NCBI GenBank assembly: GCA_903879715.1
Contig: CAIRMR010000032.1
Location: forward strand, 11,022-75,021
Length of the DNA: 64,000 nt
Source of the DNA: an uncultured Bacteroidales bacterium
GTDB taxonomy: Bacteria > Bacteroidota > Bacteroidia > Bacteroidales > UBA4417
Direction of reading: 5' to 3'
Part shown: positions 1 through 64,000 of the stretch, one piece after another
Layout: each line of letters starts with the position of its first letter
How positions within the stretch are numbered: position 1 is the first letter of the stretch
Translations under genes and position numbers: made by a program
The notes under the pieces: generated by a model
Database searches by the model: none
What the model was told of the DNA's origin: nothing
Seen by the model: only the letters and a program-made list of their open reading frames with translations

Positions 1-635
1 GGGTCCTCCTCAAAGAATTCAATCTCATCTTCATCATCATCCCATTGGTAAATTTTCTGCTGTGGACCTTCACGTCTGTAACCAATAGCGATTACTATTC
101 CTGCCAGGCCGCCTAAAAGATGCGACTGCCATGAAATATTTTTATCCGGAAAAAATTTAGGTGATATACCCCAAACCAGGCTTCCATACAGAAATACAAC
201 TAATAATGAAAATGCCATCATCCGTGGCTCCCGGCGAAGTACCCCTCCTGTAAAATGAAATGTTGCAAGCGCATAAACAACACCTGAAGCTCCTATATGA
301 ATGCCTGTGTCAGCCGCAAATATCCAAACCCAAAGTCCTGTAACCAGCCAACAAAGCATAAGGATTGTCATTGCTTTTCTCCCGTAGTAATAAAACAAAC
401 CTGAAGATAACAAAAACAAAGGAACTGAATTCGACGAAAGATGTGCCCAATCCGCATGCAGCAAAGGCGAAAAAATTATACCACGCAGCCCAATAAGAGA
501 TTGCGGTAATAGTCCATAATCTGCTAAAGATAGCTGGAAACCGACTTCAATAACTTTAATCACCCAAAGTACCAGGACTAAAAGCCCCGGGAATACCATA
601 CTGCTAAAAAATCTGTGCTTTTCTTCCTTATCCAT
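1..635 (-). CDS. rhomboid family intramembrane serine protease (C-terminal end runs off the window)
   Basis: Absent from the ORF track because it is open at the window edge. My minus-strand translation from ATG (CAT at 633-635) reads MDKEEKHRFFSSMVFPGLLVLVLWV...LLHADWAHLSSN...GIHIGASGVVYAL...SHLLGGLAG. This is a multi-TM protein with the rhomboid GxSG serine motif and the downstream His helix. Confidence 0.75.
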   Translation of the reverse strand, partial: MDKEEKHRFFSSMVFPGLLVLVLWVIKVIEVGFQLSLADYGLLPQSLIGLRGIIFSPLLHADWAHLSSNSVPLFLLSSGLFYYYGRKAMTILMLCWLVTGLWVWIFAADTGIHIGASGVVYALATFHFTGGVLRREPRMMAFSLLVVFLYGSLVWGISPKFFPDKNISWQSHLLGGLAGIVIAIGYRREGPQQKIYQWDDDEDEIEFFEED

Positions 636-871
636 ACAACTTTAATTGCCTTACGAAAGTAGTGCTTTTTATACAGAGAAGGAAGATTATTGAACTGAGA
701 CCTGGTCGTTCTGATTTTTTCAATCACAATTCACCAATCCGGAATCACAATTCACAAATTAATAATCGTGAATTCGGATTTTTGATTTTTAATTTTCAGA
801 CCTTACTATTCTTCACAAAAAAAATTGTGAGTTTTGATTTGTGATTTGTGAGTTCTGATTTTCAGACCCGA

Positions 872-1789
872 CTATTCTTTAGGCTCGGACGGCTTAATAA
901 TAGTAAATACACGGTTTATTGTGAAACCAAGGAAAATACCTCCATCCGACCACTTACTGGTTGTTTCGGTAATGAAGGCCCTTTCAAACATAGGCTGTGC
1001 ATTGGTAAGCCTGAACTGGAAAACATGACCGCCAGTTTCAAGATCAACTCCTAGTGATAAACAATTACGGTATTCAGCCCCAGAAACCGGATCGGAATTA
1101 ATAAATCCGGGAATCTGGTAAAAATACTCTGCATTTAAACTGGTACGCTGCGCAACTTTGTACCTTCCCCCAATGCCGATTGATAATTGATCATTGCGAT
1201 CAGTCCTCAGTGGGACCAGGTTTTTATGAATATAGGTTGGTGTAAGTTGTACAGAAAAAGCATTCGAGAACTTTCTTGCAATCAGCACCTGCGCCAAATA
1301 CGAAAGACGCGAAGTGTAGTAATTTTTGCGGGTTTGATCTGTCCATTTTAATGAATTTAACATGGCACCTCCATATAACGACAGGGAAAACGGCATATTC
1401 CGCGCGCCTGTACTTTGCCTGAGTATTTTAACTTTTACCGATCCATCAAAGGTCTTTTGATATGAGCTCCGGCCCATACTAACACTTAACCAATCTTTTA
1501 TCCCATATTCCAATCCCAGCCTTACAGTTGATTGATCCAATCCCCACATCGCATAAGCTCCTTCGTTCAGTTTGCCAAAGTTGTGTTCCACCAGAAACTG
1601 AAGCGTACCTTTAGCGGGGCTTTCTATCGATTGCCCCAGTACAACACGGGTTGTTTTAAACGTCGCATAGGCATAATTCGTTTGAGGCGTTGAACCCTTA
1701 TCGAGCATATCCATCAGATCCTGCGCAAATAATTGACTGCTAAACACCGTGAGAATAAAGAAGATTGCTTGTATTTTATTTCGTATCAT
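872..1789 (-). CDS. outer-membrane beta-barrel protein (DUF5777-like), paralogue of 6759..7712
   Basis: Signal peptide (FFILTVFSSQLFAQ). Alternating beta-strand pattern ending in an aromatic-rich C-terminus. Shares an H(N/R)FG...G(L/I)...(V/I)R(L/F)GL(E/N)Y block (LVEHNFG...VRLGLEY versus LQHRFG...IRFGLNY) with the 317-aa ORF at 6759. The family name is from memory. Confidence 0.55.
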   Translation of the reverse strand: MIRNKIQAIFFILTVFSSQLFAQDLMDMLDKGSTPQTNYAYATFKTTRVVLGQSIESPAKGTLQFLVEHNFGKLNEGAYAMWGLDQSTVRLGLEYGIKDWLSVSMGRSSYQKTFDGSVKVKILRQSTGARNMPFSLSLYGGAMLNSLKWTDQTRKNYYTSRLSYLAQVLIARKFSNAFSVQLTPTYIHKNLVPLRTDRNDQLSIGIGGRYKVAQRTSLNAEYFYQIPGFINSDPVSGAEYRNCLSLGVDLETGGHVFQFRLTNAQPMFERAFITETTSKWSDGGIFLGFTINRVFTIIKPSEPKE

Positions 1790-1826
1790 AATATTTCATT
1801 TATCCTTTAACCTGAAAACAAAGTAA

Positions 1827-2477
1827 CTATTTGACTATTGAACATTTATTAAATTTAATATCGGTATCATCATAACCGATACAAACACCCTTAATTTTAA
1901 CTTTTGCGCCAACTACTAATGTGCCCGCTTCTTCATTGTGCTTTTTATACATCTGGCAGGCAATGGTTTTATCACCAAACATTGAGTCAGCCGCCATTAC
2001 AAATATGGCCGATACCAATGTATCATTTTTATCGATACGGCTCAGGTTACCGGTAACTTCAATCACCTGGTTATTGTATAACGAATCGGCTGTTTCCCGG
2101 TCGGTATTGTATTTGCTCCATATTTCTTCGGTCGAAACGGAATAAGCCGGGCTTGCCTTTTCTATATCATCATGGGGTTTATTATACATGTTCTGATATA
2201 TGTATATTGAACTTGTCAGCCCCAAAGCTAAAACGGCAAAAGATAGATATATCCATAACCTGTGTTTTTTAAGCATCATTTGATCTTTACTGTCTGAGAC
2301 AGCCCATACCAAAGCCCCAATCCAACCTAAAATGGTCGTACCTAGTAGAATGTTTACAAGAGCGATTCCATTGATATGTTTGCATTTTCTATAGGATGCA
2401 ATTAAGATGGGAATGATGTAGAGAATCCACAATACTATCATCAATCCTATAAAGTGATTATCGATTAAGTTCTTCAT
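1827..2477 (-). CDS. membrane protein: superinfection-immunity-like (Imm_superinfect) N-terminal TM module fused to a tRNA_anti-like OB-fold domain
   Basis: N-terminus YIIPILIASYRKCKHINGIALVNILLGTTILGWIGALVWAV matches the Imm_superinfect signature. The C-terminus (DSLYNNQVIEVTGNL...KVKIKGVCIGY...IKFNKCSIV) matches the OB-fold tRNA_anti-like pattern. Confidence 0.55.
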   Translation of the reverse strand: MKNLIDNHFIGLMIVLWILYIIPILIASYRKCKHINGIALVNILLGTTILGWIGALVWAVSDSKDQMMLKKHRLWIYLSFAVLALGLTSSIYIYQNMYNKPHDDIEKASPAYSVSTEEIWSKYNTDRETADSLYNNQVIEVTGNLSRIDKNDTLVSAIFVMAADSMFGDKTIACQMYKKHNEEAGTLVVGAKVKIKGVCIGYDDTDIKFNKCSIVK

Positions 2478-2510
2478 AGAGTCCGTTTTTAAAGTAATTT
2501 ATGTTTATTT

Positions 2511-2882
2511 TTAATTGTTTAGCATTCCCTTCCTTATCCAGATCTCAATTTTCGTCAAGTCGCAGGGTGAGAGGCTTCCGCCACCCTGAGGCATTGACAG
2601 AAAACCTGATTGGTGGTTGATAGCTCCTCTGATCCGTGTAATATTGGCTGATACAGACGCATAACTGTCAGTCTGAATATTTCCCGATGCGGTACTTCCA
2701 CTATGGCAGGAGTTACAATAACCTGCAAAAACAGGCGCCACTGATGCAGCGTAAGTTACAGTTGTTGTATCACAGGTGCTGCTTCCAAGGTATAAGTCTT
2801 CTTCATTGTCATAATAACACCCACTGATCGCAAGTGTAAGCGCCAATACAGATACAAGGTGTACTTTTATTTTTGTTTTCAT
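2511..2882 (-). CDS. small c-type haem lipoprotein (PSCyt1-like cytochrome c domain)
   Basis: Lipobox LAISGC, a single CxxCH (CNSCH), a distal Met (LSMPQGG) and a C-terminal ...IEIWIRKG motif. Confidence 0.6.
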   Translation of the reverse strand: MKTKIKVHLVSVLALTLAISGCYYDNEEDLYLGSSTCDTTTVTYAASVAPVFAGYCNSCHSGSTASGNIQTDSYASVSANITRIRGAINHQSGFLSMPQGGGSLSPCDLTKIEIWIRKGMLNN

Positions 2883-2995
2883 TTAAATTAGTTGTTTAGC
2901 ATAGTATTAAAATACATTTATTTAAATATTGTTCAAAGTACTGTCACAAATTGTATTTGGAACAGTTAATCCCACATGGAAAATAACGCAATGAG

Positions 2996-3379
2996 TTATG
3001 GACAGGTAGTATGAGTCGCGCCTTGCAAGATCCAGATGCTTATAATATCAATCTGTGAACTGGAAAGTGCTGATTTTGGTTTGGGAGGCATTAACCCCTC
3101 CAGGTTTGAATGTGCTGTAATCACTTTATGAAGCTCGCTTTGCATTGGCTTGCCTGCGGTTACATAGCTGTAAACATCCTCATACGTAGAAAGAGAAGGC
3201 CCCTCACCACTTCCGTGGCAACCGGGTACATTGCAATTCGAATTAATAATACCCATAACTTCCTGGTCGAAACAAACAATGGGTGTGCCTGGCGGGAGTT
3301 CCGGTTCATGTTTGCAGGAAGTAAGATAAATGCTTAAAAGTGTCAATCCTGCCAATGAAATAATTATTCGTGTTTTCAT
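2996..3379 (-). CDS. small c-type haem lipoprotein (PSCyt1-like cytochrome c domain)
   Basis: Lipobox YLTSC, a single CxxCH (CNVPGCH), a distal Met (GLMPPKP) and a C-terminal IISIWILQGA motif. Paralogue of 2511..2882 and 6353..6727. Confidence 0.6.
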   Translation of the reverse strand: MKTRIIISLAGLTLLSIYLTSCKHEPELPPGTPIVCFDQEVMGIINSNCNVPGCHGSGEGPSLSTYEDVYSYVTAGKPMQSELHKVITAHSNLEGLMPPKPKSALSSSQIDIISIWILQGATHTTCP

Positions 3380-3653
3380 TTATAAAAAAATTAAAAGGAA
3401 GATTTCCTGTGAAGAGAGTTTACAGGTATTAAAGGCTTTTCATAACTCCTACTGAGGCATTTTTAACCTAATGCAAATTTACGGGCTTTTTAACCTTCAA
3501 TTTGTGATTTATGTCACACCCACCTATTTATATTTATTCTAAACGATATGAAATGAGAAAAATTGTTAAATGCATAATGCCAGTTAAACAATTACCAATT
3601 TTGTGCGACAAATCATGTAATTTTGAAATTCAATTTTAATTCATCAGTAATCT

Positions 3654-5264
3654 ATGAAATTAGCCAAATATTCCCTGATAGGATTCTTTCTGCTCTTAAT
3701 AAGCATAAGTGTTTCAGCTCAATCAAAACAAAAGCCGGTTGATCCTAAGGCAACAACAATGAAGTTCAACACCCTGATGCAGCTAATAAACTATTATTAT
3801 GTCGAAGATGTTGATCAGCCAAAGTTAACCGAAGAAGCTATTGTAGCGGTTCTGAAAGAACTTGACCCGCATTCCGTATATATTTCAAAGGATGAAGTTG
3901 AAAAAACCAATGAGCCATTGGTCGGAAACTTTGATGGAGTTGGTATTCAGTTTCAGATATATAAGGATACAATTTTAGTTATTTCACCAGTTCCCGGTGG
4001 GCCTTCCGATAAATTGGGTATCCTGGCAGGAGATAAAATTATCAAAATCAACCGCGAAGATGCTTTTGGCAAAAAACTGACTACCCAATTCGTACTCGAC
4101 CACCTGCGTGGTCCAAGAGGAACGAAAGTAGATGTTGCCATTTACCGCAAAGGACATAAAGAACTGATTGACTATACCATAACACGGGACAAGATACCAC
4201 TCAACAGCATCGATGCTTCCTATATGCTTACCGACAATATAGGATATATAAAACTTTCGCGTTTTGCAGCCACTTCGACAGATGAATTTGTTGACGCTGC
4301 CAATGCATTAAAAAAGCAGGGGATGAAAAACCTCATTTTTGATCTTCGAGGAAATTCTGGTGGATATCTGAATATAGCCTTTGATCTGGCCGATCAGTTT
4401 TTACCTGCTGGTAAACTTGTAGTATATACCAAAGGTGTACGTAGCCCTAAACAGGATTTTATTGCCACCTCTAGCGGTACATTCGAAACAGGCAAACTGG
4501 TAGTCCTGATTGATGAAGGTTCAGCGTCAGCTTCTGAAATTGTTTCAGGCGCTGTGCAGGATTGGGATCGCGGGCTGATTATCGGAAGGCGGTCATTTGG
4601 GAAAGGCCTGGTTCAGCGGCCTTATATGCTTCCCGATAGCTCAATGGTTCGTATTACAACAGCACGTTATTATACTCCCTCGGGCCGTTGTATCCAAAAA
4701 TCATATGCTGATGGCGAAGAAGCATATGGTGATGACCTGTATAAACGCTTAAAACATGGTGAGATGTACCATGCCGATAGTATTAAATTTCCTGATTCAC
4801 TGAGGTATTTCACCCAGAATAAACGTGTTGTTTACGGAGGTGGTGGAATTATGCCCGACTACTTTATTCCTATGGATACTGCATTTGCGTCGAAATATTA
4901 TACCGATGTTTTTCGCAAATCGCTGTTGAACGAATTTACAGTTCAATATATTGAGACAAGGCGTAAAGACCTTCTCAAAACATATCCTGATATACAGGCA
5001 TTTAAAAAAGGATTTACCAATGATCAGAAATTGCTGGATGAATTTGTAGCTTTTGCTGAATCTAAAGATTTACCGCGCAACGATAAGGATCTGGAGGCAT
5101 CAGGGCTACAAATCAAAACAGTTCTGAAAGCATTGATTGCCCGGAATTTGTTTAACATGAATGCCTATTTCCAAATGATCAGTGCTACTGATGACGAATT
5201 GAAACAGGCTATAGAAGTAATTAAGAATGACTCGTTATTCCAAAAATTATCACAGGGTAAGTGA
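3654..5264 (+). CDS. S41 family C-terminal processing (tail-specific) peptidase with PDZ domain
   Basis: Signal peptide. PDZ-like segment (GVGIQF...PGGPSDKLGILAGDKIIKIN). S41 core (DLRGNSGGYL...LIDEGSASASEIVSGA...GRRSFGKG). Confidence 0.85.
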   Translation: MKLAKYSLIGFFLLLISISVSAQSKQKPVDPKATTMKFNTLMQLINYYYVEDVDQPKLTEEAIVAVLKELDPHSVYISKDEVEKTNEPLVGNFDGVGIQFQIYKDTILVISPVPGGPSDKLGILAGDKIIKINREDAFGKKLTTQFVLDHLRGPRGTKVDVAIYRKGHKELIDYTITRDKIPLNSIDASYMLTDNIGYIKLSRFAATSTDEFVDAANALKKQGMKNLIFDLRGNSGGYLNIAFDLADQFLPAGKLVVYTKGVRSPKQDFIATSSGTFETGKLVVLIDEGSASASEIVSGAVQDWDRGLIIGRRSFGKGLVQRPYMLPDSSMVRITTARYYTPSGRCIQKSYADGEEAYGDDLYKRLKHGEMYHADSIKFPDSLRYFTQNKRVVYGGGGIMPDYFIPMDTAFASKYYTDVFRKSLLNEFTVQYIETRRKDLLKTYPDIQAFKKGFTNDQKLLDEFVAFAESKDLPRNDKDLEASGLQIKTVLKALIARNLFNMNAYFQMISATDDELKQAIEVIKNDSLFQKLSQGK

Positions 5265-5309
5265 TAAGGTGTAAGGTGTAAGTGATAAGTTGAACACATA
5301 CATTTTAAA

Positions 5310-5351
5310 ACATTAAGCCCGGGCACTTGACATAGTACCCGGGCTTAATGT
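5310..5351. terminator. bidirectional intrinsic terminator between convergent ctp-like and fnr-like genes
   Basis: ACATTAAGCCCGGG-loop-CCCGGGCTTAATGT hairpin flanked by A/T runs on both sides. Confidence 0.6.
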
Positions 5352-5373
5352 TTAAAATAAAAATTGAAAGGCG

Positions 5374-6072
5374 CTATCCTGTTTGACTGATCTTACTAAG
5401 ATGTTCAGTATTTAAAATTTCGAAATCGTTTCCATTTACCTGAATAATCCCTTCGTCTTTAAACTCCCTGAGGATACGGATAGCACTTTCCTTCGACATA
5501 CCCGACATATCAGCTAAATCCTGCCTCGAAAGCGAAGTGCGAAAAGAATTGGATCCGTAAACTTTATCTTTCAGGTATAGTAAAACATCGGCAATCCGTC
5601 CTGGCATCTGCTTCTGAGTAAGACTAATGAAAAGTTCATAGTTATAAATGGATTGCAAACTAATTTTTTTCAGAAAATCTTCAGCAAAATCAGGATTATT
5701 CCGGATGAGAGACTTAAACGTAACCAGATCGACAAGGCATGCAACTGAATCTTCGATAGCCATAGCCGAAAAGTGATGCATCTGGTCAGCATAAATACCA
5801 GGTCCCAGAATGTATTCCACAGGTTTAACAACACTCAGGATAAGATTTTTATCATTAAAGCCTTCAATATAAGTTTTAACTTTCCCTTGGGTTAAACACA
5901 GGAAATGCATATTGGGAGTACCTTGTTTAAAGATAAGTTCACCCGCTTTAAAATGCACTTCAATGCGTTTTTCATCAATCTGGTCAAGTTCAGTCTGGCA
6001 AAGACAACTGAAAATATCGGCTTTATCCTTACAGGCTGAACATCCTTTGCTATATTGAGTATATTGGTTCAC
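5374..6072 (-). CDS. Crp/Fnr family transcriptional regulator with N-terminal Cys cluster (FNR-like, putative O2/redox sensor)
   Basis: N-terminal GCSACKDKADIFSCLC, a cNMP-binding beta-roll and a C-terminal HTH (SRQDLADMSGMSKESAIRILREF). Confidence 0.8.
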   Translation of the reverse strand: MNQYTQYSKGCSACKDKADIFSCLCQTELDQIDEKRIEVHFKAGELIFKQGTPNMHFLCLTQGKVKTYIEGFNDKNLILSVVKPVEYILGPGIYADQMHHFSAMAIEDSVACLVDLVTFKSLIRNNPDFAEDFLKKISLQSIYNYELFISLTQKQMPGRIADVLLYLKDKVYGSNSFRTSLSRQDLADMSGMSKESAIRILREFKDEGIIQVNGNDFEILNTEHLSKISQTG

Positions 6073-6188
6073 AGATTTTAGTTTTTAGTTCACTAGAAGG
6101 AAAATATTTTATCCAATCTGGTTTTTAACAAATGATTCTTAATCCTTCTATTCGCGTACAAAGATAATGACATATATCAATATATCGG

Positions 6189-6202
6189 TTGATAAGTATC
6201 AA
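6189..6202. promoter_or_regulatory. perfect FNR/CRP-type box TTGAT-N4-ATCAA
   Basis: TTGATAAGTATCAA read directly in the divergent intergenic region between the fnr-like gene (start 6072) and the cytochrome operon (start 6353). Confidence 0.5.
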
Positions 6203-6352
6203 AATAATAGTGTCAAACAATCATATTTAATTTATGCACTATTTCAGGATAAAAGTATTCCTTTGTAGCATTCAAATAATTACAGAAGCTTTGTTAAATT
6301 TATAACAAGAAGCCTGTCTCAAAATCTAAAACAACAAACAAATATCTAACCA

Positions 6353-6727
6353 ATGAAAAAGAGATTTCTCCGATTATTATTCCTGTCAGGCACATTGATC
6401 GCCCTGCTGACAGCCTGCGAATATGATTATAATGTACCCGTACCTCCTACTCCTGTACCACCGGCAAACGATGATATAAGTTACTCGCAGGATATTCAGC
6501 CAATCTTTGATGCTAAATGTATTAGTTGCCATGCAGGTAGTACTGCACCAAACCTTTTAACCGGCCAATCATATTCTGCCCTTGCCACATTTGTTGTCGC
6601 AGGAAGTCCTGAAACCAGTGAACTATATATCTCATGCAAACCCGGCGGAAGCATGGCTGTACATACATCGGCTGCTAATTTGAATCTCATTTATCGCTGG
6701 ATTTATGCAGGTGCTAAAAACGACTAA
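6353..6727 (+). CDS. small c-type haem lipoprotein (PSCyt1-like cytochrome c domain)
   Basis: Lipobox LLTAC, CxxCH (CISCH), a distal Met (GGSMAV) and a C-terminal IYRWIYAGA motif. Confidence 0.6.
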   Translation: MKKRFLRLLFLSGTLIALLTACEYDYNVPVPPTPVPPANDDISYSQDIQPIFDAKCISCHAGSTAPNLLTGQSYSALATFVVAGSPETSELYISCKPGGSMAVHTSAANLNLIYRWIYAGAKND

Positions 6728-6758
6728 ATTGACCTATAATCAATAAAAAAGAAAAATA

Positions 6759-7712
6759 ATGAAAAAGATTTATAAAACACTAAAATTTAGCGCTTTAACG
6801 CTTTTTACTCTGATTGCAGCACAGTCAGCAACATTTGCTCAGGAAGAAGCTACAGCAGACACTACTGTTCAGGAAAAACCTATTGACAAACCTGTAAGGC
6901 CGGCATTCGAAAACGCTTTGTTGTTCGACGCTGCAACAACCACATTTTATCCTTCTAAATCTCTTGAATTTGTGCTGCAGCATCGTTTTGGTGTAATTGA
7001 CACTAAAGATAACAATTATGATATGGCAGGTATTTGGGGATCAGCAAACATCCGTTTTGGATTAAATTACAGCATACTGAACAGCTTAATGGTTGGAGTT
7101 GGAACAACCAAATTCAATAAAATGACAGATTTTCAACTTAAGTACCGGGTTATTGAGCAAACCCGCTCAAACAGTATCCCGGTTACTGTAGCGCTTTATG
7201 AAGTTATTGGAATTGACGGGAGCCCGGATGCAAAATGGGATGGCACTCCTGATTCTGTAACTACAAAAGGCTACAAATTCGGTAACAGGATGTCGTACTT
7301 CACACAATTGATCGTTTCGCGCAGGTTCAACGATAAGCTTTCTTTACAAGTTGGCGGGGCATTTACACATTACAGTTGTGTAGATTCAGTATACAGCCAC
7401 GACAGGGTTTCTGTATCTTTTGCAGGAAGATATAAATTCTCTCCTCAGATGTCACTCATCGTTTCCGGCGACTTTCCTCTGGACATAAAAGCTATCAAAG
7501 ATTACAAGATAGTGAAAAGCAATACCATTATTTACGATAAACCCAGTCTTAATGCCGGTCTTGAAATAGCAACCAGTTCCCACGCTTTTCATGTATACGT
7601 GGCTTCTGCTCAGGGCATCATTCCTCAGGAATGCATCATGTGGAATAAAAATGATTTCTTCCATGGCGGCATACTTATAGGACTGAACATTACGCGCCTT
7701 TGGAATTTTTAA
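6759..7712 (+). CDS. outer-membrane beta-barrel protein (DUF5777-like), paralogue of 872..1789
   Basis: Signal peptide ending TFAQ, an HRFG block, and a beta-strand pattern ending ...GLNITRLWNF (C-terminal Phe). Confidence 0.55.
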   Translation: MKKIYKTLKFSALTLFTLIAAQSATFAQEEATADTTVQEKPIDKPVRPAFENALLFDAATTTFYPSKSLEFVLQHRFGVIDTKDNNYDMAGIWGSANIRFGLNYSILNSLMVGVGTTKFNKMTDFQLKYRVIEQTRSNSIPVTVALYEVIGIDGSPDAKWDGTPDSVTTKGYKFGNRMSYFTQLIVSRRFNDKLSLQVGGAFTHYSCVDSVYSHDRVSVSFAGRYKFSPQMSLIVSGDFPLDIKAIKDYKIVKSNTIIYDKPSLNAGLEIATSSHAFHVYVASAQGIIPQECIMWNKNDFFHGGILIGLNITRLWNF

Positions 7713-7778
7713 AAGACAAACCTTTTATTTGGAATACTTATTGCATCAAAACAGATATAACTACTAAAAAAAAACAAA

Positions 7779-8195
7779 ATGAAAAATTCAATTAAACTTA
7801 TCGTAATTATTTGCACTGCTATTGTTTTTGTTACAGCCAATATGGCTATGGCACAAAAAGCTGGCGGTCCATGGACAATCCCGGCAACCTACAAAAACAT
7901 GAAAAGCACTGTAAAAGCCGGTGATGCTTCAATCAACACGATTGGAAAAGAAAACTTCAACAAACATTGCAAATCATGCCATGGAGCCAAAGGTTTGGGT
8001 GATGGTCCAAAAGCCGCCAACCTGAAAACAAGCACAGGTAACTTCTCACTTGCTGCATTCCAGGCCAGAACTGATGGTGAACTTTATTACATGTCGTTTA
8101 TCGGCCGCGACGAAATGCCTAATTTCGAAAAGAAAATTTTAGACGTTGCTGACAGATGGGCTGTTATTGGCTACATCCGTACTATGAAAAAATAA
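7779..8195 (+). CDS. class I c-type cytochrome (monohaem, periplasmic)
   Basis: Signal peptide, CKSCHGAKGLGDG and a distal Met in DEMPNF. Confidence 0.75.
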   Translation: MKNSIKLIVIICTAIVFVTANMAMAQKAGGPWTIPATYKNMKSTVKAGDASINTIGKENFNKHCKSCHGAKGLGDGPKAANLKTSTGNFSLAAFQARTDGELYYMSFIGRDEMPNFEKKILDVADRWAVIGYIRTMKK

Positions 8196-8209
8196 TTTGA
8201 TTGTAGATA

Positions 8210-8252
8210 AAGGGTGTTCAGGATAAAATCAGAACACCCTTTATTTTTTTTT
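8210..8252 (+). terminator. intrinsic terminator/attenuator inside the cytochrome gene string
   Basis: AAGGGTGTTC-12 nt loop-GAACACCCTT followed by TATTTTTTTTTT. Confidence 0.6.
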
Positions 8253-8292
8253 GCCTGAAAAATCCCTGTTCTACTAATTTTTTCAAAAAAAA

Positions 8293-9276
8293 ATGACTTC
8301 ACTTTTCACTCAATATTTCCGGAAAGTTCCTGTTGCTTTTATTTTGACATTCTTCTTTTTTCCAATGATGTCAATCACATTAAAAGCTCAAAACAAACCC
8401 AAAGATGAAACAATTAAAATCAACGAAAATTGCCTGAAATGCCACGGGCAATCCAAGTATAAATATAATAATCCGGAATCAGGTACCGAAGTAACCAAGA
8501 GGATGTACCTCGAAACCATTATAAACCGTACCGAATTTTACGAATCAAACCATAAAACATTTAAATGTACAGATTGCCATTCTGCGGATTATGATACTTT
8601 CCCACATCCGGGACGTTTACGGATGGAATCGAAATATGCCTGTATCGACTGCCACGGCGGAGATGAAGCATATGCCAAATTTAAATTTGAAGAAATTGAG
8701 ACTGAATTCCAGTCGAGTGTGCATTCAACCAAGCACAGCGATGATTTTAACTGCTGGATGTGTCACAATCCTCATACCTATAAAATCAACGCCCGTTCGG
8801 ATGAAAAAATCAGAGATATTGTGGCTTACGACAACGCTATTTGCCTGAATTGCCACGCCGATATTACCAAGTACCAGATGCTCACGGATAAAGTGAATCC
8901 CAATATCCTCCAAAAACATGAATGGTTACCTAACCAGGCGCTGCATTTCAAAAATGTCCGTTGTATCGAGTGCCATGCCCGAACCAACGATTCAATCCTG
9001 GTAGCTCATAATATTCAGCCAAAATCTAAAGCTGTAAGAAGGTGCGTTGAATGTCATTCAACCAACTCAATCCTGATGGCTTCACTCTATAAATACAAAG
9101 TGCAGGAAGGACGAAGTAAAACAGGATTTTATAACGGAGTTATTATGAACGAAGGCTATGTTATTGGTGCCAACCGTAATTATTACCTTGGATTAATAAG
9201 TTTAATCATGTTCGGCTGCGTAGCATTTGGTATAGCAATTCATGCAACACTCAGAATTATAAAACGTAAGAAATAA
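8293..9276 (+). CDS. heptahaem c-type cytochrome with C-terminal transmembrane anchor
   Basis: Seven CxxCH motifs counted (CLKCH, CTDCH, CIDCH, CWMCH, CLNCH, CIECH, CVECH). N-terminal signal/anchor and a C-terminal hydrophobic helix (LGLISLIMFGCVAFGIAIHATL). Confidence 0.8.
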   Translation: MTSLFTQYFRKVPVAFILTFFFFPMMSITLKAQNKPKDETIKINENCLKCHGQSKYKYNNPESGTEVTKRMYLETIINRTEFYESNHKTFKCTDCHSADYDTFPHPGRLRMESKYACIDCHGGDEAYAKFKFEEIETEFQSSVHSTKHSDDFNCWMCHNPHTYKINARSDEKIRDIVAYDNAICLNCHADITKYQMLTDKVNPNILQKHEWLPNQALHFKNVRCIECHARTNDSILVAHNIQPKSKAVRRCVECHSTNSILMASLYKYKVQEGRSKTGFYNGVIMNEGYVIGANRNYYLGLISLIMFGCVAFGIAIHATLRIIKRKK

Positions 9277-9893
9277 TGTCACAAAAAATATATCTATATC
9301 CCGTGTGGATCAGGCTCTGGCATGCCTTAAATGCCATTCTTATCATCCTCCTGATCATCAGCGGTGTAAGTATGCAATATACAAATCCGGCTAACCCGTT
9401 TATCAGGTTCGATATTGCTGTTACCATGCATAATATCAGCGGAATGATACTTACTGCTAATTATATGGTATTTCTGATCGGAACTTTTATCACTCCAAAC
9501 GGAAAATATTACAAATTATCGTTGAACGGCTTATTTGCCAGGCTGATAAAACAGTTTACGTATTACACATTTGGTATTTTCAAACACGAAAGACCTCCAT
9601 TCCCTGTTACAAAAGAAAGCAAATTCAATCCTTTACAACAGTTTACCTATGTAATTGCCATGTTTATTCTGGTTCCTATTGTAATAATAACCGGTTGGGC
9701 ATTACTATATCCTGAAGTTGTGTTAACTAAATTTTTTCTTGGCAGTGGAATAAAAGTAAATGACTTTATCCATGTTATAATTGGATTCTTTGTATCCTTT
9801 TTTATGTTTGTTCATATTTATTTCTGCACCATAGGAGCAACTTTTGTAAGTAATTTTAAGAGCATGATCAATGGCTTTCACGAATCACACTGA
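9276..9893 (+). CDS. b-type cytochrome membrane subunit (Ni/Fe-hydrogenase/FdnI/PhsC-like cytochrome b)
   Basis: About 4 TM helices with conserved His (WHALNA, MHNISG, IHVIIG...FVHIYF). Its start overlaps the upstream stop (TAATG). Confidence 0.65.
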   Translation: MSQKIYLYPVWIRLWHALNAILIILLIISGVSMQYTNPANPFIRFDIAVTMHNISGMILTANYMVFLIGTFITPNGKYYKLSLNGLFARLIKQFTYYTFGIFKHERPPFPVTKESKFNPLQQFTYVIAMFILVPIVIITGWALLYPEVVLTKFFLGSGIKVNDFIHVIIGFFVSFFMFVHIYFCTIGATFVSNFKSMINGFHESH

Positions 9894-9972
9894 AATCTGA
9901 CGGTTTGCTGAAAAGCTTACTGTTCGGAATTGATCGAAACTTTCTCATCACTTAACATTAAAATGGCTTACC

Positions 9973-10935
9973 ATGGAAAATAAAAAGAAAGATGACAACA
10001 ACTCACGGAGAAATTTCCTGAAACTGGGTTTGTTGGCTGGTGCCGGTACTGTTGCAACAGGAGCATTGATTGCAACCGGGAAAAATACAGGTGAATCAGG
10101 CGAAAAGATAAAAGTACTAACCACTTCAGGTGAAGTGATGGAAGTAGATAAAAATTTCCTGACGCTTGCGCCGGTTGGCCGTGTAGAATCCCATGAAGGT
10201 ATTCCCGGTCGTAAGTTCGTTATGGTAATTGACCTGGCTAAATGTAAAAATGCACGTAAGTGTGTTGAAGAGTGCCAGAAAGGACACAACCTCCCAAAAG
10301 ACCAGGAGTTTATGAAGGTTTACCTGATGCAGGATTCAGAAAAAACTGCTCCTTATTGGTTTCCAAAACCATGCTACCATTGCGATAATCCCCAATGTGT
10401 AAGTGTTTGCCCGGTAGGTGCAACCTACAAGCGCAGCGACGGTATCGTTCTTATCGATAACGAACGTTGTATTGGATGTAAATTCTGCATGACTGGCTGC
10501 CCGTATTCAACACGTGTATTTTCCTGGAAAGCAGAAGAAGCATATGAGTCGGATCAACCATATTCACCAGAAAAAAGTGTACCAGGTGTTGAAGGAACGG
10601 TCTCCAAATGCGATTTCTGTCCTGACCTGGCCCGCGAAGGGAAGTTACCATATTGTGCATCAGCTTGTCCGATGGGAGTAATCTATTTTGGCGACATTGA
10701 CGAAGATGTAGTAACCAACGGAACCGAAACTTTTAAATTCAGCGAACTGATCCGCGACCGTTCCGGCTACAAATACCTTGATAACCTTGGAACCCGTCCG
10801 AATGTATATTATCTCCCACCTGTCGACAGGCAATTCCCGTTCGAACGAGGACTTGATGGCCTGGATGAGGAAGTCACCAAGAGATTTGAAAATACCCCCT
10901 ATGTAAAAAATCTTAAAAATAAGGAGACCCTGTAA
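9973..10935 (+). CDS. Tat-exported 4Fe-4S ferredoxin-type subunit (NrfC/PsrB/HmcB/DsrO-like)
   Basis: Twin-arginine signal SRRNFLKLGLLAGAG. Cys clusters CYHCDNPQCVSVCP, CIGCKFCMTGCP and CDFCPD...CASACP. Confidence 0.8.
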   Translation: MENKKKDDNNSRRNFLKLGLLAGAGTVATGALIATGKNTGESGEKIKVLTTSGEVMEVDKNFLTLAPVGRVESHEGIPGRKFVMVIDLAKCKNARKCVEECQKGHNLPKDQEFMKVYLMQDSEKTAPYWFPKPCYHCDNPQCVSVCPVGATYKRSDGIVLIDNERCIGCKFCMTGCPYSTRVFSWKAEEAYESDQPYSPEKSVPGVEGTVSKCDFCPDLAREGKLPYCASACPMGVIYFGDIDEDVVTNGTETFKFSELIRDRSGYKYLDNLGTRPNVYYLPPVDRQFPFERGLDGLDEEVTKRFENTPYVKNLKNKETL

Positions 10936-12260
10936 TGAGCGATACGGCTAGTTCTAATATTTTACTCCGGGAATTTGCACCTCAGATTGAACGCACCGGA
11001 ACACTGGGCAAACTGTGGATAACATTTCTTATTGGTGTTGTTCTGTTAGGTTTTTTCGCCCTTTACTGGCAGGTTTCGCGCGGGCATATTGTTACCGGTA
11101 TGCGCGATAACGTGGTATGGGGTGTTTATATCGTAAACTTCATCTTTTTCATGGGTATCAGTTATGCGGGTGCACTTATTTCAGGAGCACTGCATCTTTT
11201 TCATGCTGAATGGAGGAAACCTATTATCCGGATGGCTGAATTCATCACCATCATCTCACTTTTAATAGGCCCCGGCTTTATCATGATGTGTATCGGCCGC
11301 CTCGACCGTCTTCCGAATCTTATTCTCTTCGGGCGTATTCAGTCGCCAATCACCTGGGACGTTATTGCTATATCAACTGATATTTTCGGATGTATACTTT
11401 TCCTGTACCTGGCACTTTTACGCGATTTGGCTAAACTGCGCGATTTTGACGAACTGAAAGTTCCGAATTGGAAGAAAAAAATGTACAAAATTCTTGCCAT
11501 TGGTTATACAGGAACACCCGAACAGCAATTGCGGTTGAAAAAATCAACGGATATTATGGCAGGTATGGTTATTGCCATTGCAATTATAGTATACTCTGTA
11601 CTTGCGTGGATTTTCAGTGTAACCTTACAGCCAGGCTGGCATAGCACCATCTTCGGACCGTATTTCGTAATTGCTGCTGTATATTCCGGTACCGGTGTAC
11701 TTATCGTGGCCATGTATTTTTTCAGAAAAGTGTACCATCTGGAAGAGCATATTACGTTAAAACACTTTGTGAATATTGGAGTTATCATGTTGGTTCTAGC
11801 TGCTTTCTTTGGTTATTTTACCTTCAGCGAATACCTTACAAAATGGTATGGTTCGGAAAAAAATGACGAACAACTCATAGCCATCCTGTTCAAGGATTAT
11901 TACTCCCTGTTTATCCTTTCCAATTATATTGGTGTGCTGGTTCCACTGATTGTTGTAGGTTTCAAGAAACTACGCACAATCAATAACATTACTATAGCAG
12001 CATTCATTGTAATTATTGCTTTATGGCTGAACCGCTACCTTATTGTAGTGCCAACACTCGAATCACCTTATCTTCCTATCCAGGAGTCACGTGATGCATG
12101 GGCACATTATTCAGCCACATGGGTTGAATGGTCGCTCACAGCAGGTGGTGTTGCACTCTTCTGTCTGCTTTTCACCCTGGCTTCAAAAATGATACCCATC
12201 GTTCAGGTTTCTGATCTCAAGGAAGAACCTAAAGAAGCGGGTGACATTTACCTGAGGTAA
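10935..12260 (+). CDS. NrfD/PsrC-family polytopic quinone-interacting membrane subunit
   Basis: 441-aa protein with multiple TM helices directly after the NrfC-like gene. Start overlaps the upstream stop (TAATG). N-terminal WITFLIGVVLLGFFALYWQ...VVWGVYIVNFIFFMGISYAGALISG pattern is typical of NrfD-like proteins. Confidence 0.7.
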   Translation: MSDTASSNILLREFAPQIERTGTLGKLWITFLIGVVLLGFFALYWQVSRGHIVTGMRDNVVWGVYIVNFIFFMGISYAGALISGALHLFHAEWRKPIIRMAEFITIISLLIGPGFIMMCIGRLDRLPNLILFGRIQSPITWDVIAISTDIFGCILFLYLALLRDLAKLRDFDELKVPNWKKKMYKILAIGYTGTPEQQLRLKKSTDIMAGMVIAIAIIVYSVLAWIFSVTLQPGWHSTIFGPYFVIAAVYSGTGVLIVAMYFFRKVYHLEEHITLKHFVNIGVIMLVLAAFFGYFTFSEYLTKWYGSEKNDEQLIAILFKDYYSLFILSNYIGVLVPLIVVGFKKLRTINNITIAAFIVIIALWLNRYLIVVPTLESPYLPIQESRDAWAHYSATWVEWSLTAGGVALFCLLFTLASKMIPIVQVSDLKEEPKEAGDIYLR

Positions 12261-12306
12261 CAGAATTACAATAAGTTAATTAGTAAACAGGATAAAAAGA
12301 TTTTTT

Positions 12307-13209
12307 ATGAAAAGGATAAAAACAGGAATCATACTTGTCATCTTATTTCTGGCAGGAATGATGCAGGGATTTGCCCAGAATAATGCTGATACCACCAGCC
12401 CGGCAGTCACAGTGTTAAGATTTGCCTGTGTCAGTACTTCTGACGACAGTATACAGTTAAAAAGTGTTGTTAGTGTTAAACACGACGATGGAAGTACTAA
12501 CCTGGTTAACGCGCCGGTTATTTTTTACTCTGTTGAGAAAGATGGCGATCTGAAGATTGGCGAGGTAAAAACTGATGTTCATGGTACTGCGGTTCTCAAA
12601 ATTCCTGCCCGTAACACATACCTGCGCAACGATCAGCAGATGCTTTCATTCAAAGCAATGTATGATGGAAATAACAAATACGAAGCTTCAGAAGGTGAAT
12701 TTAGCCTTAAACCGGCAAAACTGGTAGTTTCATTTTATGAAGAAGATTCCATCCGGTATGTGAAAGTTGAAGGAACCCAGCTTAACAGCGATGGCACTGA
12801 AGTATCAATCGGAGCGGTTGATGTAATTGTATCAGTCCCTAAAATGTTCAGCATGCTTAAAATTGCTGAAATATCTCTTGATTCAACCGGTGTTGGTACA
12901 GCTGAATTTCCCCGCGACATTATTGGTGATTCAACCGGGAATCTCACCGTTGTTGCCTCTATTGAGGAAAATGATATTTTCGGAACGGTTCAAGGATCAT
13001 CAGATAAAAACTGGGGATTGCATAAACACCTGATTAGTCCGGATCGTCCTTCGCGGGAATTGTGGACACCCATAGCTCCACTCTGGATGATTATAACACT
13101 TATCGTAATGCTTTTGGGTGTTTGGGGACATTATGTATATGCGGTTGTACAATTGGTTATGATCAGCAAATCTTCAAAAACACTTCCGGCAGAAAATAGC
13201 AAAAAATGA
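12307..13209 (+). CDS. hypothetical secreted Ig-like/beta-sandwich protein with C-terminal TM anchor
   Basis: Signal peptide, beta-rich repeats (HGTAVLKIPA...), and a C-terminal helix LWMIITLIVMLLGVWGHYVYAVV. Last gene of the operon. Confidence 0.5.
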   Translation: MKRIKTGIILVILFLAGMMQGFAQNNADTTSPAVTVLRFACVSTSDDSIQLKSVVSVKHDDGSTNLVNAPVIFYSVEKDGDLKIGEVKTDVHGTAVLKIPARNTYLRNDQQMLSFKAMYDGNNKYEASEGEFSLKPAKLVVSFYEEDSIRYVKVEGTQLNSDGTEVSIGAVDVIVSVPKMFSMLKIAEISLDSTGVGTAEFPRDIIGDSTGNLTVVASIEENDIFGTVQGSSDKNWGLHKHLISPDRPSRELWTPIAPLWMIITLIVMLLGVWGHYVYAVVQLVMISKSSKTLPAENSKK

Positions 13210-13267
13210 AATTGATCTAAATTATCAGTTGATCAACAAAGACTTGAGAATACCATAAAGTCGAATT

Positions 13268-13310
13268 AAAAGCAAAAGCCACTTTCTAAAATAGTGGCTT
13301 TTGCTTTTTC
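13268..13310 (+). terminator. intrinsic terminator ending the cytochrome/NrfCD operon
   Basis: AAAAGCAAAAGCCACT-loop-AGTGGCTTTTGCTTTT followed by T. Confidence 0.75.
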
Positions 13311-13383
13311 CTGAACTTAATTTTTGATTATTTTCCCTGAGTGGGTAAAACCAGGAATTAACGACAATTTTTAATTACATGCT

Positions 13384-13830
13384 ATTCCTAATAGGTTCCA
13401 CGAAATAGTCGACCTGTTTGGCTGTATGAATAAAAAACCCTTGACCGATGGCATTGTATTGGTTTAGGTAACGCCTGGTTCGCTAAATAGTACAGCGACT
13501 TTTGCCGGATATTATTTCCTCGGAGTGCCTGACGGAGTAATTGCCACAAACTTTGTTTTTATACCCTCACTTTTAATTTTAATGGCAATTATCCCTTTTT
13601 TCGGCCACTTATCACCATATCCAAATTTCAGTAAAATCATTCATGGCATACTCTGTACCTTTGTTGGATTACTACTGATTACAACCATACATTTTGGAGT
13701 TGAGGGTGTATGGAATCCGTTTACTAAGGCAATAGGCCAGATATCACTTAGCTTATTCTTGTTTAAAGTTAATAGTACCTCGCTTATTGCAGGAGTATTG
13801 GTACTTTCTTTCTTTAATTATGCATGCCGT
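13384..13830 (+). pseudogene. chromate transporter (CHR/ChrA family) remnant, 5'-truncated with an in-frame TAG
   Basis: My translation reads ...KKPLTDGIVLV*VTPGSLNSTATFAGYYFLGVPDGVIATNFVFIPSLLILMAIIPFF...GILCTFVGLLLITT. This fits the ChrA pattern (l.dgialaQ.tPGp...). The TAG at 13465-13467 sits where Gln is expected. There is no start or N-terminal half, and the reading frame runs into the convergent gene. Confidence 0.45.
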
Positions 13831-13839
13831 GATGCCTAT

Positions 13840-14655
13840 TTATTCAATCTTTCCAACCGTAAACACATCAAACCCATTCTCTTTAGCCATCTGCATTGCC
13901 GGTTGATTCTGCATGATGGCTCCGCCCCAAAAATTATGATCATAGCTATGCGGGCTTATAAACCAGCTATCGATATTCATAACGATTTCAATATTACACG
14001 TTTTATTCTCTTCCACAGTAATTGCTGAATTGGGCAGCTTAACGCTGAAATAATTCTGTACAAAAGCATAAATGGAATCCACTTCTATCACATTGCTTTT
14101 GTACAACTGACCGATTCCCATGTGAAAAGCATAGCTCATAATCACATTTTCATTATTCTTCCAGCTTCCGTTAATCATCATGTAGTGATACCCGCCGCCT
14201 AAAATATCAGGCCACATCATATTCACTTCGGGCGGATTAACAAACCGGAACGATTGGTTTTTCTCTTTCGTGATCCCGAACACAAAAGAAATAGAGTCGT
14301 AGACTCCTGTGTCAATATCATCGTACACATCCCAGGTAAGTGTTGAAGGTATATCAATATCCACGTAATGAATATCGGTCCAGTCGCTGATCAGTTTAGT
14401 TGTTCCATCGGCTTTATGAAGAGTAACATCTGATATAAAATACATAATCTGGTTTATCTCATACGGATTTCCGGCAGCGTTTACATATTTCATAATATCC
14501 TTTTCCAGCGGCAATCCATCCACCAGGTGTATAAAACTTAATGAAATATGCCCTGTCGGTTTACCGTCATCAGGGGTATCGTTATTACATGATATATCCA
14601 GGAACAATAAAGTTCCCAGTAGTATCGAAACAAACAAGGCATATTTCATTTTCAT
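13840..14655 (-). CDS. lipoprotein of unknown function next to a TonB-dependent receptor (possibly MbnP-like metal-binding protein)
   Basis: Lipobox FLDISC and a beta-rich sequence. The MbnP assignment is a memory-based guess. Two in-frame ATGs exist (14655 and 14649). Confidence 0.55.
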   Translation of the reverse strand: MKMKYALFVSILLGTLLFLDISCNNDTPDDGKPTGHISLSFIHLVDGLPLEKDIMKYVNAAGNPYEINQIMYFISDVTLHKADGTTKLISDWTDIHYVDIDIPSTLTWDVYDDIDTGVYDSISFVFGITKEKNQSFRFVNPPEVNMMWPDILGGGYHYMMINGSWKNNENVIMSYAFHMGIGQLYKSNVIEVDSIYAFVQNYFSVKLPNSAITVEENKTCNIEIVMNIDSWFISPHSYDHNFWGGAIMQNQPAMQMAKENGFDVFTVGKIE

Positions 14656-14918
14656 GTGTTATTATTTATTAATTCATTGCTTATTTTCAGCGGTATTAAT
14701 GCTTGCTTCGCAGGTATTTTTAACGGGTCACATGGAACTCCATGACAAAATAATATCATCCGCCTGTGAGTCAAAATTGACTGATTTTGTCATGTTCGTT
14801 TCATGTGTTTATTTTTTAATTTTTTACGGGTCACATGGAACTCGCCATGGAAATAATCATCGCTCTGTGAGACAAATTATTGGCATGGCTCGTTTCATAT
14901 GGTGGTTTTTACGGGTCA
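14650..14918 (+). repeat. hairpin mosaic repeat, locus A: long unit 14650-14807, variant unit 14799-14901, truncated unit 14902-14918
   Basis: Near-identical to 46324-46469 and 62925-63184. Units are bounded by TTTCATNTG. Core hairpin is CACATGGAAC..CATGACAAAAT-loop-ATTTTGTCATG..CATGTG. Confidence 0.85.
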
Positions 14919-17039
14919 GATTGATAGATTAAGATTTACAAAAAGCACTCTGCCCGGTTCATATAATTTTTTATTTTCAGGTGAGCCAATAATTTTCCGG
15001 TTCAGATGTTCGTAGTACGAAACATCAAAGATATTATTTACTCCGGCATTAATGTTAATATTCTTACTAAGCTTGTACGCTACCGAAAAATTCATAATCG
15101 AGAATCCCGGTGTTTCAGGCTCATCAAAAGCATCTGATACATGATGCTGTGCAGCTACTAAACGATACGAGACCCTTGGAATAAGTTTGCCATGCAACAA
15201 ACGATAATTTACACTAAGAGTGGTTTCGAATGGAGGTATTTCAGGCAAAGCATCGTTTTTTATTACGATATCGCCAGGAACAACCTGACCAGCTATAAAA
15301 ATGTGTTTAGTTTCCGAAGGAATCTGCCCATAGGTAAGTGCTGCTATCACATTTACGCCAAGTTTATAAGCCTGCGGAGATGTATAGCCCAGCTCGAAAC
15401 CCGTAAAAGTTGCGTTATCAACATTTACGAACTGCTTCACCCCCAGCACTCCAAGAGTTGCAGGCATAATAACCGACGAAGGAAGCATTACAGCTGAAAT
15501 GTAATCCTTCACATACGAATAAAAACCATTTACATACATGGTTCCTAATTTCTTATCAGAGTATGTTAGTGTCAAATCAACTTCGTAGTTTGTCTCCGGT
15601 TTAAGTTGTGGATTACCCAGGTAATCGTAATTATCGTACCCTATGGTGAGTCGTTTAATGTAACGTTCCAGCATATTCGGGCTTCGCGTGCCGCGGGCAA
15701 AAGCTAAAGACACAGAAAGTTTTTCGGTAATTTTACGCGTTAATCCAAGGTTAGCGCTCAGGTTTACAAACTGCGAAGCGGTTTCATTAAAATATTCCAC
15801 ACCGTCTTTAATCAATACCAGGGTATCTTCCGAATCAGCCTTATTAAAATCAACCCGTATGGCTGCATCAAATTTGAATGAATTAAAACTGGTAGTATAA
15901 CCGGCAAACAAGCCCGCATTCCGGATTAAAGCCTTATTCCATAAATTGAATCTAGTGGTCGAAGTAGTTCCCATCATCAGCATAGTCATAGTTCGTACAC
16001 CATCCTTGTAAATATTTTCAAAATCTATACCTGCTGATAAATTCTGATTCTTTATTTTCATGCCCAGGATAGCCTTTCCTCCTGTATTTATAGCATTTAC
16101 ATCAGCAACCATCTGTTTGGCTGACCAGGTAATGCGGTTGCTGTTATCCATCAGGTGGTTAACATTGGTTCTGTAAACCTTAACATCCAGTGTTTTTATT
16201 ACTTCCGAAATATTCCTGGCCGAATAGTCCAAAGACATCATGCGTGTATCATCGCTTTTTTCGTCCATAGTGAGCGCCGGAAACATCACATCCCTGCCAT
16301 GCGACTCGCTGTATGAAAGCAAAACATTCTGCTTCGGGGAAATAGCCCATCCTGCTTTGGCCCCATAATTATACTTTGTAAATGATGTATTATAGGTCGT
16401 TGTTTCACCATCAGTCTTTCCGCTGCTGTAATCGCCATACTTACGATATCCGCCCGATGCGCGGAAATACACTTTACTATTCCCGCCATAAAGCGAGAAA
16501 TATTCCTTGGCCCCATCCCAATTGGTTTCATAGCCAAACATAGCATTTCCATGAATTTCAAATTTCGCGTACGGATGCGGATCTTCAGTCTGCAGATTGA
16601 TTACTCCGCCCAAAGCCGGTCCATAATTCAAAAGGAAAGGTCCTTTCACAAGATTAATCTGTGAAAGCTCTTCTACTTCCACATGTGCCGCAACCGGATC
16701 CATGCGGTTAGGACAGCCGTTTTCGATCTTCATACCGCCATCCATAACGACGTTTAGCTGGCTGAATTTGAAACCGCGAATAACAGGATCAATGGCACCG
16801 CCACCTTTTCGAATACCGGATACGTTAGGAATACTACGCAGGTAGTCCCCCACATCGCGGGTTGAAACTGACTGCATAATTTCTTTTGAAACCTGAGTTG
16901 TTACAAAGGGAGTTCGTTTTAAAAGAGTATCGGTAATTACAACACCCCCAAGCACTATTGTATCGCTAAGATGTTGTGCCCTGATTCCCGCCGCAAACAA
17001 CAGGAAAAAGCTTATGAACAGGTAAATTTTCTTTTTCAT
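14916..17039 (-). CDS. TonB-dependent outer-membrane receptor
   Basis: Signal peptide, plug domain (DTIVLGGVVIT...RGF...), and a long beta-barrel. 707 aa. Confidence 0.85.
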   Translation of the reverse strand: MKKKIYLFISFFLLFAAGIRAQHLSDTIVLGGVVITDTLLKRTPFVTTQVSKEIMQSVSTRDVGDYLRSIPNVSGIRKGGGAIDPVIRGFKFSQLNVVMDGGMKIENGCPNRMDPVAAHVEVEELSQINLVKGPFLLNYGPALGGVINLQTEDPHPYAKFEIHGNAMFGYETNWDGAKEYFSLYGGNSKVYFRASGGYRKYGDYSSGKTDGETTTYNTSFTKYNYGAKAGWAISPKQNVLLSYSESHGRDVMFPALTMDEKSDDTRMMSLDYSARNISEVIKTLDVKVYRTNVNHLMDNSNRITWSAKQMVADVNAINTGGKAILGMKIKNQNLSAGIDFENIYKDGVRTMTMLMMGTTSTTRFNLWNKALIRNAGLFAGYTTSFNSFKFDAAIRVDFNKADSEDTLVLIKDGVEYFNETASQFVNLSANLGLTRKITEKLSVSLAFARGTRSPNMLERYIKRLTIGYDNYDYLGNPQLKPETNYEVDLTLTYSDKKLGTMYVNGFYSYVKDYISAVMLPSSVIMPATLGVLGVKQFVNVDNATFTGFELGYTSPQAYKLGVNVIAALTYGQIPSETKHIFIAGQVVPGDIVIKNDALPEIPPFETTLSVNYRLLHGKLIPRVSYRLVAAQHHVSDAFDEPETPGFSIMNFSVAYKLSKNININAGVNNIFDVSYYEHLNRKIIGSPENKKLYEPGRVLFVNLNLSI

Positions 17040-17325
17040 TCGATAAGTAAATTGGGTTTATGAATAATATATATGCTTTCGCGCCAACCTATCCAGGTCA
17101 GCGTATAAATTTTTATTAGTACATCGTAAAGCTGAGCGAAGTTGAAGCACAGATCGTAAATAGTCCATCTACGTTCTAACAGGCTACTTCACTCCGTGCA
17201 GAATATATTGCGACAATTTTCACATTGTTACATCTATTGCATCAGAGAAATGTACTATCAGCAATTACACGTTCTGATTTGTAAAGAATCACTTGACTCA
17301 GAAAACAGTAATACCTGAAAGATTT

Positions 17326-17721
17326 CTAGACTAATGGCTGTGAAGAAGTTTTCGGAGGCACAAACACGGCATTAACCGCCAACAACTGAAAATTGGAAGA
17401 ATTAAAAATCAAATAATGAATATCCTTTTTTTGAAGTACCGGTTCCCCTATTTTAAAAGCCAGAAACTCATCTGTATCTTTTAATGCTGTTCTTTTTTCT
17501 GTATTTTTCGATTCACCTTCTGTATTTGTACTGGTCTTTTTAAGTTGTTTCACCAGGTAGCATTTTCCTTTGCAGCAGCTTTTAGGTTTATTCCTGTTTA
17601 CACAAAGGTTCTTGGAAATATAGTCCTTATGAAGCAAATAATCAAAAATCGGAATTACCGGAATAATTAAATATGCGGTCAAAACTATCAGAAGAAAACT
17701 CGAAATGATTCCGGATTTCAT
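17326..17721 (-). CDS. small N-terminally anchored Cys-rich hypothetical protein
   Basis: TM helix followed by the motif DYLLHKDYISKNLCVNRNKPKSCCKGKCYL. Lies upstream of the TonB-dependent receptor on the same strand. Confidence 0.5.
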   Translation of the reverse strand: MKSGIISSFLLIVLTAYLIIPVIPIFDYLLHKDYISKNLCVNRNKPKSCCKGKCYLVKQLKKTSTNTEGESKNTEKRTALKDTDEFLAFKIGEPVLQKKDIHYLIFNSSNFQLLAVNAVFVPPKTSSQPLV

Positions 17722-17973
17722 GGCAAATATTGTACGACAAATTTACACAGATGATTCCATTATTCCGGGCATAATTACAGAAATAATTTTTTCGTCCGAA
17801 ATGCATCTTTATTGTACGACCGGCCTTTCGGGTACTTTCAGACTATGACATTTAGTGTATACACGGATGGGCACTTCATTTAGCCAGTTGTGTTTCGTGT
17901 TGATTTTACTCCTCCCCTTTTTCAAAAACCAGAATCATGGCAATGAGCCTAAACCGAATCAGTGATTTGATTA

Positions 17974-19077
17974 TCAAATTTTTATGAAAGTTTTATTTTT
18001 GTACATATACCAAAGTATCAGATACAAAATACCAAAACCGCCTATTGCAAGTACTAAATAATTAAAATCGCCAACGAATTGTTTTAATCCGTACAACACC
18101 ATTTCGGCAATCAGATGAAAATTGAACACGTGGGAAAGCACATAGGCAACTATTGCATTCATGCCGATAACCTTTAAAGGAAACGCCCATTTAACCTTTC
18201 CTTTTACATCAATTATCCAATAGAATAATGACAATAAAAGAAAACAAACACCTGAAGACGCAAGGACAAAGGAACTTGTCCAAAGCTTCTTAATTATAGG
18301 ATGCCATATTCCCAGCAACATACCAGCCAGAACTCCCGCTACTCCGATAATAAATAAATAGAATGCCACTTTCTTTCGGGGCAGATCTGATTTTATGAGT
18401 TCGCCGGCAAAAACACCTGACAGGGTGGTAGCAATAAATCCGAATCCACTGAGCAGCCAGGTATATTGAGTTCCGTCCTGAAATTTCCCAAATACCAGCT
18501 GATCCACATACCATGCGAAGCTTCTGCCAGGTAAAAGTATACCTTGTCCAACCCCGGGAACATCAGGGATTGTAAGGAGTAACGTATAAATAATTAAACA
18601 GGAAGTAAAAATCAGTATCCGCGCATTCCTTTTGAAATGAATATATGCTATACTTGAAAACAAGTATCCAACAGCAATTGCCTGTAATGTATTACTGAAA
18701 ATACTAAACGTTTCGATATTCAATTCCAGTAAATGACCTTGTACAATCCATCCCAGGATAAAGAGAATTACGAAACGTCGTATAATCTTTATATAAAGAG
18801 CTGACAGCCTTGAGTCTTGCTGTTTTTGTTTTGACAAAGCAAATGGAATTGCAGCACCGACAATAAACAGGAATAAAGGCATTACTATATCATACAGGGA
18901 TGAACCAAACCATTCAGGATGATCAAACTGTTTTGCGACAGCCATGGTAAAAGGTGACTTTACACCAACATTCAACGCGTTAAAAAAATGGTCGAGAAAA
19001 ATAATAAACAACATATCAAAGCCTCTCAAAGCATCTATGGAAGCAATTCGGTTAGTGTTTTTTAGTTCTTCTTTCAT
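17974..19077 (-). CDS. polytopic acyltransferase-like membrane protein (DUF5009/HGSNAT-like)
   Basis: N-terminal RIASIDALRGFDMLFIIF motif and about 10 TM helices. Confidence 0.6.
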   Translation of the reverse strand: MKEELKNTNRIASIDALRGFDMLFIIFLDHFFNALNVGVKSPFTMAVAKQFDHPEWFGSSLYDIVMPLFLFIVGAAIPFALSKQKQQDSRLSALYIKIIRRFVILFILGWIVQGHLLELNIETFSIFSNTLQAIAVGYLFSSIAYIHFKRNARILIFTSCLIIYTLLLTIPDVPGVGQGILLPGRSFAWYVDQLVFGKFQDGTQYTWLLSGFGFIATTLSGVFAGELIKSDLPRKKVAFYLFIIGVAGVLAGMLLGIWHPIIKKLWTSSFVLASSGVCFLLLSLFYWIIDVKGKVKWAFPLKVIGMNAIVAYVLSHVFNFHLIAEMVLYGLKQFVGDFNYLVLAIGGFGILYLILWYMYKNKTFIKI

Positions 19078-19147
19078 AGCTCTTTGTCTTATAAGCGTCA
19101 GTATAATCCTGAAAATTTGATTAAGTTGATTAAAAACAGTGATAACG

Positions 19148-21664
19148 TTATTTTTCAGGTTGTGATTTAACCATTTTTCTTGTAATACATTGATTTTTAG
19201 TTATCATTTCATAGAAATAAACACCGCCACTAAGGTTTGCAGTATTGTAATTTACGTGATGATTTCCTTTATCTTTAAAACCTTCGTTTATTACAGCAAC
19301 TTGCCTGTACTTCGCATCATAAATGCGAAAAACAACATCACTCCTTTCCGGAATATTGTATACAATGGATGTATTGTTTCGGAATGGATTAGGATAATTT
19401 TTATCCAGAATATAACCGGTTTGAATGACTTGGTTTTCTCCGGTCCCTAGAGTTGTAAACCGTGCTAAATCCGACCAATTGCTCCACTTCAGATTTTGAT
19501 CGCGATAGCGCACACGGAAAAAATATTCGCTTTCTTTCGAAAGTTTCGATGCGCTGATTTTACTCTGGTAAAGATTAATATTCTGATTAAGATCAACAGG
19601 TAATGAGTTTTGATCAATACCGTAGATATTTTTCCAATTAGTAATAGAGTCAATAATTACCTGGGGAGAAGCGGAACTATCAATCACCTGGTATTGTACT
19701 GACATTATGGAGTCAATTCCTGAAAACCTGGAAGTATTAATCACAACATTCTCATTACTCCACTCAATACTCTCAATAACAGGAGTTCCCGGGCTGGCTT
19801 GATTCTTTGACTTGTGCCATACATCAAGAAGTTCATTGTTTTTAGGATCGCCAGGAGTTCCCAAACTGTATACTGAGTTCAGGAAAGAGTGATTTGCAAT
19901 ATCAATTTCCAGTATCTGGAAGAAATAATTACTGATGCACACATGAAATTCATTATAATCCTTGTTTTCTCCTTCAACCCATGGATCCAACGGACCACCG
20001 CCTCCGCCTCCACATATCATTCTGAAATCTCCACCAGGCGTATCTGAAGTTATTGTTCCTCTTTCAAAACCATGTGTATGGCCATAATGAATTTCCTGAA
20101 CTTTGGTATACTTTTCCATTACCGGTAAAAGCCTGTTCTGCACGTAATCAGTTCCTCCCACTATCCAGAGTTCTGACATGGGCGGATGATGAAAAAACAC
20201 GAATACAAAATCAATGCTTGCGTCCTGTTCAGCCAAATTAAGCCTGGAATCCAGCCAATTCGCTTCAGTTTCTCCATACGCATCAATAATGTTGGTATTC
20301 AATCCGATAAATAAAGAATTTCCTACCACCAACTGCCAGATTTTTTCATTTAATGCCGGGTTCTGAGGAAATGCCGATTGGTCGTCAAGTTTCAGGTATT
20401 GGTAAAAATACGGGCTCTCCAATTCATGATTACCAGCTACAACCATGGTGGGAATATTAGTCGATAATGCAGATAAAGGTTTGAAATACATTTTTGTATA
20501 CTGGCCGGGAGAATCACCGCTAACAACTATGTCGCCGGTATGGAATATCCCATTCATATGGTTTTCTATATCGGCACCATAAAGCTCAGTAATTTTATTT
20601 CGGGCGGCACGGAGTACTTCTCCTGCCATCGTAGTATCGGACGCATGCGTATCTCCCAAAATCAAAAACCGCATTTTCCCGGAATATGATTGATCCGGCA
20701 AGGTTTTAAGTGAATACATACCTGATTCGCCCGCGCCACTTAAAACCCTGTAAAAATAACGCGTGTTGGGTTGCAGATCTGTCAGCTTTACCGAATGCCA
20801 GCGATAAGGGTCGCTTATCATTTCACTGGTTCCAGCCGTTTCCAGATTTAAAGATGTTGAGTCGATTCCATATTTTACTTTAGTTCCGGTTTCTGCCGCA
20901 TCGTGCCAGCAAACTGTCATTGTATTTGTACCCTGCGCTTGCAGATAGGGAATCCTGGTCATCAGAAAAGAGGCCGCCTCATGGCCAAATCCGCCTAATT
21001 CAGAAACCTGTCCTGCGGTAAGTGCCTGGTTCCAGATTGCGAGTTCGGAACAATAAATATCGGCATCTTCACCGTTTTCATCCGCAAAAATCAGCAACAG
21101 GCTTTCCAATGAAAACCGTCCGTCAACATCCTGAATATTCCCTGAAATCAAAGGTATCCCATCCAGATAACATATAAAATGACTTCCGTTTTTCACAGAA
21201 ATAACCATACGGTACCATTCGTTCGGACTGATCTTAAAAGTGCTGTATCCTACAGCGGCAACCCCAATATTTCCGGAAGTATTTATGAAAAAATCTCCAT
21301 CGTTGCTATTGCTTATATCGGTTTGAAAAAAGGAATGCCAAACTCCGAGAGAAGGTACTTTAAAATCATACTGCAACGTATATTCATTTACAAAAGTCCC
21401 GCCACCATTTGCTGGAATCTGGTGTTGCATTTTGTAGTAACTTCCTTTCCCGATCAGAACAGCTCCGTTTCCGGCTTCAGGTCCGGCAGCGGCCGATTGA
21501 GTTCCGACAAGAGTTAAATCAACTCCATACCCGACTTCTGCTTTTCGCAAATTTGAAGCATTATCAAACTTCCACCATCCGGATCTTTGGGGAATTTCCG
21601 CCTGCGCCTGATTAAGGATCAGGAGTAAAGCTAGAATGCATAAGGAATTTTTTCTGATTTTCAT
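19148..21664 (-). CDS. secreted LamG-like + purple-acid-phosphatase-type metallophosphoesterase with T9SS C-terminal sorting domain
   Basis: Start chosen at the internal MKIRKNSLCILALLLILNQAQA signal peptide (the ORF-track start 21763 adds 33 unlikely residues). Metallophosphatase motifs GDTH, GDIVVSGD, GNHE, FFHHP and GHTHGFE. C-terminus NYPNPFRNNTSIVYNI...GVYFYEM is a T9SS CTD. Confidence 0.75.
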   Translation of the reverse strand: MKIRKNSLCILALLLILNQAQAEIPQRSGWWKFDNASNLRKAEVGYGVDLTLVGTQSAAAGPEAGNGAVLIGKGSYYKMQHQIPANGGGTFVNEYTLQYDFKVPSLGVWHSFFQTDISNSNDGDFFINTSGNIGVAAVGYSTFKISPNEWYRMVISVKNGSHFICYLDGIPLISGNIQDVDGRFSLESLLLIFADENGEDADIYCSELAIWNQALTAGQVSELGGFGHEAASFLMTRIPYLQAQGTNTMTVCWHDAAETGTKVKYGIDSTSLNLETAGTSEMISDPYRWHSVKLTDLQPNTRYFYRVLSGAGESGMYSLKTLPDQSYSGKMRFLILGDTHASDTTMAGEVLRAARNKITELYGADIENHMNGIFHTGDIVVSGDSPGQYTKMYFKPLSALSTNIPTMVVAGNHELESPYFYQYLKLDDQSAFPQNPALNEKIWQLVVGNSLFIGLNTNIIDAYGETEANWLDSRLNLAEQDASIDFVFVFFHHPPMSELWIVGGTDYVQNRLLPVMEKYTKVQEIHYGHTHGFERGTITSDTPGGDFRMICGGGGGGPLDPWVEGENKDYNEFHVCISNYFFQILEIDIANHSFLNSVYSLGTPGDPKNNELLDVWHKSKNQASPGTPVIESIEWSNENVVINTSRFSGIDSIMSVQYQVIDSSASPQVIIDSITNWKNIYGIDQNSLPVDLNQNINLYQSKISASKLSKESEYFFRVRYRDQNLKWSNWSDLARFTTLGTGENQVIQTGYILDKNYPNPFRNNTSIVYNIPERSDVVFRIYDAKYRQVAVINEGFKDKGNHHVNYNTANLSGGVYFYEMITKNQCITRKMVKSQPEK

Positions 21665-21803
21665 TGGAATTTCACTTTTGTATTGAACTTGCCGAACTCC
21701 GGATATAAAGTAATTATCGCAAAGTCTGATTGTACACAACTGGTTAAAAAAAGGGTACCTCAATTTCTGAGGTACCCACTAACGACACAAACCCCAATGT
21801 TTA

Positions 21804-22817
21804 TTATCGTATAACTACCATTTTGCGAACACTTGTCCGGTTATCAGCTACCATTTGTACGGAGTAAATCCCTTTTGACAATTTGTCGGAATTGTAATTT
21901 AAATTGTATGTTCCCGGGGCCTTAACACCTGCATTTACAACGTCGATTACTTTTCCTGTCTGGTCGAGTACACGGAAGGTTACATTTCCGGATTTCTGAA
22001 CCTGGTAAGGGAAAATTGTATTGTGAGCAACAGGATTTGGATAATTTGGCATCAGATCAGAAGTATTAGCGGTTTTGTTGGTTTTTATCCCAGTCTGAAC
22101 AGTATTAACATCCCCTAAAGCTAATGCTTCATCAGCGGTTAAAGCTACATCCCATATACTGATTTCGGAGCATTTCAACGTACCATCATCGCCATCGCCA
22201 TCCTGAAAAATAAAGATAGCTGGAGCAAGGCCATAACGTCCGTCAACATCCTGCACCAGGAATCCCTGCAAGTCAGCGCTCACCGGCCACAATTCACCAT
22301 TTATATAGAGCATTGCGAATTCACCGTTTTTTATAGTGAGCAGCATTCGATACCAAGTATCAGCAGCAACAGTATTTGCAGTATATAAAAAGCTACCAGT
22401 TCCAATTGAATTCGGTACACGTGCGATACCTGAATTTGCAGAAGCAGCTATAAACAAATCAGCATCATCAGAAGTAGTTGCCGCCGTTTCCAAAAAAGAA
22501 TACCATGTTTCTGTGGCAGGAATAGTAAAATCCCACATGATACTATATTCATTTACAAGAGTTCCACCTCCATTGGGGGCTATCCCGTGGTTCATTTCAT
22601 AATAGCTATGAAGAGGAACTTCTACAGCTAAATTACCAACTGAAGGTCCGTCAACCGACGTAATGTTACCTGTTGCTATTAAAGCTTCTCCAACTTCAGC
22701 TTTCTGCAAATCAGAGATATCATCAAATTTCCACCAGCCAGCTCTTGCAGGCACCTGCGCATTTGCAAATCCGACGAAAGCCAGGATTGCGACTAAACTT
22801 AGTAAAGTTTTTTTCAT
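21804..22817 (-). CDS. secreted LamG/concanavalin-like lectin-fold protein with T9SS C-terminal sorting domain
   Basis: Shares the N-terminal block AGWWKFDD.S.L.KAEVG and the LamG-like core with 19148..21664. C-terminus NYPNPVAHNTIF...GIYSVQM. Confidence 0.65.
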   Translation of the reverse strand: MKKTLLSLVAILAFVGFANAQVPARAGWWKFDDISDLQKAEVGEALIATGNITSVDGPSVGNLAVEVPLHSYYEMNHGIAPNGGGTLVNEYSIMWDFTIPATETWYSFLETAATTSDDADLFIAASANSGIARVPNSIGTGSFLYTANTVAADTWYRMLLTIKNGEFAMLYINGELWPVSADLQGFLVQDVDGRYGLAPAIFIFQDGDGDDGTLKCSEISIWDVALTADEALALGDVNTVQTGIKTNKTANTSDLMPNYPNPVAHNTIFPYQVQKSGNVTFRVLDQTGKVIDVVNAGVKAPGTYNLNYNSDKLSKGIYSVQMVADNRTSVRKMVVIR

Positions 22818-22889
22818 AATTTTAATTGGTTTTTAGGTTAACAATGAAGGGTTTGTATAGGGTTAATAAAAAATTCAATGCAAGGGATG

Positions 22890-24410
22890 CTATTTTAACA
22901 ACCACATAATCTTATTTATTTCATCATACCCATCATATTGCCGGTCTAATGCAATAATAAGGTTTTCACGGTTGTAACTGGTTTCAGAACCAGGGTACAA
23001 ACAACGCATAGGAATAGCGCTTGTATTGTTTTCGTTCATGCTTGATGCAGGGTTGATGGGGAAAACAGGAAAAGCATTTCTTCTGTATTCAAAATAACTG
23101 AAATCCGCGTCCTGCATGTATCTGAGGATATATTCCTGCATCCATATTTGTTTCAATTGTTCATCCGTAGTTGCTTTAAATGCGGCCTCACCGGTAAAAT
23201 ATCCGTCAATATACGTTTGATCAATGGGGACAGTATGCGCGTAAGTTGATTTGGTTGTCATTAATTGTGCGAGAGCTGCCTTAACCCCTTCTTCATAATA
23301 AGTTTGCGTCGATCCTGTAATCCAGCCTCTGATAGTTGCCTCAGCGAGAATTAATTGCTGTTCAGCGTAAGTCATCATCATTCGGGGTTCGCAGGCGGCT
23401 TCTTTTTCGTAACGTTTGTTAATTTGTGAGAATTTACCGGCTTTGTAATCAACATTCATCGCATCGTAATCCATAGCAACATCAACGCCATTATAGGCTG
23501 CCGTATCGGATTGTACTTTTCCGGCCGCAATGAGTGCAAGGGCAGGTTCGCAGAAATAAAACAAGCGCCGGTCATTTACTGTTTTTAAATTGTCCATAAG
23601 GAGTTTGCTGACTATAGTTTTAGGTGCAAACATAACGGATGCACTCAAGGGGTGCTTATTTTGGGTTGAATAGGCAAGTCCCCAATAACCTGTTGTTTTT
23701 CCCAACAAATTACCGGCTGTTACAATTTCAGCAAAACGGGTTTTAACCCCTAAGGATGCCAGATCCTCCTTCTTACTTAAACTCATCAGTACTTTTAAGC
23801 TAAAAGCATTAACGGCTTTTCTCCATTTCAGAGGGTCGCCGGCATACGGTGTGGGATCACCATCAAATTTAACACCTATTGCAAAGGATGAGTCAGCTGC
23901 TTTGAGCTCGTTCAGTATGGCGATAAAAACTTCTTCCTGTGTATCGTATTTTGGCCTGTAAAGACCATCCGCGCCTTTTCCTGCTTCAGAGTAAGGAATA
24001 TCCCCCATCCACATTGTCATATTGTAGAAGTGGTAGGCTTTGGCAAAATGGGCAATACCAGTGTATGAATCTTCCATTGTACTACCCTTGGCAGCTTCCA
24101 ACATCGCTTCAATGTTTGGCAAAACGGTCATCGCTCCGAAACCACCACTTCCGGTATTGTTATACTGCGAACTATTTTTCCCCAGGAGGGTGAAGCCCAC
24201 ATATTTGGGTAATGCGTTTGCTGAAATGAAACCCATAGCCTGTCCGCCATACCCAAGCATGCCCAATACAATATTTGTGCATTCCATGGAAGCAGGTACC
24301 TTGGTGGTAGTATCCGGATTCGTATTGATTTCCTCAAATTTGCTGCAACTAACAAGGAAGATTAAGATGAGTACACCTAATAATCCTATATATTTATTTA
24401 TATTTTTCAT
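22890..24410 (-). CDS. SusD/RagB family nutrient-binding outer-membrane lipoprotein
   Basis: Lipobox LVSC, 506 aa, immediately downstream of the SusC-like gene, helical TPR-like composition. Confidence 0.75.
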   Translation of the reverse strand: MKNINKYIGLLGVLILIFLVSCSKFEEINTNPDTTTKVPASMECTNIVLGMLGYGGQAMGFISANALPKYVGFTLLGKNSSQYNNTGSGGFGAMTVLPNIEAMLEAAKGSTMEDSYTGIAHFAKAYHFYNMTMWMGDIPYSEAGKGADGLYRPKYDTQEEVFIAILNELKAADSSFAIGVKFDGDPTPYAGDPLKWRKAVNAFSLKVLMSLSKKEDLASLGVKTRFAEIVTAGNLLGKTTGYWGLAYSTQNKHPLSASVMFAPKTIVSKLLMDNLKTVNDRRLFYFCEPALALIAAGKVQSDTAAYNGVDVAMDYDAMNVDYKAGKFSQINKRYEKEAACEPRMMMTYAEQQLILAEATIRGWITGSTQTYYEEGVKAALAQLMTTKSTYAHTVPIDQTYIDGYFTGEAAFKATTDEQLKQIWMQEYILRYMQDADFSYFEYRRNAFPVFPINPASSMNENNTSAIPMRCLYPGSETSYNRENLIIALDRQYDGYDEINKIMWLLK

Positions 24411-24509
24411 AATTAGTTTTGTTTTTGATACGTTTTAATTTTTGAAATCCTTTTGCCTGTTTGTCATTTAACTTGAATAATAGGAAAAGTTTTTCAATCA
24501 TAATCAAAG

Positions 24510-27500
24510 TTAGAAAATGAATTTCAGGTTAAAACCAATGTAGCGTATGGATGGATCGCTAAAGTTCTCATACCCTCCGTCAGGGTCAGAGTACTTAAAT
24601 TGTTTTGCCCACAAAAACATATTCTGACCAACTGCCGACGCGGAAACCCCTTTTGATTTAAATTTAGCACACAGGTTTTTGGATAAATCGTAGGTAAGTG
24701 CCATCTCCCGTACTTTAATAAAGGTAGTGGAATATGCTTCCAGAGGTGATGGTGAGCCACCCCAGGCGGTACCGCTGTGAACATCATTTATATACGATTC
24801 ATACGTAACAGCCACATCGTTTGCGGCATATACACGTGTATCGCTGGTAATGTTACCATACGTATCATAGATTGCTTCACCCGATACTACTTTCACCCCC
24901 GGGCCGGTATAGTTTTTTGATCCGGGATTAGTTGCATCCAGGTATCGTTCAGGAGTTACTGAATTAGGGTGTGAACCGGCGCGCCACATATACATTTCGG
25001 TAGTGGTTTGAGCTAAACCTCCTACCCGGCCATCAACGGAAACAGTAAAACTCCAGCTTTTGTATTTTACAGTAGTATTCGCGCCCCATATCCAATCTGG
25101 ATCAGAGTTTCCGTATTTTGAGGCTTTTGGATTAAAGAGAGGTAGTCCATTCTGGTTAATCAGATTGCCTTCCGGATCACGCTGAAAATCATAAAGGGTA
25201 AACGCATCAAGCCTTTCACCTACTTTTACCCAGGGATAGTCATCAAAGAATACCGGATCCAGTTTAGTGATATAAGTTGCGTATTTCGACCAGTTTAATG
25301 AAATATCCCATTGCCAGTTACCCGACTGTACGGGAGTTCCGTTTGCGGTAATTTCAATACCTCTTCGGGTATGCTCCTCGCCGGAATTGATTAGATTATT
25401 ATAATAACCTGAAGCCGGAGTGATGTCCGCTAGTATAATGAAATCGTACATTCTGGTCTGGTAGTACGCTATATCCATAGAAACTCTGTTTTTATACAGA
25501 TTAGCTGCTGTACCAACCTCCCAGGTGGCTGTAGCTGCAGGGAATAAATCGGTACCGCGAATTGTAGTGGGTACAGCCGCAGAACTTAAAGTTCCCCAGG
25601 CAGGGTTGGTAAGTGAAAATACCTTGTTAATTTCATAAATACTTGCAGGCTTTTTCGTTACCGTCCATGAACCGCGGAATTTCCATAATGAAAGCCATTT
25701 CATTTTGGGCAATAATTCCGAAACGACAAAGCTTCCCGAAACAGACGGATAAAGATAGGAACGCGTAGATTCCGATAAAGTGGAGCTCCAGTCGTTACGC
25801 AACGTACCATCCACATACGCCATCCTGCTCCATGAAAATGCTAACCGGCCATACAAACTGTTCACCTGTTCCTTGTAAATACTTGAAGATACATACGCTG
25901 GTAAAACCGAAGCCTCCAGGGAGTAAAATCCCGGGATAGAAAGACCGCCCTGGGTTCTTGAATCAGTGCCTTCATCCTGGTGGGTATTTATTGTTCCACC
26001 TACAAAACCATCGATGGTGAACTTATCAATAGTATGATTACCGGAAAGCAAAAAATCGTTGTTGAAACTATATCCCCTGGCAAGTCCCAGGTTGTATGAT
26101 CCTAACCTGCTTTCCCCCCAAACCTGATCTCCGAAATCGAGCACAGTTGCAGAACCGGCACTTGTTAATGAACTTTCCGCTATTCGTATCACCTGGCGGT
26201 TACTATAGGTATCAAATCCTGAACGTATAGTTGCTTTTAACCATGAAGTCAGATCATAGCTTAATGAAAGTGTGCCATTAAATATATCTTTATTTAAGCT
26301 GTGAATTCTTTCGTTCCTGTCGAACCAGGGATTGTTGTTGGTATCTGTATAACTGTTGCTTTGAGATACATCCGGTACTATCCAATAATCCTTATAGTCA
26401 AGCATATTCCAATCCGGTGACGACCAGATTAACATAGAATACATTGGGTCATATCCTACATAACCGCTGAAGCCGAGATTGGGGGAGGATTGCTTATTAT
26501 AGGCTATGCTGGATGATAAGGTAAATTTCTTCAATTTCATATCCCCGCCAATGCTGTAAGTAAATTTATCGAACATTGAATTAGGATATTGTCCTTTGTT
26601 TTTCACCCAGGTTGCCGAAGCGCGAAAACTTCCAAATTCACCTTGTTGTACTATGTTTATATTATTGTTGAGGATATAGCCTGGTTCCAGGAAATTATTA
26701 AAATTATCCTTTCCAACAGGAAGATAAGGCATGGCTTTCATAGTTTTCGTTATAGGATCCCATTGAACCACTTCCTGTCCTTCCAGAGGAGGACCCCAGG
26801 CGCCATCGCCATTTGTAACTGCAGTCAGCGTGGTAACACCATTAACAGTCTTTGAATTTACAGCACGGCCGTATGTCGACTGTGATTCGGGAATAGCCAG
26901 GTAACCGGCAGCAAACATGGTGCTGCTATTAATAGTTACTGTTAAGCCTTTATTAGCACTTCCTTTTTTGGTAGTTACCATAATTGCACCTCCGCCCCCG
27001 CGGGAACCATATAGCGCTGAGGCAGTAGCACCTTTAAGAATACTGAGATTCTCAATATCGTCAGAAGGAATATCCCTTAATGTCATGTTACCGTAGGGTA
27101 CACCATCAATGACCAAAAGAGGCGTTTCACCACGTAAAGTAATATCAGGAGCTGCTCCAAATTCAGTACTGTTCAAAACTGACAAACCGGCAACTTTCCC
27201 GGTGAGTGAAGTTCCAACGTCAACTGGTCTAACTGTCTGTAAGTTTTTGCCATCCACTTTCTGAACAGCATAGCCAAGAGCTTTTTCCTCACGTTTTATT
27301 CCTAAAGCGGTAACAACAACACTTTCGAGTTGAGTCGCAATCTGATGCATTGCAACATTAATTACCACTGCATCCTTAACTGAGAATTCTTTAGGTTCAT
27401 AGCCCAAATAAGAAAACACCAGTATGGCATCCGGCAACTGCACGTCAAGTGAATAACTTCCATCAACGGATGTTGTTGTTCCTATGGTTGTACCCTTTAT

Positions 27501-27893
27501 CTGCACCGTTACACCAATCAACGTTTCACCGGTTATTTCATCAGTTACTTTCCCGGTTACTTTTTTTGGCTGAAAACTCTCATTTTTAGTCTTCGCCGGA
27601 GATATAATGATCTGATGGTCACTGGTAACGAAGTTGACCTTCTTGCCTTTGAAAAGCTCACTCAGGATATCCTTAATAGATGTGTCGGTAAAAACGGCAT
27701 CTACTTTTCTTGTAACATCAACAACTTCCTGATTAACGAGGAAGGTGTAGTCACTCTTTTTTTCAATTTCATTCAGTACATCATTCAAAGGAACATTAAC
27801 AAGGTTTAACGTTACTTTAGTTGACTGAGCGTACAGGCGGCCCGGCACTGAAAGGATAAAGAAGAACAGGCCTGTTAATAAAAGTAATCTCAT
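24510..27893 (-). CDS. SusC/RagA family TonB-linked outer-membrane protein with N-terminal signalling (STN-like) extension
   Basis: 1127 aa. N-terminal extension (VPLNDVLNEIEKKSDYTFL), CarboxypepD_reg-like segment (VTGKVTDEITGETLIGVTVQIKGT), plug, barrel, and C-terminal Phe. Confidence 0.85.
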   Translation of the reverse strand: MRLLLLTGLFFFILSVPGRLYAQSTKVTLNLVNVPLNDVLNEIEKKSDYTFLVNQEVVDVTRKVDAVFTDTSIKDILSELFKGKKVNFVTSDHQIIISPAKTKNESFQPKKVTGKVTDEITGETLIGVTVQIKGTTIGTTTSVDGSYSLDVQLPDAILVFSYLGYEPKEFSVKDAVVINVAMHQIATQLESVVVTALGIKREEKALGYAVQKVDGKNLQTVRPVDVGTSLTGKVAGLSVLNSTEFGAAPDITLRGETPLLVIDGVPYGNMTLRDIPSDDIENLSILKGATASALYGSRGGGGAIMVTTKKGSANKGLTVTINSSTMFAAGYLAIPESQSTYGRAVNSKTVNGVTTLTAVTNGDGAWGPPLEGQEVVQWDPITKTMKAMPYLPVGKDNFNNFLEPGYILNNNINIVQQGEFGSFRASATWVKNKGQYPNSMFDKFTYSIGGDMKLKKFTLSSSIAYNKQSSPNLGFSGYVGYDPMYSMLIWSSPDWNMLDYKDYWIVPDVSQSNSYTDTNNNPWFDRNERIHSLNKDIFNGTLSLSYDLTSWLKATIRSGFDTYSNRQVIRIAESSLTSAGSATVLDFGDQVWGESRLGSYNLGLARGYSFNNDFLLSGNHTIDKFTIDGFVGGTINTHQDEGTDSRTQGGLSIPGFYSLEASVLPAYVSSSIYKEQVNSLYGRLAFSWSRMAYVDGTLRNDWSSTLSESTRSYLYPSVSGSFVVSELLPKMKWLSLWKFRGSWTVTKKPASIYEINKVFSLTNPAWGTLSSAAVPTTIRGTDLFPAATATWEVGTAANLYKNRVSMDIAYYQTRMYDFIILADITPASGYYNNLINSGEEHTRRGIEITANGTPVQSGNWQWDISLNWSKYATYITKLDPVFFDDYPWVKVGERLDAFTLYDFQRDPEGNLINQNGLPLFNPKASKYGNSDPDWIWGANTTVKYKSWSFTVSVDGRVGGLAQTTTEMYMWRAGSHPNSVTPERYLDATNPGSKNYTGPGVKVVSGEAIYDTYGNITSDTRVYAANDVAVTYESYINDVHSGTAWGGSPSPLEAYSTTFIKVREMALTYDLSKNLCAKFKSKGVSASAVGQNMFLWAKQFKYSDPDGGYENFSDPSIRYIGFNLKFIF

Positions 27894-28117
27894 ATTAGGG
27901 TTAGTTTAAGTGTAAAAAAAAGACAATAAGAATCTAACAACTGAAATTAACTGGTTCTGATAACTTCAATTTGAAATTAACTAAATGCTTTAAGTTAGAA
28001 AAAAATCCAGAAATAAATGCCCTGGTTCAGATATAATAAACCTGGATTGCTGTAAATTTTTTGCTTCCAATTAATTTTCCGTTTTAAATGAGTTCATAGG
28101 TATTAAACTTTTGTAAT

Positions 28118-29176
28118 TCAATTAATTGTAGAAAATATTATGATTTTCCTTCTGGAGAATGTTCCATCAGGCAGTGCTTTAGCTTTAACCTCACTATAAT
28201 CGATAGGAGAAGAAATTTTCAGGAGTCTTAATAATTCATCAAGGGGTTCATTTGCAAATGTTGCCCTGTAGCGGTATTTTTTAATTTCGTCTCCTTTAAT
28301 TTCTATATCAACATTGTATTGAAGGCTGATTCGCCTGGCAACTTCACTGATATTGTCATTTCGGAATACCAGTTTGCCATCTATCCACGCAAAATGTTTA
28401 TACGTATCTTCGTTTTGAATACGAACATGCCCGCTTAACGTATCGTATGACATATGCTGATTGGGCTGAAGTAAAGTGATCAGGTCATTCGTTTTGCCTG
28501 AATTCGTCTTTTGAACAGTAACTTTTCCTTCGACCAGTGTAACTGATGGAGTACGGAAATTTTTCTCTGCCCTGACATTAAACCTGGTACCAGTGGCTTT
28601 TACAGTAAAATATGGAGTAGTAACAAAGAAAGGCATGCTTTTATCGGAATGAACTTCGAAGTAAGCTTCACCTGTAAGATATACAGTACGGTTATCTTTA
28701 CTAAACTTATCCGGGTATCGTAAGCTGCTGCCGGAATTCAGCCAGACTTTTGATCCGTCAGGCAATTCGAACTGCGAGAAAGTGCCGAATGCGGCTACTA
28801 CGTTATTGTATGTAAGAGCCAAATAAGCATTATTTGTTTGCTTACCAAAACCCATCCAAAGCATGGAAATAACTAATGGAATAAATAGTATTGCAGCTAC
28901 TCTTTGAAATAACTGCCAGAAAGTTAATCCGTGCTCACTGGCATTTATTTGTCTTAAAACTTTAGCTAAGGCTTTTTCAGTAGATATTGGCAATTCAACA
29001 GAAGCTTCCCAAATATTTTTAAACTGTCTGAAATACTTTTGATTTTCATCCGATTCACGAATCCATGATTCCAGCATTAGGATTTCATCCTCTGAAAGAT
29101 TACCACCCAGGTAATTTGCAATTAAATTATCAACCAAATCTGAATTATTCTTATCCATATTTTTCTCAATCATCAT
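28118..29176 (-). CDS. FecR family anti-sigma factor / transmembrane sensor
   Basis: N-terminal anti-sigma region, a single TM helix (AAILFIPLVISMLWM), a FecR domain and a C-terminal DUF4974-like region. Confidence 0.8.
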   Translation of the reverse strand: MMIEKNMDKNNSDLVDNLIANYLGGNLSEDEILMLESWIRESDENQKYFRQFKNIWEASVELPISTEKALAKVLRQINASEHGLTFWQLFQRVAAILFIPLVISMLWMGFGKQTNNAYLALTYNNVVAAFGTFSQFELPDGSKVWLNSGSSLRYPDKFSKDNRTVYLTGEAYFEVHSDKSMPFFVTTPYFTVKATGTRFNVRAEKNFRTPSVTLVEGKVTVQKTNSGKTNDLITLLQPNQHMSYDTLSGHVRIQNEDTYKHFAWIDGKLVFRNDNISEVARRISLQYNVDIEIKGDEIKKYRYRATFANEPLDELLRLLKISSPIDYSEVKAKALPDGTFSRRKIIIFSTIN

Positions 29177-29278
29177 AACGACGTTTTAAAAATCATAATC
29201 CACATCAACAAAATGATATTTTTGCTCAATACTGTAAATAAGTCTGCTTGCGTGGTAATAAAAGGCAAATAAAAGTTC

Positions 29279-29866
29279 TTAATGGAAGAATTGAAATAGC
29301 ATTAAAACCAATACAAGAAAATCTTTCAGTTCTTCCCTCAATAAATTTAAGGCTTTAGATATCCGTACTTCAACTGTCCGCACAGATACATTAAGTTTTT
29401 GTGCAATCTCCTGATAGTTCATGGTTTCAATGCGGCTCATCCGATATGCTTCAGCATATTCAAAAGGTATTTTTTCCATCGCATGGTTAAAGTTTGCCTG
29501 TAATTCAGAATGCAATATGTAATTTTCGGTATCATTTTCCGAAAGCGAAGGATGTTCCAGGACTTTTGAAGCATATTTATTCGTGATGTTCACATGCCGC
29601 AAACTATCAATACTGCGGTTTTGCACAGTTTTTAATAAGAATGATCGAAGGGAATTGTTAATCACCATTGTAGTACGATTTTCCCAAAGTTTCAAAAACA
29701 CCTCCTGAACGATCTCTTCAGCGGCAGCTGAATTCCTTGTATACCCGAATGAAAACCGAACAAGGTCCTGGTAATATTTTGTGAAGATTATAGTAAATGC
29801 GGATTGGTCATCGTTTTTAAGCTTCTCAAGCAGAATTCTTTCGTACGAGACCACTAACTCTGACAT
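29279..29866 (-). CDS. ECF-type RNA polymerase sigma-70 factor
   Basis: Region 2 (AAEEIVQEVFLKLWE) and region 4 HTH (NYQEIAQKLNVSVRTVEVRISKAL). Confidence 0.85.
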   Translation of the reverse strand: MSELVVSYERILLEKLKNDDQSAFTIIFTKYYQDLVRFSFGYTRNSAAAEEIVQEVFLKLWENRTTMVINNSLRSFLLKTVQNRSIDSLRHVNITNKYASKVLEHPSLSENDTENYILHSELQANFNHAMEKIPFEYAEAYRMSRIETMNYQEIAQKLNVSVRTVEVRISKALNLLREELKDFLVLVLMLFQFFH

Positions 29867-30089
29867 AAAACTTAAATTTATAGTTACAAATGTATTCTAT
29901 AATTTTAAATTGTATAAAGATAATATGGATAAGAATACTCAGGAATAAATAAATCCCAAAAACAGTCCACTCCGATTTAGGTTTCCGAAAATCGGGACTA
30001 GTTTTAAAATGACGGTTTACCCTTACGACTTCGATAGATGGCATGCCTGACTGATTCAATCAATACATTTTATTTAATCCAGGTAAAAT

Positions 30090-30500
30090 TTACTGCTTTT
30101 TAAAAAATACCTTTTCCACGACCAATCCAAACCCGACACCTACAGTGTAACAAACCAAATCGCTCCACAGAAAGCCGAAACCAAGTACCAATCCGCCCAA
30201 AGAATTTGATCGGAGAGCATCAATCCAGAATGCGTGGTACAACTGGCTTATTTCAATACTAAACGAAAATGCTAATGCGGCAATGGCTACCCACAGAGTA
30301 CTTTTTCTATGAAAAAAGAAACCCAAAAGAAGAAAAACCATCAATGCCCACAATGCATCCCCCGAATATAATTGTACCCAATGTGGTAAAAAACCGGGAA
30401 AATGACGCGATGCCAAGCCTGTGCCTATTGTAAAGACCAGGAAAAATAAATATAAGGGACGATTTCGGTGCACTTGTGAACCTTTTAAAAAATCCATCAC
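30090..30500 (-). CDS. small polytopic membrane protein (DUF2809-like)
   Basis: Four hydrophobic helices and a GDALWALMVFL motif. The family assignment is tentative. Confidence 0.4.
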   Translation of the reverse strand: MMDFLKGSQVHRNRPLYLFFLVFTIGTGLASRHFPGFLPHWVQLYSGDALWALMVFLLLGFFFHRKSTLWVAIAALAFSFSIEISQLYHAFWIDALRSNSLGGLVLGFGFLWSDLVCYTVGVGFGLVVEKVFFKKQ

Positions 30501-30579
30501 ACCTCAGTATGCATATCTTGAAGCATCATTCGTAAAAGTATAAATGGGGCAATCAGAAAACTGATATCGTTTGTCACTA

Positions 30580-32223
30580 TCAAGCGTAAAGATATCGTTT
30601 GATCTTCTGGGTGGCCGTTTTTTCAAATGGCTGAGGCATCACAATGACTTCCTGTATCTGTGAAAATTTATTCACCCGGTGGTTCACATAGGCTTGAAGC
30701 TCAACCCGGAGTTTTTCGATTTCATGCTCAATATAATCGACGTTCTCTTCCCTGAGATGACGGTGCTGTACCTGGATTTCTTCACGGTTGAAATGGACCA
30801 GGGTAACCAGTTTACCCTTCTGATCAAATACAAGAGAATCGGCAACATGCCGGAAATTATTTATTACTGATTCAATTTCTTCCGGGAATATATTTTCACC
30901 GCCTGAACGCACTATCATATTCCTGATACGTCCTTTAATGAAAAGGTACCCATCTGCGTCAAAAACGCCCAGATCTCCGGTTTTAAGCCAGCCATCAGGA
31001 GTGAGTATCTCTTGAGTTAATCCGGGCTCCTTATAATATCCCAGCATCACATTTGGACCTTTTGCCCATATCTCGCCTTCACCGGTTATTTTATCCGGAT
31101 TATGAATTATAAGTTCAATTCCTTCAATAGCCGGCCCGGTTGACTGTAACCTGAAATTCAAGGGATTGGAACCGGCAAGCAATGGTGACGATTCAGTTAA
31201 ACCGTATCCGATAGCGTAAGGGAATTTAGCCTCAATTAAAAATTTCTCGACCGTTTTATTGAGCTTAGCTCCGCCTATACCGAAGAAATGAAGTTCTCCT
31301 CCGAAAGTCTCCATTAGTTTCTTTCCTGCGAGTACATTAATTTTCTTACGGATAAAAGGAATATGTATTGCGAGCCGGAGTAGAATATTTCCGGTGAATT
31401 TTGGTTTTATCTGGTTGCGGAATATTTTCTCAATGATCAAAGGAACCGTTAACATGATGGTTGGTTTAATCACTTTAAGAGCGGGAAGAAGAATAGACGG
31501 TGTAGGTACTTTTCCAAGGTAATAGATACAGGCGCCCCGGGTCATGGGGAAAATCAAACCGATTGTATTTTCGTAAGTGTGGGAGAGAGGAAGTACCGAA
31601 AGAAACTTATCTGTTTCATTTATTTCCTGAACCCGGTTACTCATCAATGCTGTGAAACTAATGTTTCCATGAGTGAGCATAACACCTTTCGATTTCCCAG
31701 TTGTTCCTGAAGTATAAATAATAGCTGCCAGATCGCCGGAGGAAACATTGTATTGCCTGATCGGTTTGGCATCTGGGATAATTATTGCAGTTTCCTGTTC
31801 ATCATCAAAGAGAGTAAAATCTTCAATCCTGATCCTCATTGGCAATTTTCCACTCGCGATCTCAGTGATTTTTGATCGTAACCCGTCGGATACAAATATT
31901 GCTTTAGTTTCGGAGTGTTCGAGTATATTTGCTATTTCCGATGAGTGAAAATCGGGTAATAAAGGCACTACTATCGCGCCCATGAAAGTAATGGCATAAT
32001 AACTGATTCCCCAATTGGGAATACTGGAACTAAGAATGGCTATTTTGTCACCTTGTAGTATTCCAAGTTTTTCCATCAAAGCAATTAATGCCTTTATTTT
32101 GCTATCAAGTTCATTGTAAGTGATAGGATTTTCACCCACAAGGGCCATGGCCGGACGTTCTCCATTTTTCCTGATTGTTTCAGCAAAAAGTGCCGGGAAG
32201 GTCAGGTTTTCAGTTTCCAACAT
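30580..32223 (-). CDS. AMP-dependent synthetase/ligase (long-chain fatty-acid--CoA ligase-like)
   Basis: AMP-binding motif IIYTSGTTGKSKGVMLTH, then GYGLTE and TGDLG...GR. Confidence 0.85.
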   Translation of the reverse strand: MLETENLTFPALFAETIRKNGERPAMALVGENPITYNELDSKIKALIALMEKLGILQGDKIAILSSSIPNWGISYYAITFMGAIVVPLLPDFHSSEIANILEHSETKAIFVSDGLRSKITEIASGKLPMRIRIEDFTLFDDEQETAIIIPDAKPIRQYNVSSGDLAAIIYTSGTTGKSKGVMLTHGNISFTALMSNRVQEINETDKFLSVLPLSHTYENTIGLIFPMTRGACIYYLGKVPTPSILLPALKVIKPTIMLTVPLIIEKIFRNQIKPKFTGNILLRLAIHIPFIRKKINVLAGKKLMETFGGELHFFGIGGAKLNKTVEKFLIEAKFPYAIGYGLTESSPLLAGSNPLNFRLQSTGPAIEGIELIIHNPDKITGEGEIWAKGPNVMLGYYKEPGLTQEILTPDGWLKTGDLGVFDADGYLFIKGRIRNMIVRSGGENIFPEEIESVINNFRHVADSLVFDQKGKLVTLVHFNREEIQVQHRHLREENVDYIEHEIEKLRVELQAYVNHRVNKFSQIQEVIVMPQPFEKTATQKIKRYLYA

Positions 32224-32442
32224 TATTGGTAATTTTTCAGTAAATATATAACTTTTTAAAGAGCTTTCAAAAATCCTTGATTTGGCACTAAAGAGACTTT
32301 TTTTTTATGGCTTTATGGTTCATCTCAGCCAAACTTATTCCACTAAACTATGTTAATGAATAAAGCGAGTGCAAGTTTAATACTATTTGCGGAGGATTAA
32401 AATATTTTCACCCTTATTTTTGTAATAAACATGATTTAACTA

Positions 32443-33075
32443 ATGAAGTATTCCTGTTTTCTTTTCATAATATTAACCATTATTCAAGTTCCGATGGCAG
32501 CAGATGTCTATGGCCAATCCTGGAAGTTTGCAAAAGAAAAAGATGGTATTAAAATATATACGCGTGATGAATTAAACAGTCCGCTCAAATCTTACAGAGG
32601 AGAGATAACATTCAAGGCGGATATAACTAAGGTTAACTTATTGGTAGGGAATGCTGATAATCTCGATTGGTGGGATAAAAACATCAGCAATGTTAGAATT
32701 ATTGAATTTCAGAAAGATAAGCTTATTCGCTATTACCTTGTTTATCATGTGCCCTGGCCGCTTTCCAACCGCGATCTGGTACTCGAATCAAAAATCACAA
32801 CTGATCCGGTTACCTTGGCAAGAACTGTATTTTCAAAACCTCTCATTAATGTAGTTCCTGAAAGCAAAGACCTTGTCAGGATTAAAAAGTACTGGCAAAA
32901 ATGGACGGTTCTTCCCATGAAAAACGGGTTTATTCATGTTACAATCGAAGGTTTTGTTGATCCTAACGGGAATGTTCCTGCCTGGCTGTATAACACGACT
33001 GTTACAGAAACTCCGTTTAATGTATTGAAAACTTTGAGGGAAAGAGCTTTATCCGATAAACCAGCGAAGGGTTAA
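32443..33075 (+). CDS. START/lipid-binding domain protein (secreted)
   Basis: Signal peptide. W..aKEKDGIKIYTR...PWPLSNRDLV pattern typical of the START-like fold. Confidence 0.55.
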   Translation: MKYSCFLFIILTIIQVPMAADVYGQSWKFAKEKDGIKIYTRDELNSPLKSYRGEITFKADITKVNLLVGNADNLDWWDKNISNVRIIEFQKDKLIRYYLVYHVPWPLSNRDLVLESKITTDPVTLARTVFSKPLINVVPESKDLVRIKKYWQKWTVLPMKNGFIHVTIEGFVDPNGNVPAWLYNTTVTETPFNVLKTLRERALSDKPAKG

Positions 33076-33134
33076 AAATTGAATACCGGGATGATAGAAT
33101 TTCACTCTCAATGTACAAATTAAATAATGTTTTG

Positions 33135-34073
33135 TTACTCATTTGTTATCACCGTCAACCGGGAAGCAAATTCTTCGGAAATATAATTATCGAAACTCAT
33201 ACAGACTTCTGCCGAAAAGGAAATTCCATTTGCAATAATGTTTTCCATGATATTTAACGGAAGATTTGCTGTTTCCTTCTTATTAATTCCGCAATTTACC
33301 AGTGTCCAGATCAGTCCGGCATTAAAATTATCCCCCGCTCCTATTGTACTTACAGGCTCAATAACCGGAACCCTGGCAGACACAGTCTGATAAGGATTTA
33401 TCATCACTACATCCTTACTGTTGGCAGTATAAATTAAATTGCTACATCCTTTCTCATTACAAATTTTAAATGCATCAGCTGCATTATCTACGCCAAATAT
33501 CAGCTCAAAATCTTCGTCCGAAGCCCTGACTATATCGGAAATCGCAATATTTTCAATAATATAAGACTTAAGCTTTTCAAGCTCGTGAAGATGAGGTTTT
33601 CGGAAATTAGGATCATAAATAATGATACAACCTTTCTCGCGGGCTTGATTCAGAAATCTTAAAAGTACCGGCCTGATGCTTTCAGTAAGAGCAAAGAAAC
33701 TCCCGAATAAAACAATATCCTCTTTCTGAAAATCAAGTTTCAGGTTAGTGAGACGGCTTTCCGGAAAATCCTTATAAAATGTATAGGATGCGTCATTCAT
33801 TTCATTAAGAAAAGCAATGGCAATGGATGTCTTGCGGTTCTTGTAACGCTCAATATAATTGATTGAAACTCCGTTCTCGGAAAGGAAACTTAGTATAGTA
33901 TCAGCAATCAAATCTTTTCCCAGATCAGATACAAAATTTACATCCAACCCAAGCCTGCCAAGACTTACCGATGTATTAAGCATAGAACCTCCAGCTTTGG
34001 CGGTAACGGGTTGAGCGTTTTTAAAAATGATATCGTAAACGGTTTCCCCGAATGTGAAGATACGTGGTGGCAT
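33135..34073 (-). CDS. PfkB family carbohydrate kinase (fructokinase/ribokinase-like)
   Basis: N-terminal GE.V.D and a C-terminal TIGAGDNFNAG motif. Confidence 0.75.
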   Translation of the reverse strand: MPPRIFTFGETVYDIIFKNAQPVTAKAGGSMLNTSVSLGRLGLDVNFVSDLGKDLIADTILSFLSENGVSINYIERYKNRKTSIAIAFLNEMNDASYTFYKDFPESRLTNLKLDFQKEDIVLFGSFFALTESIRPVLLRFLNQAREKGCIIIYDPNFRKPHLHELEKLKSYIIENIAISDIVRASDEDFELIFGVDNAADAFKICNEKGCSNLIYTANSKDVVMINPYQTVSARVPVIEPVSTIGAGDNFNAGLIWTLVNCGINKKETANLPLNIMENIIANGISFSAEVCMSFDNYISEEFASRLTVITNE

Positions 34074-34140
34074 GCGGTCAGGATTTAATACTAATATTTT
34101 GCTTAGGAAAACTCACTTTTCAAGCGCGAGCTAATCACTT

Positions 34141-34683
34141 TTACTTCACCAATTTTGAGATTGCCTTAAAAGTCTCCGTTCCGCTAAAACGTGTTAATTC
34201 GAACAAAATGGATTCCAGGCTTGAGATTATAACACCTTCCTGCCTCATTCGTTCGATGGCTGTATGCTTATCCGAAAGTTTACGCGACGAAACGCAATCT
34301 TCAATAACAATTGGCTGATAACCCGATTGAAGCAAATCAATTGCAGTCTGCAAAACGCAGACATGAGTTTCAATTCCACAAAGTATAACATTTTTCCTGC
34401 CTGTTGTACTCAGTATATTTGCAAACTGAGGCTCATCACAACAGGAAAATGCAGTTTTTTCAATTGCAGAATAATCCCCAATTGACATTTTTAAAGGAAG
34501 AATCGTAAATCCTAATCCTTTGGTATATTGCTCCGTAACAAGAAAAGGTATTTCAAGGACTTTTAAGCCGGCGGCTAAGGTGATTAAATTCTGTTCCAGC
34601 TGGTCCATTTCCTGCATATGAGGAAACAGCTTTTCCTGGATATCTATAAAAACGCCGATTGTATTTTCTTTAAGAATACGCAT
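34141..34683 (-). CDS. isochorismatase-family cysteine hydrolase
   Basis: 180 aa. VILCGIETHVCVLQTAIDL motif with the catalytic Cys context. Confidence 0.7.
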   Translation of the reverse strand: MRILKENTIGVFIDIQEKLFPHMQEMDQLEQNLITLAAGLKVLEIPFLVTEQYTKGLGFTILPLKMSIGDYSAIEKTAFSCCDEPQFANILSTTGRKNVILCGIETHVCVLQTAIDLLQSGYQPIVIEDCVSSRKLSDKHTAIERMRQEGVIISSLESILFELTRFSGTETFKAISKLVK

Positions 34684-34700
34684 GACTCTTATGTAACTTA

Positions 34701-34840
34701 GGTTGAGTTAAAGTATAAAGGTTGAGGGGGAGGTTGAGGTTGAGGTTGAAGTTAAGGTTAAGGTGGAGGTTAAGGTTAAGGTGGAGGTTGAGGTTAAGGT
34801 TTAGGCTTAAACCTCTCAACCTTTAAACTTAACCTTTTTA
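34701..34840. repeat. low-complexity GGTTGAGG/GGTTAAGG word tract followed by reverse-complement words
   Basis: GGTTGAGGGGGAGGTTGAGGTTGAGGTTGAAGTTAAGGTTAAGGTGGAGG... then CTTAAACCTCTCAACCTTTAAACTTAACC. Confidence 0.8.
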
Positions 34841-34890
34841 AACTCTTATTCAGCTTATTCTAACAGGTCTAAATCACAGCTGCAGAGGGA

Positions 34891-35511
34891 CTATTTAGAC
34901 TCGCTTCTGGATTTCTGCCCCAGGTATCCGCCATGATGCCTCTTGGCATAATCAGCATGAGTGAAACCGATTTTCTTCATTTCGAGAACTACCAAAATAT
35001 CGCCGATAACGGTCATGGTAGTGGTTGAAGTTGTAGGTGTTAAGCCAAGAGCACAAACTTCCTTCGGATTTCCGGTAAACAAGCTTACTTCGGCAATTTT
35101 CGGAAGTTCACCATCGGGGTTACCGGTAATTACAATTAAAGGAACCTGTTCGTAAAGGTTGTTGGTGAGCTGAACCAATTCAATAATTTCGCGGGTTTTG
35201 CCGGAATTGGAAAGGACTATGAGTATATCATTTTCACGGATTACGCCCAGATCGCCGTGCTGCGCTTCGCTGGGGTGAAGAAATACCGCGGGAGTTCCTG
35301 TTGAACAAAGCGTTGTAGCAATATTTTCAGCAATCTGGCCGGCTTTTCCCATGCCGCTGGCAATAACTTTGCCACCTTCAACATGGACTTTCTGATATAT
35401 CAGGTCGACAGCTTTAAAATAATTTTCCGATACAGGAATATTCTGAACTGCTTCAGCTTCCTTTTTCAATAAATCAACAATTTCCTGAAGAGATTCAGAC
35501 TGGTTAGGCAT
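34891..35511 (-). CDS. SIS-domain-only sugar-phosphate isomerase (KpsF/KdsD-type arabinose-5-phosphate isomerase-like, no CBS domains)
   Basis: GMGKAGQIAENIATTLCSTGTPAVFLHPSEAQHGDLG...LSNSGKTREI. Confidence 0.65.
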   Translation of the reverse strand: MPNQSESLQEIVDLLKKEAEAVQNIPVSENYFKAVDLIYQKVHVEGGKVIASGMGKAGQIAENIATTLCSTGTPAVFLHPSEAQHGDLGVIRENDILIVLSNSGKTREIIELVQLTNNLYEQVPLIVITGNPDGELPKIAEVSLFTGNPKEVCALGLTPTTSTTTMTVIGDILVVLEMKKIGFTHADYAKRHHGGYLGQKSRSESK

Positions 35512-35520
35512 AAAAGTGTA

Positions 35521-36477
35521 TTAAAGTTTAGCGGCAATAAATTTTTCGAGTTTGATAAGATCTTCGGTAAACTTCCTGATTCCTTCCGAAAGTTTTTCAA
35601 CCGCCATGGCATCTTCATTGTGCAACCAGCGGTAAGTACTTTCATCAAGGTGAATTTGCTGAATATCCATTGTCTTTGATTTTTCAGGATCAAGTTTCCT
35701 AAGAAGTACACCTTCATTATTCTCAAGTTCCGAGAGAAGGTTCGGGGAAATGGTTAACAGGTCGCATCCGGCAAGTTCGATGATCTCCCCGATATTCCGG
35801 AAACTGGCGCCCATAACCTCTGTTTTATAGTCAAACTTCTTGTAATAGTTATAAATGTAATTCACGCTGAGAACACCCGGATCTTCTGTTGCAGGTATCG
35901 AATCCACTCCACGGTCTTTCTTATGCCAATCATAAATACGACCAACAAAAGGCGAAATAAGCTGAACCTCAGCTTCGGCGCACGCAATAGCCTGCGCTTT
36001 ACTGAAAAGCAAAGTAAGGTTACAATGAATACCTTCCTTTTCAAGTTGTTCGGCGGCACGGATTCCTTCCCAGGTACTGGCAAGCTTAACTAAAATTTTA
36101 TCGCGGGAGATTCCGTTTCCTTCGTAAATACCAATTAATTTCCGGGCTTTGGCCAGGCTCCCTTCAATATCAAATGACAACCTTGCGTCAACCTCTGTGG
36201 AAACGCGTCGGGGTACAACTTTTAGTATTTCCATTCCAAAGTTAACGGCCAGCATATCCAGGCTTTCAGCAAGCTTTGATCCGGAATTGCTGCCATGTTT
36301 TTTGCCGTAATCCACGGCAGCATCCACCAGGTGCGCATATTCCTTTTTCTGTGAAGCCGCGTAAATCAGCGAGGGATTGGTTGTTGCGTCAATGGGTTTA
36401 AACTGAGCTATGCTTTCGAAATCACCTGTATCGGCAACCACTAATGTATATTGCTTAAGTTGTTCAAGGAGGTTCAT
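35521..36477 (-). CDS. tal: transaldolase
   Basis: [23 protein letters not shown]...DATTNPSL...[11 protein letters not shown]...[29 protein letters not shown]. Start taken at the internal ATG (36477) rather than the ORF-track 36504. Confidence 0.9.
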
Positions 36478-36742
36478 ATTGCACTGTTTAAATTTAAAAA
36501 ACAAAGGTAAAACTAATTTGGTAAAGTGCTAAAGTTAATATGCCTCCGTTTTAAAAAAGCGGTGCCATAAATTGCCGCAACTATAATTTTGTCCAAAAGT
36601 GTTTGATTTGCGGCTCCAACCTTTCTGATTTCACCGATCAAACCAAAGCACTCATCGATTAACATATAATTCATCCACAACAATTTATACTTTTACATGC
36701 ATTTTTGTATAAACTAAATTCAAATCAAACAAATCAACTAGT

Positions 36743-38800
36743 ATGAACTTTTTATTAAAACAATCACTTATGGCAACTGCAGGTATTATAGCTCTTGCAA
36801 TAGGAACCAGCGGATGCGGAGATTCAGGGAAAGACAAAAAAACTGAACCCGCATTAAGCGCCTCTAACATGGATACAACAATAAAAGCCGGCGACGACTT
36901 TTACAAATTTGCTAATGGCAACTGGTTGAAAAACAATCCTATTCCTGACGAATACAGTCGTTACGGCGCATTCGAAGTTCTGGAAGAGGAAAACTACACC
37001 CAACTAAAAACTATTTTGGCCGAAGCTTCCGCTGATAAAAATGCTTCTGAAGGAACGGTAAATCAGAAAATCCGCGATTTTTATAATTCCGGAATGGATA
37101 CGGTGAAAATCGACAAAAATGGCATTAGTCCACTGAAAGCGGAACTCGACCAGATTGACGCATTTGCGACCAAAGCCGATGTACAGAAAATGGTCATTCT
37201 GCAGCACGCTTCAGGTAATTATCCGTTGTTCTATTTGTTCAGCAGCCAGGATGAGAAAAATTCGAACCAGGTAATTGCAATGACTTACCAGGGTGGACTT
37301 GGTCTTCCCGACAGGGATTATTACCTGGGTGATGATGCACGTTCTAAGGAAATCCGCGCAAGCTACCTGAAACATATGGCTAAAATGTTTGTTTTGGCAG
37401 GATCAACTCCCGAACAAGCTGCTAAAGACGCAAATGTGGTGATGACTATTGAAACCCAATTGGCTAAAATTTCATCTACCCGCCTCGAACTGCGCGATCC
37501 TAAAGCAAATTATAACAAATCAGACCTCGCCGGCTTACAGAAAATAGCTCCTGAAATGGATTGGAAAGCGTATTTTGATGGAATTAAACTCCAGGCTACC
37601 AGCGAAATTAATGTAGGACAACCTAAATTTATAAGCGGAATGTCCAAAATGATCAATTCCGTTCCGGTTGCTGATTGGAAAATTTATTTCCGGTGGGATC
37701 TTATTAATTCAGCTGCATCATCACTTTCGTCGGATTTCGATAAAGAACATTTTGCATTTTACGGAACTGTTTTATCCGGAGCAAAGGAACAGCAACCACG
37801 CTGGAAACGTATGATTGACCAAACCAGCAATTCGTTGGGTGAAGCTGTTGGACAACTTTATGTTCAGAAATTCTTCCCTCCCGAAGCTAAGAAACGTATG
37901 ACCGAACTGGTGAATAATCTGAAAGTATCACTTGGCGAACGTATACAGGGACTTGCCTGGATGAATGAAGCTACCAAGAAAGAAGCCGAAGCCAAACTTG
38001 TTAAAATCAATGTTAAAATCGGTTATCCGGATAAATGGATTGATTACGGCAGCCTCACCATTGGCACTGATTCATATTACGCAAATAAGAAAAATGCCCG
38101 TCAGTTTGCTGTAAACCGCGACATAACAAAAATCGGAAAACCAGTTGACCGCAGCGAATGGGGCATGACACCGCAAACCATTAATGCCTATTACAGCCCG
38201 AATATGAATGAAATCGTATTCCCGGCAGCTATCCTACAACCTCCGTTCTTCTTTATGAATGCTGATGACGCGGTAAATTACGGCGCTATCGGAATGGTAA
38301 TTTCACACGAAATGACTCATGGTTTCGATGACCAGGGCCGTCAGTATGATAAAGAAGGCAACCTTCACGACTGGTGGCTTGCCGACGATTCGAAGAATTT
38401 TGAAGCTAAAACCAAAGTCCTAGTTGATCAATACGATAGCTATGTTATGCTTGAGACACTTCATGTGGATGGAAAACTTACCCTGGGCGAAAACATCGCC
38501 GACCTCGGTGGAATGAATGTTGCGTACAATGGTCTGCAAAAAGCTCTCAATGGGAAAAAGGATAAGAATATCGACGGGTTTACAGCCGATCAGCGCTTTT
38601 TCCTTTCGTATGCCCAGGTTTGGCGTGCCAATACCCGCACCGAAGAAACCATGCGTCGCCTCAAGGAAGATGTACATTCTCCTGCTGATGCTCGTGTAAA
38701 TGCCATTGTATATAATATTCCTGCTTTTTATGCGGCTTTTAATATTCAGCCTACGGATAAAAGGTATATTGCGCCTGAAAACAGGGCGGATATCTGGTAA
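36743..38800 (+). CDS. M13 family zinc metallopeptidase (PepO/neprilysin-like endopeptidase), lipoprotein
   Basis: Lipobox GTSGC, zinc motif VISHEMTHGFDD, then GENIADLGG. Confidence 0.9.
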   Translation: MNFLLKQSLMATAGIIALAIGTSGCGDSGKDKKTEPALSASNMDTTIKAGDDFYKFANGNWLKNNPIPDEYSRYGAFEVLEEENYTQLKTILAEASADKNASEGTVNQKIRDFYNSGMDTVKIDKNGISPLKAELDQIDAFATKADVQKMVILQHASGNYPLFYLFSSQDEKNSNQVIAMTYQGGLGLPDRDYYLGDDARSKEIRASYLKHMAKMFVLAGSTPEQAAKDANVVMTIETQLAKISSTRLELRDPKANYNKSDLAGLQKIAPEMDWKAYFDGIKLQATSEINVGQPKFISGMSKMINSVPVADWKIYFRWDLINSAASSLSSDFDKEHFAFYGTVLSGAKEQQPRWKRMIDQTSNSLGEAVGQLYVQKFFPPEAKKRMTELVNNLKVSLGERIQGLAWMNEATKKEAEAKLVKINVKIGYPDKWIDYGSLTIGTDSYYANKKNARQFAVNRDITKIGKPVDRSEWGMTPQTINAYYSPNMNEIVFPAAILQPPFFFMNADDAVNYGAIGMVISHEMTHGFDDQGRQYDKEGNLHDWWLADDSKNFEAKTKVLVDQYDSYVMLETLHVDGKLTLGENIADLGGMNVAYNGLQKALNGKKDKNIDGFTADQRFFLSYAQVWRANTRTEETMRRLKEDVHSPADARVNAIVYNIPAFYAAFNIQPTDKRYIAPENRADIW

Positions 38801-38898
38801 AAGGAAGATTTGATCATCTGAATACTAAATGTCGGATGTCGGATGTCGGAAACACGGCACCCGGCGCCCGGCACAATAAAAGCAACCCAATAAGTACA

Positions 38899-39927
38899 AT
38901 GAAAAGCAGATATAAAATTCTTATTCACGTCCTGTTCTGGATATACATGCTGAACCAGGCGTTTTTCCCTGTATATCTAAACAAGATAGACACAAAACTC
39001 CTGCAGGATTATATTTACCTTAAGGATATTTTTATAACCACGCTGCTTAATATTGTTGTTTTCTACGTGGTTTACTTTATAATCCCCAAATTCCTCCGGC
39101 TTAGGAGGAAATGGTACGTTTTTCCATTTGTAATATTACTGGCAGTGGCATTGTCGGCGGTAAGACTACCTGTTGAAATTGCTTATTGGAAATACCTTGT
39201 AGAAATGTCTGCCAGCGAACTTCAGTTTCAGTACGAATGGATATGGGCTACACTCAAAATAACAGTAATAATCAGCATTTATGCCATGCTCATCCGATTC
39301 AGCATCGACTGGTTCGAGTCGCAGAAATACAAGGATGAACTTATTAAGGAAAGACAGGCAAGTGAAATTGCGTTGTTGCGTTCGCAGGTTAATCCTCATT
39401 TTCTATTCAATACGCTGAATAACATTTACTCACTCGTGTATAACAAATCGGACGAAGCTCCCGAAGCCGTTATGAAGCTTTCGAGTATTATGCGGTATAT
39501 GCTTTACGATTCAAACACGGATGTTGTTGCTGTAAACAAAGAAGTTGAATACCTGAACAGCTTTATTGAATTGCAGCAGTTGCGGATACTACAGAAAGGA
39601 TTTGTTGAAATTAAGGTGAACGGTTCGATGGAAAACCGGACAATAGCTCCTATGCTGCTAATTCCATTTGTTGAAAATGCATTTAAACATGGCGATAAAA
39701 ATCATGCACCAGGAATTATCATTCAGCTGAACATGGAAACTGACAGACTTGTTTTTACTGTCGAAAATTATATTAAAGTCAATGGTCAGCCATCGGTTGA
39801 TGAATCAGGTGGTTTTGGGCTTGAAAACATCAAAAGAAGACTTGGATTGTTATATCATGAAAAACATGAGCTTAAAATCAATAAATTTGATGATAAGTAT
39901 AAAGTCGAATTAACAATCCTGAATTAA
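38899..39927 (+). CDS. LytS/YehU-type sensor histidine kinase
   Basis: TM-rich N-terminus, a His_kinase motif (VNPHFLFNTLNNIYSL) and an HATPase region. Start taken at MKSRYKIL (38899). Confidence 0.8.
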   Translation: MKSRYKILIHVLFWIYMLNQAFFPVYLNKIDTKLLQDYIYLKDIFITTLLNIVVFYVVYFIIPKFLRLRRKWYVFPFVILLAVALSAVRLPVEIAYWKYLVEMSASELQFQYEWIWATLKITVIISIYAMLIRFSIDWFESQKYKDELIKERQASEIALLRSQVNPHFLFNTLNNIYSLVYNKSDEAPEAVMKLSSIMRYMLYDSNTDVVAVNKEVEYLNSFIELQQLRILQKGFVEIKVNGSMENRTIAPMLLIPFVENAFKHGDKNHAPGIIIQLNMETDRLVFTVENYIKVNGQPSVDESGGFGLENIKRRLGLLYHEKHELKINKFDDKYKVELTILN

Positions 39928-39928
39928 C

Positions 39929-40660
39929 ATGAAGATAAATTGCATAGCTGTCGATGATGAGCCGCTGGCTCTCGATATTATAAAGGCTTATTGCGCAAAG
40001 GTTCCGTTTCTTAACCTGCTTGGCACTTTCAGCAATGCTATTGATACTCTTGAATACCTTCGCCACAACTCAGTTGACCTGATGTTTCTCGACATACAGA
40101 TGGAGGAACTTACAGGCATACAATTGCTCAATTCACTGAAAAGCAAGCCACTGGTTATATTTACCACTGCTTACGATCAATACGCAATACAAGGTTTCGA
40201 CCTCGATGTACTCGATTACCTTTTGAAACCAATCCCTTTCGAACGGTTTGTAAAAAGCGCAAATAAAGCACTTGAGCAAATGCAGAAAGAAAAAACTATT
40301 GTATCCGAAAAAAAGGAACGGCCACCGACTTCGAATACGAATACATTTTTCTTTGTAAAAACCGAAACACGGATTGAAAAAGTAAATGCGTCAGAAGTAC
40401 TTTATGTCGAAGGTATGGGCGATTACTGGCGCATTGTCACCAAAACCCGCCGCATCATGACCCTGATGAATGCCAAAGGAATTGAAGAGATTTTACACGA
40501 ACCGGGATTCTGCCGTGTCCATAAATCATTTTTCGTTGCGGTTGATAAAATAGAATTCGTCGAACGCAAACAGATTAAAATCGGAGAAATCCTGATTCCG
40601 ATCAGCGATACCTATTCAAAGAATTTCTTTGATCTGATAGAGAAGCATAAAATGATGTAA
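39929..40660 (+). CDS. LytR/AlgR (LytTR DNA-binding) family response regulator
   Basis: Receiver domain (CIAVDDEPLA...DLMFLDIQM) plus a LytTR domain (VLYVEGMGDYWRIVT...HKSFFVAVDKI). Confidence 0.85.
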   Translation: MKINCIAVDDEPLALDIIKAYCAKVPFLNLLGTFSNAIDTLEYLRHNSVDLMFLDIQMEELTGIQLLNSLKSKPLVIFTTAYDQYAIQGFDLDVLDYLLKPIPFERFVKSANKALEQMQKEKTIVSEKKERPPTSNTNTFFFVKTETRIEKVNASEVLYVEGMGDYWRIVTKTRRIMTLMNAKGIEEILHEPGFCRVHKSFFVAVDKIEFVERKQIKIGEILIPISDTYSKNFFDLIEKHKMM

Positions 40661-40668
40661 GGAAATAA

Positions 40669-40729
40669 GGGGTTAGGTTTTAGGGGTTAGGTTTTAGGGG
40701 TTAGGTTTTAGGGGTTGGGATTTAGGGGG
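40669..40729. repeat. G-tract repeat (GGGGTTAGGTTTTA)n, telomere-like, potential G-quadruplex former
   Basis: Four GGGG runs and a final GGGGG run at roughly 14-nt spacing, read directly. Confidence 0.8.
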
Positions 40730-40750
40730 TTCAATATTTCAAATTTCTTT

Positions 40751-40915
40751 TTCGCCTTGTCGCTCTTCGCTCAGTCGCTCCTCACCCAATCGCTCTTCGC
40801 CCAGTCGCTCCTCGCCCTTCGCCCAGTCGCTCCTCGCCCTTCGCCCAGTCGCTCCTCGCCCCTCGCCCAGTCGCCCCTCGCCCAGTCACTCTTCCCCTCG
40901 TCAACTCTCACCCCT
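40751..40915. repeat. C-rich word tract (CGCCCAGTCGCTCCTCGCCCTT)n, reverse-complement sense of the GGCGAAGGG word family
   Basis: About 24-bp imperfect tandem units. The tract overlaps the last codons of 40908..42131. Confidence 0.8.
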
Positions 40916-42131
40916 TGTCTGACTGACTAATCCCCTGCCCCACCAACCATCCCATTGAAAATGCAGCCTGCAGGTTATATCCGCCTGTATCGCCATCAAT
41001 ATCCAATACTTCGCCGGCGAAATAAAGCCCGGGAACCAGTTTCGATTCCATGGTTTTAGGATTTACTTCTTCAAGATTCACGCCACCGGCTGTAACCATA
41101 GCCATATTGAAACCACCCACTTTTTCGACTGTAAACGGAAATTCGCAAAAAGCTGCAACCAACTGATTACGTTGGATTTTAGTTATTTCGGCTAAGCGGG
41201 TTTCGGGTTCTATATTTATTGATTTTAAAATCAGCAATACGAGGCTACGCGGCAGATCAAACTTTTTCAGATATGTCTGGATCGCCGTTTTACCTTCCTT
41301 TTCCGAAACTTTGATCAGTTCATTTCTGAAATCATCAGATTTTAGTTCAATAAAATTCACTTTAAGGATATCATTACTCAGAATATTCCTGGAGAAATCC
41401 AATATACCTGGTCCGCTCAGGCCTTTATGAGTGAAACCTATATCGCCGGAATGTTCCATTATTTTTTTATCTCCACGATACAGGTATACCATTTTATTTT
41501 GAACCGACACGCCCGAAATGGAGGCCATAGTATAATCACGGATAAAAACCGGGCTGAGAGAAGGTTTGGGAGGCACAATGGAATGTCCAAGGAGTTTTGC
41601 AAAGTGATACCCATCGCCTGTTGATCCGGTTACCGGATATGACATTCCGCCTGTTGTAATCACAAGAAACCTGCTGATAAAAACACCTGAACCAGCCTTC
41701 ACTTCAAATCCTGATTCTGTTTTTTTTATCTCTTCAATTTGCTGGTAACAATTGATCTCAACTCTGTTTTTATTGCAGACATTTATCAAAACCGCCAATA
41801 CATCTGAAGCTTTCTGCGATGCAGGAAATACTTTACCATTCTTATCTACAACAGTTTCCATCCCATGATCTTCGAAAAAGCGGATAAGATCGAAATTTGT
41901 AAAACCATGCAAGGCCGTTTTCAGGAACCGGTGATTTGCTCCGTAATGATCGAAAAAATCGCTCAGTTTACAATCATGTGTAAGATTGCATCGCCCGGTA
42001 CCGGAAATAAGAAGTTTTTTACCAGGCACTGCATTCTTCTCCAACACAATAACCTTACGGCCTTTGCAATGAATGGCAGTGAAAAGTCCGGCAGGGCCAG
42101 CGCCAATGATAAGTGCGTCAGCAGGTTTCAA
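40908..42131 (-). CDS. HI0933/YhiN-family NAD(FAD)-utilising flavoprotein (BaiN/aminoacetone-oxidase-like)
   Basis: N-terminal DALIIGAGPAGLF Rossmann motif, 407 aa, and C-terminal GLYFAGEVLDIDGDTGGYNLQAAFSMG. Confidence 0.8.
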   Translation of the reverse strand: MKPADALIIGAGPAGLFTAIHCKGRKVIVLEKNAVPGKKLLISGTGRCNLTHDCKLSDFFDHYGANHRFLKTALHGFTNFDLIRFFEDHGMETVVDKNGKVFPASQKASDVLAVLINVCNKNRVEINCYQQIEEIKKTESGFEVKAGSGVFISRFLVITTGGMSYPVTGSTGDGYHFAKLLGHSIVPPKPSLSPVFIRDYTMASISGVSVQNKMVYLYRGDKKIMEHSGDIGFTHKGLSGPGILDFSRNILSNDILKVNFIELKSDDFRNELIKVSEKEGKTAIQTYLKKFDLPRSLVLLILKSINIEPETRLAEITKIQRNQLVAAFCEFPFTVEKVGGFNMAMVTAGGVNLEEVNPKTMESKLVPGLYFAGEVLDIDGDTGGYNLQAAFSMGWLVGQGISQSDKG

Positions 42132-42201
42132 AAGAAAAGATTAATCTGGGATAAAACTGTATTATGAGGCAAATATAGGAAAGATTGTGGTTAGGAGCTA
42201 A

Positions 42202-43164
42202 CTATTTCAATACATTTTCACATTCCAACATAACCTTATCTCCAACCCCGTCGTATTTAAGAGGTTGAAATTTGCCACCAACATAATCCTCCTGAAAACT
42301 CACCAGGGTATAATAAGCACAGTGGCCATCTTTTGTTTTAACACCTATGGCCGCGCGGATGTAACGATGAAGGATTGCCCCGGTGAGTTCATTGCGCCTG
42401 ATAAACCAGTCGGCATCGAGAATTGATATACGCAATACTTCAGAGGCATCAATAAAACCGCTTTTCCAGTCGTTGCTGTTTTTAAATGCCGAAATCATAC
42501 GTGTTTCAAGGGCAGCATCTGTCTTTTTTGCTACAGGCATAACTGCATTTTTGGCTCCGGCATTTTGCGCAGCATTATTCAGGTCTTCCGACAGTTTTTT
42601 ATACATACTGAAATCGTTGCCCGAAATCTTAATAATTCCTGATGCGACATCATTATAATTGCATTTCACAACAATCTTTAGAGTATGTTCACCTGTTGTC
42701 AGCGTTGCCAGGCTTTCAGAATAATTTACCGGACCATCAAATTTCTTTCCGAATTCTTTAAAAGTGATACCATCTGTACTATAAGAAGATGTAAGAGCAG
42801 GATCGGGAGCAATTTCAATTACAAGATGTTTATCCCTTAAAACACTACCCGAAACACGCATATTTGCAAAAGTCATTTGCTGTTCCGAGGGCTGTTGATA
42901 GTCGTAAAGCGGTGGTTTAATTTCATAGATAAAGATCTCAATATCCAGCTTATCCGTAGGCCGGGAGCTGTACAATTCCTGTATTGTCTGTGCCAAAAAT
43001 GCAACCGCATATATGGTATTGCCCGCCTGGTATTCATTTTCTGAAGTTCCGGGCTGTAAGGGATTAATCGGTGTTTTAGAGAAAACAATTTCACCTGGAT
43101 TTTGTGCTTGTAAATACAACAGGCTGAATAGAAGAAATATGGTCAAAAAGAAAACTCGCTTCAT
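42202..43164 (-). CDS. secreted hypothetical protein
   Basis: Start taken at MKRVFFLTIFLLFSLLYLQA (signal peptide). No recognisable motifs. Confidence 0.5.
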   Translation of the reverse strand: MKRVFFLTIFLLFSLLYLQAQNPGEIVFSKTPINPLQPGTSENEYQAGNTIYAVAFLAQTIQELYSSRPTDKLDIEIFIYEIKPPLYDYQQPSEQQMTFANMRVSGSVLRDKHLVIEIAPDPALTSSYSTDGITFKEFGKKFDGPVNYSESLATLTTGEHTLKIVVKCNYNDVASGIIKISGNDFSMYKKLSEDLNNAAQNAGAKNAVMPVAKKTDAALETRMISAFKNSNDWKSGFIDASEVLRISILDADWFIRRNELTGAILHRYIRAAIGVKTKDGHCAYYTLVSFQEDYVGGKFQPLKYDGVGDKVMLECENVLK

Positions 43165-43427
43165 AATATGTTTTTTTACAAAATGAATAAGGTTAATTCC
43201 TGATGATAAAATCGCAATATGTGCATTGCGGATTAATTTAGAGGCAATCACATACCAAAGTTAAGCACATATTCAAAAAATACGCATATTGAAATCCTCT
43301 TTTTCCCGACTTATTATTATTAATCCAAAAATGTTAGAGTATAAATAACATTCTACTATTAAACCGGCAAATAATGATCATCATCAAATTTACTGTTCTA
43401 CTCTTTAAAGATTTCGGATAAGTCTGT

Positions 43428-43952
43428 TTATACTTTTTCAGAATTTGATATTTCATTATAATTTCCCCGCTTCATCAATGGGATAGAAGTCAATCGGGAT
43501 ATTTTTTCGGAAGCCAAATCTCCTTCCCTGCTGAAAGCCCATACAAACAACGCTTTTATCGGATGATCCTTGCGAATATTTTCTATTGCTGCCAGGGTAA
43601 GTTGTTTCGTAATTCCTTTTCGCCTGTATTCTTCCAAAACCAAAGCCGAGCATAAATACAATGCATCATAAACTGAATCCTCAGGTGTAAGATCGAAGAG
43701 TTCCTTTTCGGAAATTTCATGTTCCAGGAATCTGTTCATCAAATCCATTGTCGTCGGAATCAGTAAAACCCAGGCAACCGGGCCATTCCCATCATCAAAT
43801 TCAGAAACTGTCGCAGGATGAATCCGGTATAATCGCTCCATTACTTCCTGATCAACATCAAGCTGATTGGGATCGCTTTTATAGGCAAAAACATCTTCTG
43901 CCAGTTGAATCATTCGTTCGAGGTTGCTTAAAGCCATCTGTTCTTTCTTCAA
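43428..43952 (-). CDS. GNAT-like N-acetyltransferase
   Basis: Acetyl-CoA binding-like segment LVLEEYRRKGITKQLTLAAI. Confidence 0.5.
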   Translation of the reverse strand: MKKEQMALSNLERMIQLAEDVFAYKSDPNQLDVDQEVMERLYRIHPATVSEFDDGNGPVAWVLLIPTTMDLMNRFLEHEISEKELFDLTPEDSVYDALYLCSALVLEEYRRKGITKQLTLAAIENIRKDHPIKALFVWAFSREGDLASEKISRLTSIPLMKRGNYNEISNSEKV

Positions 43953-44098
43953 ATATTATTTCAATTCCAATTTAAGGTTGCTTTCCGGCATATTTCAAAA
44001 TCCGTAACTAATCAATCTCCTAAATAAAGTATTTTTTATCATTTCTGATTGGCCTTTGAAAAGGAATTGCCATGTTCCTGATTTTAAAAAAAGTCAGT

Positions 44099-44296
44099 CT
44101 ATTTCGTCTTTGACGTATTCCGAACAATCGGGATAACTAATCCAAGAATAATTGCAAATAAGAATGACGTCTTCCAGTCAACAATGGCGCCTGTCTTTTC
44201 AATCAGCAAATTCCAGAGTAAAGTCACCAGCACTGTAGTTATAAACGCCAGCACCACCGTCAATAAAACACTTAACATAAATTCTTTAGTTTTCAT
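44099..44296 (-). CDS. small two-TM hypothetical membrane protein
   Basis: 65-aa ORF with two hydrophobic helices. No other support. Confidence 0.3.
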   Translation of the reverse strand: MKTKEFMLSVLLTVVLAFITTVLVTLLWNLLIEKTGAIVDWKTSFLFAIILGLVIPIVRNTSKTK

Positions 44297-44548
44297 GGTT
44301 TTGGTTTTATTAATTAAGATTGAAAAAGATAACAGATTCGGGAAATAATTATTTTAAGGAAATCACGCAGAATCAATAAAGTATGCCATATTTATTAAAA
44401 GTAAAATTACGAAGAAAGTCGGAAAATTAACTTCAGGATGCGGGAAATAGTAAAACAAATCTTCACTAGCCGGCAACAGTTATTTCCATCCTCATCTAAA
44501 TAACGATGAAGGTGTCATATACCTGGTAGTATTGACTTGAGGCGGCAA

Positions 44549-45904
44549 TTACAGATGAAGTTTTTTCAATTGCCATTTCAGCACAAATAGTGTAAGCAGC
44601 GATGAGGTTAAATCGGCTACAGGACCTCCGAGCCAAACTCCATTCAGTCCTAAAAAGTGTGGAAGAATAAGAAGTGCTGGAATGAGAAACACGACTTGCC
44701 TGGTAAGTGAAAGATAAATAGACACTTTTGCTTTGCCGATGGATTGAAAAAAACTTGACGCGACAACCTGAAACCCGATAATCGGGAACATCATCATATT
44801 AATCCTCATCCCATTTACAGCCAACTTAATAAGATCAACATCACTTGTGAACGCTGAAGCAATCTGTTTTGGGAAAATTTCAGCAAGTAAAAATCCCAAA
44901 ATAGTCACACAGGTCCCTGCGAAAATAGTCAGCTTAAAAGTTCTTAAAACACGCGGTATTTGACGTGCCCCATAGTTATAACCTACAATTGGCTGCATTC
45001 CCTGGTTAAACCCGATTACAACCATTACGGTGAGGTTTCCGATACTGTTAATAATACCAAATGCTCCGATTGCATAATCACCGCCATACTTTCCAAGACT
45101 TAAATTAAGGATAGAAATTACGACGCTGGCACTCAGTAGCATCAGAAAACTCGACATCCCGATTGAAATAATATCTTTAATAATCTCTTTTTTTAACTTC
45201 ATGTAGCCTGGAAGAAAATGTACAAAACTTCCGGTTTTTGCGAAGTGAAGAACTGACCATACTGTACCGATTGCCTGAGCAATTACTGTTGCCAAAGCTG
45301 CTCCCCGGATTCCCCAGTGAAAAATAAAAATAAATAAAGGAGCCAGCGCAAGATTAATCCCAACCGTGATAAGCGTTGTAACCATTGCTTTTCCGGGATA
45401 ACCGGAAGCCCGCATGATGTTGTTAAGACCGAGGTAAAGATGAGTAAAAACATTACCCATTAATATAACCTGCATAAATTCCTTAGCATATGGTAGTGTA
45501 TCTTTGCTGGCACCAAGTGCGTATAGAATTGGATCCAGAAAAACAAATGTAATAAGAGCTACGGCGATTCCGAGAATAATATTCAGCATTACAGCATTAC
45601 CAAGAATCAGTGTTGCTCCCTTGCGGTCATTTTGCCCAAGCCTGATGGAAACCATAGCACTGGCACCCACTCCTACCATGGCGCCAAAGGCAGCAGTAAT
45701 ATTCATCAAAGGAAAAGTGAGCGCCAAGCCCGAAATAGCCATCGGTCCTACACCCTGCCCGATAAAAATCCTGTCGATGATATTATACAGAGAGGCTGCA
45801 GCCGTTGCAACAATAGCCGGAACGGAATATTGTAAAAGCAGTTTCCCGAGTTTTTCGGTGCCTAAACTATCCGTTGTGCTTCTTGTTGTACTTTTTTTCC
45901 TCAT
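44549..45904 (-). CDS. MATE family efflux transporter
   Basis: 451 aa with 12 predicted TM helices. N-terminal LLLQYSVPAIVATAAASLYNIIDRIFIGQGVG is typical of NorM/DinF-type MATE. Confidence 0.85.
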   Translation of the reverse strand: MRKKSTTRSTTDSLGTEKLGKLLLQYSVPAIVATAAASLYNIIDRIFIGQGVGPMAISGLALTFPLMNITAAFGAMVGVGASAMVSIRLGQNDRKGATLILGNAVMLNIILGIAVALITFVFLDPILYALGASKDTLPYAKEFMQVILMGNVFTHLYLGLNNIMRASGYPGKAMVTTLITVGINLALAPLFIFIFHWGIRGAALATVIAQAIGTVWSVLHFAKTGSFVHFLPGYMKLKKEIIKDIISIGMSSFLMLLSASVVISILNLSLGKYGGDYAIGAFGIINSIGNLTVMVVIGFNQGMQPIVGYNYGARQIPRVLRTFKLTIFAGTCVTILGFLLAEIFPKQIASAFTSDVDLIKLAVNGMRINMMMFPIIGFQVVASSFFQSIGKAKVSIYLSLTRQVVFLIPALLILPHFLGLNGVWLGGPVADLTSSLLTLFVLKWQLKKLHL

Positions 45905-46083
45905 AAGCCAATCACCAATTATAATAAAATACTATCAGGAGTTTTAACAAACCCGGATTTTCTGTATACAAAACAAAACCACAAGAACAGGAAGATTACA
46001 TTTTTTGAAGAAAAAATCGTGTTCCTTAGTTCCTGAAATTGTTAAACAAAAAATGTCACCAACGTAATTGCTGATGACATTGT

Positions 46084-46159
46084 TGGAGCGGAAAACGAGA
46101 TTCGAACTCGCGACCCTCAGCTTGGGAAGCTGATGCTCTACCAACTGAGCTACTTCCGC
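46084..46159 (-). tRNA. tRNA-Gly (anticodon CCC), CCA encoded
   Basis: Manual fold: GCGGAAG-TA-GCTC-AGTTGGTA-GAGC-A-TCAGC-TTCCCAA-GCTGA-GGGTC-GCGAG-TTCGAAT-CTCGT-TTTCCGC-T-CCA. 76 nt. Confidence 0.9.
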
Positions 46160-46323
46160 GTAGAGTTAAACCTGATTTATGCGTTATCTCAAAAAAATAA
46201 ATCTACTTTCAAATGCCAAAATTATACAAAGGCATCTAATTAACCAAATCATATTCAAACGTTTTATGATTTCGGGATAAATCCTTTTTATTTTTTTCGT
46301 CTAATCAACTTATGCGCAAGCTG

Positions 46324-46469
46324 TTTCATGTGCTATTATTTATTAATTCATTACTTATTTTCAGCAGTACTAATGCTTGCTTCGCAGGTATTTTTAACGG
46401 GCCACATGGAACTCTCCTGGAATAATCATCCCACTGTGAGACAATTTATTGTCATGTTCGTTTCATCTG
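46324..46469 (+). repeat. hairpin mosaic repeat, locus B (one long-form unit with a diverged hairpin half)
   Basis: The first 87 nt differ from locus A at only 5 positions. Bounded by TTTCATGTG and TTTCATCTG. Confidence 0.85.
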
Positions 46470-46579
46470 AATTCAAATATGCAATATCCATCAAAAGGTA
46501 AAAATTATCGCAGAAATATTAATATATCAAGAATGAGCACTTCTCACTATATTTGCATGACTTTAATATTTTTCGGTAA

Positions 46580-47332
46580 ATGATATCTGCACTAATTATT
46601 GACGATGAACAACCTGCCAGATATACATTACAGGCCATGCTCAAGCGTTTATTCCCTGATAAACTTAAAGTAATTGATTCGGTGGAATCTGTGAAAGAAG
46701 GTGTTATCTCAATCAATAGACTTCATCCTGACCTTGTTTTCCTTGATATTGAAATGCCTGGAGAAAATGGATTTAAGTTATTCGACTACTTTAACGACGT
46801 TCCGTTTTCGGTAATATTTACAACAGCATATCAGGATTTTGCTATTAATGCGGTAAAAGTAGCCGCTCTTGATTACATTCTGAAACCTATAAATCAAATA
46901 GATCTGCAGGAAGCTATCGCCTTGTATGAGAAGAGACAGGCAAAAGGAATTTCACACGAGCATATCGAAAAGTTTCTAAGCTCATTAAATCCGCTCCCTG
47001 ACCCTAAAGGGAAAGTTGCCCTTCCAACATTTACAGGTTACCAGCTCGAAAATGTGAATTCCCTTATGTACTGTGAAGCGGAACAGAATTATACCAGAAT
47101 ATTCACTGTGCGTGGTGAACCTATCCTTGTTTCAAAACCAATAAGCTACCTTGAGGAAATACTTCCATCTGATATCTTTTTCAGAATACATAAATCTTTT
47201 CTGGTAAATCTGAACTTTATCAAATCTTATAGTCGTTCTGAAGGATTCCAGGTGGTGCTTGACAATGGGACTATTCTGGACGTTGCTACCCGTCGTAATC
47301 AGAAATTCCTGAAAGCGCTTACAGGCAAATAA
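46580..47332 (+). CDS. orphan LytTR-family response regulator
   Basis: Receiver domain (LIIDDEQPAR...DLVFLDIEMPG) plus a LytTR domain (LMYCEAEQNYTRIFT...HKSFLVNLNFI). No adjacent kinase. Confidence 0.85.
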   Translation: MISALIIDDEQPARYTLQAMLKRLFPDKLKVIDSVESVKEGVISINRLHPDLVFLDIEMPGENGFKLFDYFNDVPFSVIFTTAYQDFAINAVKVAALDYILKPINQIDLQEAIALYEKRQAKGISHEHIEKFLSSLNPLPDPKGKVALPTFTGYQLENVNSLMYCEAEQNYTRIFTVRGEPILVSKPISYLEEILPSDIFFRIHKSFLVNLNFIKSYSRSEGFQVVLDNGTILDVATRRNQKFLKALTGK

Positions 47333-47727
47333 TAGTTGTCATTTGGTGATGCTGAACTGTGCCCGAAACCATATTCTGCCTTCTGGCGTAATCGTTTAAT
47401 TTCATTTGGTTTTGAAGAATTACATCCTTCACTTTCCTGCCGGTAATGTTATACCATTATTAAAGAGCCGGATTTTAAACATCAGGATTAATATCATGTC
47501 TTAGCCATGACATTCCAATCTTCCAATAGCAAAGTAAAAGCACTCAGAATTAAAAGCTGATGCCTGTTTATCAAAAGAACTATCAAGTCAGTAGAAAGCG
47601 TTTAATAGCTGTAATTAAGCGTTAAATTGAATTTTTCAACGTTTATACATTAATGTTTTCTTGTAGGAATTATCCCTTTATCTTCGATGCTTAAAATCTA
47701 CCATTTGCATATCGAAATTTTATATGT

Positions 47728-47753
47728 ACCCTGAAACAGAAATGTTTCAGGGT
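47728..47753. terminator. hairpin terminator abutting the GH13 stop codon, with the U-tract stronger on the + strand
   Basis: ACCCTGAAACA-GAAA-TGTTTCAGGGT followed by TTTTATTTT on the + strand. Confidence 0.55.
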
Positions 47754-47754
47754 T

Positions 47755-49071
47755 TTATTTTAAATGTAAAATATCTTTGTTATTATCAATTAATTGCGTT
47801 TCCCATACCCTGTATCCCCAGGCTTCGAGCGAGAAACAGGGTGTATCGCCCATAATAACCTGCATATCAGTTAGAACATCTTTGTATTTCCCCTGGAAAC
47901 CATTGCCTGTAAAGCGGAAATCCACCTGTTCGGTGCTCAGATTCAGCACTGCCATCACTTTGTTTCCTGCGCTTTCGCGTAGAAATCCCAGCACTTTGTC
48001 ATCCCTGTCGGTAGTTAATAATTTAAAATCTGATTTAGGCTGCAAGCTCCAAAGTGCCGGATTTTGCATCCTGAGATGCGCCAGTTTCGAATACAGCACA
48101 GCCATTTTATCTTGTTTCCAGTCGATACAGTCTTTGTCGAAAAACTCAAGCCGGCGATTATTACCGGCTTCCATGCCCGAATAGATAAGTGGCATACCCG
48201 GCAGTGTAAATATCAGAACTGCAAAAGCTTCAAGAGCATGATTCAACCGTTCAATCTCCGATCCGTTCCACGAATTTTCATCGTGATTGCTGATAAACAT
48301 CATATTATCGGAGCCTTCGGGAAAATCAGTTATTTCGGAAGGTATACGCCAGCGGATTTCGTCTGCTGTATATCTGCCTTTTGCGATATCGTTCCACACA
48401 TGCATCAGGTTCCAGTTATAGAGTACATCAAAAGCTTCTACAGTAAGATCGCGCTGTTCAGCTTCGGCTAACATAAAAACAGGCTTCACTGTTTCCAATT
48501 CTTTACGTGCCGCGTTCCAGAAATCCGTTGGGACCAGCATAGCCATATCGCATCGGAATCCATCAATATTGGCCGTTTCGAGCCAGAACTTCATACTGGA
48601 TATCATCGCAACACGTAAATCCTGGTTTGAATAATCAAGATCTATCACATCTTCCCATTCCGGAAACGGAGGATGAACTTCACCGGCTTCGTTCCTGGTG
48701 TAAAACGCCGGAAATTCCTTGACCCAATTATGATCCCAGGCTGTATGATTGGCAACCCAATCGAGGATAACATACATTCCCATCGAATGAATTTCATGCA
48801 CAAGAGCCACAAATTCTTCCATTGTGCCGTAAGCGGCATCCAGTTCGCAATAATTACGGATGGAATAATAGCTTCCAAGAGTACCTTTTCGGTTTTCGAT
48901 TCCAACAGGTTGTACCGGCATAAACCAAAGTATTCCAGCACCGAGGTCCTTTAATCTTGGTAAGTGTTGCCTGAACTCTTTAATTGTGCCCCCTGGCGTA
49001 TATTGCCTGAGGTTTACTTCATATACAACCTGGTTGCGCGCCCATTCGGGGAATTTATATTTTTGACTCAC
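47755..49071 (-). CDS. GH13 alpha-amylase family glycoside hydrolase (GTG start)
   Basis: VVYEVNLRQYT, ILDWVANHT, DGFRCDMA, MLAEA and ISNHDEN conserved regions. The start codon read on the minus strand is GTG. Confidence 0.85.
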   Translation of the reverse strand: MSQKYKFPEWARNQVVYEVNLRQYTPGGTIKEFRQHLPRLKDLGAGILWFMPVQPVGIENRKGTLGSYYSIRNYCELDAAYGTMEEFVALVHEIHSMGMYVILDWVANHTAWDHNWVKEFPAFYTRNEAGEVHPPFPEWEDVIDLDYSNQDLRVAMISSMKFWLETANIDGFRCDMAMLVPTDFWNAARKELETVKPVFMLAEAEQRDLTVEAFDVLYNWNLMHVWNDIAKGRYTADEIRWRIPSEITDFPEGSDNMMFISNHDENSWNGSEIERLNHALEAFAVLIFTLPGMPLIYSGMEAGNNRRLEFFDKDCIDWKQDKMAVLYSKLAHLRMQNPALWSLQPKSDFKLLTTDRDDKVLGFLRESAGNKVMAVLNLSTEQVDFRFTGNGFQGKYKDVLTDMQVIMGDTPCFSLEAWGYRVWETQLIDNNKDILHLK

Positions 49072-49080
49072 GTTTTTGTA

Positions 49081-49270
49081 GGAGTTAGGGGTTGGGGATT
49101 AGGATTTGGGGGCGAAGGGGCGATGGGAGAAAGGAGAAAGGCGAAAGGCGAAGAGCGAAGAGCGAAAAGTTAAGTGTAAAGGTGCGAAATTGGGAAACGC
49201 TGAAACAGGAAACGCTGAAACTTGCATTTCGACTCCGCTCAGTGCACGTGAAACATCAAACCCGAAATAA
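49081..49270. repeat. low-complexity purine-rich word tract (GGGGTTAGG-type, then GGCGAAGGG/GCGAAGAGCGAA, then GAAACGCTGAAAC words)
   Basis: Read directly. Fills the whole spacer between 49071 and 49275. Confidence 0.8.
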
Positions 49271-49274
49271 TAAT

Positions 49275-49913
49275 TTACAAATGAAATATTTCTCCCGCTG
49301 TATCGAAATCAATATAGAAATCGGCCAGGCTTTTTAATGATTGTACCGCTTTATGTTCATGTGCTAGTACCTCCATCCTGAAATCATCAAGTACTTCTTT
49401 GTGCGTTTCCTTTTGCTCTTCCCAGGTATCTTCGTAAGTGAGTTCGATAAACACCCGTAAGTCGCTTTGGTTAATCCTGATGGAATATAAGCCTTCAATT
49501 ACAAGAATTTCAATTCCGTTAAAATCAGTATGTAGCTGATCGACCTTTTGCGTAAATAAATCAACCAGAGGTAAAACTGACTTTTTATTCATCCGGAAAT
49601 CGTCAATGTTATGATTGATTGTTTTCCAGTCATATTCATCATAGCCGATTTTTTCGAGGCTGTTCTTTTTTCTCCATTCCAACCGTTCGCTTGGAGGGAT
49701 ATGATAATAACTGTCCATGTGCAACAACTTCACACTTATTCCTGCTTCAATAAGTTTGCGGCCCAGCTCATGTGCTATTTCACATTTCCCGGTTCCTACT
49801 TCGCCCGAAATAGTAACTATGAATTTTGATTTGCGATCGTGGAGAACCCTGTCAAACAAAGTTGCTGCTGCATTTGTATGCTTTCTTTCAATGGTAACAA
49901 CGTCGTTTAGCAT
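49275..49913 (-). CDS. P-loop kinase (uridine kinase/phosphoribulokinase-family-like)
   Basis: Walker A-like ISGEVGTGKCEIAHEL and LHMDSYY. The assignment is tentative. Confidence 0.5.
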   Translation of the reverse strand: MLNDVVTIERKHTNAAATLFDRVLHDRKSKFIVTISGEVGTGKCEIAHELGRKLIEAGISVKLLHMDSYYHIPPSERLEWRKKNSLEKIGYDEYDWKTINHNIDDFRMNKKSVLPLVDLFTQKVDQLHTDFNGIEILVIEGLYSIRINQSDLRVFIELTYEDTWEEQKETHKEVLDDFRMEVLAHEHKAVQSLKSLADFYIDFDTAGEIFHL

Positions 49914-50258
49914 AATTGAATTTCTTTAAAAACATTCTTCATTCCCTTTTCGTTCAACAAACAACGCTAAATTTGCCGTTTTAATGAACAGTAGCAAAAT
50001 TACGATGAAAAATCCGATTTTTAGCCAATTTACTTTACCGGCAAATAGTAAAGTGAATGTAAAACCACGGAGGCACGGGGCTCAAAGAGAGCCACGGAGA
50101 AATACATAATCACAGATGAAGAATAGTCCTTATCATAGTGTTTACAACAATACAGAAGAAATTCTGGGATCAACTAATTATTCAGGAAAGTCAGAAAGAA
50201 AATACTACTCCGTGAACCTCTGTGTATTCCGTGCCTCCGTGGGAAAAGAAATCAATAC

Positions 50259-51050
50259 ATGAAAATTACAAAAAACTTAAGCGTATTTCTTCGTCTCTTC
50301 ATTATCCCGGGATTTCTTCTGCTTGTTATGCTACTTATCATAAAAGCACCCGCATGGTTCGATACTCTTTTTAACAGAAACCAGGGAAATTTGCCTCCGG
50401 TTTCATCCTTTGGAATTATCATGCCTAAAGGATATTCTGTTCATGGAATAGATATTTCAAAACACCAGGGAACAATCGACTGGGATCGTGTCAGCAAGAT
50501 GAAAAAGAATGACATCCACATTTCTTTTGCCTTTATTAAAGCTACCGAAGGTATCACCAGGCAGGATAATAAATTTGAAACAAACTGGAAATTATCCGCA
50601 CAACATGGAATACTCCGCGGAGCGTATCACTTTTATTATCCCTCGCGTAATGCGGATAAACAGGCGGATAACTTTATTAAGGTGGTTAAACTTTCGAAAG
50701 GTGATCTGCCACCGGTAGTTGATATCGAACACAGCAATGGTAAATCAGCAAAGAAAATCTGTGATGATCTGAAGGTTTTTATCGAAAGACTCGAGAAACA
50801 ATACGATGTCAAACCGATTATTTACACGAACATCAACTTTTACAACACGTATTTAATTGGCCGTTTTGATGATTACCCTTTATGGATAGCTGGTTATTTC
50901 GATCACGATAGGTTTTATAATGAATTTAAAACTCCATGGATACTATGGCAGCATAGTGAAAAAGGGAAAGTGGATGGAATTCGCGGGAATGTTGATTTTA
51001 ATGTATTTAAAGGAAGCCTGGAGAAACTGGAAAAGATAAGGATAGATTAG
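50259..51050 (+). CDS. GH25 family lysozyme (muramidase), N-terminally anchored
   Basis: GIDISKHQGTIDWDRV...FAFIKATEG...GAYHF...DIE... pattern. Confidence 0.8.
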   Translation: MKITKNLSVFLRLFIIPGFLLLVMLLIIKAPAWFDTLFNRNQGNLPPVSSFGIIMPKGYSVHGIDISKHQGTIDWDRVSKMKKNDIHISFAFIKATEGITRQDNKFETNWKLSAQHGILRGAYHFYYPSRNADKQADNFIKVVKLSKGDLPPVVDIEHSNGKSAKKICDDLKVFIERLEKQYDVKPIIYTNINFYNTYLIGRFDDYPLWIAGYFDHDRFYNEFKTPWILWQHSEKGKVDGIRGNVDFNVFKGSLEKLEKIRID

Positions 51051-51060
51051 GAGAATGTTT

Positions 51061-51230
51061 GATGTTGGAGATCGGAGGTTGGATTTCGGATGTCGGAGGT
51101 TGGATGTCGGATATCAGATGTTGGATATCGGATGTTGGATATCGGATGTTGGAGGTTGTAGGTTGAATGTTGAAACCTGGAACCTGAAACCTGAAATTTC
51201 AGAATTTGGAATTTCAAATGGCAGAAGCGG
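51061..51230. repeat. low-complexity word tract (GGATGTCGGA/GGATATCGGATGTTGGA, then GAAACCTG/TTTCA palindromic words)
   Basis: Read directly. The GTCGGATGTCGGA words recur at 38830-38850. Confidence 0.8.
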
Positions 51231-51252
51231 GCTTGAAAATCATGAACTATCT

Positions 51253-51281
51253 AAAAAAAAGGGAACCGAAGCTCCCTTTTT
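51253..51281. terminator. bidirectional intrinsic terminator between the GH25 gene and the convergent cyt c gene
   Basis: AAAAAAAAGGGAAC-CGAA-GCTCCCTTTTT. Confidence 0.6.
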
Positions 51282-51303
51282 CAATCCTACAGTATAGAAA
51301 TTA

Positions 51304-51789
51304 CTAACGCGGATCAATTACAACATCTTTAACTTCATCAACAGTAACCATTCCGCCCTTGTTACCAAAGCTATTCAGTACATAATTGATAACAGCAACT
51401 GCGCTGTCAGCGGATCCAACCTGAGGAAGCATTGGAGCCGGGTATTTGATTGTTTTATTTCCAACTTTCGCTGAACCATTCAATACCTGGGTTACAGCCA
51501 AAACTTTTGAATTAAGCAGGAATTGTGAACCAACCAGGTTTGGGAATACACTTGCTACGCCCTGACCATTAGCCATATGGCAAGTAATACATTTGCCAGG
51601 TGTTTCATAAATGGCTTTACCCATTGCCATTTGTTCAGCAGATGGAACGTTAGGATCAGCTGCTTGATCTTTAACAGCAGTGCTGTCAGTTGTTGACTGG
51701 TCGCCGGTTTTTCCGCCGCCACATGAAGTAATCATAGCAAGTCCGAAGAAGCCTGCCATTGCAAAAGCAATAAAATTTCTGGTTTTCAT
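51304..51789 (-). CDS. class I c-type cytochrome lipoprotein
   Basis: Lipobox ITSC, CITCHMANGQG, and a distal Met (PAPMLPQ). Confidence 0.75.
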   Translation of the reverse strand: MKTRNFIAFAMAGFFGLAMITSCGGGKTGDQSTTDSTAVKDQAADPNVPSAEQMAMGKAIYETPGKCITCHMANGQGVASVFPNLVGSQFLLNSKVLAVTQVLNGSAKVGNKTIKYPAPMLPQVGSADSAVAVINYVLNSFGNKGGMVTVDEVKDVVIDPR

Positions 51790-51861
51790 AGTGTTGTTGT
51801 TAATTTGTATGTAAAATTATTCATTAATGAACACAATTATCCTTTTATTTAAAAGTTTTTA

Positions 51862-52581
51862 TTAATTCGGATTGCAACATTTATGTGCTTTCTCGATAAC
51901 TGGCGTAAGTGCTTCTGCTTTAGGGCTTACATAAGGAATCCCTAATGATAAACCACGCAGAATAAAAAGAACTCCAAGCAGAACAATTACGTAAGGAGAA
52001 AGTTTATTGACAAAAATCCTCAATTTTAAGCTAATCATAGTCCCGGCAAGGGATACAGCCAGCATTACCGGAATTGTTCCGGCTCCAAACAATGCCATAT
52101 AAAGCATAGCTGAAACTACATCACCGGTATTAATTGCCCCGGCGACAGCCACATAAACCAAACCACAGGGCAATATTCCATTCAAAAGGCCAATTCCAAA
52201 CAACGAAAAAGTGCCTCCTTTTCGGAACATATTCCTGAATCCGCCTAACAAACGTGCGGAATATCCTTCAAACACATTGTTGAGTGAAGGCATTTTTTTG
52301 AAAATCAAAGGAACTACAACCATCACAATCATAAGAATACCAATAATGATGGAAGCCCATAACTGAAAGCCAGCCATATGCAAACCTTTTCCGAGCATCC
52401 CGAAAATCGCGCCAAGAATCATATACGTAATTATCCGACCGGCGTTGTACACCAATCCACCACCTACACGGGTAAACCAATTATCACTTTTAAGCGGAAG
52501 CGCCAGCGCAATGGGTCCGCACATGCCGGCACAGTGCGCGCTGCCGACTAATCCTACTATAAATGCTGTCCAGAGAAACAT
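51862..52581 (-). CDS. TauE/SafE (DsbD_2-like) family membrane protein of the cco cluster
   Basis: Polytopic. N-terminal GSAHCAGMCGPIALAL motif. This position at the end of the ccoG-fixH string is typical for Bacteroidota. Confidence 0.65.
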   Translation of the reverse strand: MFLWTAFIVGLVGSAHCAGMCGPIALALPLKSDNWFTRVGGGLVYNAGRIITYMILGAIFGMLGKGLHMAGFQLWASIIIGILMIVMVVVPLIFKKMPSLNNVFEGYSARLLGGFRNMFRKGGTFSLFGIGLLNGILPCGLVYVAVAGAINTGDVVSAMLYMALFGAGTIPVMLAVSLAGTMISLKLRIFVNKLSPYVIVLLGVLFILRGLSLGIPYVSPKAEALTPVIEKAHKCCNPN

Positions 52582-52740
52582 GTTTTTTGAGGGGTTAGGT
52601 TTTTGGGGTTAGGGATTAGGATTTAGTTTCTTTTGAGATCAAGTGTTCAAATGCTTCGCGTTTAAGGGTTCAATGCTGCGCGTTCAAGGGTTCCAGGTTT
52701 CGGAGATCTATTGCAACTTTTAATCACTTTAAACAGTTTT

Positions 52741-52846
52741 GAACAATCTTGAACAACGTTGAACTATTTAGAACAATATTGAACAACTTTGAACAACATT
52801 GAACAACTTTTAACAACATTGAACAACTTTTAACAATTTTGAACTT
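52741..52846. repeat. about 11 tandem copies of a 10-bp unit (GAACAACNTT)
   Basis: gaacaatctt gaacaacgtt gaactattta gaacaatatt gaacaacttt gaacaacatt gaacaacttt taacaacatt gaacaacttt taacaatttt gaac. Confidence 0.85.
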
Positions 52847-52850
52847 TTAC

Positions 52851-53303
52851 TTATTTATTCACTCTAAAAGTATTTTCATTCGCATATTCTTTTCCGTCCA
52901 TTTTCCAGAAAAATTTTGCAACATACTTGCCTTTGATAAACTTCTCAATCGGAACACGCTGTATCATAGATGTGTCGAACCTGATACGGTCATAAAAATC
53001 TGCATTTTCGTCGGAAGGCCTGAAAAACACAACTTCGCCCGAAATATCTTTTCCTTTCAATTCGCCGGGATACGTGATCACGAGCCCTTGCTGATCTTCG
53101 CTGATACTAATTGGGCTCGATAAGGCGTTGGCTTTAGCAAAACGATCAATCTGTTTTTGATATTCAAGTCCTTGCGGATAATATTCTTCAGTAACAAGAT
53201 CATTTTTTTGCTGAAAGCTTTTATAAATAACAAAGACATTTGCAAGCAGAAACAATGCAATAAATATGGTGATACCGGTTCCCCAGTCAAATTTTATTTT
53301 CAT
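52851..53303 (-). CDS. FixH family protein (cbb3 oxidase maturation)
   Basis: N-terminal TM helix (WGTGITIFIALFLLANVFVIY) then a beta-sandwich. 150 aa, located after ccoG. Confidence 0.65.
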   Translation of the reverse strand: MKIKFDWGTGITIFIALFLLANVFVIYKSFQQKNDLVTEEYYPQGLEYQKQIDRFAKANALSSPISISEDQQGLVITYPGELKGKDISGEVVFFRPSDENADFYDRIRFDTSMIQRVPIEKFIKGKYVAKFFWKMDGKEYANENTFRVNK

Positions 53304-53505
53304 TTGCTATTCTGTATTATCATGTTTTTCCAAAAGTACTCAAATTGATTAATCCTGCCATTCTCTATTTTCTATTTTCTATTTTCGTAAATGCTGACAG
53401 GTTTTGCAGACGCTGCCAGGTTTTCAATCCTTATTCCCTTGTCACCCCTCGCCTTGTCGCCCCTTCGCCCCTCTCCTTGTTTACTTTGTCCACTCGTTTA
53501 CCCGT

Positions 53506-54921
53506 TTACTTCCTGTCCAGAGCATTCGGCCCCACAAAAGTCGACTCTATCTCGTCCATTTCTTCGCCTCCGCTCATCACTTTAAATTCTACCTCGGTAT
53601 TCGACGATTTAAGGTCCGATTTCTTTATCAGAACAAGGAACTGCGATTCTCCAACTTCACCGTTTTTAACTACAAGAGGACCACCGACAAGTTTTATTTC
53701 ACCGTCGGGTTCATCCAGTTCCAGGTCAACCTGGAGGGTTTTCCTGGTTTTATTGATCACCTGTATCATATAAATATTACTGTAATGAAGCGAATCATAT
53801 TCCTGGAACATGGTTCCTTTCTGACGCAAAATAGTAGATTCGATTGGTGTACGGATCGAAAACAGGAATGCAATAAGAATTAATAATCCAGATAGTACAA
53901 CTGAATAAAACAGAATACGGACATTGAACCTGAGTTTTGTTTTATCTGCAATCGTCCTTTCTGATGCATAACGGATCAGACCTTCAGGTTTTTTAATACG
54001 CCGCATTACTGTATTACAGGCATCAATACATGCGGTACAGTTTATGCACTCAAGTTGTGTACCGTTGCGGATATCAATACCGGTTGGACACACCGCCTGA
54101 CAGCTTCCACATTCAACACAATCGCCTTTGTTTTTAGATGCTCGGTCTTCGAGCGGATTGTACTTGCCACGGGGTTCGCCTCGTTTATAATCATAACTGA
54201 TAACAATCGAATTTCGATCAAGCAATACTCCCTGCAGACGGCCATATGGGCATATGATGATACATACCTGTTCACGTAATTTGGCAAAAACAAAATAGTG
54301 AACGATACTGAAAGCAATTATACTTATAAAACCGACTATATGAGCTGTTGGACCGTCTGTTATAAGCGTTCCCACATAATCGATCCCGGTGATATAAGCC
54401 AGGAAGAAATGTGCTGAAATAAAGGAAATTAAAAAGAAAATCAGGTGTTTCAATCCTTTGCGCCAGAATTTATTAAAATCCAGGGGTGACTGATCCAGTT
54501 TACGCTGCTGGCTGTGATTGCCTTCGATCCAGTATTCTATCGGGCGGTAAAGGAATTCCATAAAGATGGTCTGCGGACAAATCCAGCCGCAGAATATCCT
54601 TCCGAAGATCACAGTAAACAGCACGACAAATACTATGAACGCGATCATTGAGAGAACAAACAGGTGAAAATCCTGCGGGTAAAACATTACTCCGAAAATG
54701 ATGAATTTCCTTTCCAGTATATTAAAAAGCATGAAAGGATCACCATTTACCTTAATAAAAGGGATGATAAATAAAATCGCCAACAGGACGAAGGATGTTA
54801 TCTTCCGGTAATTATAGAGTATGCCTTTAGGCTGTTTGGGATAAACCCATAACCTGCTTCCATCCTCACCTATAGTTGATTGCCTGTCACGAAAATCTTC
54901 AAATTCTTCAAACTCTTCCAT
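53506..54921 (-). CDS. ccoG: cytochrome c oxidase accessory protein CcoG (4Fe-4S ferredoxin-type membrane protein)
   Basis: TM helices, CGWICPQ, two ferredoxin motifs (CVECGSCQAVCP, CINCTACIDACN) and a C-terminal Ig-like domain. Confidence 0.85.
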   Translation of the reverse strand: MEEFEEFEDFRDRQSTIGEDGSRLWVYPKQPKGILYNYRKITSFVLLAILFIIPFIKVNGDPFMLFNILERKFIIFGVMFYPQDFHLFVLSMIAFIVFVVLFTVIFGRIFCGWICPQTIFMEFLYRPIEYWIEGNHSQQRKLDQSPLDFNKFWRKGLKHLIFFLISFISAHFFLAYITGIDYVGTLITDGPTAHIVGFISIIAFSIVHYFVFAKLREQVCIIICPYGRLQGVLLDRNSIVISYDYKRGEPRGKYNPLEDRASKNKGDCVECGSCQAVCPTGIDIRNGTQLECINCTACIDACNTVMRRIKKPEGLIRYASERTIADKTKLRFNVRILFYSVVLSGLLILIAFLFSIRTPIESTILRQKGTMFQEYDSLHYSNIYMIQVINKTRKTLQVDLELDEPDGEIKLVGGPLVVKNGEVGESQFLVLIKKSDLKSSNTEVEFKVMSGGEEMDEIESTFVGPNALDRK

Positions 54922-54940
54922 TTTGGGTATTTTTCAAGCA

Positions 54941-54981
54941 AAATTAAAAAAGGCTGTGGAGTACGGATACTTCACAGCCTT
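54941..54981 (-). terminator. intrinsic terminator after ccoP
   Basis: Minus strand reads AAGGCTGTG-loop-CACAGCCTT followed by TTTTTAATTT. Confidence 0.65.
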
Positions 54982-55050
54982 GAAATTAAATTATTTTAGT
55001 CGCATAATCGGGTAACAAAAAAACTGACCGTGAACAAGTTTAAAACTGAC

Positions 55051-55683
55051 TTAACTTATTTTCCCGTATTTAACTCCCTGCGGAGCTTTTGGATTTGGAG
55101 GATTTGTTCCCTGGAAAGTCAGGATAAAACTCAAAACCTGTTGAATTTGCGTAGGGCTTAACTGATCTTTATACGGAATCATACCTTTTTCGATAACACC
55201 AGTAATTACAACATTATACAGATTCTTTATTGAAATTGTATTGGTTGTTGAATCTCCATGAATCCAGTACTCATCCGTAAAATTAGGTCCTACTAATCCC
55301 TGTCCTTGTGGGCCATGGCAGGCAATACATATTTTTTTATATGTTGCTTCCCCGGCAGCCAGATCGGCAGCAGCAGTAAGGGGAACCATGTTTGCAATGT
55401 CAACTACAGGTTCAGGGTTAGCTTTCTTCAGATCAGCCACTACCGACATTTCATTTGCATATTCAGCTTCCTGCAGTGGCCACCATTTGGTAACATGATA
55501 TCCCAGCATGTAAACTATTGCAAAAATAATTGTAGCATAAAACAAGTATACCCACCAGCGCGGCAATTTGTTGTCGAGTTCCCTGATGCCATCGTATTCA
55601 TGACCTCCCAGATAACGATCTTTGGTTAGTTCGTCAATTTCGGGTTCTCCCTGATGCAATTTGTTTTCATCTATATTGCTCAT
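55051..55683 (-). CDS. ccoP: cbb3-type cytochrome c oxidase subunit III-like (CcoP, monohaem form with FixP_N domain)
   Basis: HEYDGIRELDNKLPRWWVYLFY N-terminal domain and a single CIACHG. Confidence 0.8.
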   Translation of the reverse strand: MSNIDENKLHQGEPEIDELTKDRYLGGHEYDGIRELDNKLPRWWVYLFYATIIFAIVYMLGYHVTKWWPLQEAEYANEMSVVADLKKANPEPVVDIANMVPLTAAADLAAGEATYKKICIACHGPQGQGLVGPNFTDEYWIHGDSTTNTISIKNLYNVVITGVIEKGMIPYKDQLSPTQIQQVLSFILTFQGTNPPNPKAPQGVKYGKIS

Positions 55684-55707
55684 ATGTCTTTTTTTTCTAT
55701 GTTTAAC

Positions 55708-55899
55708 TTACGCCTCATTGGATTGATAATTTTCGTCCTTTTCGAAAGGCAATTTACCGCATTCCTGTTCTTTGCTTTTCTTCATGGTAAGCGTATGAAT
55801 CGCTACAGCTGTAAAGAATAAAACAAAAAGGGCAAGTGCAATGATGGGGAACCAGTAAATTCCCTCAATACTATCGAATACGCGTGAAACTATTCCCAT
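55708..55899 (-). CDS. ccoQ: CcoQ/FixQ-like small membrane subunit
   Basis: 63 aa with a single TM helix, located between ccoNO and ccoP. Confidence 0.6.
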   Translation of the reverse strand: MGIVSRVFDSIEGIYWFPIIALALFVLFFTAVAIHTLTMKKSKEQECGKLPFEKDENYQSNEA

Positions 55900-55917
55900 G
55901 ATGTGCTTTCAGTTTAA

Positions 55918-58059
55918 TTATTTTAATGCAGTTTTACTATCTCCAACATCGGTACCCAGGCGCTGAATATAAGCGATCAAAGCAATTATCTGTTTTGATG
56001 CGGCTACGTCAATACCATTTGTTTTGAGCCCGGCAGCAATGGCTTCAGCCTGTGCTTTCAGATCGTCATTGGCTTTCAGATCATATCCTTCGGGGTACGG
56101 AACTCCAAGATACTGCATAACCCTGATTTTAGCAGGAGTTGCTTCAACATCAATTTCACTTTCAGCAAGCCATGGATATTTAGGCATGATGGATTGTGCG
56201 TTGATCTTCTGAGGATCCATAAAGTGAGTATAATGCCAGGCATCCGACTTGTACAATGGTCCTGATTTTACACCTTCGCGCCATAAATCCGGGCCAATAC
56301 GTTTGGAACCCCACTGGAACGGATGATCATATACATATTCACCAGCTTTGGAATACTCGCCATAGCGTTCGGTTTCGGACCTGAAAGGCCTTACCATCTG
56401 CGAGTGACATACATAACAGCCTTCTTTTATGTAGATATCACGTCCCTGTAATTCGAGTGGTGTATAAGGTTTAACCGTTGCAATAGTTGGGATATTGGAT
56501 TTGATAATAAACGTAGGGATGATTTCAATAATTCCACCAATAAGAACAGCAACAATAGACAGGATCATAAACTGTACAGGGCGACGCTCGATAAAACGGT
56601 GATAGCTTTCACCAGCCTTACGTGCACCTTCTTTTTCAAGTGCCGGAGCTTCGGCAGCTTCCAATGGAACGAATTCACCTGCCTTAACGGTTTTATAGAT
56701 GTTGTAAACAAGGAGGAACATTCCTAAGAAGTATAACGTTCCGCCAAACAACCTCATCCAATACATAGGCATGATTTGAGTAACGATCTCGAGGTAGTTA
56801 GGATAAACAAGGTCACCGGCTTCGGTGAATTGTTTCCACATCGAGGCTTCTGTCCAGCCAGCCCAATACAAAGGAATGGAGTAGAATAACATGGCCAGTG
56901 TTCCTAACCAGAAATGCACATTTGCCAGTTTGTTTGACCACAGTTTGGTTTTGAACATCCGAGGGAACAACCAGTAAATCATACCAAATGTGAGGAAACC
57001 ATTCCATCCCAATGCACCGATATGCACGTGGGCAACGGTCCAGTTGGTAAAGTGGCTGATTGCATTAATATTTTTGAGCGAAAGCATAGGGCCTTCGAAA
57101 GTTGACATACCATAAGCGGTAACTGCTACCACAAAGAATTTGAGAACCGGTTCTTCGCGAACCCTGTCCCATGCGCCACGCAAAGTAAGCAGGCCATTGA
57201 TCATACCGCCCCACGACGGAGCAATAAGCATAATAGAGAAAACTGTTCCTAAAGACTGAGCCCAGTTTGGTAATGCCTGGTATAATAAATGGTGAGGTCC
57301 TGCCCAGATATAAAGGAATATAAGTGCCCAGAAATGCAGAATACTCAGCTTATACGAATAAACCGGGCGGTTGGCTGCTTTGGGCATAAAATAATACATG
57401 AGTCCGAGGTAAGGTGTTGTAAGGAAAAATGCAACCGCATTATGTCCGTACCACCATTGCACAAGCGCATCCTGTACACCGGCAAAAACAGGGTAACTTT
57501 TAAAAAGTGCCCAGGGAATTTCCATTGAGTTAACAATGTGCAGAATAGCTACAGTTACAAACGTAGCAATGTAAAACCAGATAGCTACATAAATATGTTT
57601 TACCCTGCGTTTGAGGATAGTCCACATCATGTTCCAACCGAAAATAACCCAGATCAAAGCGATCAGAATATCGATAGGCCATTCCAGTTCGGCATACTCT
57701 TTTCCGGTTGTAAAACCGGCAAGTAGTGAAACTGCTGCCAGTACAATAATAGATTGCCAGCCCCAGAAATGGACTCTTGTCATCCAGTTACTGGCCATGC
57801 CCGTTTTGAGCAATCGCTGAAGTGAGTAGTAGTATCCGGTGAAAATACCATTACCTACAAATGCAAAAATAACTGCATTGGTGTGAACAGGCCGCCACCG
57901 CCCGAATGTGAGGTAGGGCAGGTTGAAATTTGCCGCAGGCCATACCATTTGCGTGGCAATCAATACCCCGGCCAGCATGCCTACTACGCCCCAGAGGATG
58001 GTGGCATAGGCAAACATCTTCACGATTTTGTTGTCGTAGTAAAATTTTTGTAATTCCAT
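55918..58059 (-). CDS. ccoNO: cbb3-type cytochrome c oxidase, fused subunits I and II (CcoN-CcoO)
   Basis: 713 aa. Haem-copper oxidase helices with conserved His (HTNAV, WYGHNAV, HHLLY, VAHVHIGALGW). The C-terminal CcoO part carries CYVCHSQMVRP. Confidence 0.9.
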   Translation of the reverse strand: MELQKFYYDNKIVKMFAYATILWGVVGMLAGVLIATQMVWPAANFNLPYLTFGRWRPVHTNAVIFAFVGNGIFTGYYYSLQRLLKTGMASNWMTRVHFWGWQSIIVLAAVSLLAGFTTGKEYAELEWPIDILIALIWVIFGWNMMWTILKRRVKHIYVAIWFYIATFVTVAILHIVNSMEIPWALFKSYPVFAGVQDALVQWWYGHNAVAFFLTTPYLGLMYYFMPKAANRPVYSYKLSILHFWALIFLYIWAGPHHLLYQALPNWAQSLGTVFSIMLIAPSWGGMINGLLTLRGAWDRVREEPVLKFFVVAVTAYGMSTFEGPMLSLKNINAISHFTNWTVAHVHIGALGWNGFLTFGMIYWLFPRMFKTKLWSNKLANVHFWLGTLAMLFYSIPLYWAGWTEASMWKQFTEAGDLVYPNYLEIVTQIMPMYWMRLFGGTLYFLGMFLLVYNIYKTVKAGEFVPLEAAEAPALEKEGARKAGESYHRFIERRPVQFMILSIVAVLIGGIIEIIPTFIIKSNIPTIATVKPYTPLELQGRDIYIKEGCYVCHSQMVRPFRSETERYGEYSKAGEYVYDHPFQWGSKRIGPDLWREGVKSGPLYKSDAWHYTHFMDPQKINAQSIMPKYPWLAESEIDVEATPAKIRVMQYLGVPYPEGYDLKANDDLKAQAEAIAAGLKTNGIDVAASKQIIALIAYIQRLGTDVGDSKTALK

Positions 58060-58076
58060 ACGCTTTTTTGGTTTAA

Positions 58077-58259
58077 CTAAACTTTGTTTGGGTTTGTATT
58101 TGTTTGTTTGGGTTTTTCATCATCATTATCAAATAATATCCTGACAGAAGGCGAAATATCATCGTCATACTGCCCTGATTTTACAGCCCACAAAAAAGCA
58201 ACAAGAAATCCTGCTGCTACTACTATGCTAAAACCGATAAGTACTACTATAACGCTCAT
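58077..58259 (-). CDS. ccoS: cbb3 oxidase maturation protein CcoS
   Basis: 60 aa. A TM helix followed by KSGQYDD is characteristic of CcoS/FixS. Confidence 0.75.
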   Translation of the reverse strand: MSVIVVLIGFSIVVAAGFLVAFLWAVKSGQYDDDISPSVRILFDNDDEKPKQTNTNPNKV

Positions 58260-58477
58260 TTAAGTATTGAAATATTGAATTAGTCAAAGATATTGAATCA
58301 GATATTACAAAGTTCGGAAGCATGTTAATTTAGAACTATTCCTAATAAACACATATGTTTCTGAAATATAATACTTTAAAATATACAGAATTTAACATAT
58401 CATTTACATTTACATCAATAGCATAAAAATAACAAGTAAACTGGTACTTGATTTAATCAGGTACGAATTGTATTAAA

Positions 58478-60859
58478 TTAAAATTTTCTGGATTTCGAAA
58501 GTGCTGAAACCGACAAACTTGCAAAAGTTACAACCGAGATGGAACTCAACGGCATTAATATAGCTGCAAACACCGGCGACAATAATCCTTGTATCGCAAA
58601 CGTAAGACCAACAATGTTATAAAGGAATGAAATCAAGTAACTGGCATATACTATATTCATGGCTGATTTTGAAAACCTTAGATAATCCTGCAGCCTTCCG
58701 AATTTTGAGGATGACAAAATAGCATCACAAGCCGGCGAAAAATGATAGATATCATCAGCAATTGTAATCCCGATATCCGCTTTCAACAATGCACCGGCAT
58801 CATTTAAACCATCACCGATCATAATTACATTACGTCCATTTGCCTTCAATTCCGTAATATATTCAAGTTTATCGACCGGAGTCTGGTTGAAATGCAATTG
58901 GGTGTCAGGAGAGAAGTATGTTCTCAGGTTTGCCTCTTCCGAATCATTATCGCCGGTTAAAAGATGAAGCTGCATGTGTTTCATTCCGGCTATCACTTCC
59001 GGTAATCCTTCGCGGTAATGGTTTTCCATTTTAAAAAAGCCGCGGAGTTTATTGTCTATTGAAACATATACAGATGATATTTTATTTTCTTCAGAAACAT
59101 CATTACCTGCAATAAACCGCCGTGACCCAAGCATGACGCGATGTCCGTCAACAAATCCATTTATGCCAAGACCACTTATTTCTTTGTAGTTATCAACAGC
59201 AAGTAGGGCGCTGACCGGTAGCCATTCACTCACCATTATTGAAAGTGGATGAGTTGAATTCCGGGCGACTGATCGTATAAACTGCTCTTCACCGGCACTT
59301 AAGGCAATGCCTTCCCACCCGATATTCATTGTCCGGGAATGTGTGAGCGTGCCGGTTTTATCAAACACTACTGTATCGGCATGGGTAAGCTTTTCGATCA
59401 CTTCTGTATTTTTAATATAAAAACCATTGCGCCCGAAAACCCGCATTACATTGCCAAAAGTAAAAGGGATTGTAAGTGACAAGGCACACGGACAAGCAAC
59501 AATCAGGATAGAAGCAAATACGTAAACAGCCTTTCCAAAATCAGAAAACGACCAAAAAACACCGGCACTGAATGCAATGGCAAGAATGACAAGTGTAAAA
59601 TAATGGCTTACTCTGGTAATAACGGATTGCATCTGAATTCCGGCTTCTTCACCCAGTTTATCCTCGTTCCATAATTGTGTGAGATAACTTTGTGCAACTT
59701 CTTTTTCGACCCTGAGCCTGATTGCTGCGCCCGACTGCTTTCCTCCTGCAAAAACAAAATCCCCTGCTTTTTTCGAAACCGGGATCGATTCGCCGGTTAC
59801 AAAACTGTAATCAATATTTCCTTCGCCATCTGTTAAAATAGAATCTACAGGAATAAGTTCGCCATTCCTCACAAGGATAATATCCCCTGTTTTAAGGTCT
59901 TTAAGTTGAACAAAATCTTCCTTTCCATCAAGCAAACGTGTTACGGCTATCGGGAAATAAGATCGGTAATCGCGGTCAAACGATAGAGATTGATACGTTC
60001 GGCTTTGGTACCAGCGACCAATAAGCATAAAAAAGAGCAAACCTGCCAGGGAGTCCATATACCCGGTACCTGCGCCACTGAAAATTTCATAGGTGCTTTC
60101 GAGAAATAAGGAAATAATTCCAATTGATAAAGGCAGATCAATATTAATTATCTTTTTACGAAGGCTTTTAAATGCTGACAAAAAGAAATCGCTGCTGCAA
60201 AATGTTATTACAGGTAATGCCAAAACAAAAGAGACTATACCGAATGTTCCTGCCATCAGTTCATCAATGGCTTCACCTCCAGGAAGGTAATCGGGAAAAC
60301 TAAGCAGCATTATATTCCCGAATGCAAACCCGGCAACTCCGATCTTCATGATCATACGGCGGTTCGCTTTCTGGTGATCGTCCTTCTTTTCCTTGTTATA
60401 ACTGATATCCGGAATGTAATGGATGGTATGTAATAGTTCAATTACCTGCCTGAGGCTGATATCACTTTCGCGGAAGGTTATACTTACTTCTTTGCGGACG
60501 AAATTCACATGTGAATGCATTATTCCCTTATGTATTGTATTCAGGTTTTCAAGAAGCCATATACATGAACTGCAGTGTATTGCAGGAATAAAAAGGTTAA
60601 CTCGGGAGATTCCTCCATCCGAAAAATCCAGGAGTTTCAAACGGATTTCATCGTTATCGAGGTATGCATAGCGGGTTCCGGAAGTATTTTCCTGATCAAG
60701 GCGGATACCAGGTGTCGGCATCATATCGTAATACCTGTCCAGTTTCTTTTCCGAAAGAATCTGGAACACCATGCTGCAACCATTGCAACAGAATGTTTTA
60801 TCGTCCCATATTACCGGATTTTTACCGCAATCCTGCCCGCAATGTATGCATTCAGCCAT
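58478..60859 (-). CDS. ccoI: heavy-metal (copper) translocating P-type ATPase, CcoI/FixI type
   Basis: N-terminal Cys-rich domain (CIHCGQDC...CCNGC), CPC motif (VACPCAL), DKTGTLT, GDGLNDAG. Confidence 0.9.
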   Translation of the reverse strand: MAECIHCGQDCGKNPVIWDDKTFCCNGCSMVFQILSEKKLDRYYDMMPTPGIRLDQENTSGTRYAYLDNDEIRLKLLDFSDGGISRVNLFIPAIHCSSCIWLLENLNTIHKGIMHSHVNFVRKEVSITFRESDISLRQVIELLHTIHYIPDISYNKEKKDDHQKANRRMIMKIGVAGFAFGNIMLLSFPDYLPGGEAIDELMAGTFGIVSFVLALPVITFCSSDFFLSAFKSLRKKIINIDLPLSIGIISLFLESTYEIFSGAGTGYMDSLAGLLFFMLIGRWYQSRTYQSLSFDRDYRSYFPIAVTRLLDGKEDFVQLKDLKTGDIILVRNGELIPVDSILTDGEGNIDYSFVTGESIPVSKKAGDFVFAGGKQSGAAIRLRVEKEVAQSYLTQLWNEDKLGEEAGIQMQSVITRVSHYFTLVILAIAFSAGVFWSFSDFGKAVYVFASILIVACPCALSLTIPFTFGNVMRVFGRNGFYIKNTEVIEKLTHADTVVFDKTGTLTHSRTMNIGWEGIALSAGEEQFIRSVARNSTHPLSIMVSEWLPVSALLAVDNYKEISGLGINGFVDGHRVMLGSRRFIAGNDVSEENKISSVYVSIDNKLRGFFKMENHYREGLPEVIAGMKHMQLHLLTGDNDSEEANLRTYFSPDTQLHFNQTPVDKLEYITELKANGRNVIMIGDGLNDAGALLKADIGITIADDIYHFSPACDAILSSSKFGRLQDYLRFSKSAMNIVYASYLISFLYNIVGLTFAIQGLLSPVFAAILMPLSSISVVTFASLSVSALSKSRKF

Positions 60860-60909
60860 TTTTCAATTTTAATAGGGTCGCAAAAATAGACAAAATTGTC
60901 CGTTTTTCC

Positions 60910-61247
60910 GTAGAGACGCAATGTTTGCGTCTCGTGGTATAATGAACAATTTGTAAAGAGACGCAATGTTTGCGTCTCGTGGTATAATGAACAATTTGTA
61001 AAGAGACGCAATGTTTGCGTCTCGTGGTATAATGAACAATTTGTAAAGAGACGCAATGTTTGCGTCTCGTGGATAATGAACAATTTGTAAAGAGACGCAA
61101 TGTTTGCGTCTCGTGGTATAATGAACAATTTGTAAAGAGACGCAATGTTTGCGTCTCGTGGTATAATGAACAATTTGTATAGAGACGCAATGTTTGCGTC
61201 TCCAGATATAATGAACAATTTGTAAAGAGACGCAATGTTTGCGTCTC
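60910..61247. repeat. tandem array: 8 copies of a 45-bp unit, each with the perfect palindrome GAGACGCAA-TGT-TTGCGTCTC
   Basis: Hairpin starts at 60912, 60957, 61002, 61047, 61091, 61136, 61181 and 61226. The period is 45 bp, with one 44-bp unit. A degenerate ninth hairpin lies at 61269-61295. Confidence 0.95.
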
Positions 61248-61302
61248 TAAGGCGATCCTACATTATTCGTAGAGACACGAGCATCGCGTCTCTACGGTAT
61301 GG

Positions 61303-61337
61303 CAAAAAAAAACCTCCGGAAAGGAGGTTTTTTTTAT
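61303..61337 (-). terminator. intrinsic (bidirectional) terminator after pfkA
   Basis: AAAAAAAAACCTCC-GGAA-GGAGGTTTTTTTTT. Confidence 0.85.
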
Positions 61338-61356
61338 AAAACAATAAAATCCCAGA

Positions 61357-62472
61357 TTATTCTTCCAACGCAATCTGATCATTTCCGAAACTGATTCCCA
61401 GACCACGGGCTGTTTTCATGAGAGCGGTATCCAGTGTAACCAGGTTTGGTTTCTGAACAGCATCCTCAAGGGTAACGCTCGTAATATAAGGATGCTGGTA
61501 CGAAACCATGCGTCCGAATTCTTCATTCATAACCATTTCAAAAGCCTTTACTCCGAATTGTGAAGCCAGAACCCGGTCATACGCATTTGGGATACCACCA
61601 CGCTGGAGGTGGCCTAATACTGTAACCCTGATATCATGCTCACATCCCAGCGTTTTGAGATCATCTTCGAGTTTGAATCCGATACCACCCAGGCGAACAT
61701 GTTCATAACCAACTTCAGTACTCTTCTCACCAATGATTTCGCCATCTTTTGGTTTTGCACCTTCAGCAATAACAATAATTGCGAAACCGCGCCCTTTATG
61801 GAAACGGGCATTTACTTTCGAAAGTACTTCGTTGGTATCATAAGGAATTTCGGGGATCAGGCAAATTTCAGCACCACCGGCAACAGCCGCATTTAATGCA
61901 ATCCAGCCCGCGTCACGTCCCATTACTTCGAGAATGAATACACGGTTGTGACTGGCAGCTGTTGTTACAAGTTTATCAACAGCCTCAGTGGCAATTTCAA
62001 TAGCTGTTTGAAAACCGAAGGTAGAATCCGTTGCAGAAAGGTCATTATCAATGGTTTTAGGAACGCCAATAATATTCAGCCCTTGTTTGAAGAGTCTCTG
62101 CGAAATACGTTGAGATCCGTCGCCTCCAATGCTGATAACTGCATCAATACCCAGGTACGACATTTTACGGATCATTTCATCCGAGCGATCCACATATTCC
62201 CATTCGCCTTTTTTATTTTTTACCGGCCAGGCATAAGGTCCCCCTTTATTGGTAGTCTGAATAATTGTACCGCCCTGGTAATGAATTCCGGCAACTTTCT
62301 CCGAATCCAAAATCATAAGTTCGGTAGGCTCGTTCAGAATTCCATCGAAAGCTTTTATACTTCCTAATACTTCCCAATCAGTTTCTTGCGAAGCACGCTT
62401 AACAATTGCCCTGATAACTGCATTTAACCCGGGGCAATCGCCTCCGCCGGTAAGAACCATTACTCTTTTCAT
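61357..62472 (-). CDS. pfkA: ATP-dependent 6-phosphofructokinase
   Basis: LTGGGDCPGLNAVIRA, IGGDGSQ, PKTIDNDL and MGRDAGW motifs. Confidence 0.9.
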   Translation of the reverse strand: MKRVMVLTGGGDCPGLNAVIRAIVKRASQETDWEVLGSIKAFDGILNEPTELMILDSEKVAGIHYQGGTIIQTTNKGGPYAWPVKNKKGEWEYVDRSDEMIRKMSYLGIDAVISIGGDGSQRISQRLFKQGLNIIGVPKTIDNDLSATDSTFGFQTAIEIATEAVDKLVTTAASHNRVFILEVMGRDAGWIALNAAVAGGAEICLIPEIPYDTNEVLSKVNARFHKGRGFAIIVIAEGAKPKDGEIIGEKSTEVGYEHVRLGGIGFKLEDDLKTLGCEHDIRVTVLGHLQRGGIPNAYDRVLASQFGVKAFEMVMNEEFGRMVSYQHPYITSVTLEDAVQKPNLVTLDTALMKTARGLGISFGNDQIALEE

Positions 62473-62924
62473 ATGTTTATATTATTGAAAGCCAAATGTT
62501 TATGGCGCTATTTTACAATTTTCAAAAATCGGTGCAAAGTTATAAAAAATTAATTGCTAATTGCTAATTAATAAAATAAGACTCACTTACAATGAAATTT
62601 AATTATATCGTTTGAAATACAGATGGTTAAAGTAATAAGATGCAAATAAATCAAACTATCTGAAAACACATTACATTTTTAAACAAATGATTTAAAGACC
62701 GTTAAGAACAATCTAAGTATTCTACTGAAATATATTAGAAAAAGCAGAAACGAATTCAGGGAAAAACTTAGAGCTGGTTTGTGAGCATCTTGATAATATT
62801 TTCAATCCTATCACAATAAAAACCACATCATATACATTATCAATACTTTAAACATTTTTAGTAAATGAAGGTAAAACTGGATGAAGAGGTCAAACCAACT
62901 ATTCCATAACATCAAATTCAGCAA

Positions 62925-63184
62925 TTTCATGTGTTATTATTTATTTTTTTACGGGTCACATGGAACTCCATGACAAAATAATATCATCCGCCTGTGAGTC
63001 AAAATTGGTAGATTTTGTCATGTTCGTTTCATGTGTTATTATTTATTAATTCATTGCTTATTTTCAGCGGTATTAATGCTTGCTTCGCAGGTATTTTTAA
63101 CGGGTCACATGGAACTTCATGACAAAATAATATCATCCGCCTGTGAGTCAAAATTGGTAGATCTTGTCATGTTCGTTTCATTTG
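62925..63184 (+). repeat. hairpin mosaic repeat, locus C: short unit 62925-63035 plus long unit 63027-63184
   Basis: The short unit lacks the 47-nt AATTCATTGCTTATTTTCAGCGGTATTAATGCTTGCTTCGCAGGTA insert. Otherwise near-identical to locus A. Confidence 0.9.
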
Positions 63185-63626
63185 AAGTTAAATTAGCTTC
63201 GCTAATCAGCTTATCTCGGGATGGTTGTGTAAACCAGAATATAACGATGCCAACAAACGGCCAGATGAGCAATACATACAATCCCAATAAAAGAAACATT
63301 ACGATGGCAAGAAAAGACGGAGCTTCAAAAAGTGCTCCCTGAAGAATATTTAATTCACGCCATGCGGCGAGTTTTTTATCAAGAGATGGTAATGATTGGA
63401 TAAAAGTGAGTTTTCGGGGAATTATGGATCTGTATGCAATAAAAATAACACCTGTCAGCACAATTAAAACAATAACAAATGGTGTTTTTTCATTAGACTT
63501 TAATTCTCTACCCATAAAAGCACCTGCCGAAGAATTCAGAAATAATGCCATCAGAAAAAATAATAGAATGCCCATTGCAAGTGCAAAATAAACGATGCGC
63601 AGAGATTTGAGGTAATTTGAGTTCAT
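63117..63626 (-). CDS. hypothetical 4-TM membrane protein, with the last ~22 codons encoded by the repeat element
   Basis: Hydrophobic helices. The 3' end (63117-63184) lies inside repeat unit C2. Confidence 0.5.
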   Translation of the reverse strand: MNSNYLKSLRIVYFALAMGILLFFLMALFLNSSAGAFMGRELKSNEKTPFVIVLIVLTGVIFIAYRSIIPRKLTFIQSLPSLDKKLAAWRELNILQGALFEAPSFLAIVMFLLLGLYVLLIWPFVGIVIFWFTQPSRDKLISEANLTSNETNMTRSTNFDSQADDIILS

Positions 63627-63851
63627 TTGATTGGCTAACAGTAAAAAGTTAAAGGTTAATGGAAAATGGTAATTAAAATTCCATATCTATTTTAAACCGA
63701 ATGCTAATAAGATAAGTAATTTAACATCCGATCCACGCGAACTAATCATTTTAGCTAATCATTTCCAGTCCGTACCAAACAATTCTTCAAAAGTATGCGT
63801 TGATTCACTACTTTTGACGAGTTTTATTTTTTTACCACTTAAAAAACTTCA

Positions 63852-64000
63852 ATGGCTTTTATTTTCGATATGGACGGCGTGATTGTAGACAACGCTGTCT
63901 GGCATTTAGAAGCTTTTGCCGAATTTGGCAAAAGACATGGATTGGTTCATACAAAAGAAAATTACACTAAATATTTCGGGAATACGAACCAAACGATTAT
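63852..64000 (+). CDS. HAD-superfamily hydrolase (beta-phosphoglucomutase-like), 5' part only
   Basis: My translation reads MAFIFDMDGVIVDNAVWHLEAFAEFGKRHG... with the DxDGV HAD motif I. Runs off the window. Confidence 0.7.
   Translation, partial: MAFIFDMDGVIVDNAVWHLEAFAEFGKRHGLVHTKENYTKYFGNTNQTI

Follow-up and report, generated by a model that had tools for sequence, protein, structure and literature searches.

Extracellular electron transfer in Geobacter sulfurreducens depends genetically, at low potential, on CbcBA (Cbc5; GSU0593/GSU0594), a bc-type complex of the inner membrane already published as a menaquinol oxidase serving this process. Homologous clusters in Bacteroidetes are already noted in the CbcBA paper. 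ImcH is a further inner-membrane quinol oxidase of Geobacter, a heptahaem protein with homologues so far known only from Fe(III) reducers, and relatives of CbcL are known in iron reducers and iron oxidisers alike. Electron exchange between quinones and periplasmic cytochromes has also been proposed for Geobacter Cbc4 (CbcSTU) and Desulfovibrio NhcABCD, both with a four-cluster FeS protein. Here we describe a related locus in a 64-kb stretch of DNA (the window) from an uncultured Bacteroidales bacterium.

Operon layout and its head genes

The window contains a real operon of eight co-directional genes (g1 to g8; Table 1), with ORF coordinates (6353-13209) that agree exactly with the original prediction. 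The gaps from g1 to g8 are, in order, 31, 66, 97, -1, 79, -1 and 46 bp, and the overlapping TAATG stop/start junctions reported earlier can be read at 9274-9278 and 10933-10937. The strong terminator assigned to the end of the operon is likewise evident on reading the sequence, having escaped the terminator scanner probably because its loop exceeds the 3-8 nt that the scanner permits, and synteny with the closest relative stops at 13331, just past it.

Table 1. Features of the operon and its surroundings in the window
Feature	Position	Strand	Basis or remark
Paralogous set	872..3379	-	four ORFs
DUF5777 barrel paralogue	872-1789	-	Pfam E 1.1e-92
216-aa protein of paralogous set	1827-2477	-	
g1-like monohaem lipoprotein	2511-2882	-	25% identity to g1, CxxCH position same
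Cytochrome-like ORF without CxxCH	2996-3379	-	
Crp/Fnr-family regulator, divergent from operon	5374..6072	-	Pfam cNMP_binding + HTH_Crp_2
Conserved promoter block	6167..6267	+	alignment of 17 sequences
Box1 ATGACatatATCAA	6167-6180	+	promoter block
Box2 TTGATaagtATCAA	6189-6202	+	promoter block
Box3 TGTCAaacaATCA	6211-6223	+	promoter block
CTATTTCA	6239-6246	+	promoter block, 3' of Box3
AAAAGTATTCCTTTGTA	6251-6267	+	promoter block, 3' of CTATTTCA
g1, monohaem c lipoprotein, Pro-rich linker	6353..6727	+	lipobox, one CxxCH
g2, DUF5777 predicted outer-membrane beta-barrel	6759..7712	+	Pfam E 3.6e-64
g3, periplasmic class I cytochrome c (His/Met)	7779..8195	+	Pfam Cytochrom_C
g4, CbcA homologue, heptahaem cytochrome c, C-terminal TM anchor	8293..9276	+	seven CxxCH
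g5, CbcB homologue, 4-TM dihaem cytochrome b	9276..9893	+	Ni_hydr_CYTB
g6, Tat-exported NrfC/DsrO-like iron-sulfur protein	9973..10935	+	Fer4_11 + TAT signal
g7, 10-TM NrfD-family putative quinone-interacting subunit, ActC/DsrP group	10935..12260	+	NrfD family match, ActC chain matches
g8, beta-rich periplasmic protein, C-terminal TM anchor	12307..13209	+	no Pfam/NCBIfam/PDB match
Intrinsic terminator at operon end	13268..13310	+	16-bp perfect stem, then T run

The haem-c lipoprotein, outer-membrane barrel and class I cytochrome c previously assigned to the head of the operon were all recovered. In g1 the lipobox (LLTAC) with its Cys22 and the single haem motif C56xxC59H60 are kept across 62 homologues, and Pfam/NCBIfam profiles give weak matches to LIC11213-lipoprotein and PccH. 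The DUF5777 barrel g2 has a predicted signal peptide and no TM helix, with His75, His204 and His275 kept in 66 homologues as well as in its paralogue in the window, and no homology to Cyc2-, MtrB- or Pcc-type porins was found in the Pfam/NCBIfam libraries searched. The CxxCH of g3 (C64xxC67H68) and its Met113 are kept in 83 homologues. Among 68 loci, g1 lies upstream of g4 in 61, g2 is found in 66 and g3 in 56, with additional g3 copies adjoining ImcH-like genes in relatives. Identity to the closest relative falls to 69% in g1 and g2, against 94-100% in the flanking genes, a pattern expected of surface-exposed proteins and taken here as a hint only. The two barrels of the window share 26% identity, and the paralogous set is kept in loci L001, L002, L013, L015 and L034. 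A TonB receptor/MbnP pair adjoins the cluster in the window and likewise in the distant locus L080.

A CbcBA-type pair and an optional NrfCD cassette

The heptahaem count for g4 stood, with seven CxxCH and a C-terminal TM helix as anchor; all seven motifs are invariant in 68 homologues, as are seven distal His and His317 of the TM helix. Structure prediction for g4 was of low confidence, and its sole PDB relative is 28pb_A, a CbcA-type structure that scores 416 bits against Geobacteraceae CbcA. In Oryzomonas (Geobacteraceae), the order of divergent sigma-54 regulator, two small ORFs, 7-haem cytochrome and cytochrome b is the published cbc5 layout, and g4 is 28% identical to the protein in the CbcA position (E 3e-16), with haem motifs in register and a His-bearing TM helix common to both. 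The adjoining g5 is a 4-TM di-His cytochrome b as described before, a Ni_hydr_CYTB protein with four invariant His (His16, His52, His166 and His180, unchanged across phyla); a full-length alignment with its cytochrome b counterpart in the Oryzomonas cbc5-type locus gives 33% identity (E 4e-35), and it reaches 178.6 bits against the NCBIfam PhsC model, under the cut-off of 204.

The pair shares its gene order with CbcBA: a seven-haem cytochrome c with a His in its C-terminal TM helix comes first, and a HydC/PhsC-like cytochrome b with four TM helices and two haems lies immediately downstream. Their sequences mark g4 and g5 as true homologues of CbcA and CbcB from Geobacteraceae. Given this homology and the Bacteroidetes clusters already mentioned in the CbcBA paper, the description of the operon as an undescribed module was overstated, and its novelty is that of a known CbcBA-type module with two uncharacterised add-ons. 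Unlike CbcBA, with its sigma-54 regulator of BccR type, the operon has a regulator of the Crp/Fnr family, has neither CbcC/D/E nor the pair of small ORFs found upstream, and has g4/g5 set between the haem lipoprotein with its barrel on one side and the NrfCD cassette on the other; four cbcAB loci inspected in other phyla showed neither of these flanking units.

The cassette consists of the predicted Tat-exported NrfC-type and NrfD/PsrC-type proteins together with g8. A twin-arginine signal, Fer4_11 and 15 invariant Cys, arranged as three groups of four and one of three, were found in g6, whose best NCBIfam model is DsrO (167.7 bits, under the cut-off of 200) and whose nearest PDB chains are PsrB and the C-terminus of ActB. 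The NrfD-family protein g7, with 10 TM helices, matches the ActC chains 6f0k_C and 6btm_C at 184-187 bits over its full length, no PsrC- or NrfD-type chains being detected among its PDB matches, and reaches 85 bits against DsrP where the cut-off is 350; by these scores it is nearest to ActC and DsrP, yet under every curated family cut-off. Most ActC proton-channel residues are retained in g7, Arg367 among them, as are two of the four ActC quinone-site residues, with His139 and Asp253 replaced. The product of g8 combines a signal peptide with a beta-rich body and a single C-terminal TM helix, and has no match in Pfam, NCBIfam or PDB. The Ig-like fold suggested for it earlier found no support, its low-confidence single-sequence model (pLDDT 56) giving no significant match in a fold search; its most conserved parts are PxRELWTPxAPxWM and the His275-bearing TM helix.

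The operon resembles ACIII (ActABCDEF) and the DsrJOP half of DsrMKJOP in its 10-TM NrfD subunit belonging to the ActC/DsrP group, its FeS protein with several clusters, exported to the periplasm by Tat, and a haem-c subunit as likely electron acceptor. Unlike ACIII it lacks the ActB molybdopterin-like half, ActA, ActE and ActF, and unlike DsrMKJOP it lacks DsrK and DsrM; g6 and g7 score far under the DsrO, DsrP and QrcD cut-offs, and no counterpart of g8 was detected in either complex. With NCBIfam scores below cut-off and partner subunits missing, the operon fits none of Psr, Nrf, ACIII and Qrc, as had been proposed, nor Dsr. Cbc4 and Nhc also combine a cytochrome c, an FeS protein and a membrane subunit without a catalytic enzyme, a likeness in gene set; unlike them, the g6-g8 cassette has g8 and no cytochrome of its own. 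Of the analogues named earlier, Geobacter Cbc was right, whereas the likeness to Hmc and Nhc is conceptual only, the cytochrome b being of HydC/PhsC type and a cytoplasmic HdrD-like partner being absent.

Related loci, neighbouring genes and regulation

Relatives of g4 were confirmed at 255 places by genome scan, the best 80 of which were kept, all from Bacteroidales MAGs, and examined as 20-kb loci with 10-kb flanks. The order g1-g2-(g3)-g4-g5 is conserved over these best 80 of 255 loci, giving a conserved core of haem lipoprotein, DUF5777 barrel, (cytochrome c), CbcA and CbcB. Not every locus has the trio g6-g8: of 69 informative loci, 46 carry this optional cassette and 23 do not, its three genes co-occurring wherever it is found (46/46). 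NrfC/NrfD is not the heart of the system. A 5-6-haem lipoprotein adjoins g1 in 54 of the best 80 of 255 loci, an ImcH-like co-directional gene, in relatives placed directly downstream of the operon, is found in 32/69, and a CbcL-like fusion of a 19-haem cytochrome with cytochrome b occurs in 8 loci. The ImcH-like genes, of about 500 aa with three TM helices, one CX3CH, six CX2CH and a NapC/NirT-like region, fit the published ImcH family definition. Both the ImcH-like gene and the 5-6-haem lipoprotein are missing from the 64-kb window, the operon of which is a reduced version relative to the clusters of its relatives. The isolate names of many of the MAGs suggest an origin in groundwater and in lakes that are stratified, iron-rich or humic.

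The absence of a catalytic subunit, a central claim of the original prediction, was borne out. No molybdopterin subunit, NrfA, ActB-size or QrcB-like protein is present among the approximately 35 window ORFs scanned, of 60-odd of at least 120 aa, and no molybdopterin subunit, NrfA, MccA or other known catalytic protein of the scanned families lies beside the cluster in the best 80 of 255 loci. Haem-c proteins elsewhere among the scanned window ORFs are confined to a paralogous small cytochrome and to a cluster for cbb3 oxidase (ccoNO, ccoP-like, ccoG and ccoI) 40 kb off; no oxidase of the scanned families was found in the 10-kb flanks of the examined loci.

The divergent regulator has Fnr as its top NCBIfam match, under cut-off, with Cys11, Cys14 and Cys112 invariant and Cys59 95% conserved in 59 homologues, and a homologue adjoins the cluster in 60 of the best 80 of 255 loci. 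The promoter block is almost invariant in the window and 16 close relatives (n=17), the flanking intergenic DNA not being alignable. Since just 2/61 loci match the strict E. coli FNR pattern and this consensus is not family-wide, the boxes of the block are considered to be of Crp/Fnr type from their TGA-N6-TCA core. The operon is probably controlled by the Crp/Fnr-family regulator and may be induced by anoxia.

A possible route from menaquinol to the cell surface

We give about an even chance to the operon encoding an anoxia-induced chain that moves electrons from menaquinol to the cell surface. Such a chain would span the menaquinone pool to the outer membrane without a catalytic enzyme, with two distinct quinol-oxidising modules side by side in the inner membrane. 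In the CbcBA-type bc module, cytochrome b (g5) would pass electrons to the seven bis-His haems of anchored g4; the optional NrfD/NrfC-type module would comprise g7 and g6 with g8 as accessory anchor, and is related to the ActC/DsrOP branch, the NrfD subunit of which is thought to translocate protons. Both modules would reduce the periplasmic cytochrome c g3, which would pass electrons to the lipoprotein g1, paired with the small barrel g2 in the outer membrane, and on to acceptors at or beyond the cell surface, for example Fe(III), Mn(IV), humics or partner cells. An envelope-spanning route is plausible from the sequences, from which we infer that the parts may form one chain, that g1/g2 may carry electrons across the outer membrane and that flow may be outward. 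This outward chain is supported by the homology of g4/g5 to CbcBA, a documented extracellular-electron-transfer quinol oxidase, by the ImcH-like, CbcL-like and multihaem-lipoprotein neighbours in relatives, by the ActC proton-channel residues in g7, and by the Crp/Fnr-type boxes and Cys-conserving regulator.

Several features weaken it. His/Met class I and monohaem cytochromes such as g3 and g1 are typical of high-potential chains (to oxidases, from Fe(II)), unlike the low-potential bis-His multihaem proteins of classical metal-reducing chains. Going by general barrel sizes, a domain of some 250 residues makes a barrel too narrow to sheathe a folded cytochrome, and g2 lacks detected homology to Cyc2/MtrB/Pcc porins. 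As in Cyc2/MtrAB/Pcc conduits, a haem protein and an outer-membrane barrel are encoded together, here at the operon head, though unlike Cyc2 as separate genes, and unlike these porins with a DUF5777 domain and three conserved His; the likeness may be read as functional speculation only. The window also lacks ImcH and a multihaem lipoprotein and has a cbb3 cluster 40 kb off, and the strict FNR consensus is not conserved across the family.

Flow might instead be inward. In that case g1/g2 would be a split Cyc2-like outer-membrane oxidase of Fe(II) (or cathode/Fe(0)) delivering electrons to g3, which would send them downhill to enzymes of nitrate reduction or the cbb3 oxidase, with a share going uphill, via CbcAB and NrfCD, to the quinone pool. 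A monohaem outer-membrane cytochrome, barrel, His/Met cytochrome c and ActC-like quinone module mirror the Cyc2-Cyc1-ACIII/bc1-cbb3 scheme proposed for neutrophilic iron oxidisers; the Met ligand retained in g3, the cbb3 genes in the window, the weak match of g1 to PccH (a Geobacter cytochrome linked to electron uptake), the provenance suggested by the MAG isolate names and the CbcL-type relatives in iron oxidisers point the same way. We nevertheless regard inward flow as quite improbable, given ImcH homologues restricted so far to Fe(III) reducers, a documented quinol oxidase in CbcBA, no similarity of g2 to Cyc2-type porins in the libraries searched, and hosts that are heterotrophic Bacteroidales (Lentimicrobiaceae are typically fermenters), with no obvious need for reverse electron flow.

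Electrons might also stop in the periplasm, with CbcAB and NrfCD forming a quinol:cytochrome c oxidoreductase in place of ACIII/bc1, g3 (perhaps g1) being reduced to supply the cbb3 oxidase or further reductases in the periplasm, and the barrel, no electron conduit, acting as a solute channel or in metal/haem handling. ActC of ACIII is the nearest match of g7, g6 is similar to the FeS half of ActB, cytochromes of the g3 kind donate to cbb3 oxidases, genes for which lie in the window, Fnr-type regulators commonly switch on cbb3 genes under micro-oxic conditions, and a TonB receptor/MbnP pair neighbours the cluster. Against this, g1-g2 head the operon in nearly all loci, relatives add genes characteristic of extracellular electron transfer, the cbb3 genes are distant in the window and not seen among the families scanned in relatives' 10-kb flanks, and the ACIII-like cassette is missing in a third of loci, making a periplasmic end unlikely. 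That the operon instead anchors a conventional reductase (Psr/Ttr/Nrf/Mcc/Otr-type) in the membrane and delivers its electrons, with the catalytic subunit encoded elsewhere, is very hard to sustain: NrfC/NrfD pairs usually serve such enzymes and inspection covered this genome over 64 kb and relatives over 20-kb loci, but 0/80 of the best 80 of 255 loci have a known catalytic protein beside the cluster, g6 and g7 fall under every curated NCBIfam cut-off for such complexes, g7 detects no PsrC- or NrfD-type chains, the cassette is dispensable in a third of loci, and Cbc4 and Nhc are precedents without a catalytic subunit.

Should the outward chain from menaquinol to the cell surface hold, a fermentative or anaerobically respiring Bacteroidales cell could dump electrons outside.

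A heptahaem cytochrome and cytochrome b of the CbcAB family

The eight co-directional genes of the operon (g1 to g8; table) lie exactly where the original prediction placed them, with intergenic gaps of 31, 66, 97, 79 and 46 bp and two junctions at which stop and start overlap in a TAATG (9274-9278 and 10933-10937). The predicted terminator hairpin downstream of g8 was borne out by direct reading of the sequence and was not returned by a pattern scan for terminators, probably because its loop exceeds the length which the scan allows. Profile searches against Pfam and NCBIfam confirmed the products assigned to g1 to g7, including the seven CxxCH motifs of g4.

In Geobacter, extracellular electron transfer near -0.2 V depends on the inner-membrane bc-type quinol oxidase CbcBA (Cbc5). 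Its cytochrome c subunit CbcA has seven haems and a C-terminal TM anchor that probably gives a His to a b haem; CbcB, a dihaem cytochrome b with four TM helices, usually goes under the annotation 'thiosulfate reductase-like' (bioRxiv 10.1101/2021.04.15.440034). In keeping with this, all seven CxxCH motifs of g4, seven further His residues and His317 of its TM anchor are invariant in 68 homologues, the seven extra His being enough, as predicted from the alignment, for bis-His ligation of every haem. The g5 cytochrome b, for which the best NCBIfam model was PhsC, has four TM helices and four invariant His.

No named Geobacter CbcB was found among 50%-identity cluster representatives, which carried only Aquipluma, Magnetococcales and Thermodesulfobacteriota names. 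With a profile made from distant relatives of g5, a cytochrome b of Oryzomonas japonica (Geobacteraceae) was found. At its locus a divergently transcribed sigma-54 response regulator is followed by two small ORFs, a cytochrome of 351 aa with seven CxxCH, the cytochrome b and more cytochromes, which is the layout of the published CbcBA operon. The Oryzomonas cytochrome b aligns with g5 over its full length (33% identity, E 4e-35) and the seven-haem protein with g4 (28% identity, E 3e-16), with six haem motifs in register. A TM-anchor His is common to g4, published CbcA and the Oryzomonas protein, the first and last both ending G-x-x-R...H-x-T-L-R...RK inside the TM helix. In the PDB the single relative of g4 was 28pb_A, a recently deposited 278-aa structure named 'Cytochrome c', which the Oryzomonas CbcA matches at 416 bits, indicating that it is a CbcA-type soluble domain; since it is a close homologue of the periplasmic domain of Geobacteraceae CbcA, a template for the g4 family now exists. 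The same search with g5 gave no match, and an AlphaFold2 model of g4 built with the 68 homologues reached pLDDT 54, with nothing found by Foldseek at E <= 0.001.

On the strength of the Oryzomonas alignments, the shared C-terminal motif and the link to 28pb_A, g4 and g5 are, by homology, members of the CbcAB family. The choice of Geobacter Cbc complexes as analogues was therefore sound, but the claim that the whole operon is undescribed does not stand, since homologous clusters have already been noted in the Bacteroidetes Prolixibacter, Marinilabiliales and Labilibaculum (bioRxiv 10.1101/2021.04.15.440034). A literature search found no papers on the g1-g8 operon in Bacteroidota. The small upstream ORFs of CbcBA are not in the Bacteroidales operon. 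The cbcAB pair occurs alone, without DUF5777 or NrfCD, in Chlorobi, Deferribacteres and Acidobacteria MAGs, and a full-library search returned 612 clusters (50% identity) at E <= 0.001, many of them c-b fusions.

Rather than a BccR-like sigma-54 regulator, a Crp/Fnr-family regulator stands beside the cluster in 60 of the best 80 loci, with no sigma-54 activator in the loci examined. FNR itself has four Cys ligands for a [4Fe-4S] cluster and the operator TTGAT-N4-ATCAA; the regulator here has three invariant Cys (Cys11, Cys14, Cys112) and a Cys59 conserved at 95%, and it scores 56 against the NCBIfam Fnr model, with a cut-off of 228. Upstream of g1 lies a block of about 100 bp that is nearly invariant when the window is aligned with 16 close relatives. 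It contains a conserved promoter-like element and three palindrome-like boxes with TGA-N6-TCA cores, spaced at about 22 bp; Box 2 of the window matches TTGAT-N4-ATCAA perfectly. When 61 loci were searched for the strict FNR box (TTGA-N6-TCAA), 59 gave nothing and the other two the perfect consensus, the reason, as seen in the alignment of close relatives, being a variable first base of the box within a block that is conserved as a whole. Since few members of the wider family carry the strict consensus, we can only infer that the operon is induced by anoxia.

Distribution of the operon and the NrfC/NrfD/g8 cassette

Scanning one genome per species with a degenerate pattern gave 255 places with a confirmed g4 relative, and the locus comparisons rest on the best 80 of these (L001 to L080, L001 being closest to the window), onto which the eight proteins were mapped and around which all neighbouring ORFs were clustered. 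All are Bacteroidales MAGs (Lentimicrobiaceae, Prolixibacteraceae, Draconibacterium and unclassified), with many isolate names pointing to stratified lakes and groundwater; the operon is widespread in Bacteroidales of anoxic habitats. Synteny is conserved: g4 and g5 are present in all of the best 80 loci, and among the 68 with enough upstream DNA g2 is found in 66, g1 in 61 and g3 in 56. Downstream, g6, g7 and g8 occur jointly in 46 of the 69 loci with enough DNA and are missing from the other 23, where the next gene directly follows g5. The trio is on this account a cassette and not the core, and the original placing of NrfCD at the centre of the system was not upheld. Presence and absence of the cassette are both found among close relatives (g4 82-90% identical). 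Some cassette-free loci carry downstream a different cluster of an NrfD (399 aa), a Tat FeS protein (244 aa) and a small cytochrome, near which L040 encodes a further multihaem protein. Directly after g8, 29 loci encode a short protein that has a riboflavin-kinase domain and nothing else.

The best PDB matches of g7 were ActC chains of alternative complex III (ACIII), at 153-187 bits over the full length with ten TM helices; no PsrC-type chains were found, and the best curated model was DsrP (85.1 bits, cut-off 350). Judged by these matches, g7 probably belongs with ActC, ActF and DsrP, the 'group C' in Calisto and Pereira's division of the NrfD family (PMC8076601). When the ActC residues listed there were mapped onto g7, two of the four at the quinone site were kept, a Ser and an Asp (S137, D142), with His139 and Asp253 replaced (C119, I226), and most of the proposed proton half-channel was retained, including the key Arg (R367). 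The NrfCD module is probably proton-translocating. In g6, for which the top score was DsrO (167.7 bits, cut-off 200), 15 invariant Cys form three groups of four and one of three and may hold three [4Fe-4S] clusters and one [3Fe-4S] or atypical cluster. Conservation in g8 is concentrated in a juxtamembrane PxRELWTPxAPxWM and a TM helix with His275, which suggests a membrane-embedded accessory subunit. A PDB sequence search with g8 gave no credible match, the single hit being a designed repeat protein without a significant stretch, and a single-sequence AlphaFold2 model (pLDDT 56) retrieved nothing by Foldseek at E <= 0.001.

The predicted misfit to the Psr, Nrf, ACIII and Qrc architectures was confirmed, with scores below cut-off and partner subunits absent. 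ACIII has an ActB fusion (molybdopterin-like plus FeS, about 1000 aa), a pentahaem ActA, ActE and ActF; this set is unmatched here, g6 having only 320 aa and FeS domains only, and neither a second NrfD nor a pentahaem ActA was found in the operon or the scanned parts of the window. In the case of DsrMKJOP, g6 and g7 fall below the DsrO and DsrP cut-offs and genes for DsrK (HdrD-like) and DsrM (NarI-type) are absent. Other NCBIfam scores were 122 for TtrB (cut-off 416), 114 for QrcC (400), 107 for NrfC (378), 97 for ArrB (450) and 35 for QrcD (570). Assignment of the cassette to an ACIII, Dsr, Qrc, Psr, Ttr, Arr, Dms, Mcc or Nrf complex was rejected on these scores and missing subunits. Compared by architecture alone, the closest precedents are Geobacter Cbc4 (CbcSTU) and Desulfovibrio Nhc, which likewise have no catalytic subunit.

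The outer-membrane pair and additional cytochromes

The g2 barrel matched only DUF5777 in Pfam and NCBIfam, with no homology to known conduit porins, and nothing useful was found in the literature on DUF5777 or on LIC11213. His75, His204 and His275 of the barrel are kept in both window paralogues and 66 orthologues. Barrel and small haem lipoprotein form a recurring unit, since the window holds a second such set, conserved in close relatives. Cyc2 and porin-cytochrome conduits have either a monohaem part fused to its porin or a large porin that sheathes a multihaem cytochrome; g1 and g2 are separate genes. Against L001 the pair is 69% identical, with flanking genes at 94-100% and g4-g8 at 96-100%; against L015, which is without g6-g8, the pair is 94% identical and g4-g5 only 82-86% (g4 82%). 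This mosaic suggests either exchange by recombination or diversification, perhaps under diversifying selection, of a putatively surface-exposed pair.

In 54 of the 80 loci, g1 is adjoined, usually just upstream, by a multihaem lipoprotein with a collagen-like Gly-X-Y linker and then 5-6 CxxCH, which is absent from the window and is a candidate cell-surface cytochrome. Its Pfam scores were only borderline (Cytochrom_C552 22-24 bits, MtrC/MtrF domain 31.8 bits) and NCBIfam gave no match, so that it does not count among the recognised NrfA-type enzymes. In 32 of 69 loci the operon is followed by a co-directional ImcH-like gene encoding about 500 aa with three N-terminal TM helices, one CX3CH, six CX2CH and a NapC/NirT-like region. 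The ImcH family is defined by approximately 495-519 aa, three N-terminal TM helices, a CX3CH beside the TM region and six CX2CH, and neighbouring genes in L001, L013 and L040 have these features. Often there are two copies, the second preceded by a g3-like cytochrome c, with an NmrA/DUF2867 protein and a 124-aa membrane protein between them. Window and L001 are collinear between positions 4 and 13331 of the window, the break falling just past the terminator, and there is no ImcH-like gene in its 64 kb; from 13331 to 17039 it holds a TonB-dependent receptor and an MbnP-family protein instead. The same pair adjoins the cluster in the distant locus L080, a recurrence hinting at a link to metal uptake. 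Near the cluster, eight loci of the subgroup without g3 and g6-g8 encode a CbcL/MtoC-like fusion of a 19-haem part with a cytochrome b.

Features in the window (plain positions) and in related loci (L-number with the locus's own coordinates)
Feature	Position	Strand	Remarks
Second DUF5777 barrel	872-1789	minus	
g1-like monohaem lipoprotein	2511-2882	minus	
Cytochrome-like ORF	2996-3379	minus	no CxxCH
tRNA_anti-like/Imm_superinfect protein	within 872-3379	minus	216 aa
Boxes 1, 2 and 3	6167-6180, 6189-6202, 6211-6223		
Promoter-like element	6239-6267		
g1, lipoprotein	6353-6727	plus	lipobox LLTAC, one CxxCH
g2, outer-membrane beta-barrel	6759-7712	plus	DUF5777, E 3.6e-64
g3, class I cytochrome c	7779-8195	plus	profile search; His/Met
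g4, CbcA homologue	8293-9276	plus	seven CxxCH, C-terminal TM helix
g5, 4-TM cytochrome b	9276-9893	plus	Ni_hydr_CYTB
g6, NrfC-type FeS protein	9973-10935	plus	twin-arginine
g7, NrfD-family protein	10935-12260	plus	441 aa, ten hydrophobic helices
g8, anchored protein	12307-13209	plus	signal peptide, beta-rich body, one C-terminal TM helix; no family match
Terminator hairpin	13268-13310		
MbnP-family protein	13840-14655	minus	
TonB-dependent receptor	14916-17039	minus	
cbb3-type oxidase region	51304-60859	minus	
Small cytochrome c	51304-51789	minus	
ccoG/FixG	53506-54921	minus	
CcoP-like ORF	55051-55683	minus	monohaem
Fused ccoNO	55918-58059	minus	
CcoI-type P-type ATPase	58478-60859	minus	
Receptor/MbnP pair	L080 2782-5964		
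Riboflavin-kinase-domain protein	L055 14908-15408		
Different NrfD/FeS/cytochrome cluster	L040 14962-17368	minus	
Same	L013 19777-20976; L047 16193-19390		
Further multihaem protein	L040 19490-20902		
ImcH-like genes	L001 15462-16964, 19834-20982; L013 11914-13416, 16286-17785		two copies each
Multihaem lipoprotein	L055 6302-7801; L032 6462-7793		
CbcL/MtoC-like fusion	L044 14025-16838		937 aa, 19 CxxCH, C-terminal cytochrome b domain

Proposed route of the electrons and significance

As read from its sequence, the operon adds two further parts to a CbcBA-family module: an outer-membrane unit that is so far uncharacterised, and an ActC/DsrP-like NrfCD/g8 cassette that is optional. The reading we prefer, in which our confidence is about evenly balanced, is a chain from menaquinol to an extracellular acceptor. 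Menaquinol would be oxidised by CbcB/CbcA and, where encoded, by NrfD/NrfC, with electrons passing through the bis-His haems of g4 to the periplasmic cytochrome c (g3), and from there via g1/g2, together with the multihaem lipoprotein in relatives, to acceptors outside the cell. Two quinol oxidases of different coupling would parallel Geobacter, in which there is potential-dependent switching among ImcH, CbcL and CbcBA (bioRxiv 10.1101/2021.04.15.440034).

The main points against this outward route are the His/Met ligation of g3 and the small size of the barrel. It is unlikely that the chain instead stops at the periplasm and takes the place of ACIII in supplying a cbb3 oxidase, a reading for which the oxidase encoded at 53-61 kb of the window speaks; because that region is present the host, presumed to be an anaerobe, can probably respire traces of oxygen. 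The only further haem-c ORFs in the window are the g1 paralogue and the proteins associated with this oxidase. We regard it as rather improbable that these components carry electrons inwards, with Fe(II) or a cathode as the source. Least credible by far is that the operon is part of a conventional reductase with its catalytic subunit encoded elsewhere: as the original prediction held, the window ORFs scanned, some 35 of 60-odd with 120 aa or more, included no molybdopterin subunit, NrfA, fusion of ActB size or QrcB. Nor was there an MccA among them, or any molybdopterin subunit, NrfA, MccA or QrcB beside the cluster in the 80 loci, and the neighbouring families scanned around those loci included no catalytic subunit of known type.

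Beyond the outward chain itself, we put forward tentatively, and with more doubt than belief, that the DUF5777 barrel and monohaem lipoprotein are an unrecognised minimal trans-outer-membrane conduit of Bacteroidota, a split counterpart of Cyc2 that may use the three invariant barrel His, coupled to two interchangeable quinol oxidases of differing energetic efficiency (CbcBA-type, and ActC/DsrP-type NrfCD with g8) that feed one heptahaem cytochrome. If true, this would give the fermentative Bacteroidales of anoxic waters a tunable extracellular respiration.

To our knowledge, nearly all mechanistic understanding of extracellular electron transfer comes from Geobacter and Shewanella. Anoxic lakes, groundwater, digesters and sediments abound in Bacteroidales, which are nevertheless regarded as plain fermenters. 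The operon would offer them a concrete route for the reduction of iron, manganese or humics, or else for electron uptake, and it provides a first candidate role for DUF5777. As loci occur both with and without the NrfCD cassette, they would also constitute a natural experiment on combining two quinol oxidases of different coupling efficiency.

Follow-up and report, generated by a model that had tools for sequence, protein, structure and literature searches.

A dispersed hairpin repeat of Bacteroidota inserts at TTTCAT and carries a guide complementary to both of its ends

INTRODUCTION

The closest described systems to the repeat reported here are the REP sequences and the IS200/IS605 family. 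In the former, a hairpin that has a presumed guide motif 5' of its foot is cleaved beside the hairpin by an enzyme supplied in trans, TnpA(REP), also termed RAYT (PMC8266576). In IS608, a member of the IS200/IS605 family, a guide located 5' of the foot of the subterminal hairpin reads the cleavage sites, and the ends become joined in an RE-LE junction (PMC3201880).

The repeat was analyzed in a 64,000-nucleotide stretch of DNA from an uncultured Bacteroidales bacterium (the window) and at loci elsewhere. Like REP and BIME sequences, it is a high-copy, protein-less hairpin repeat found mostly between genes in operons, the foot of its hairpin is immediately preceded, on the 5' side, by a conserved motif that is a presumed guide for cleavage beside the hairpin, and it is a mosaic with optional modules in which a single hairpin would serve as the substrate of an enzyme acting in trans. 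It differs from them in that GTAG is not present and CASATGGAAY is found instead, in that its units are 95 to 110 nt rather than 20 to 40 nt, and in that the units form direct head-to-tail arrays with one orientation per locus, whereas REP sequences form inverted doublets (BIME/REPIN). Further differences are a strict (T)TTCAT insertion site, with insertion demonstrated, a guide that forms a 9- to 10-bp duplex with both ends, and the absence of any RAYT gene from the window and the loci examined.

RESULTS

Repeat units within the window

Three loci in the window were found to contain five full units and one truncated unit of the same element, all on the + strand, as the initial annotation had reported. 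Each unit is bounded by the direct 9-mer TTTCATNTG that it had described, which is common to adjoining units. The 47-nt insert said to distinguish long units (158 nt) from short ones (111 nt) is real and is present at 14670 to 14716 and at 63047 to 63093, but the two sizes given include the shared 9-mer.

The first locus comprises units A, B, and C. Unit A (14650 to 14798) is long and has a type I hairpin; its left junction, TTTCAT/GTG (the slash marking the junction), lies at 14650 to 14658, optional module X at 14670 to 14716, the guide CACATGGAAC at 14729 to 14738, and the hairpin at 14741 to 14794, with R being G at 14798. Unit B (14799 to 14892) is a short variant with a type II hairpin, GCCATG..CATGGC, at 14844 to 14889; its left junction, again TTTCAT/GTG, is at 14799 to 14807 and its guide at 14832 to 14841. 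Unit C (14893 to about 14921) is the truncated third unit, TTTCAT ATG..TTTTTACGGGT-CAGAT, which has lost the hairpin half and the terminal TTTCAT via a deletion between two CAGAT pentamers, as seen from the orthologous junctions in L039 and L041 to L043. One metagenome contig (L030) connects array A+B to another locus, and a chimeric assembly at the repeat is possible.

Unit D, the only unit of the second locus, is long, with module X and a degenerate hairpin, and extends from 46324 to 46460, or to 46466 with its right TTTCAT (46461 to 46466); the guide is at 46403 to 46412. It is flanked on one side by a tRNA gene (46087 to 46159, − strand) and on the other by a LytTR regulator gene (46580 to 47332, + strand), and its sequence is identical in two other assemblies (L031 and L032). 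The third locus consists of unit E (62925 to 63026; short, type I; guide at 62957 to 62966) and unit F (63027 to 63175, or to 63181 with the terminal TTTCAT at 63176 to 63181; long, type I), the latter with module X at 63047 to 63093 and the guide at 63106 to 63115. No further copies were detected in the window by nhmmer or with a covariance model, and the reverse-strand matches to this model were palindrome echoes only.

Orthologous empty sites prove insertion

Orthologous empty sites at two of the three window loci prove that the element was inserted. An empty site has one ATGAAA hexamer, and a filled site has one hexamer on each side of the array. At the third locus, array E+F splits the 3' end of a gene for a 158-aa membrane protein, leaving the 5' 149 codons at 63182 to 63626 (− strand) and displacing the last eight codons and stop (..IAEFDVME-stop) to 62899 to 62924 (− strand). 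The interrupted ORF now runs 20 codons into unit F, with its stop at 63117. When the flanks are joined with one ATGAAA between them, they again encode a 158-aa protein with NEIAEFDVME at its end, exactly the length and C terminus found in more than 100 homologues, and in the orthologue L037 the DNA of the gene is uninterrupted.

At the first locus, the orthologues have the junction ..ATCTG-ATGAAA-ATGAAA-TATGCC and no element. The left TTTCAT of unit A adjoins the start codon of an MbnP lipoprotein gene (13840 to 14655, − strand) and corresponds to the upstream ATG-AAA of an ancestral MKMK start, the second ATGAAA of which is at 14644 to 14649. The sequence TTTCATTTTCAT at 14644 to 14655 had been taken for a possible target site duplication. 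It is not one, because uninterrupted orthologues already have ATGAAAATGAAA; we rejected it both as a duplication and as a footprint, since it is ancestral sequence, and it is rare elsewhere. Nor are the units always intergenic, as had been stated: array E+F interrupts a gene, unit A abuts the MbnP start, and the stop codon of a TonB receptor gene (14916 to 14918) is inside unit C.

Inverting the left end, GTGTTATT.., does not give the right end, ..GTTCGTTTCAT, and direct reading of the window and of the other loci revealed no terminal inverted repeats. The element is therefore not a classical, DDE transposase-derived MITE, the second identity initially proposed; in addition, its flanks always repeat one particular hexamer rather than an arbitrary sequence.

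Distribution, size, and coding content

The element extends beyond the three window loci. Pattern scans located the element at 29 loci in about 12 Bacteroidales/Lentimicrobiaceae MAGs; among metagenome contigs, at least 120 carry it, and 126 distinct copies outside the window were recognized in unrelated contexts and species, far beyond chance. Only two matches were to viral contigs, so the element is not phage-borne. A literature search covering the core sequence, TTTCAT targets, and MITEs at start codons returned nothing relevant, and none of the papers in the library searched contains the core sequence. The element appears to be undescribed as well as widespread in Bacteroidota.

That the repeats reflect local duplication, chance, or an assembly artefact without mobility would fit the joining of array A+B to a different locus in L030. 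We give this explanation practically no credence: the window loci are reproduced at 100% in independent assemblies (L031, L032, and L035), and it is already refuted by the two orthologous empty sites and by the distribution of the 126 copies.

The element is about 95 to 110 nt long, reaching about 190 nt with optional modules, and unusually long units were explained by extra hairpin modules or truncation, with no cargo. It encodes no protein. Coding potential was considered and rejected, as the frames are not conserved: on the gene strand they give MKRT-stop in type I and a peptide of 12 to 13 aa in type II, and the subtypes differ by indels whose lengths are not divisible by three. The initial impression that this is not a named RNA family was upheld, with no Rfam match at the gathering score in the window except one tRNA and none at an E value of ≤1 in eight loci.

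The element inserts at (T)TTCAT, mostly on gene starts

Insertion at 5'-(T)TTCAT-3' has a fixed orientation. On the left, the hexamer reads NTTCAT, N being T in 90% of copies, and the right end is TTTCAT in 97% and TTTCAC in the remainder, the extraction rule itself having required TTTCA[TC]. Beyond a mild xTG after the hexamer, no other flank preference was found around it. Because the two hexamers, left and right, are not the same in 10% of copies, a 6-bp duplication is ruled out; a 5-bp TTCAT duplication and an element-borne right end fit the data alike. An own TTTCAT at the right end accounts for the hexamer on both sides, and since the terminal TTTCAT of a resident copy is itself a target, it also accounts for the head-to-tail arrays.

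TTTCAT is the reverse complement of ATG-AAA, a common gene start, so that when the element inserts at a gene start, the start codon is restored and now follows a new A-rich leader. An overlapping upstream gene can still obtain its TGA stop from the first ATGAAA. Of 118 insertions, 79 (67%) are exactly on the ATG-AAA start of a gene, and gene starts make up 13% of all ATGAAA hexamers and 42% of the nondisruptive ones (P = 5e-8). A model in which any ATGAAA is a target and intragenic insertions are purged fitted the first 32 arrays, but it was rejected as it under-predicts gene-start insertions in the larger set. A co-directional upstream gene ends within 200 nt in 73 of 105 insertions, indicating that most copies are transcribed within operons.

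One internal guide is complementary to both ends

A 10-nt guide, CA-S'-ATGGAA-Y, forms the functional core of the element and immediately precedes the foot of the variable hairpin on its 5' side. Its sequence complements both the left junction, TTTCAT/S-TG, and the right end, R-TTTCAT/, and the whole guide is complementary to the joined right-left junction, R-TTTCAT-S-TG. ATGGAA(C/T) at this position is invariant in all 108 aligned copies. S and S' are complementary in 120 of 126 copies (64 C:G, 56 G:C), as are Y and R in 119 of 126 (69 T:A, 50 C:G). The covariation score of the two pairs was 0.186, compared with 0.073 ± 0.007 in shuffles, and none of 500 shuffles reached it. They do not simply mark two linked haplotypes, because all eight combinations with an intervening marker occur. 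In mixed arrays (L006, L009, L012, and L055), each S pairs with the guide of its own unit, and the units are therefore discrete. The complementarity of CASATGGAAY to both ends, the site-specific insertion, and the relation of TTTCAT to ATGAAA were three features that the initial annotation had missed.

Hairpin structure and strand asymmetry

Every unit had been thought to fold as an interrupted hairpin. This held for four of the five full window units (z scores of −2.4 to −4.1) but not for unit D (z = +1.1). The hairpin is kept in 121 diverse copies, with a mean z score of −3.3 (−2.4 for the interior alone) and a median interior identity of 63%. Short units have a single hairpin; that of optional module X is unrelated in sequence. 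The supposed compensatory stem changes between units A and B proved to be subfamily differences with indels, and covariation in the type II hairpin among 20 B-type copies was not above that in shuffles. The strong covariation sits at two pairs outside these stem changes, S:S' and Y:R, and is visible only in the larger sample. With these pairs and the 121 hairpins, the broader proposal of selection on structure rather than recent duplication was substantiated.

The + strand is the more stable in 102 of 121 copies (P = 3e-17), and this asymmetry and the G.T pairs suit RNA as well as single-stranded DNA. Based on a GC skew of −0.047, the structured + strand in the window is probably the leading-strand template, a weak indication from only three loci at which orientation is tied to gene direction.

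We therefore considered whether an RNA function keeps the structure while the sequence spreads as a mobile module. The RNA might be a cis-acting leader or intercistronic element of operon mRNA, in which UUCCAUSUG pairs with a decoy AUGAAA or with the true start codon, or it might be an antisense small RNA over the start codon. The high proportion of insertions at start codons, the likely transcription of most copies within operons, a guide that amounts to an anti-start sequence, optional hairpin modules placed in loops as in structured RNAs, and G.U-type pairs that stabilize one strand more are all in line with such a function. However, it is the antisense strand relative to the flanking gene that is the more stable, and in the mRNA-sense copy the hexamer helix always contains an A.C mismatch. 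By eye, no Bacteroidota-type promoter (TTTG..TAnnTTTG) could be recognized on the + strand; a terminator scan detected no terminator-like site, and matches to sigma-70 promoters carry no information in this phylum. The lack of an Rfam match, the nonconserved peptide frames, and the persistence of degenerate and truncated copies (D and C) also count against an RNA, and RNA function alone leaves the exact hexamer-to-hexamer insertion unexplained. We consider it improbable.

Search for a mobilizing enzyme

Pfam analysis of 51 window ORFs identified no transposase or recombinase. Likewise, all-versus-all ORF clustering of 29 and then 149 loci, with Pfam analysis of the recurrent families, revealed no transposase recurring near the approximately 150 loci and no autonomous copy near the loci clustered, and neither the window nor loci totaling about 1 Mb contained a tnpA(REP) gene flanked by repeats. 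The recurrent neighbors were only common Bacteroidota families, namely histidine kinases, AraC regulators, TonB receptors, SusD, ABC/MacB transporters, ECF sigma/FecR, efflux proteins, and glycosidases.

In integrons, attC sites lie downstream of cassette ORFs, and their R'' (RYYYAAC) and R' (GTTRRRY) core sites are separated from the L boxes by about 5 nt. The element could likewise be the substrate of a tyrosine recombinase that acts on a folded hairpin, as with attC or as XerCD does with CTX-phage attP(+). On a circular single strand, the stem CA-S'-ATGGAA-Y / R-TTTCAT-S-TG would then mimic a duplex site and recombine with genomic TTTCAT, the shared hexamer being the overlap region and the units and arrays resembling empty cassettes. 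Indeed, the paired site is an ordinary duplex, continuous only across the joined right-left junction, the donor and target hexamers are identical, and the head-to-tail arrays have a core that is common to the target and the adjoining units. As in attC and attP(+), the hairpin is imperfect, conserved in structure and variable in sequence, with a two-tier stem, a small unpaired internal loop between the tiers, and a bulged base in some subtypes. In the C:G subfamily (ATGGAAC/GTTTCAT, 50 copies), one arm ends in ..AAC and the other starts with GTT.., resembling R''/R', but the T:A subfamily (ATGGAAT/ATTTCAT, 69 copies) has AAT/ATT and does not conform to the attC consensus. Moreover, the spacers are 0 to 3 nt rather than about 5 nt, and the copies are single and dispersed at gene starts, not in cassette arrays downstream of cassette ORFs and beside intI. 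A 5- to 6-bp target without conserved flanking arms is atypical for tyrosine recombinases, and no recombinase gene was recurrent near the copies in the 29 and then 149 loci. We regard this route as unlikely.

The bridge RNAs known so far span about 180 nt and contain two internal loops. A recombinase supplied in trans, whether RNA-guided (bridge-RNA-like, IS110-type) or of another kind, that reads target and donor via the guide of the element would account for one guide being complementary to the donor junction and the target core alike, for the absence of terminal inverted repeats, and for the lack of any duplication demonstrable beyond the core. The element, however, is about 100 nt with a single guide, no promoter is evident, and there was no DEDD transposase near any copy examined, making this explanation very unlikely.

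DISCUSSION

The features of the element were compared with those of the IS200/IS605 family. As in that family and in its non-autonomous derivatives, the PATEs, terminal inverted repeats are absent. As in IS200/IS605, insertion is 3' of a specific AT-rich target of 4 to 5 nt that is kept outside the left end, and the hairpin foot is preceded by a guide that pairs with the putative cleavage sites, of which the right one would be inside the element, 3' of the hairpin, with a joined RE-LE junction involved. In contrast, a single hairpin and guide would serve both ends here, whereas each IS200/IS605 end has its own, and a right end equal to the target is unusual for that family. The 9- to 10-bp canonical antiparallel duplex also differs from the 4-nt, partly noncanonical pairing of IS608. 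The window orientation is opposite to the lagging-template preference (a weak observation at three loci), and no tnpA or tnpB is associated with it in the window or near the loci examined.

Other short repeats are less similar. ERIC/IRU sequences and the Neisseria Correia elements are also dispersed repeats of about 100 to 150 nt, with long and short forms that differ by an internal block, and are often near gene starts and co-transcribed, but they end in inverted repeats and make a short duplication, for example of TA, neither of which is found here. MIRUs likewise occur as direct tandem units between the cistrons of operons, where the stop and start codons of the adjoining genes overlap the ends of the units. 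Small in-frame ORFs have been described in MIRUs, whereas the frames here are not conserved between subtypes and insertion is site specific.

On balance, we favor, at slightly better than even confidence, a small non-autonomous Bacteroidota insertion element mobilized in trans, whose guide-paired ends are cut by an enzyme supplied from elsewhere. A non-autonomous mobile element of the REP/Y1-transposase kind is the best available analogy; to this extent the REP/BIME-like identity first suggested stands, though not in its GTAG motif or inverted doublets. We suggest that the + strand would act as folded single-stranded DNA and that a host- or IS-encoded enzyme, most plausibly a nuclease of the HUH/Y1 type, would bind the hairpin and cut after TTTCAT at whichever end pairs with the guide. 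This use of hairpin, guide, and cleavage site is modeled on IS200/IS605 TnpA and the REP-associated TnpA(REP). The cut strand might then move via an excised circle or a junction intermediate.

A more far-reaching and distinctly tentative possibility is that the element represents a new class of guide-directed single-strand mobile element, a DNA of ~100 nt in which one internal 10-nt guide reads both ends or the circle junction. The enzyme, acting in trans, would belong to a family not yet linked to such substrates, the target could in principle be reprogrammed through the guide, and evolution would have led the element to insert at start codons and to restore them in doing so.

If the favored reading of a trans-mobilized insertion element is true, the element would be the Bacteroidota equivalent of REP and PATE elements, with rules that are unusually easy to read: its fixed 5- to 6-nt target coincides with the commonest gene start of the phylum, start codons and overlapping stop codons are regenerated, and covariation reveals the pairing of the guide with both ends. 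The element would then account for assembly breaks and for spurious small ORFs in the MAGs of these lineages and would serve as a marker for strain-level insertion polymorphism. It would point to an enzyme recognizing a hairpin plus a guide, which would be relevant to work on IS200/IS605, TnpB, and HUH nucleases and to programmable tools. In its hosts, it may rewire the 5' leaders of many genes for secreted proteins and transporters.

Distribution of the repeat

The repeat was found at three loci in the window, as the initial annotation had described, with every copy on the + strand. Locus 1 comprises unit A (14650-14798, type I hairpin), unit B (14799-14892, type II hairpin) and a truncated unit C (14893 to ~14921); locus 2 is unit D alone (46324-46460, type II hairpin); and locus 3 comprises units E (62925-63026) and F (63027-63175), both with type I hairpins. 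TTTCATNTG bounds each unit and is common to neighboring units, and a 47-nt block distinguishes the long form from the short one. The interrupted hairpin proposed earlier was present in four of the five full units but not in unit D, the fold of which is degenerate. Neither nhmmer nor a covariance model detected additional copies in the 64-kb window, and the sole match in an Rfam scan of the window was a tRNA at 46087-46159.

A search pattern of 21 nt from the conserved core matched 29 loci, spread over ~12 species-level MAGs of Bacteroidales/Lentimicrobiaceae; many of these loci are at contig ends, as expected since repeats break assemblies. A slightly degenerate pattern matched at least 120 metagenome contigs; the matches listed all appeared to be genuine copies and, judging by record names, included lake and sediment samples. 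Only two viral contigs matched. The extracted set contained 126 distinct elements at 118 solo sites or arrays. The window loci were base-for-base identical in independent assemblies (L031, L032 and L035). Contig L030 (JGI 3300045670) is identical to window positions 13584-14898, through units A and B, and then runs into a complete type I unit adjoining a Peptidase_C25 gene, with the flank seen in another element-bearing contig, L008; this junction represents either inter-locus recombination between arrays or chimeric assembly at the repeat. Two different species-level MAGs (L005 and L011) share an insertion at one particular gene start; in L005, the third codon of that gene is now a stop. Some insertions are thus old and inherited. 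A spurious 92-aa ORF arises from the array at 14654-14932 (+), 39-aa genes were called by pipelines inside the element in L036 and in a 59-kb contig, and contigs L001, L008, L014, L033, L034 and L036 end within it. The family thus impairs both the assembly and the annotation of MAGs.

Other repeats in the window

A 45-nt tandem repeat (7.5 copies, 97% alike; 60867-61337, core 60912-61247), unrelated to the mobile hairpin repeat, carries a hairpin, GAGACGCAA..TTGCGTCTC, in each copy and fills the spacer between a phosphofructokinase gene (61357-62472, -) and a P-type ATPase gene (58478-60859, -). G-rich telomere-like repeats, (AGGTTG)n, (AGGGGTTAGGTTTT)n and relatives, lie at 34719-34805, 40668-40728, 49079-49107 and 52586-52652. 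Three of the four runs are 5-40 nt upstream of a minus-strand gene start, a similar run adjoins a gene start in contig L022, and together they seem to form a second family of intergenic repeats close to gene starts. Intergenic short tandem repeats at 40759-40887, 51055-51172 and 52714-52844 include C-rich 15/22-nt units, (GATGTTGGATATCG)n and (CAACTTTGAA)13. The spacers of this genome are unusually repeat-rich.

Element architecture and covariation

On the + strand, the element consists of (T)TTCAT-S-TG, ~12 AT-rich nt, TTTTTA(AA/CG)GGT, the guide CA-S'-ATGGAA-Y, a variable hairpin and R-TTTCAT, where S, S', Y and R are variable bases. An optional 47-nt module X follows the AT-rich stretch, and an optional module Y of 40-130 nt lies between ATGGAAY and the hairpin, of which there are at least three subtypes. 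The element has neither terminal inverted repeats nor coding capacity. In the copy at L010:7000-7074, a GC-rich mini-hairpin (CCCCGCCAAGACGGGG) replaces the apical part of the hairpin and may represent a different small element nested within this copy; L068, L089 and L155 have GC-rich inserts of a similar kind.

The stem change between units A and B, previously interpreted as compensatory, proved to be a subfamily difference with indels; among type II copies (n=20) the stems were nearly invariant and covariation was no higher than in shuffles. The large sample revealed two clean covarying pairs on either side of an invariant ATGGAA/TTTCAT pairing. S:S' was complementary in 120 of 126 copies (64 C:G, 56 G:C) and Y:R in 119 of 126 (69 T:A, 50 C:G). 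Overall, 98.3% were paired, and the covariation score of 0.186 (0.073 +/- 0.007 in shuffles) was reached by 0 of 500 shuffles, with slid controls near zero. All eight combinations of the S:S' and Y:R states with a marker between S and S' were present, ruling out two linked haplotypes behind the covariation. In mixed-state arrays (L006, L009, L012 and L055), each S fits the guide in the unit that follows on its right, which places the unit boundary after TTTCAT. These data establish the unit boundary and the pairing constraints of the element.

The variable hairpin is retained despite a median interior identity of only 63% (z of -3.3 for the hairpin as a whole and -2.4 for just its interior). 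The + strand was more stable than its complement in 102 of 121 copies (p 3e-17), and the apical motif TCAY-N3-10-KKTG occurred in 79 of 121, compared with 6.5 in shuffles.

Insertion, target and genomic placement

At locus 3, the last 20 codons of a 169-aa ORF (63117-63626, -) lie in unit F. When the flanks are joined around one ATGAAA, they encode a 158-aa protein ending NEIAEFDVME, a length and C terminus that exactly match >100 homologs, and an 85%-identical ortholog reads ..TCAAACGAAATTGCTGAA.. without interruption. In orthologs of locus 1, the TonB-receptor stop overlaps the MbnP start (..ATCTG-ATGAAA-ATGAAA-TATGCC), and in the window three units are inserted at the first ATGAAA of that junction. 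The MKMK doublet at 14644-14655, initially likened to a target-site duplication, is therefore ancestral and was not made by insertion. Unit C is the third unit minus CAGATGGAA..hairpin..TTTCAT, lost by deletion between its own CAGAT and that of the flank. Insertion of the element, its target and its orientation are established.

The left hexamer reads NTTCAT (N is T in 90%), and the right end is TTTCAT in 97% of copies (extraction required TTTCA[TC]). This difference indicates that the flanking hexamers are not a 6-bp duplication; the right hexamer is either element-borne or a duplication of TTCAT at most. The flanks showed no preference besides a mild xTG. TTTCAT reads ATG-AAA on the complementary strand, and at 79 of 118 sites the left hexamer is the exact start, on that strand, of a long ORF, in most cases one with a signal peptide. 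In the same DNA, gene starts account for 13% of all ATGAAA and 42% of those not inside genes, and the enrichment holds after allowing for lost intragenic insertions (p ~5e-8); a smaller first sample had agreed with a simple model of such loss. A co-directional upstream gene ends <200 nt away at 73 of 105 evaluable sites; its stop is the TGA within the first ATGAAA in 5 sites, and the upstream ORF extends into the element in 3. The typical copy therefore occupies an operon spacer directly before the downstream start codon, which is preserved behind the element's own A-rich leader. An RNA role is unlikely, whether the element served as an antisense RNA or as an operon leader containing an anti-start sequence; the version acting within the mRNA is disfavored because it is the antisense strand that is stable, and the gene-sense copy has an invariant A.C mismatch.

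The minus strand of type I units (14747-14774, 62975-63002 and 63124-63151) carries a gene-sense TTTG-N19-TATTTTG, which falls a single base short of the -33/-7 promoter consensus of Bacteroidota, TTTG..TAnnTTTG. Judged from this motif, type I units might be a candidate promoter source for the downstream gene.

Proposed mechanism and relation to known systems

CA-S'-ATGGAA-Y on one strand complements both R-TTTCAT at the right end and TTTCAT-S-TG at the left, and its partner is continuous only with the right end joined to the left, in a circle or tandem junction. Without joined ends, the guide would pair with each end in turn. In IS608, the cleavage sites are recognized by guide bases located 5' of the subterminal hairpin foot. 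The left site lies outside the element and serves as the target, the right one lies within it, 3' of the hairpin, and the excised element is a single-strand circle whose ends abut (PMC3201880). The same guide, hairpin and cleavage logic has been proposed for REP with GTAG (PMC8266576). Since the guide-end pairing shares IS608 logic, we commit to a single-strand hairpin-and-guide element mobilized in trans, a reading we consider somewhat better than even. The active form would be single-stranded DNA, with the cut predicted to fall after TTTCAT, a circle as the probable intermediate and an HUH/Y1 enzyme presumably doing the work. No mobilizing enzyme was found among the ORFs of the window or the recurrent gene families near ~150 element loci, which counts against an IS200/IS605 reading. 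Folded-hairpin recombination by a tyrosine recombinase, integron- or CTX-like, is doubtful, and the T:A subfamily differs from integron attC in lacking the attC consensus; we give very little credence to a bridge-RNA-like system.

In its working, the trans-mobilized element is most like REP/TnpA(REP) and the PATEs of IS200/IS605. It lacks the GTAG and inverted doublets of REP, however, and differs from IS200/IS605, PATEs included, in having one hairpin rather than two, a long, canonical guide duplex and a right end identical to the target. The window GC skew, by which the structured strand would be the leading-strand template, also runs weakly counter to an IS200/IS605 reading. Unlike a classical MITE, it has no TIRs. 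No Rfam family matched the element in the window or in eight further loci scanned, and its core sequence was not found in the literature searched. We rate it as belonging among the protein-less hairpin repeats mobilized in trans, as an apparently undescribed variant whose enzyme and mode of action stand a fair chance of being novel.

Follow-up and report, generated by a model that had tools for sequence, protein, structure and literature searches.

A probable RAYT-associated REP cluster, tandemly amplified between pfkA and ccoI, in a Lentimicrobiaceae-like Bacteroidales bacterium

Between the phosphofructokinase gene pfkA and ccoI, which encodes a CcoI/FixI-type P-type ATPase, a Bacteroidales genome carries eight hairpins in nearly identical units arranged head to tail. 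What this array is, and whether it acts on ccoI and the cbb3 genes that follow, is the question raised by the locus. A sequence-only reading had offered three possible roles for the array: a multimerised operator, a series of RNA hairpins in the ccoI leader, or a contingency locus that tunes expression through its copy number. We analyzed the array within a 64-kb stretch of DNA, referred to below as the window (G+C content 39.5%), together with related and unrelated loci that carry the same hairpin. The closest named homologues of the CcoI protein come from Bacteroidales and Lentimicrobium MAGs, and the lineage is therefore a Lentimicrobiaceae-like member of the Bacteroidales. The features of the locus are collected in Table 1; the identities given earlier for the two flanking genes agree with the Pfam assignments.

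Table 1. Positions of the hairpin array, its flanking genes and associated signals in the window
Feature	Position	Strand	Basis or remark
REP hairpin array, eight hairpins, all in the same orientation	60910-61247	+	Seven 44-45-bp periods, each a hairpin with its 24-nt linker, then one last hairpin
Promoter-proximal hairpin with canonical foot, GTAGAGACGCAATGTTTGCGTCTC	60910-60933	+	Aligns with H3 of relatives
Seven further hairpins, first four	60958-60978, 61003-61023, 61048-61068, 61092-61112	+	Degenerate foot GTAAAG
Seven further hairpins, last three	61137-61157, 61182-61202, 61227-61247	+	GTAAAG; GTATAG before the 61182 copy
Unique 21-nt linker between array and distal hairpin	61248-61268		Sequence and alignment with relatives
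Ninth, double-foot REP GTAGAGACACGAGCATCGCGTCTCTAC, with two apical mismatches	61269-61295	+	Orthologue of hairpin H1 of relatives
ccoI/fixI P-type ATPase gene	58478-60859	-	Pfam
ccoS	58077-58259	-	Pfam
ccoNO fusion, then ccoP and ccoG	55918-58059 (ccoNO)	-	Pfam
Phosphofructokinase gene (pfkA), upstream of the array	61357-62472	-	Pfam
Bidirectional terminator-like hairpin A8-CCTCC-GGAAA-GGAGG-T8, just past pfkA	61305-61335		Kept in relatives
Putative ccoI -7 box, TATTTTTG	60881-60888	-	Precedes the ATG by 22-29 nt and follows the CTAC foot of the first hairpin after 21 nt

The repeat structure reported earlier is confirmed by Tandem Repeats Finder, which identifies a 45-bp period (7.5 copies, 97% matches) spanning 60912-61247. 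The hairpin GAGACGCAA-TGT-TTGCGTCTC is present in eight exact copies, spaced 44-45 bp apart between 60913 and 61247, and the 21-mer GAGACGCAATGTTTGCGTCTC occurs eight times exactly, versus no occurrence in shuffled sequences. Two details of the earlier description require correction. The eight units of 45 bp are eight hairpins but only seven full 45-bp periods, and the 21-mer is not the perfect palindrome it had been called: two 9-bp arms form an inverted repeat, but the TGT loop they enclose is not palindromic, and a match on the reverse strand takes three mismatches. All eight loops read TGT on the plus strand, which is the strand that displays the GTAG foot and is antisense to both ccoI and pfkA. 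Variation among the units is as limited as had been described: the 24-nt linker is identical in four units, differs by one substitution in one unit and by three in another, and carries a 1-nt deletion in unit 4, and unit 7 of the array has five substitutions.

The copies also differ in their feet. The copy closest to the promoter (60910) reads GTAGAGACGC, whereas copies 2-8 read GTAAAGAGACGC or GTATAGAGACGC, and the canonical GTAG foot is found in only two of the nine window copies (60910 and 61269). The ninth, diverged hairpin that had been noted is indeed present; it displays GTAG on one side and CTAC on the other. Folding energies of the array hairpins as single-stranded DNA, between about -9.4 and -9.8 kcal/mol (z from -4.4 to -5.0), show that each is stable. 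With a stem of 9 bp, a loop of 3 nt and eight exact copies, all intergenic, they fall within the range used to recognize REPs, in which the basal stem is fully paired over 7 bp or more and the loop has 2-5 nt. REPs are further recognized by a GTAG or GTGG tetranucleotide placed 0-2 nt on the 5' side of the stem, which here is seen at 60910 and 61269. No further copy of the hairpin family is found in the 64-kb window outside 60910-61295. We regard ORFs of 127-135 aa that run through the array as artefacts that arise when a repeat is translated. The BsmBI/Esp3I site of each arm is likewise regarded as a by-product of the GAGACG core that the whole family shares. A CRISPR array, already discounted in the sequence-only reading, is rejected here as well: the linkers are identical or nearly so rather than unique spacers, and no Cas domain is found among the seven neighboring genes scanned (pfkA, ccoI, ccoS, ccoNO, ccoP, ccoG and one unassigned ORF).

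The plus strand of the array also contains TGGTATAAT, at 60934-60945 and in each full unit except the fourth and the seventh. This string is a perfect sigma-70-type extended -10 element directed away from ccoI. We rejected it as a promoter, and it is probably meaningless, because the host belongs to the Bacteroidota and the element has no -35 partner.

The hairpin is widespread beyond this locus. A scan of one genome per species, about 1.2e12 positions, for GAGACGCAANNNTTGCGTCTC (18 fixed bases) returned at least 120 loci, compared with approximately 17 that we estimate from size alone. Among the matches listed, the taxa include many Bacteroidota as well as Nostoc, Beggiatoa-like Thiotrichaceae, Methylococcales, Ignavibacteria, Kapabacteria and others, and the neighbors of the hairpin are unrelated housekeeping genes. 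The window array itself is absent from the inspected loci among these matches. Flectobacillus, Parabeggiatoa and Fibrella each have multiple hairpin loci per genome, every set with its own conserved flanks, and the hairpin is therefore part of dispersed repeats in these genomes. A foot (GTA or TAC) accompanies 105 of the 127 copies among the matches listed, on one side in 82 and on both sides in 23, with 22 copies having neither. The side of the foot follows the orientation of the loop without exception in these matches, TGC loops pairing with a left foot (16:0) and GCA loops with a right foot (24:0). This agreement yields an oriented consensus, 5'-GTAGAGACGCAATGCTTGCGTCTC, and such an oriented, footed hairpin is, judged by its sequence, a GTAG-tagged REP (Di Nocera et al. 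2013, PMC3733652). A full-text literature search with the arm sequences gave only primer matches. An exact search of JGI metagenome contigs with the unit linker and foot gave no matches, and the species is therefore absent from that collection.

In Nostoc and Desmonostoc, a single copy of the hairpin occupies a conserved syntenic site at 11 loci (L025, L030, L036, L038, L069, L071, L073, L076, L079, L081 and L105). It is located 64-174 nt from a conserved 135-aa ORF that has no Pfam match, near the gene for a CAAD-domain protein. The ORFs of this locus are not transposases.

This distribution bears directly on the possibility that each hairpin is a binding site for a dimeric regulator of ccoI and the cbb3 genes. 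Such an operator is consistent with the perfect 9-bp inverted repeat in each unit, with the position of the array next to the ccoI promoter region, and with the constant distance that close relatives maintain from the proximal hairpin to the -7 box. However, a ccoI-specific operator is unsupported because the same hairpin is found beside unrelated genes at 120 or more loci. These loci span many phyla, and an all-against-all BLAST of the neighboring ORFs among the matches listed found a common gene family only at the syntenic Nostoc locus. The hairpins also flank RAYT genes, and their number at the pfkA-ccoI locus ranges from one decayed copy to nine among organisms with 86-100% identical CcoI proteins. 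We consider the operator, as proposed earlier, to be very improbable.

The connection to RAYT transposases was examined by tblastn, with query proteins from Additional file 5 of Di Nocera et al., against all of the fetched loci and the window. Nine RAYT/TIRYT proteins gave no match in the 64-kb window. Among the fetched loci, matches were limited to three (L044, L061 and L116), all of them Bacteroidales MAGs in which the matching ORF adjoins the hairpin and is flanked by three to eight copies of it. In L044 and L061, GTAGAGACGC hairpins are found on both sides of an ORF of about 190 aa (six and two copies in L044, two and four in L061), in alternating orientations and 41-52 bp apart, and in L116 three hairpins are located on the upstream side of the ORF only. 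Proteins of this type match the NCBIfam model NF047646 (REP_Tyr_transpos) over nearly the full length of the model with E values of 2e-12 and 8e-16, although the scores of 47-58 bits are below the curated cut-off of 80. Their match to Pfam Y1_Tnp is only marginal, and a PDB sequence search with the L044 protein returned no significant match. The proteins are 184-196 aa long and contain NHVH or NHFH, GWQ, and YIENNV or YIIKNP. TnpA_REP subclass 2.4, equivalent to Bertels group 4, is characterized by NH[IFV]H, WQ and YIxNNP and a length of about 194 aa (Quentin et al. 2018, PMC6006769). According to the same study, its members are numerous in Cyanobacteria and Bacteroidetes and occur sporadically elsewhere; the REPs that accompany them are canonical or of the 'double foot' type (GTAG...CTAC), and REP insertions are also found within the gene itself. 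By these sequence features, the L044, L061 and L116 proteins appear to be subclass-2.4 RAYTs.

Metagenomic relatives of the RAYT-like protein, at 38-58% identity, show the same association. In 54 of 80 cases, GTAGAGAC or GTCTCTAC is present within 1.5 kb, and the two 8-mers total 192 occurrences in the 213 kb of these loci versus about 5 in shuffles. The most common foot-plus-stem start near these relatives is GTAGAGACGCA. A published REP provides a further match: GTAGAGACGCAATGCATTGCGTCTCTAC is the REP of the subclass-2.4 gene ABB28784.1 (Quentin et al. 2018, Additional file 2, PMC6006769), and its arms are those of the window hairpin. These comparisons indicate that the window hairpin matches a REP family documented beside a RAYT gene, and that the family GTAGAGACGC...GCGTCTC(TAC) evidently travels with subclass-2.4 (Bertels group 4) RAYTs. 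The identity of the unit as a member of a cross-phylum, GTAG-footed REP family linked to RAYTs is what the earlier reading missed. The window hairpins may be relic REPs, because neither a RAYT gene nor a further member of the family occurs in the 64-kb window. This absence, the degenerate feet of the internal units and the RAYT-like scores below the NCBIfam cut-off count against reading the array as a REP cluster.

One of the metagenomic RAYT genes (L195) displays the REP insertions that are a hallmark of the subclass: at 684-876, from the HuH motif toward the Y motif, the reading frame is kept through three REP copies, tandem 66-bp units of GTAGAGACGTTGCATGCAACGTCTCTAC.

Comparison with known systems places the array closest to REPs, with differences in detail. 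The array resembles the subclass-2.4 REPs in its arms (GAGACGCAA/TTGCGTCTC, identical to those of GTAGAGACGCAATGCATTGCGTCTCTAC), in the GTAG foot at 60910 and the double foot GTAG...CTAC of the ninth hairpin, and in the phyletic spread of its family over Bacteroidota, Cyanobacteria and scattered phyla; it differs in having a TGT loop of 3 nt, where the published loop is TGCA, and internal feet that read GTAAAG (six) or GTATAG (one) (PMC6006769). The GTAG REP clusters surveyed by Di Nocera, De Gregorio and Rocco (2013, PMC3733652) include some in which one element is repeated in tandem along with the DNA beside it, as in the window, where the reiterated segment is a hairpin and its 24-nt linker. 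In contrast to the window, Bacteroidetes are not among the taxa for which that survey reported GTAG REPs, and it found the head-to-tail arrangement to be under-represented among REP dimers. The uniform orientation of all window copies therefore counts against our preferred explanation. Like the bacterial interspersed mosaic elements (BIMEs) of E. coli, the array consists of regularly spaced, intergenic REP hairpins downstream of a gene. BIMEs, however, alternate in orientation, as do the L044 and L061 clusters, whereas the window has eight uniform hairpins with identical linkers; with alternation absent and the reverse strand matching only at three mismatches, we rejected a BIME. Mycobacterial MIRUs are intergenic minisatellites, or VNTRs, with head-to-tail units of 40-100 bp whose copy number differs between close strains. 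The window array is likewise head to tail and between genes, and its copy number probably varies between strains, but its unit is built on a transposase-associated palindrome and does not overlap the flanking stop and start codons.

Direct arrays of a REP and its linker are found elsewhere in the family, including five copies of 55 bp beside the L195 RAYT gene (1116-1394) and several arrays of about three copies. In a separate Bacteroidales MAG (L066, 106-573), about 21 tandem 22-bp units are derived from half of a GAGACGCGATGCTCGCGTCTC hairpin, with an intact GAGACGCAAGCATTGCGTCTCTAC adjoining them.

The position of the array relative to transcription signals was examined in the window and in relatives. 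In the ccoI sense, the pfkA stop codon is followed by the terminator hairpin, the double-foot REP and the array, and then by GGAAAAACGGACAATTTTGTC, TATTTTTG, 21 nt and the ATG. The Bacteroidetes -7 promoter consensus, known from the Bacteroides promoter literature, is TAnnTTTG. TATTTTTG fits this consensus and is a putative ccoI -7 box. The box is present in all five lineages (TATTTTTA in L134), although the remainder of the spacer diverges. The distance from the proximal hairpin to the box is a constant 21-22 nt in relatives of at least 89% identity, which could reflect function rather than mere inheritance. The ccoI core promoter would thus lie downstream of the array, and the array is probably not in the ccoI leader because the conserved -7 box separates it from the ATG. 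The earlier location of the array between the pfkA terminator and ccoI stands, whereas its assignment to the ccoI 5'-UTR is unlikely. The array would also be outside the bulk of pfkA transcripts, because the terminator precedes it. With the pfkA terminator on one side and the ccoI core promoter on the other, the array would be mostly untranscribed.

Computational scans of these signals gave few matches. A sigma-70 promoter and terminator scan had no match inside the array. In an intrinsic-terminator test, the array hairpins showed no T run, being followed by GTGGTA on the plus strand and TTTACA on the minus strand. The terminator-like hairpin at 61305-61335 was itself not flagged in the terminator scan, presumably because its A and T runs pair with each other and leave no free T tail. 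Rfam, at the gathering threshold, detected one tRNA in the whole window and nothing at the array.

These signals also bear on whether RNA hairpins, in the ccoI leader or in pfkA read-through, affect where transcription stops or continues, or how stable the mRNA is. Folded as ccoI-sense RNA, the spacer gives a very strong structure (-179 kcal/mol, z = -16.6), and REPs in other bacteria are known to stabilize upstream mRNA and to attenuate transcription. G-T pairs are frequent in REP stems, which suggests that REPs are transcribed (Di Nocera et al. 2013, PMC3733652). However, a fold score of this size is expected of any array of perfect inverted repeats. Moreover, the pfkA side of the array is closed by a strong terminator hairpin, the conserved TAnnTTTG box between array and ATG implies a leader of about 15 nt, and the array hairpins lack a U tract. 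A role as leader or read-through RNA, as the sequence-only reading had suggested, is therefore quite unlikely.

Two features of the coding region and the wider window are recorded here. The gap between ccoI and ccoS (58260-58477) comprises 218 nt of non-coding sequence, and on related contigs the ccoS start is called variously, giving products of 51, 60 or 67 aa, or ccoS is not called at all. The window also contains at least five other regions of short-period, imperfect intergenic tandem repeats, at 34718-34805, 40668-40887, 51055-51172, 52590-52844 and 53437-53469, with units of AGGTTG (14 copies), AGGGGTTAGGTTTT (four), TCGCCC-rich 15/22-mers, GATGTTGGATATCG (seven) and CAACTTTGAA (13). This density of short repeats in 64 kb recalls the heptamer repeats of cyanobacteria and suggests a slippage-prone genome.

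The origin of the array was examined by comparing the pfkA-ccoI spacers of relatives whose CcoI proteins are 94, 91, 89 and 86% identical to that of the window, the 94% lineage being represented by eight spacer-spanning contigs from different samples. In the 94% lineage, the terminator is followed by a hairpin H1 (GTAGAGACGCGATGCTCGCGTCT), a linker, a hairpin H2 (GAGACGTAAACATTGCGTCTC), a 24-nt linker, a hairpin H3 (GAGACGCGAGCATCGCGTCTCTAC) and the conserved promoter region. The spacer contains two decayed hairpins in the 89% lineage, one decayed hairpin in the 91% lineage, and one hairpin with a long loop in the 86% lineage. When the window array was collapsed to two units and aligned with these spacers, it proved collinear with H1-sp1-H2-sp2-H3. 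The repeated unit corresponds to H2 plus sp2, with 17 of the 24 linker positions matching by our own count. The promoter-proximal copy (60910) combines the apex of the amplified hairpin H2 with the foot (CTAC) and flank of the ancestral third hairpin, H3. This hybrid is evidently the junction expected if a misalignment of H2 with H3 began the amplification. A second, independent event is seen in the 94% lineage, where one contig (L125, 2246-2446) carries a 90-bp tandem duplication of H1-sp1-H2-sp2 with an H3/H1 hybrid junction; the seven other spacer-spanning contigs of that lineage do not. The comparison of these sequences shows that REPs at the pfkA-ccoI spacer are inherited vertically and that tandem duplication with hybrid junctions is recurrent.

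These observations allow us to propose a mechanism. An ancestor of the Lentimicrobiaceae-like lineage would have gained two or three hairpins in the stretch that runs from the pfkA terminator to the ccoI promoter. In the window strain, a 45-bp module consisting of the middle hairpin and the 24-nt linker would then have been amplified head to tail, by what we infer to be replication slippage or unequal recombination between neighboring hairpins, with the shared hairpin arms serving as the direct repeats. The outcome would be eight near-identical copies, in a number that depends on the strain.

Copy number was addressed with other assemblies. A 59-kb contig of another assembly (ERZ1426769) encodes identical CcoI and PFK proteins, and its spacer, as judged from gene coordinates only, is 452 nt long versus 497 nt in the window, which is exactly one 45-bp unit fewer; by the same coordinates, a neighboring 644-nt spacer is unchanged. 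Logan short-read contigs of ERR4222574 (L001 and L002) end inside the array on both sides. Both the ending of these contigs within the repeat and the 45-bp difference between two assemblies are consistent with a single hairpin unit having been inflated by the assembler, and typical short reads are shorter than the 338-bp array. However, the array is real because both of its borders are reproduced in an independent sample and its units carry distinguishable variants, namely the 1-nt deletion in unit 4 and the five substitutions in unit 7. In relatives assembled independently, furthermore, the corresponding site contains two or three hairpins and a duplication. An assembly artefact is accordingly highly unlikely, and the copy number of eight is provisional. 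The copy number probably differs between strains. The earlier suggestion of a recent expansion is upheld, and that of copy-number variation is supported by the 45-bp assembly difference and the independent 90-bp duplication.

The same two observations could be taken to indicate a phase-variable contingency locus, where ccoI and cbb3 would be expressed more or less strongly as units are gained or lost, since assemblies with identical CcoI and PFK apparently differ by one unit and a relative has duplicated 90 bp independently. The location of the array argues against this. It is upstream of the core promoter and downstream of the terminator, and changes in its length therefore leave promoter spacing and reading frame unaltered. 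Similar tandem REP arrays are also present at unrelated loci, and the differences in copy number, seen in metagenomes assembled from short reads, may in part be artefacts. We give a contingency locus very little likelihood.

Taken together, the array is very probably a tandemly amplified, and probably copy-number-variable, REP cluster of the RAYT subclass-2.4 type, and would be selfish or neutral DNA. We infer no dedicated regulatory function for it. At most, by analogy with other REPs, generic effects are possible: the array might hinder read-through, shield the 3' ends of mRNAs, or bind gyrase or nucleoid proteins. There is a small chance that REP copy number sets how far ccoI and the cbb3 assembly and oxidase genes are insulated against read-through out of pfkA, or against local supercoiling and cruciform formation. 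If this were true, the array would tune high-affinity oxidase expression through REPs, in a way that is heritable but unstable. In a related scenario that shares this small chance, the constant 21-22 nt spacing to the -7 box would mark the proximal REP as domesticated into an upstream promoter element.

For annotation, the correct label of the array would be a REP cluster, and the region would no longer be listed as a candidate regulatory element or contingency locus. In practice, short-read assemblies may be expected to break or miscount at the array, which has potential as a strain-typing marker. More broadly, the GTAGAGACGC REP family appears to retain a nearly constant sequence across phyla in the company of one RAYT clade, and REPs of this family occur in Lentimicrobiaceae-like Bacteroidales. 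Because hybrid junction copies are preserved, the locus and its relatives would provide a clean natural example of neighboring REPs seeding head-to-tail amplification.
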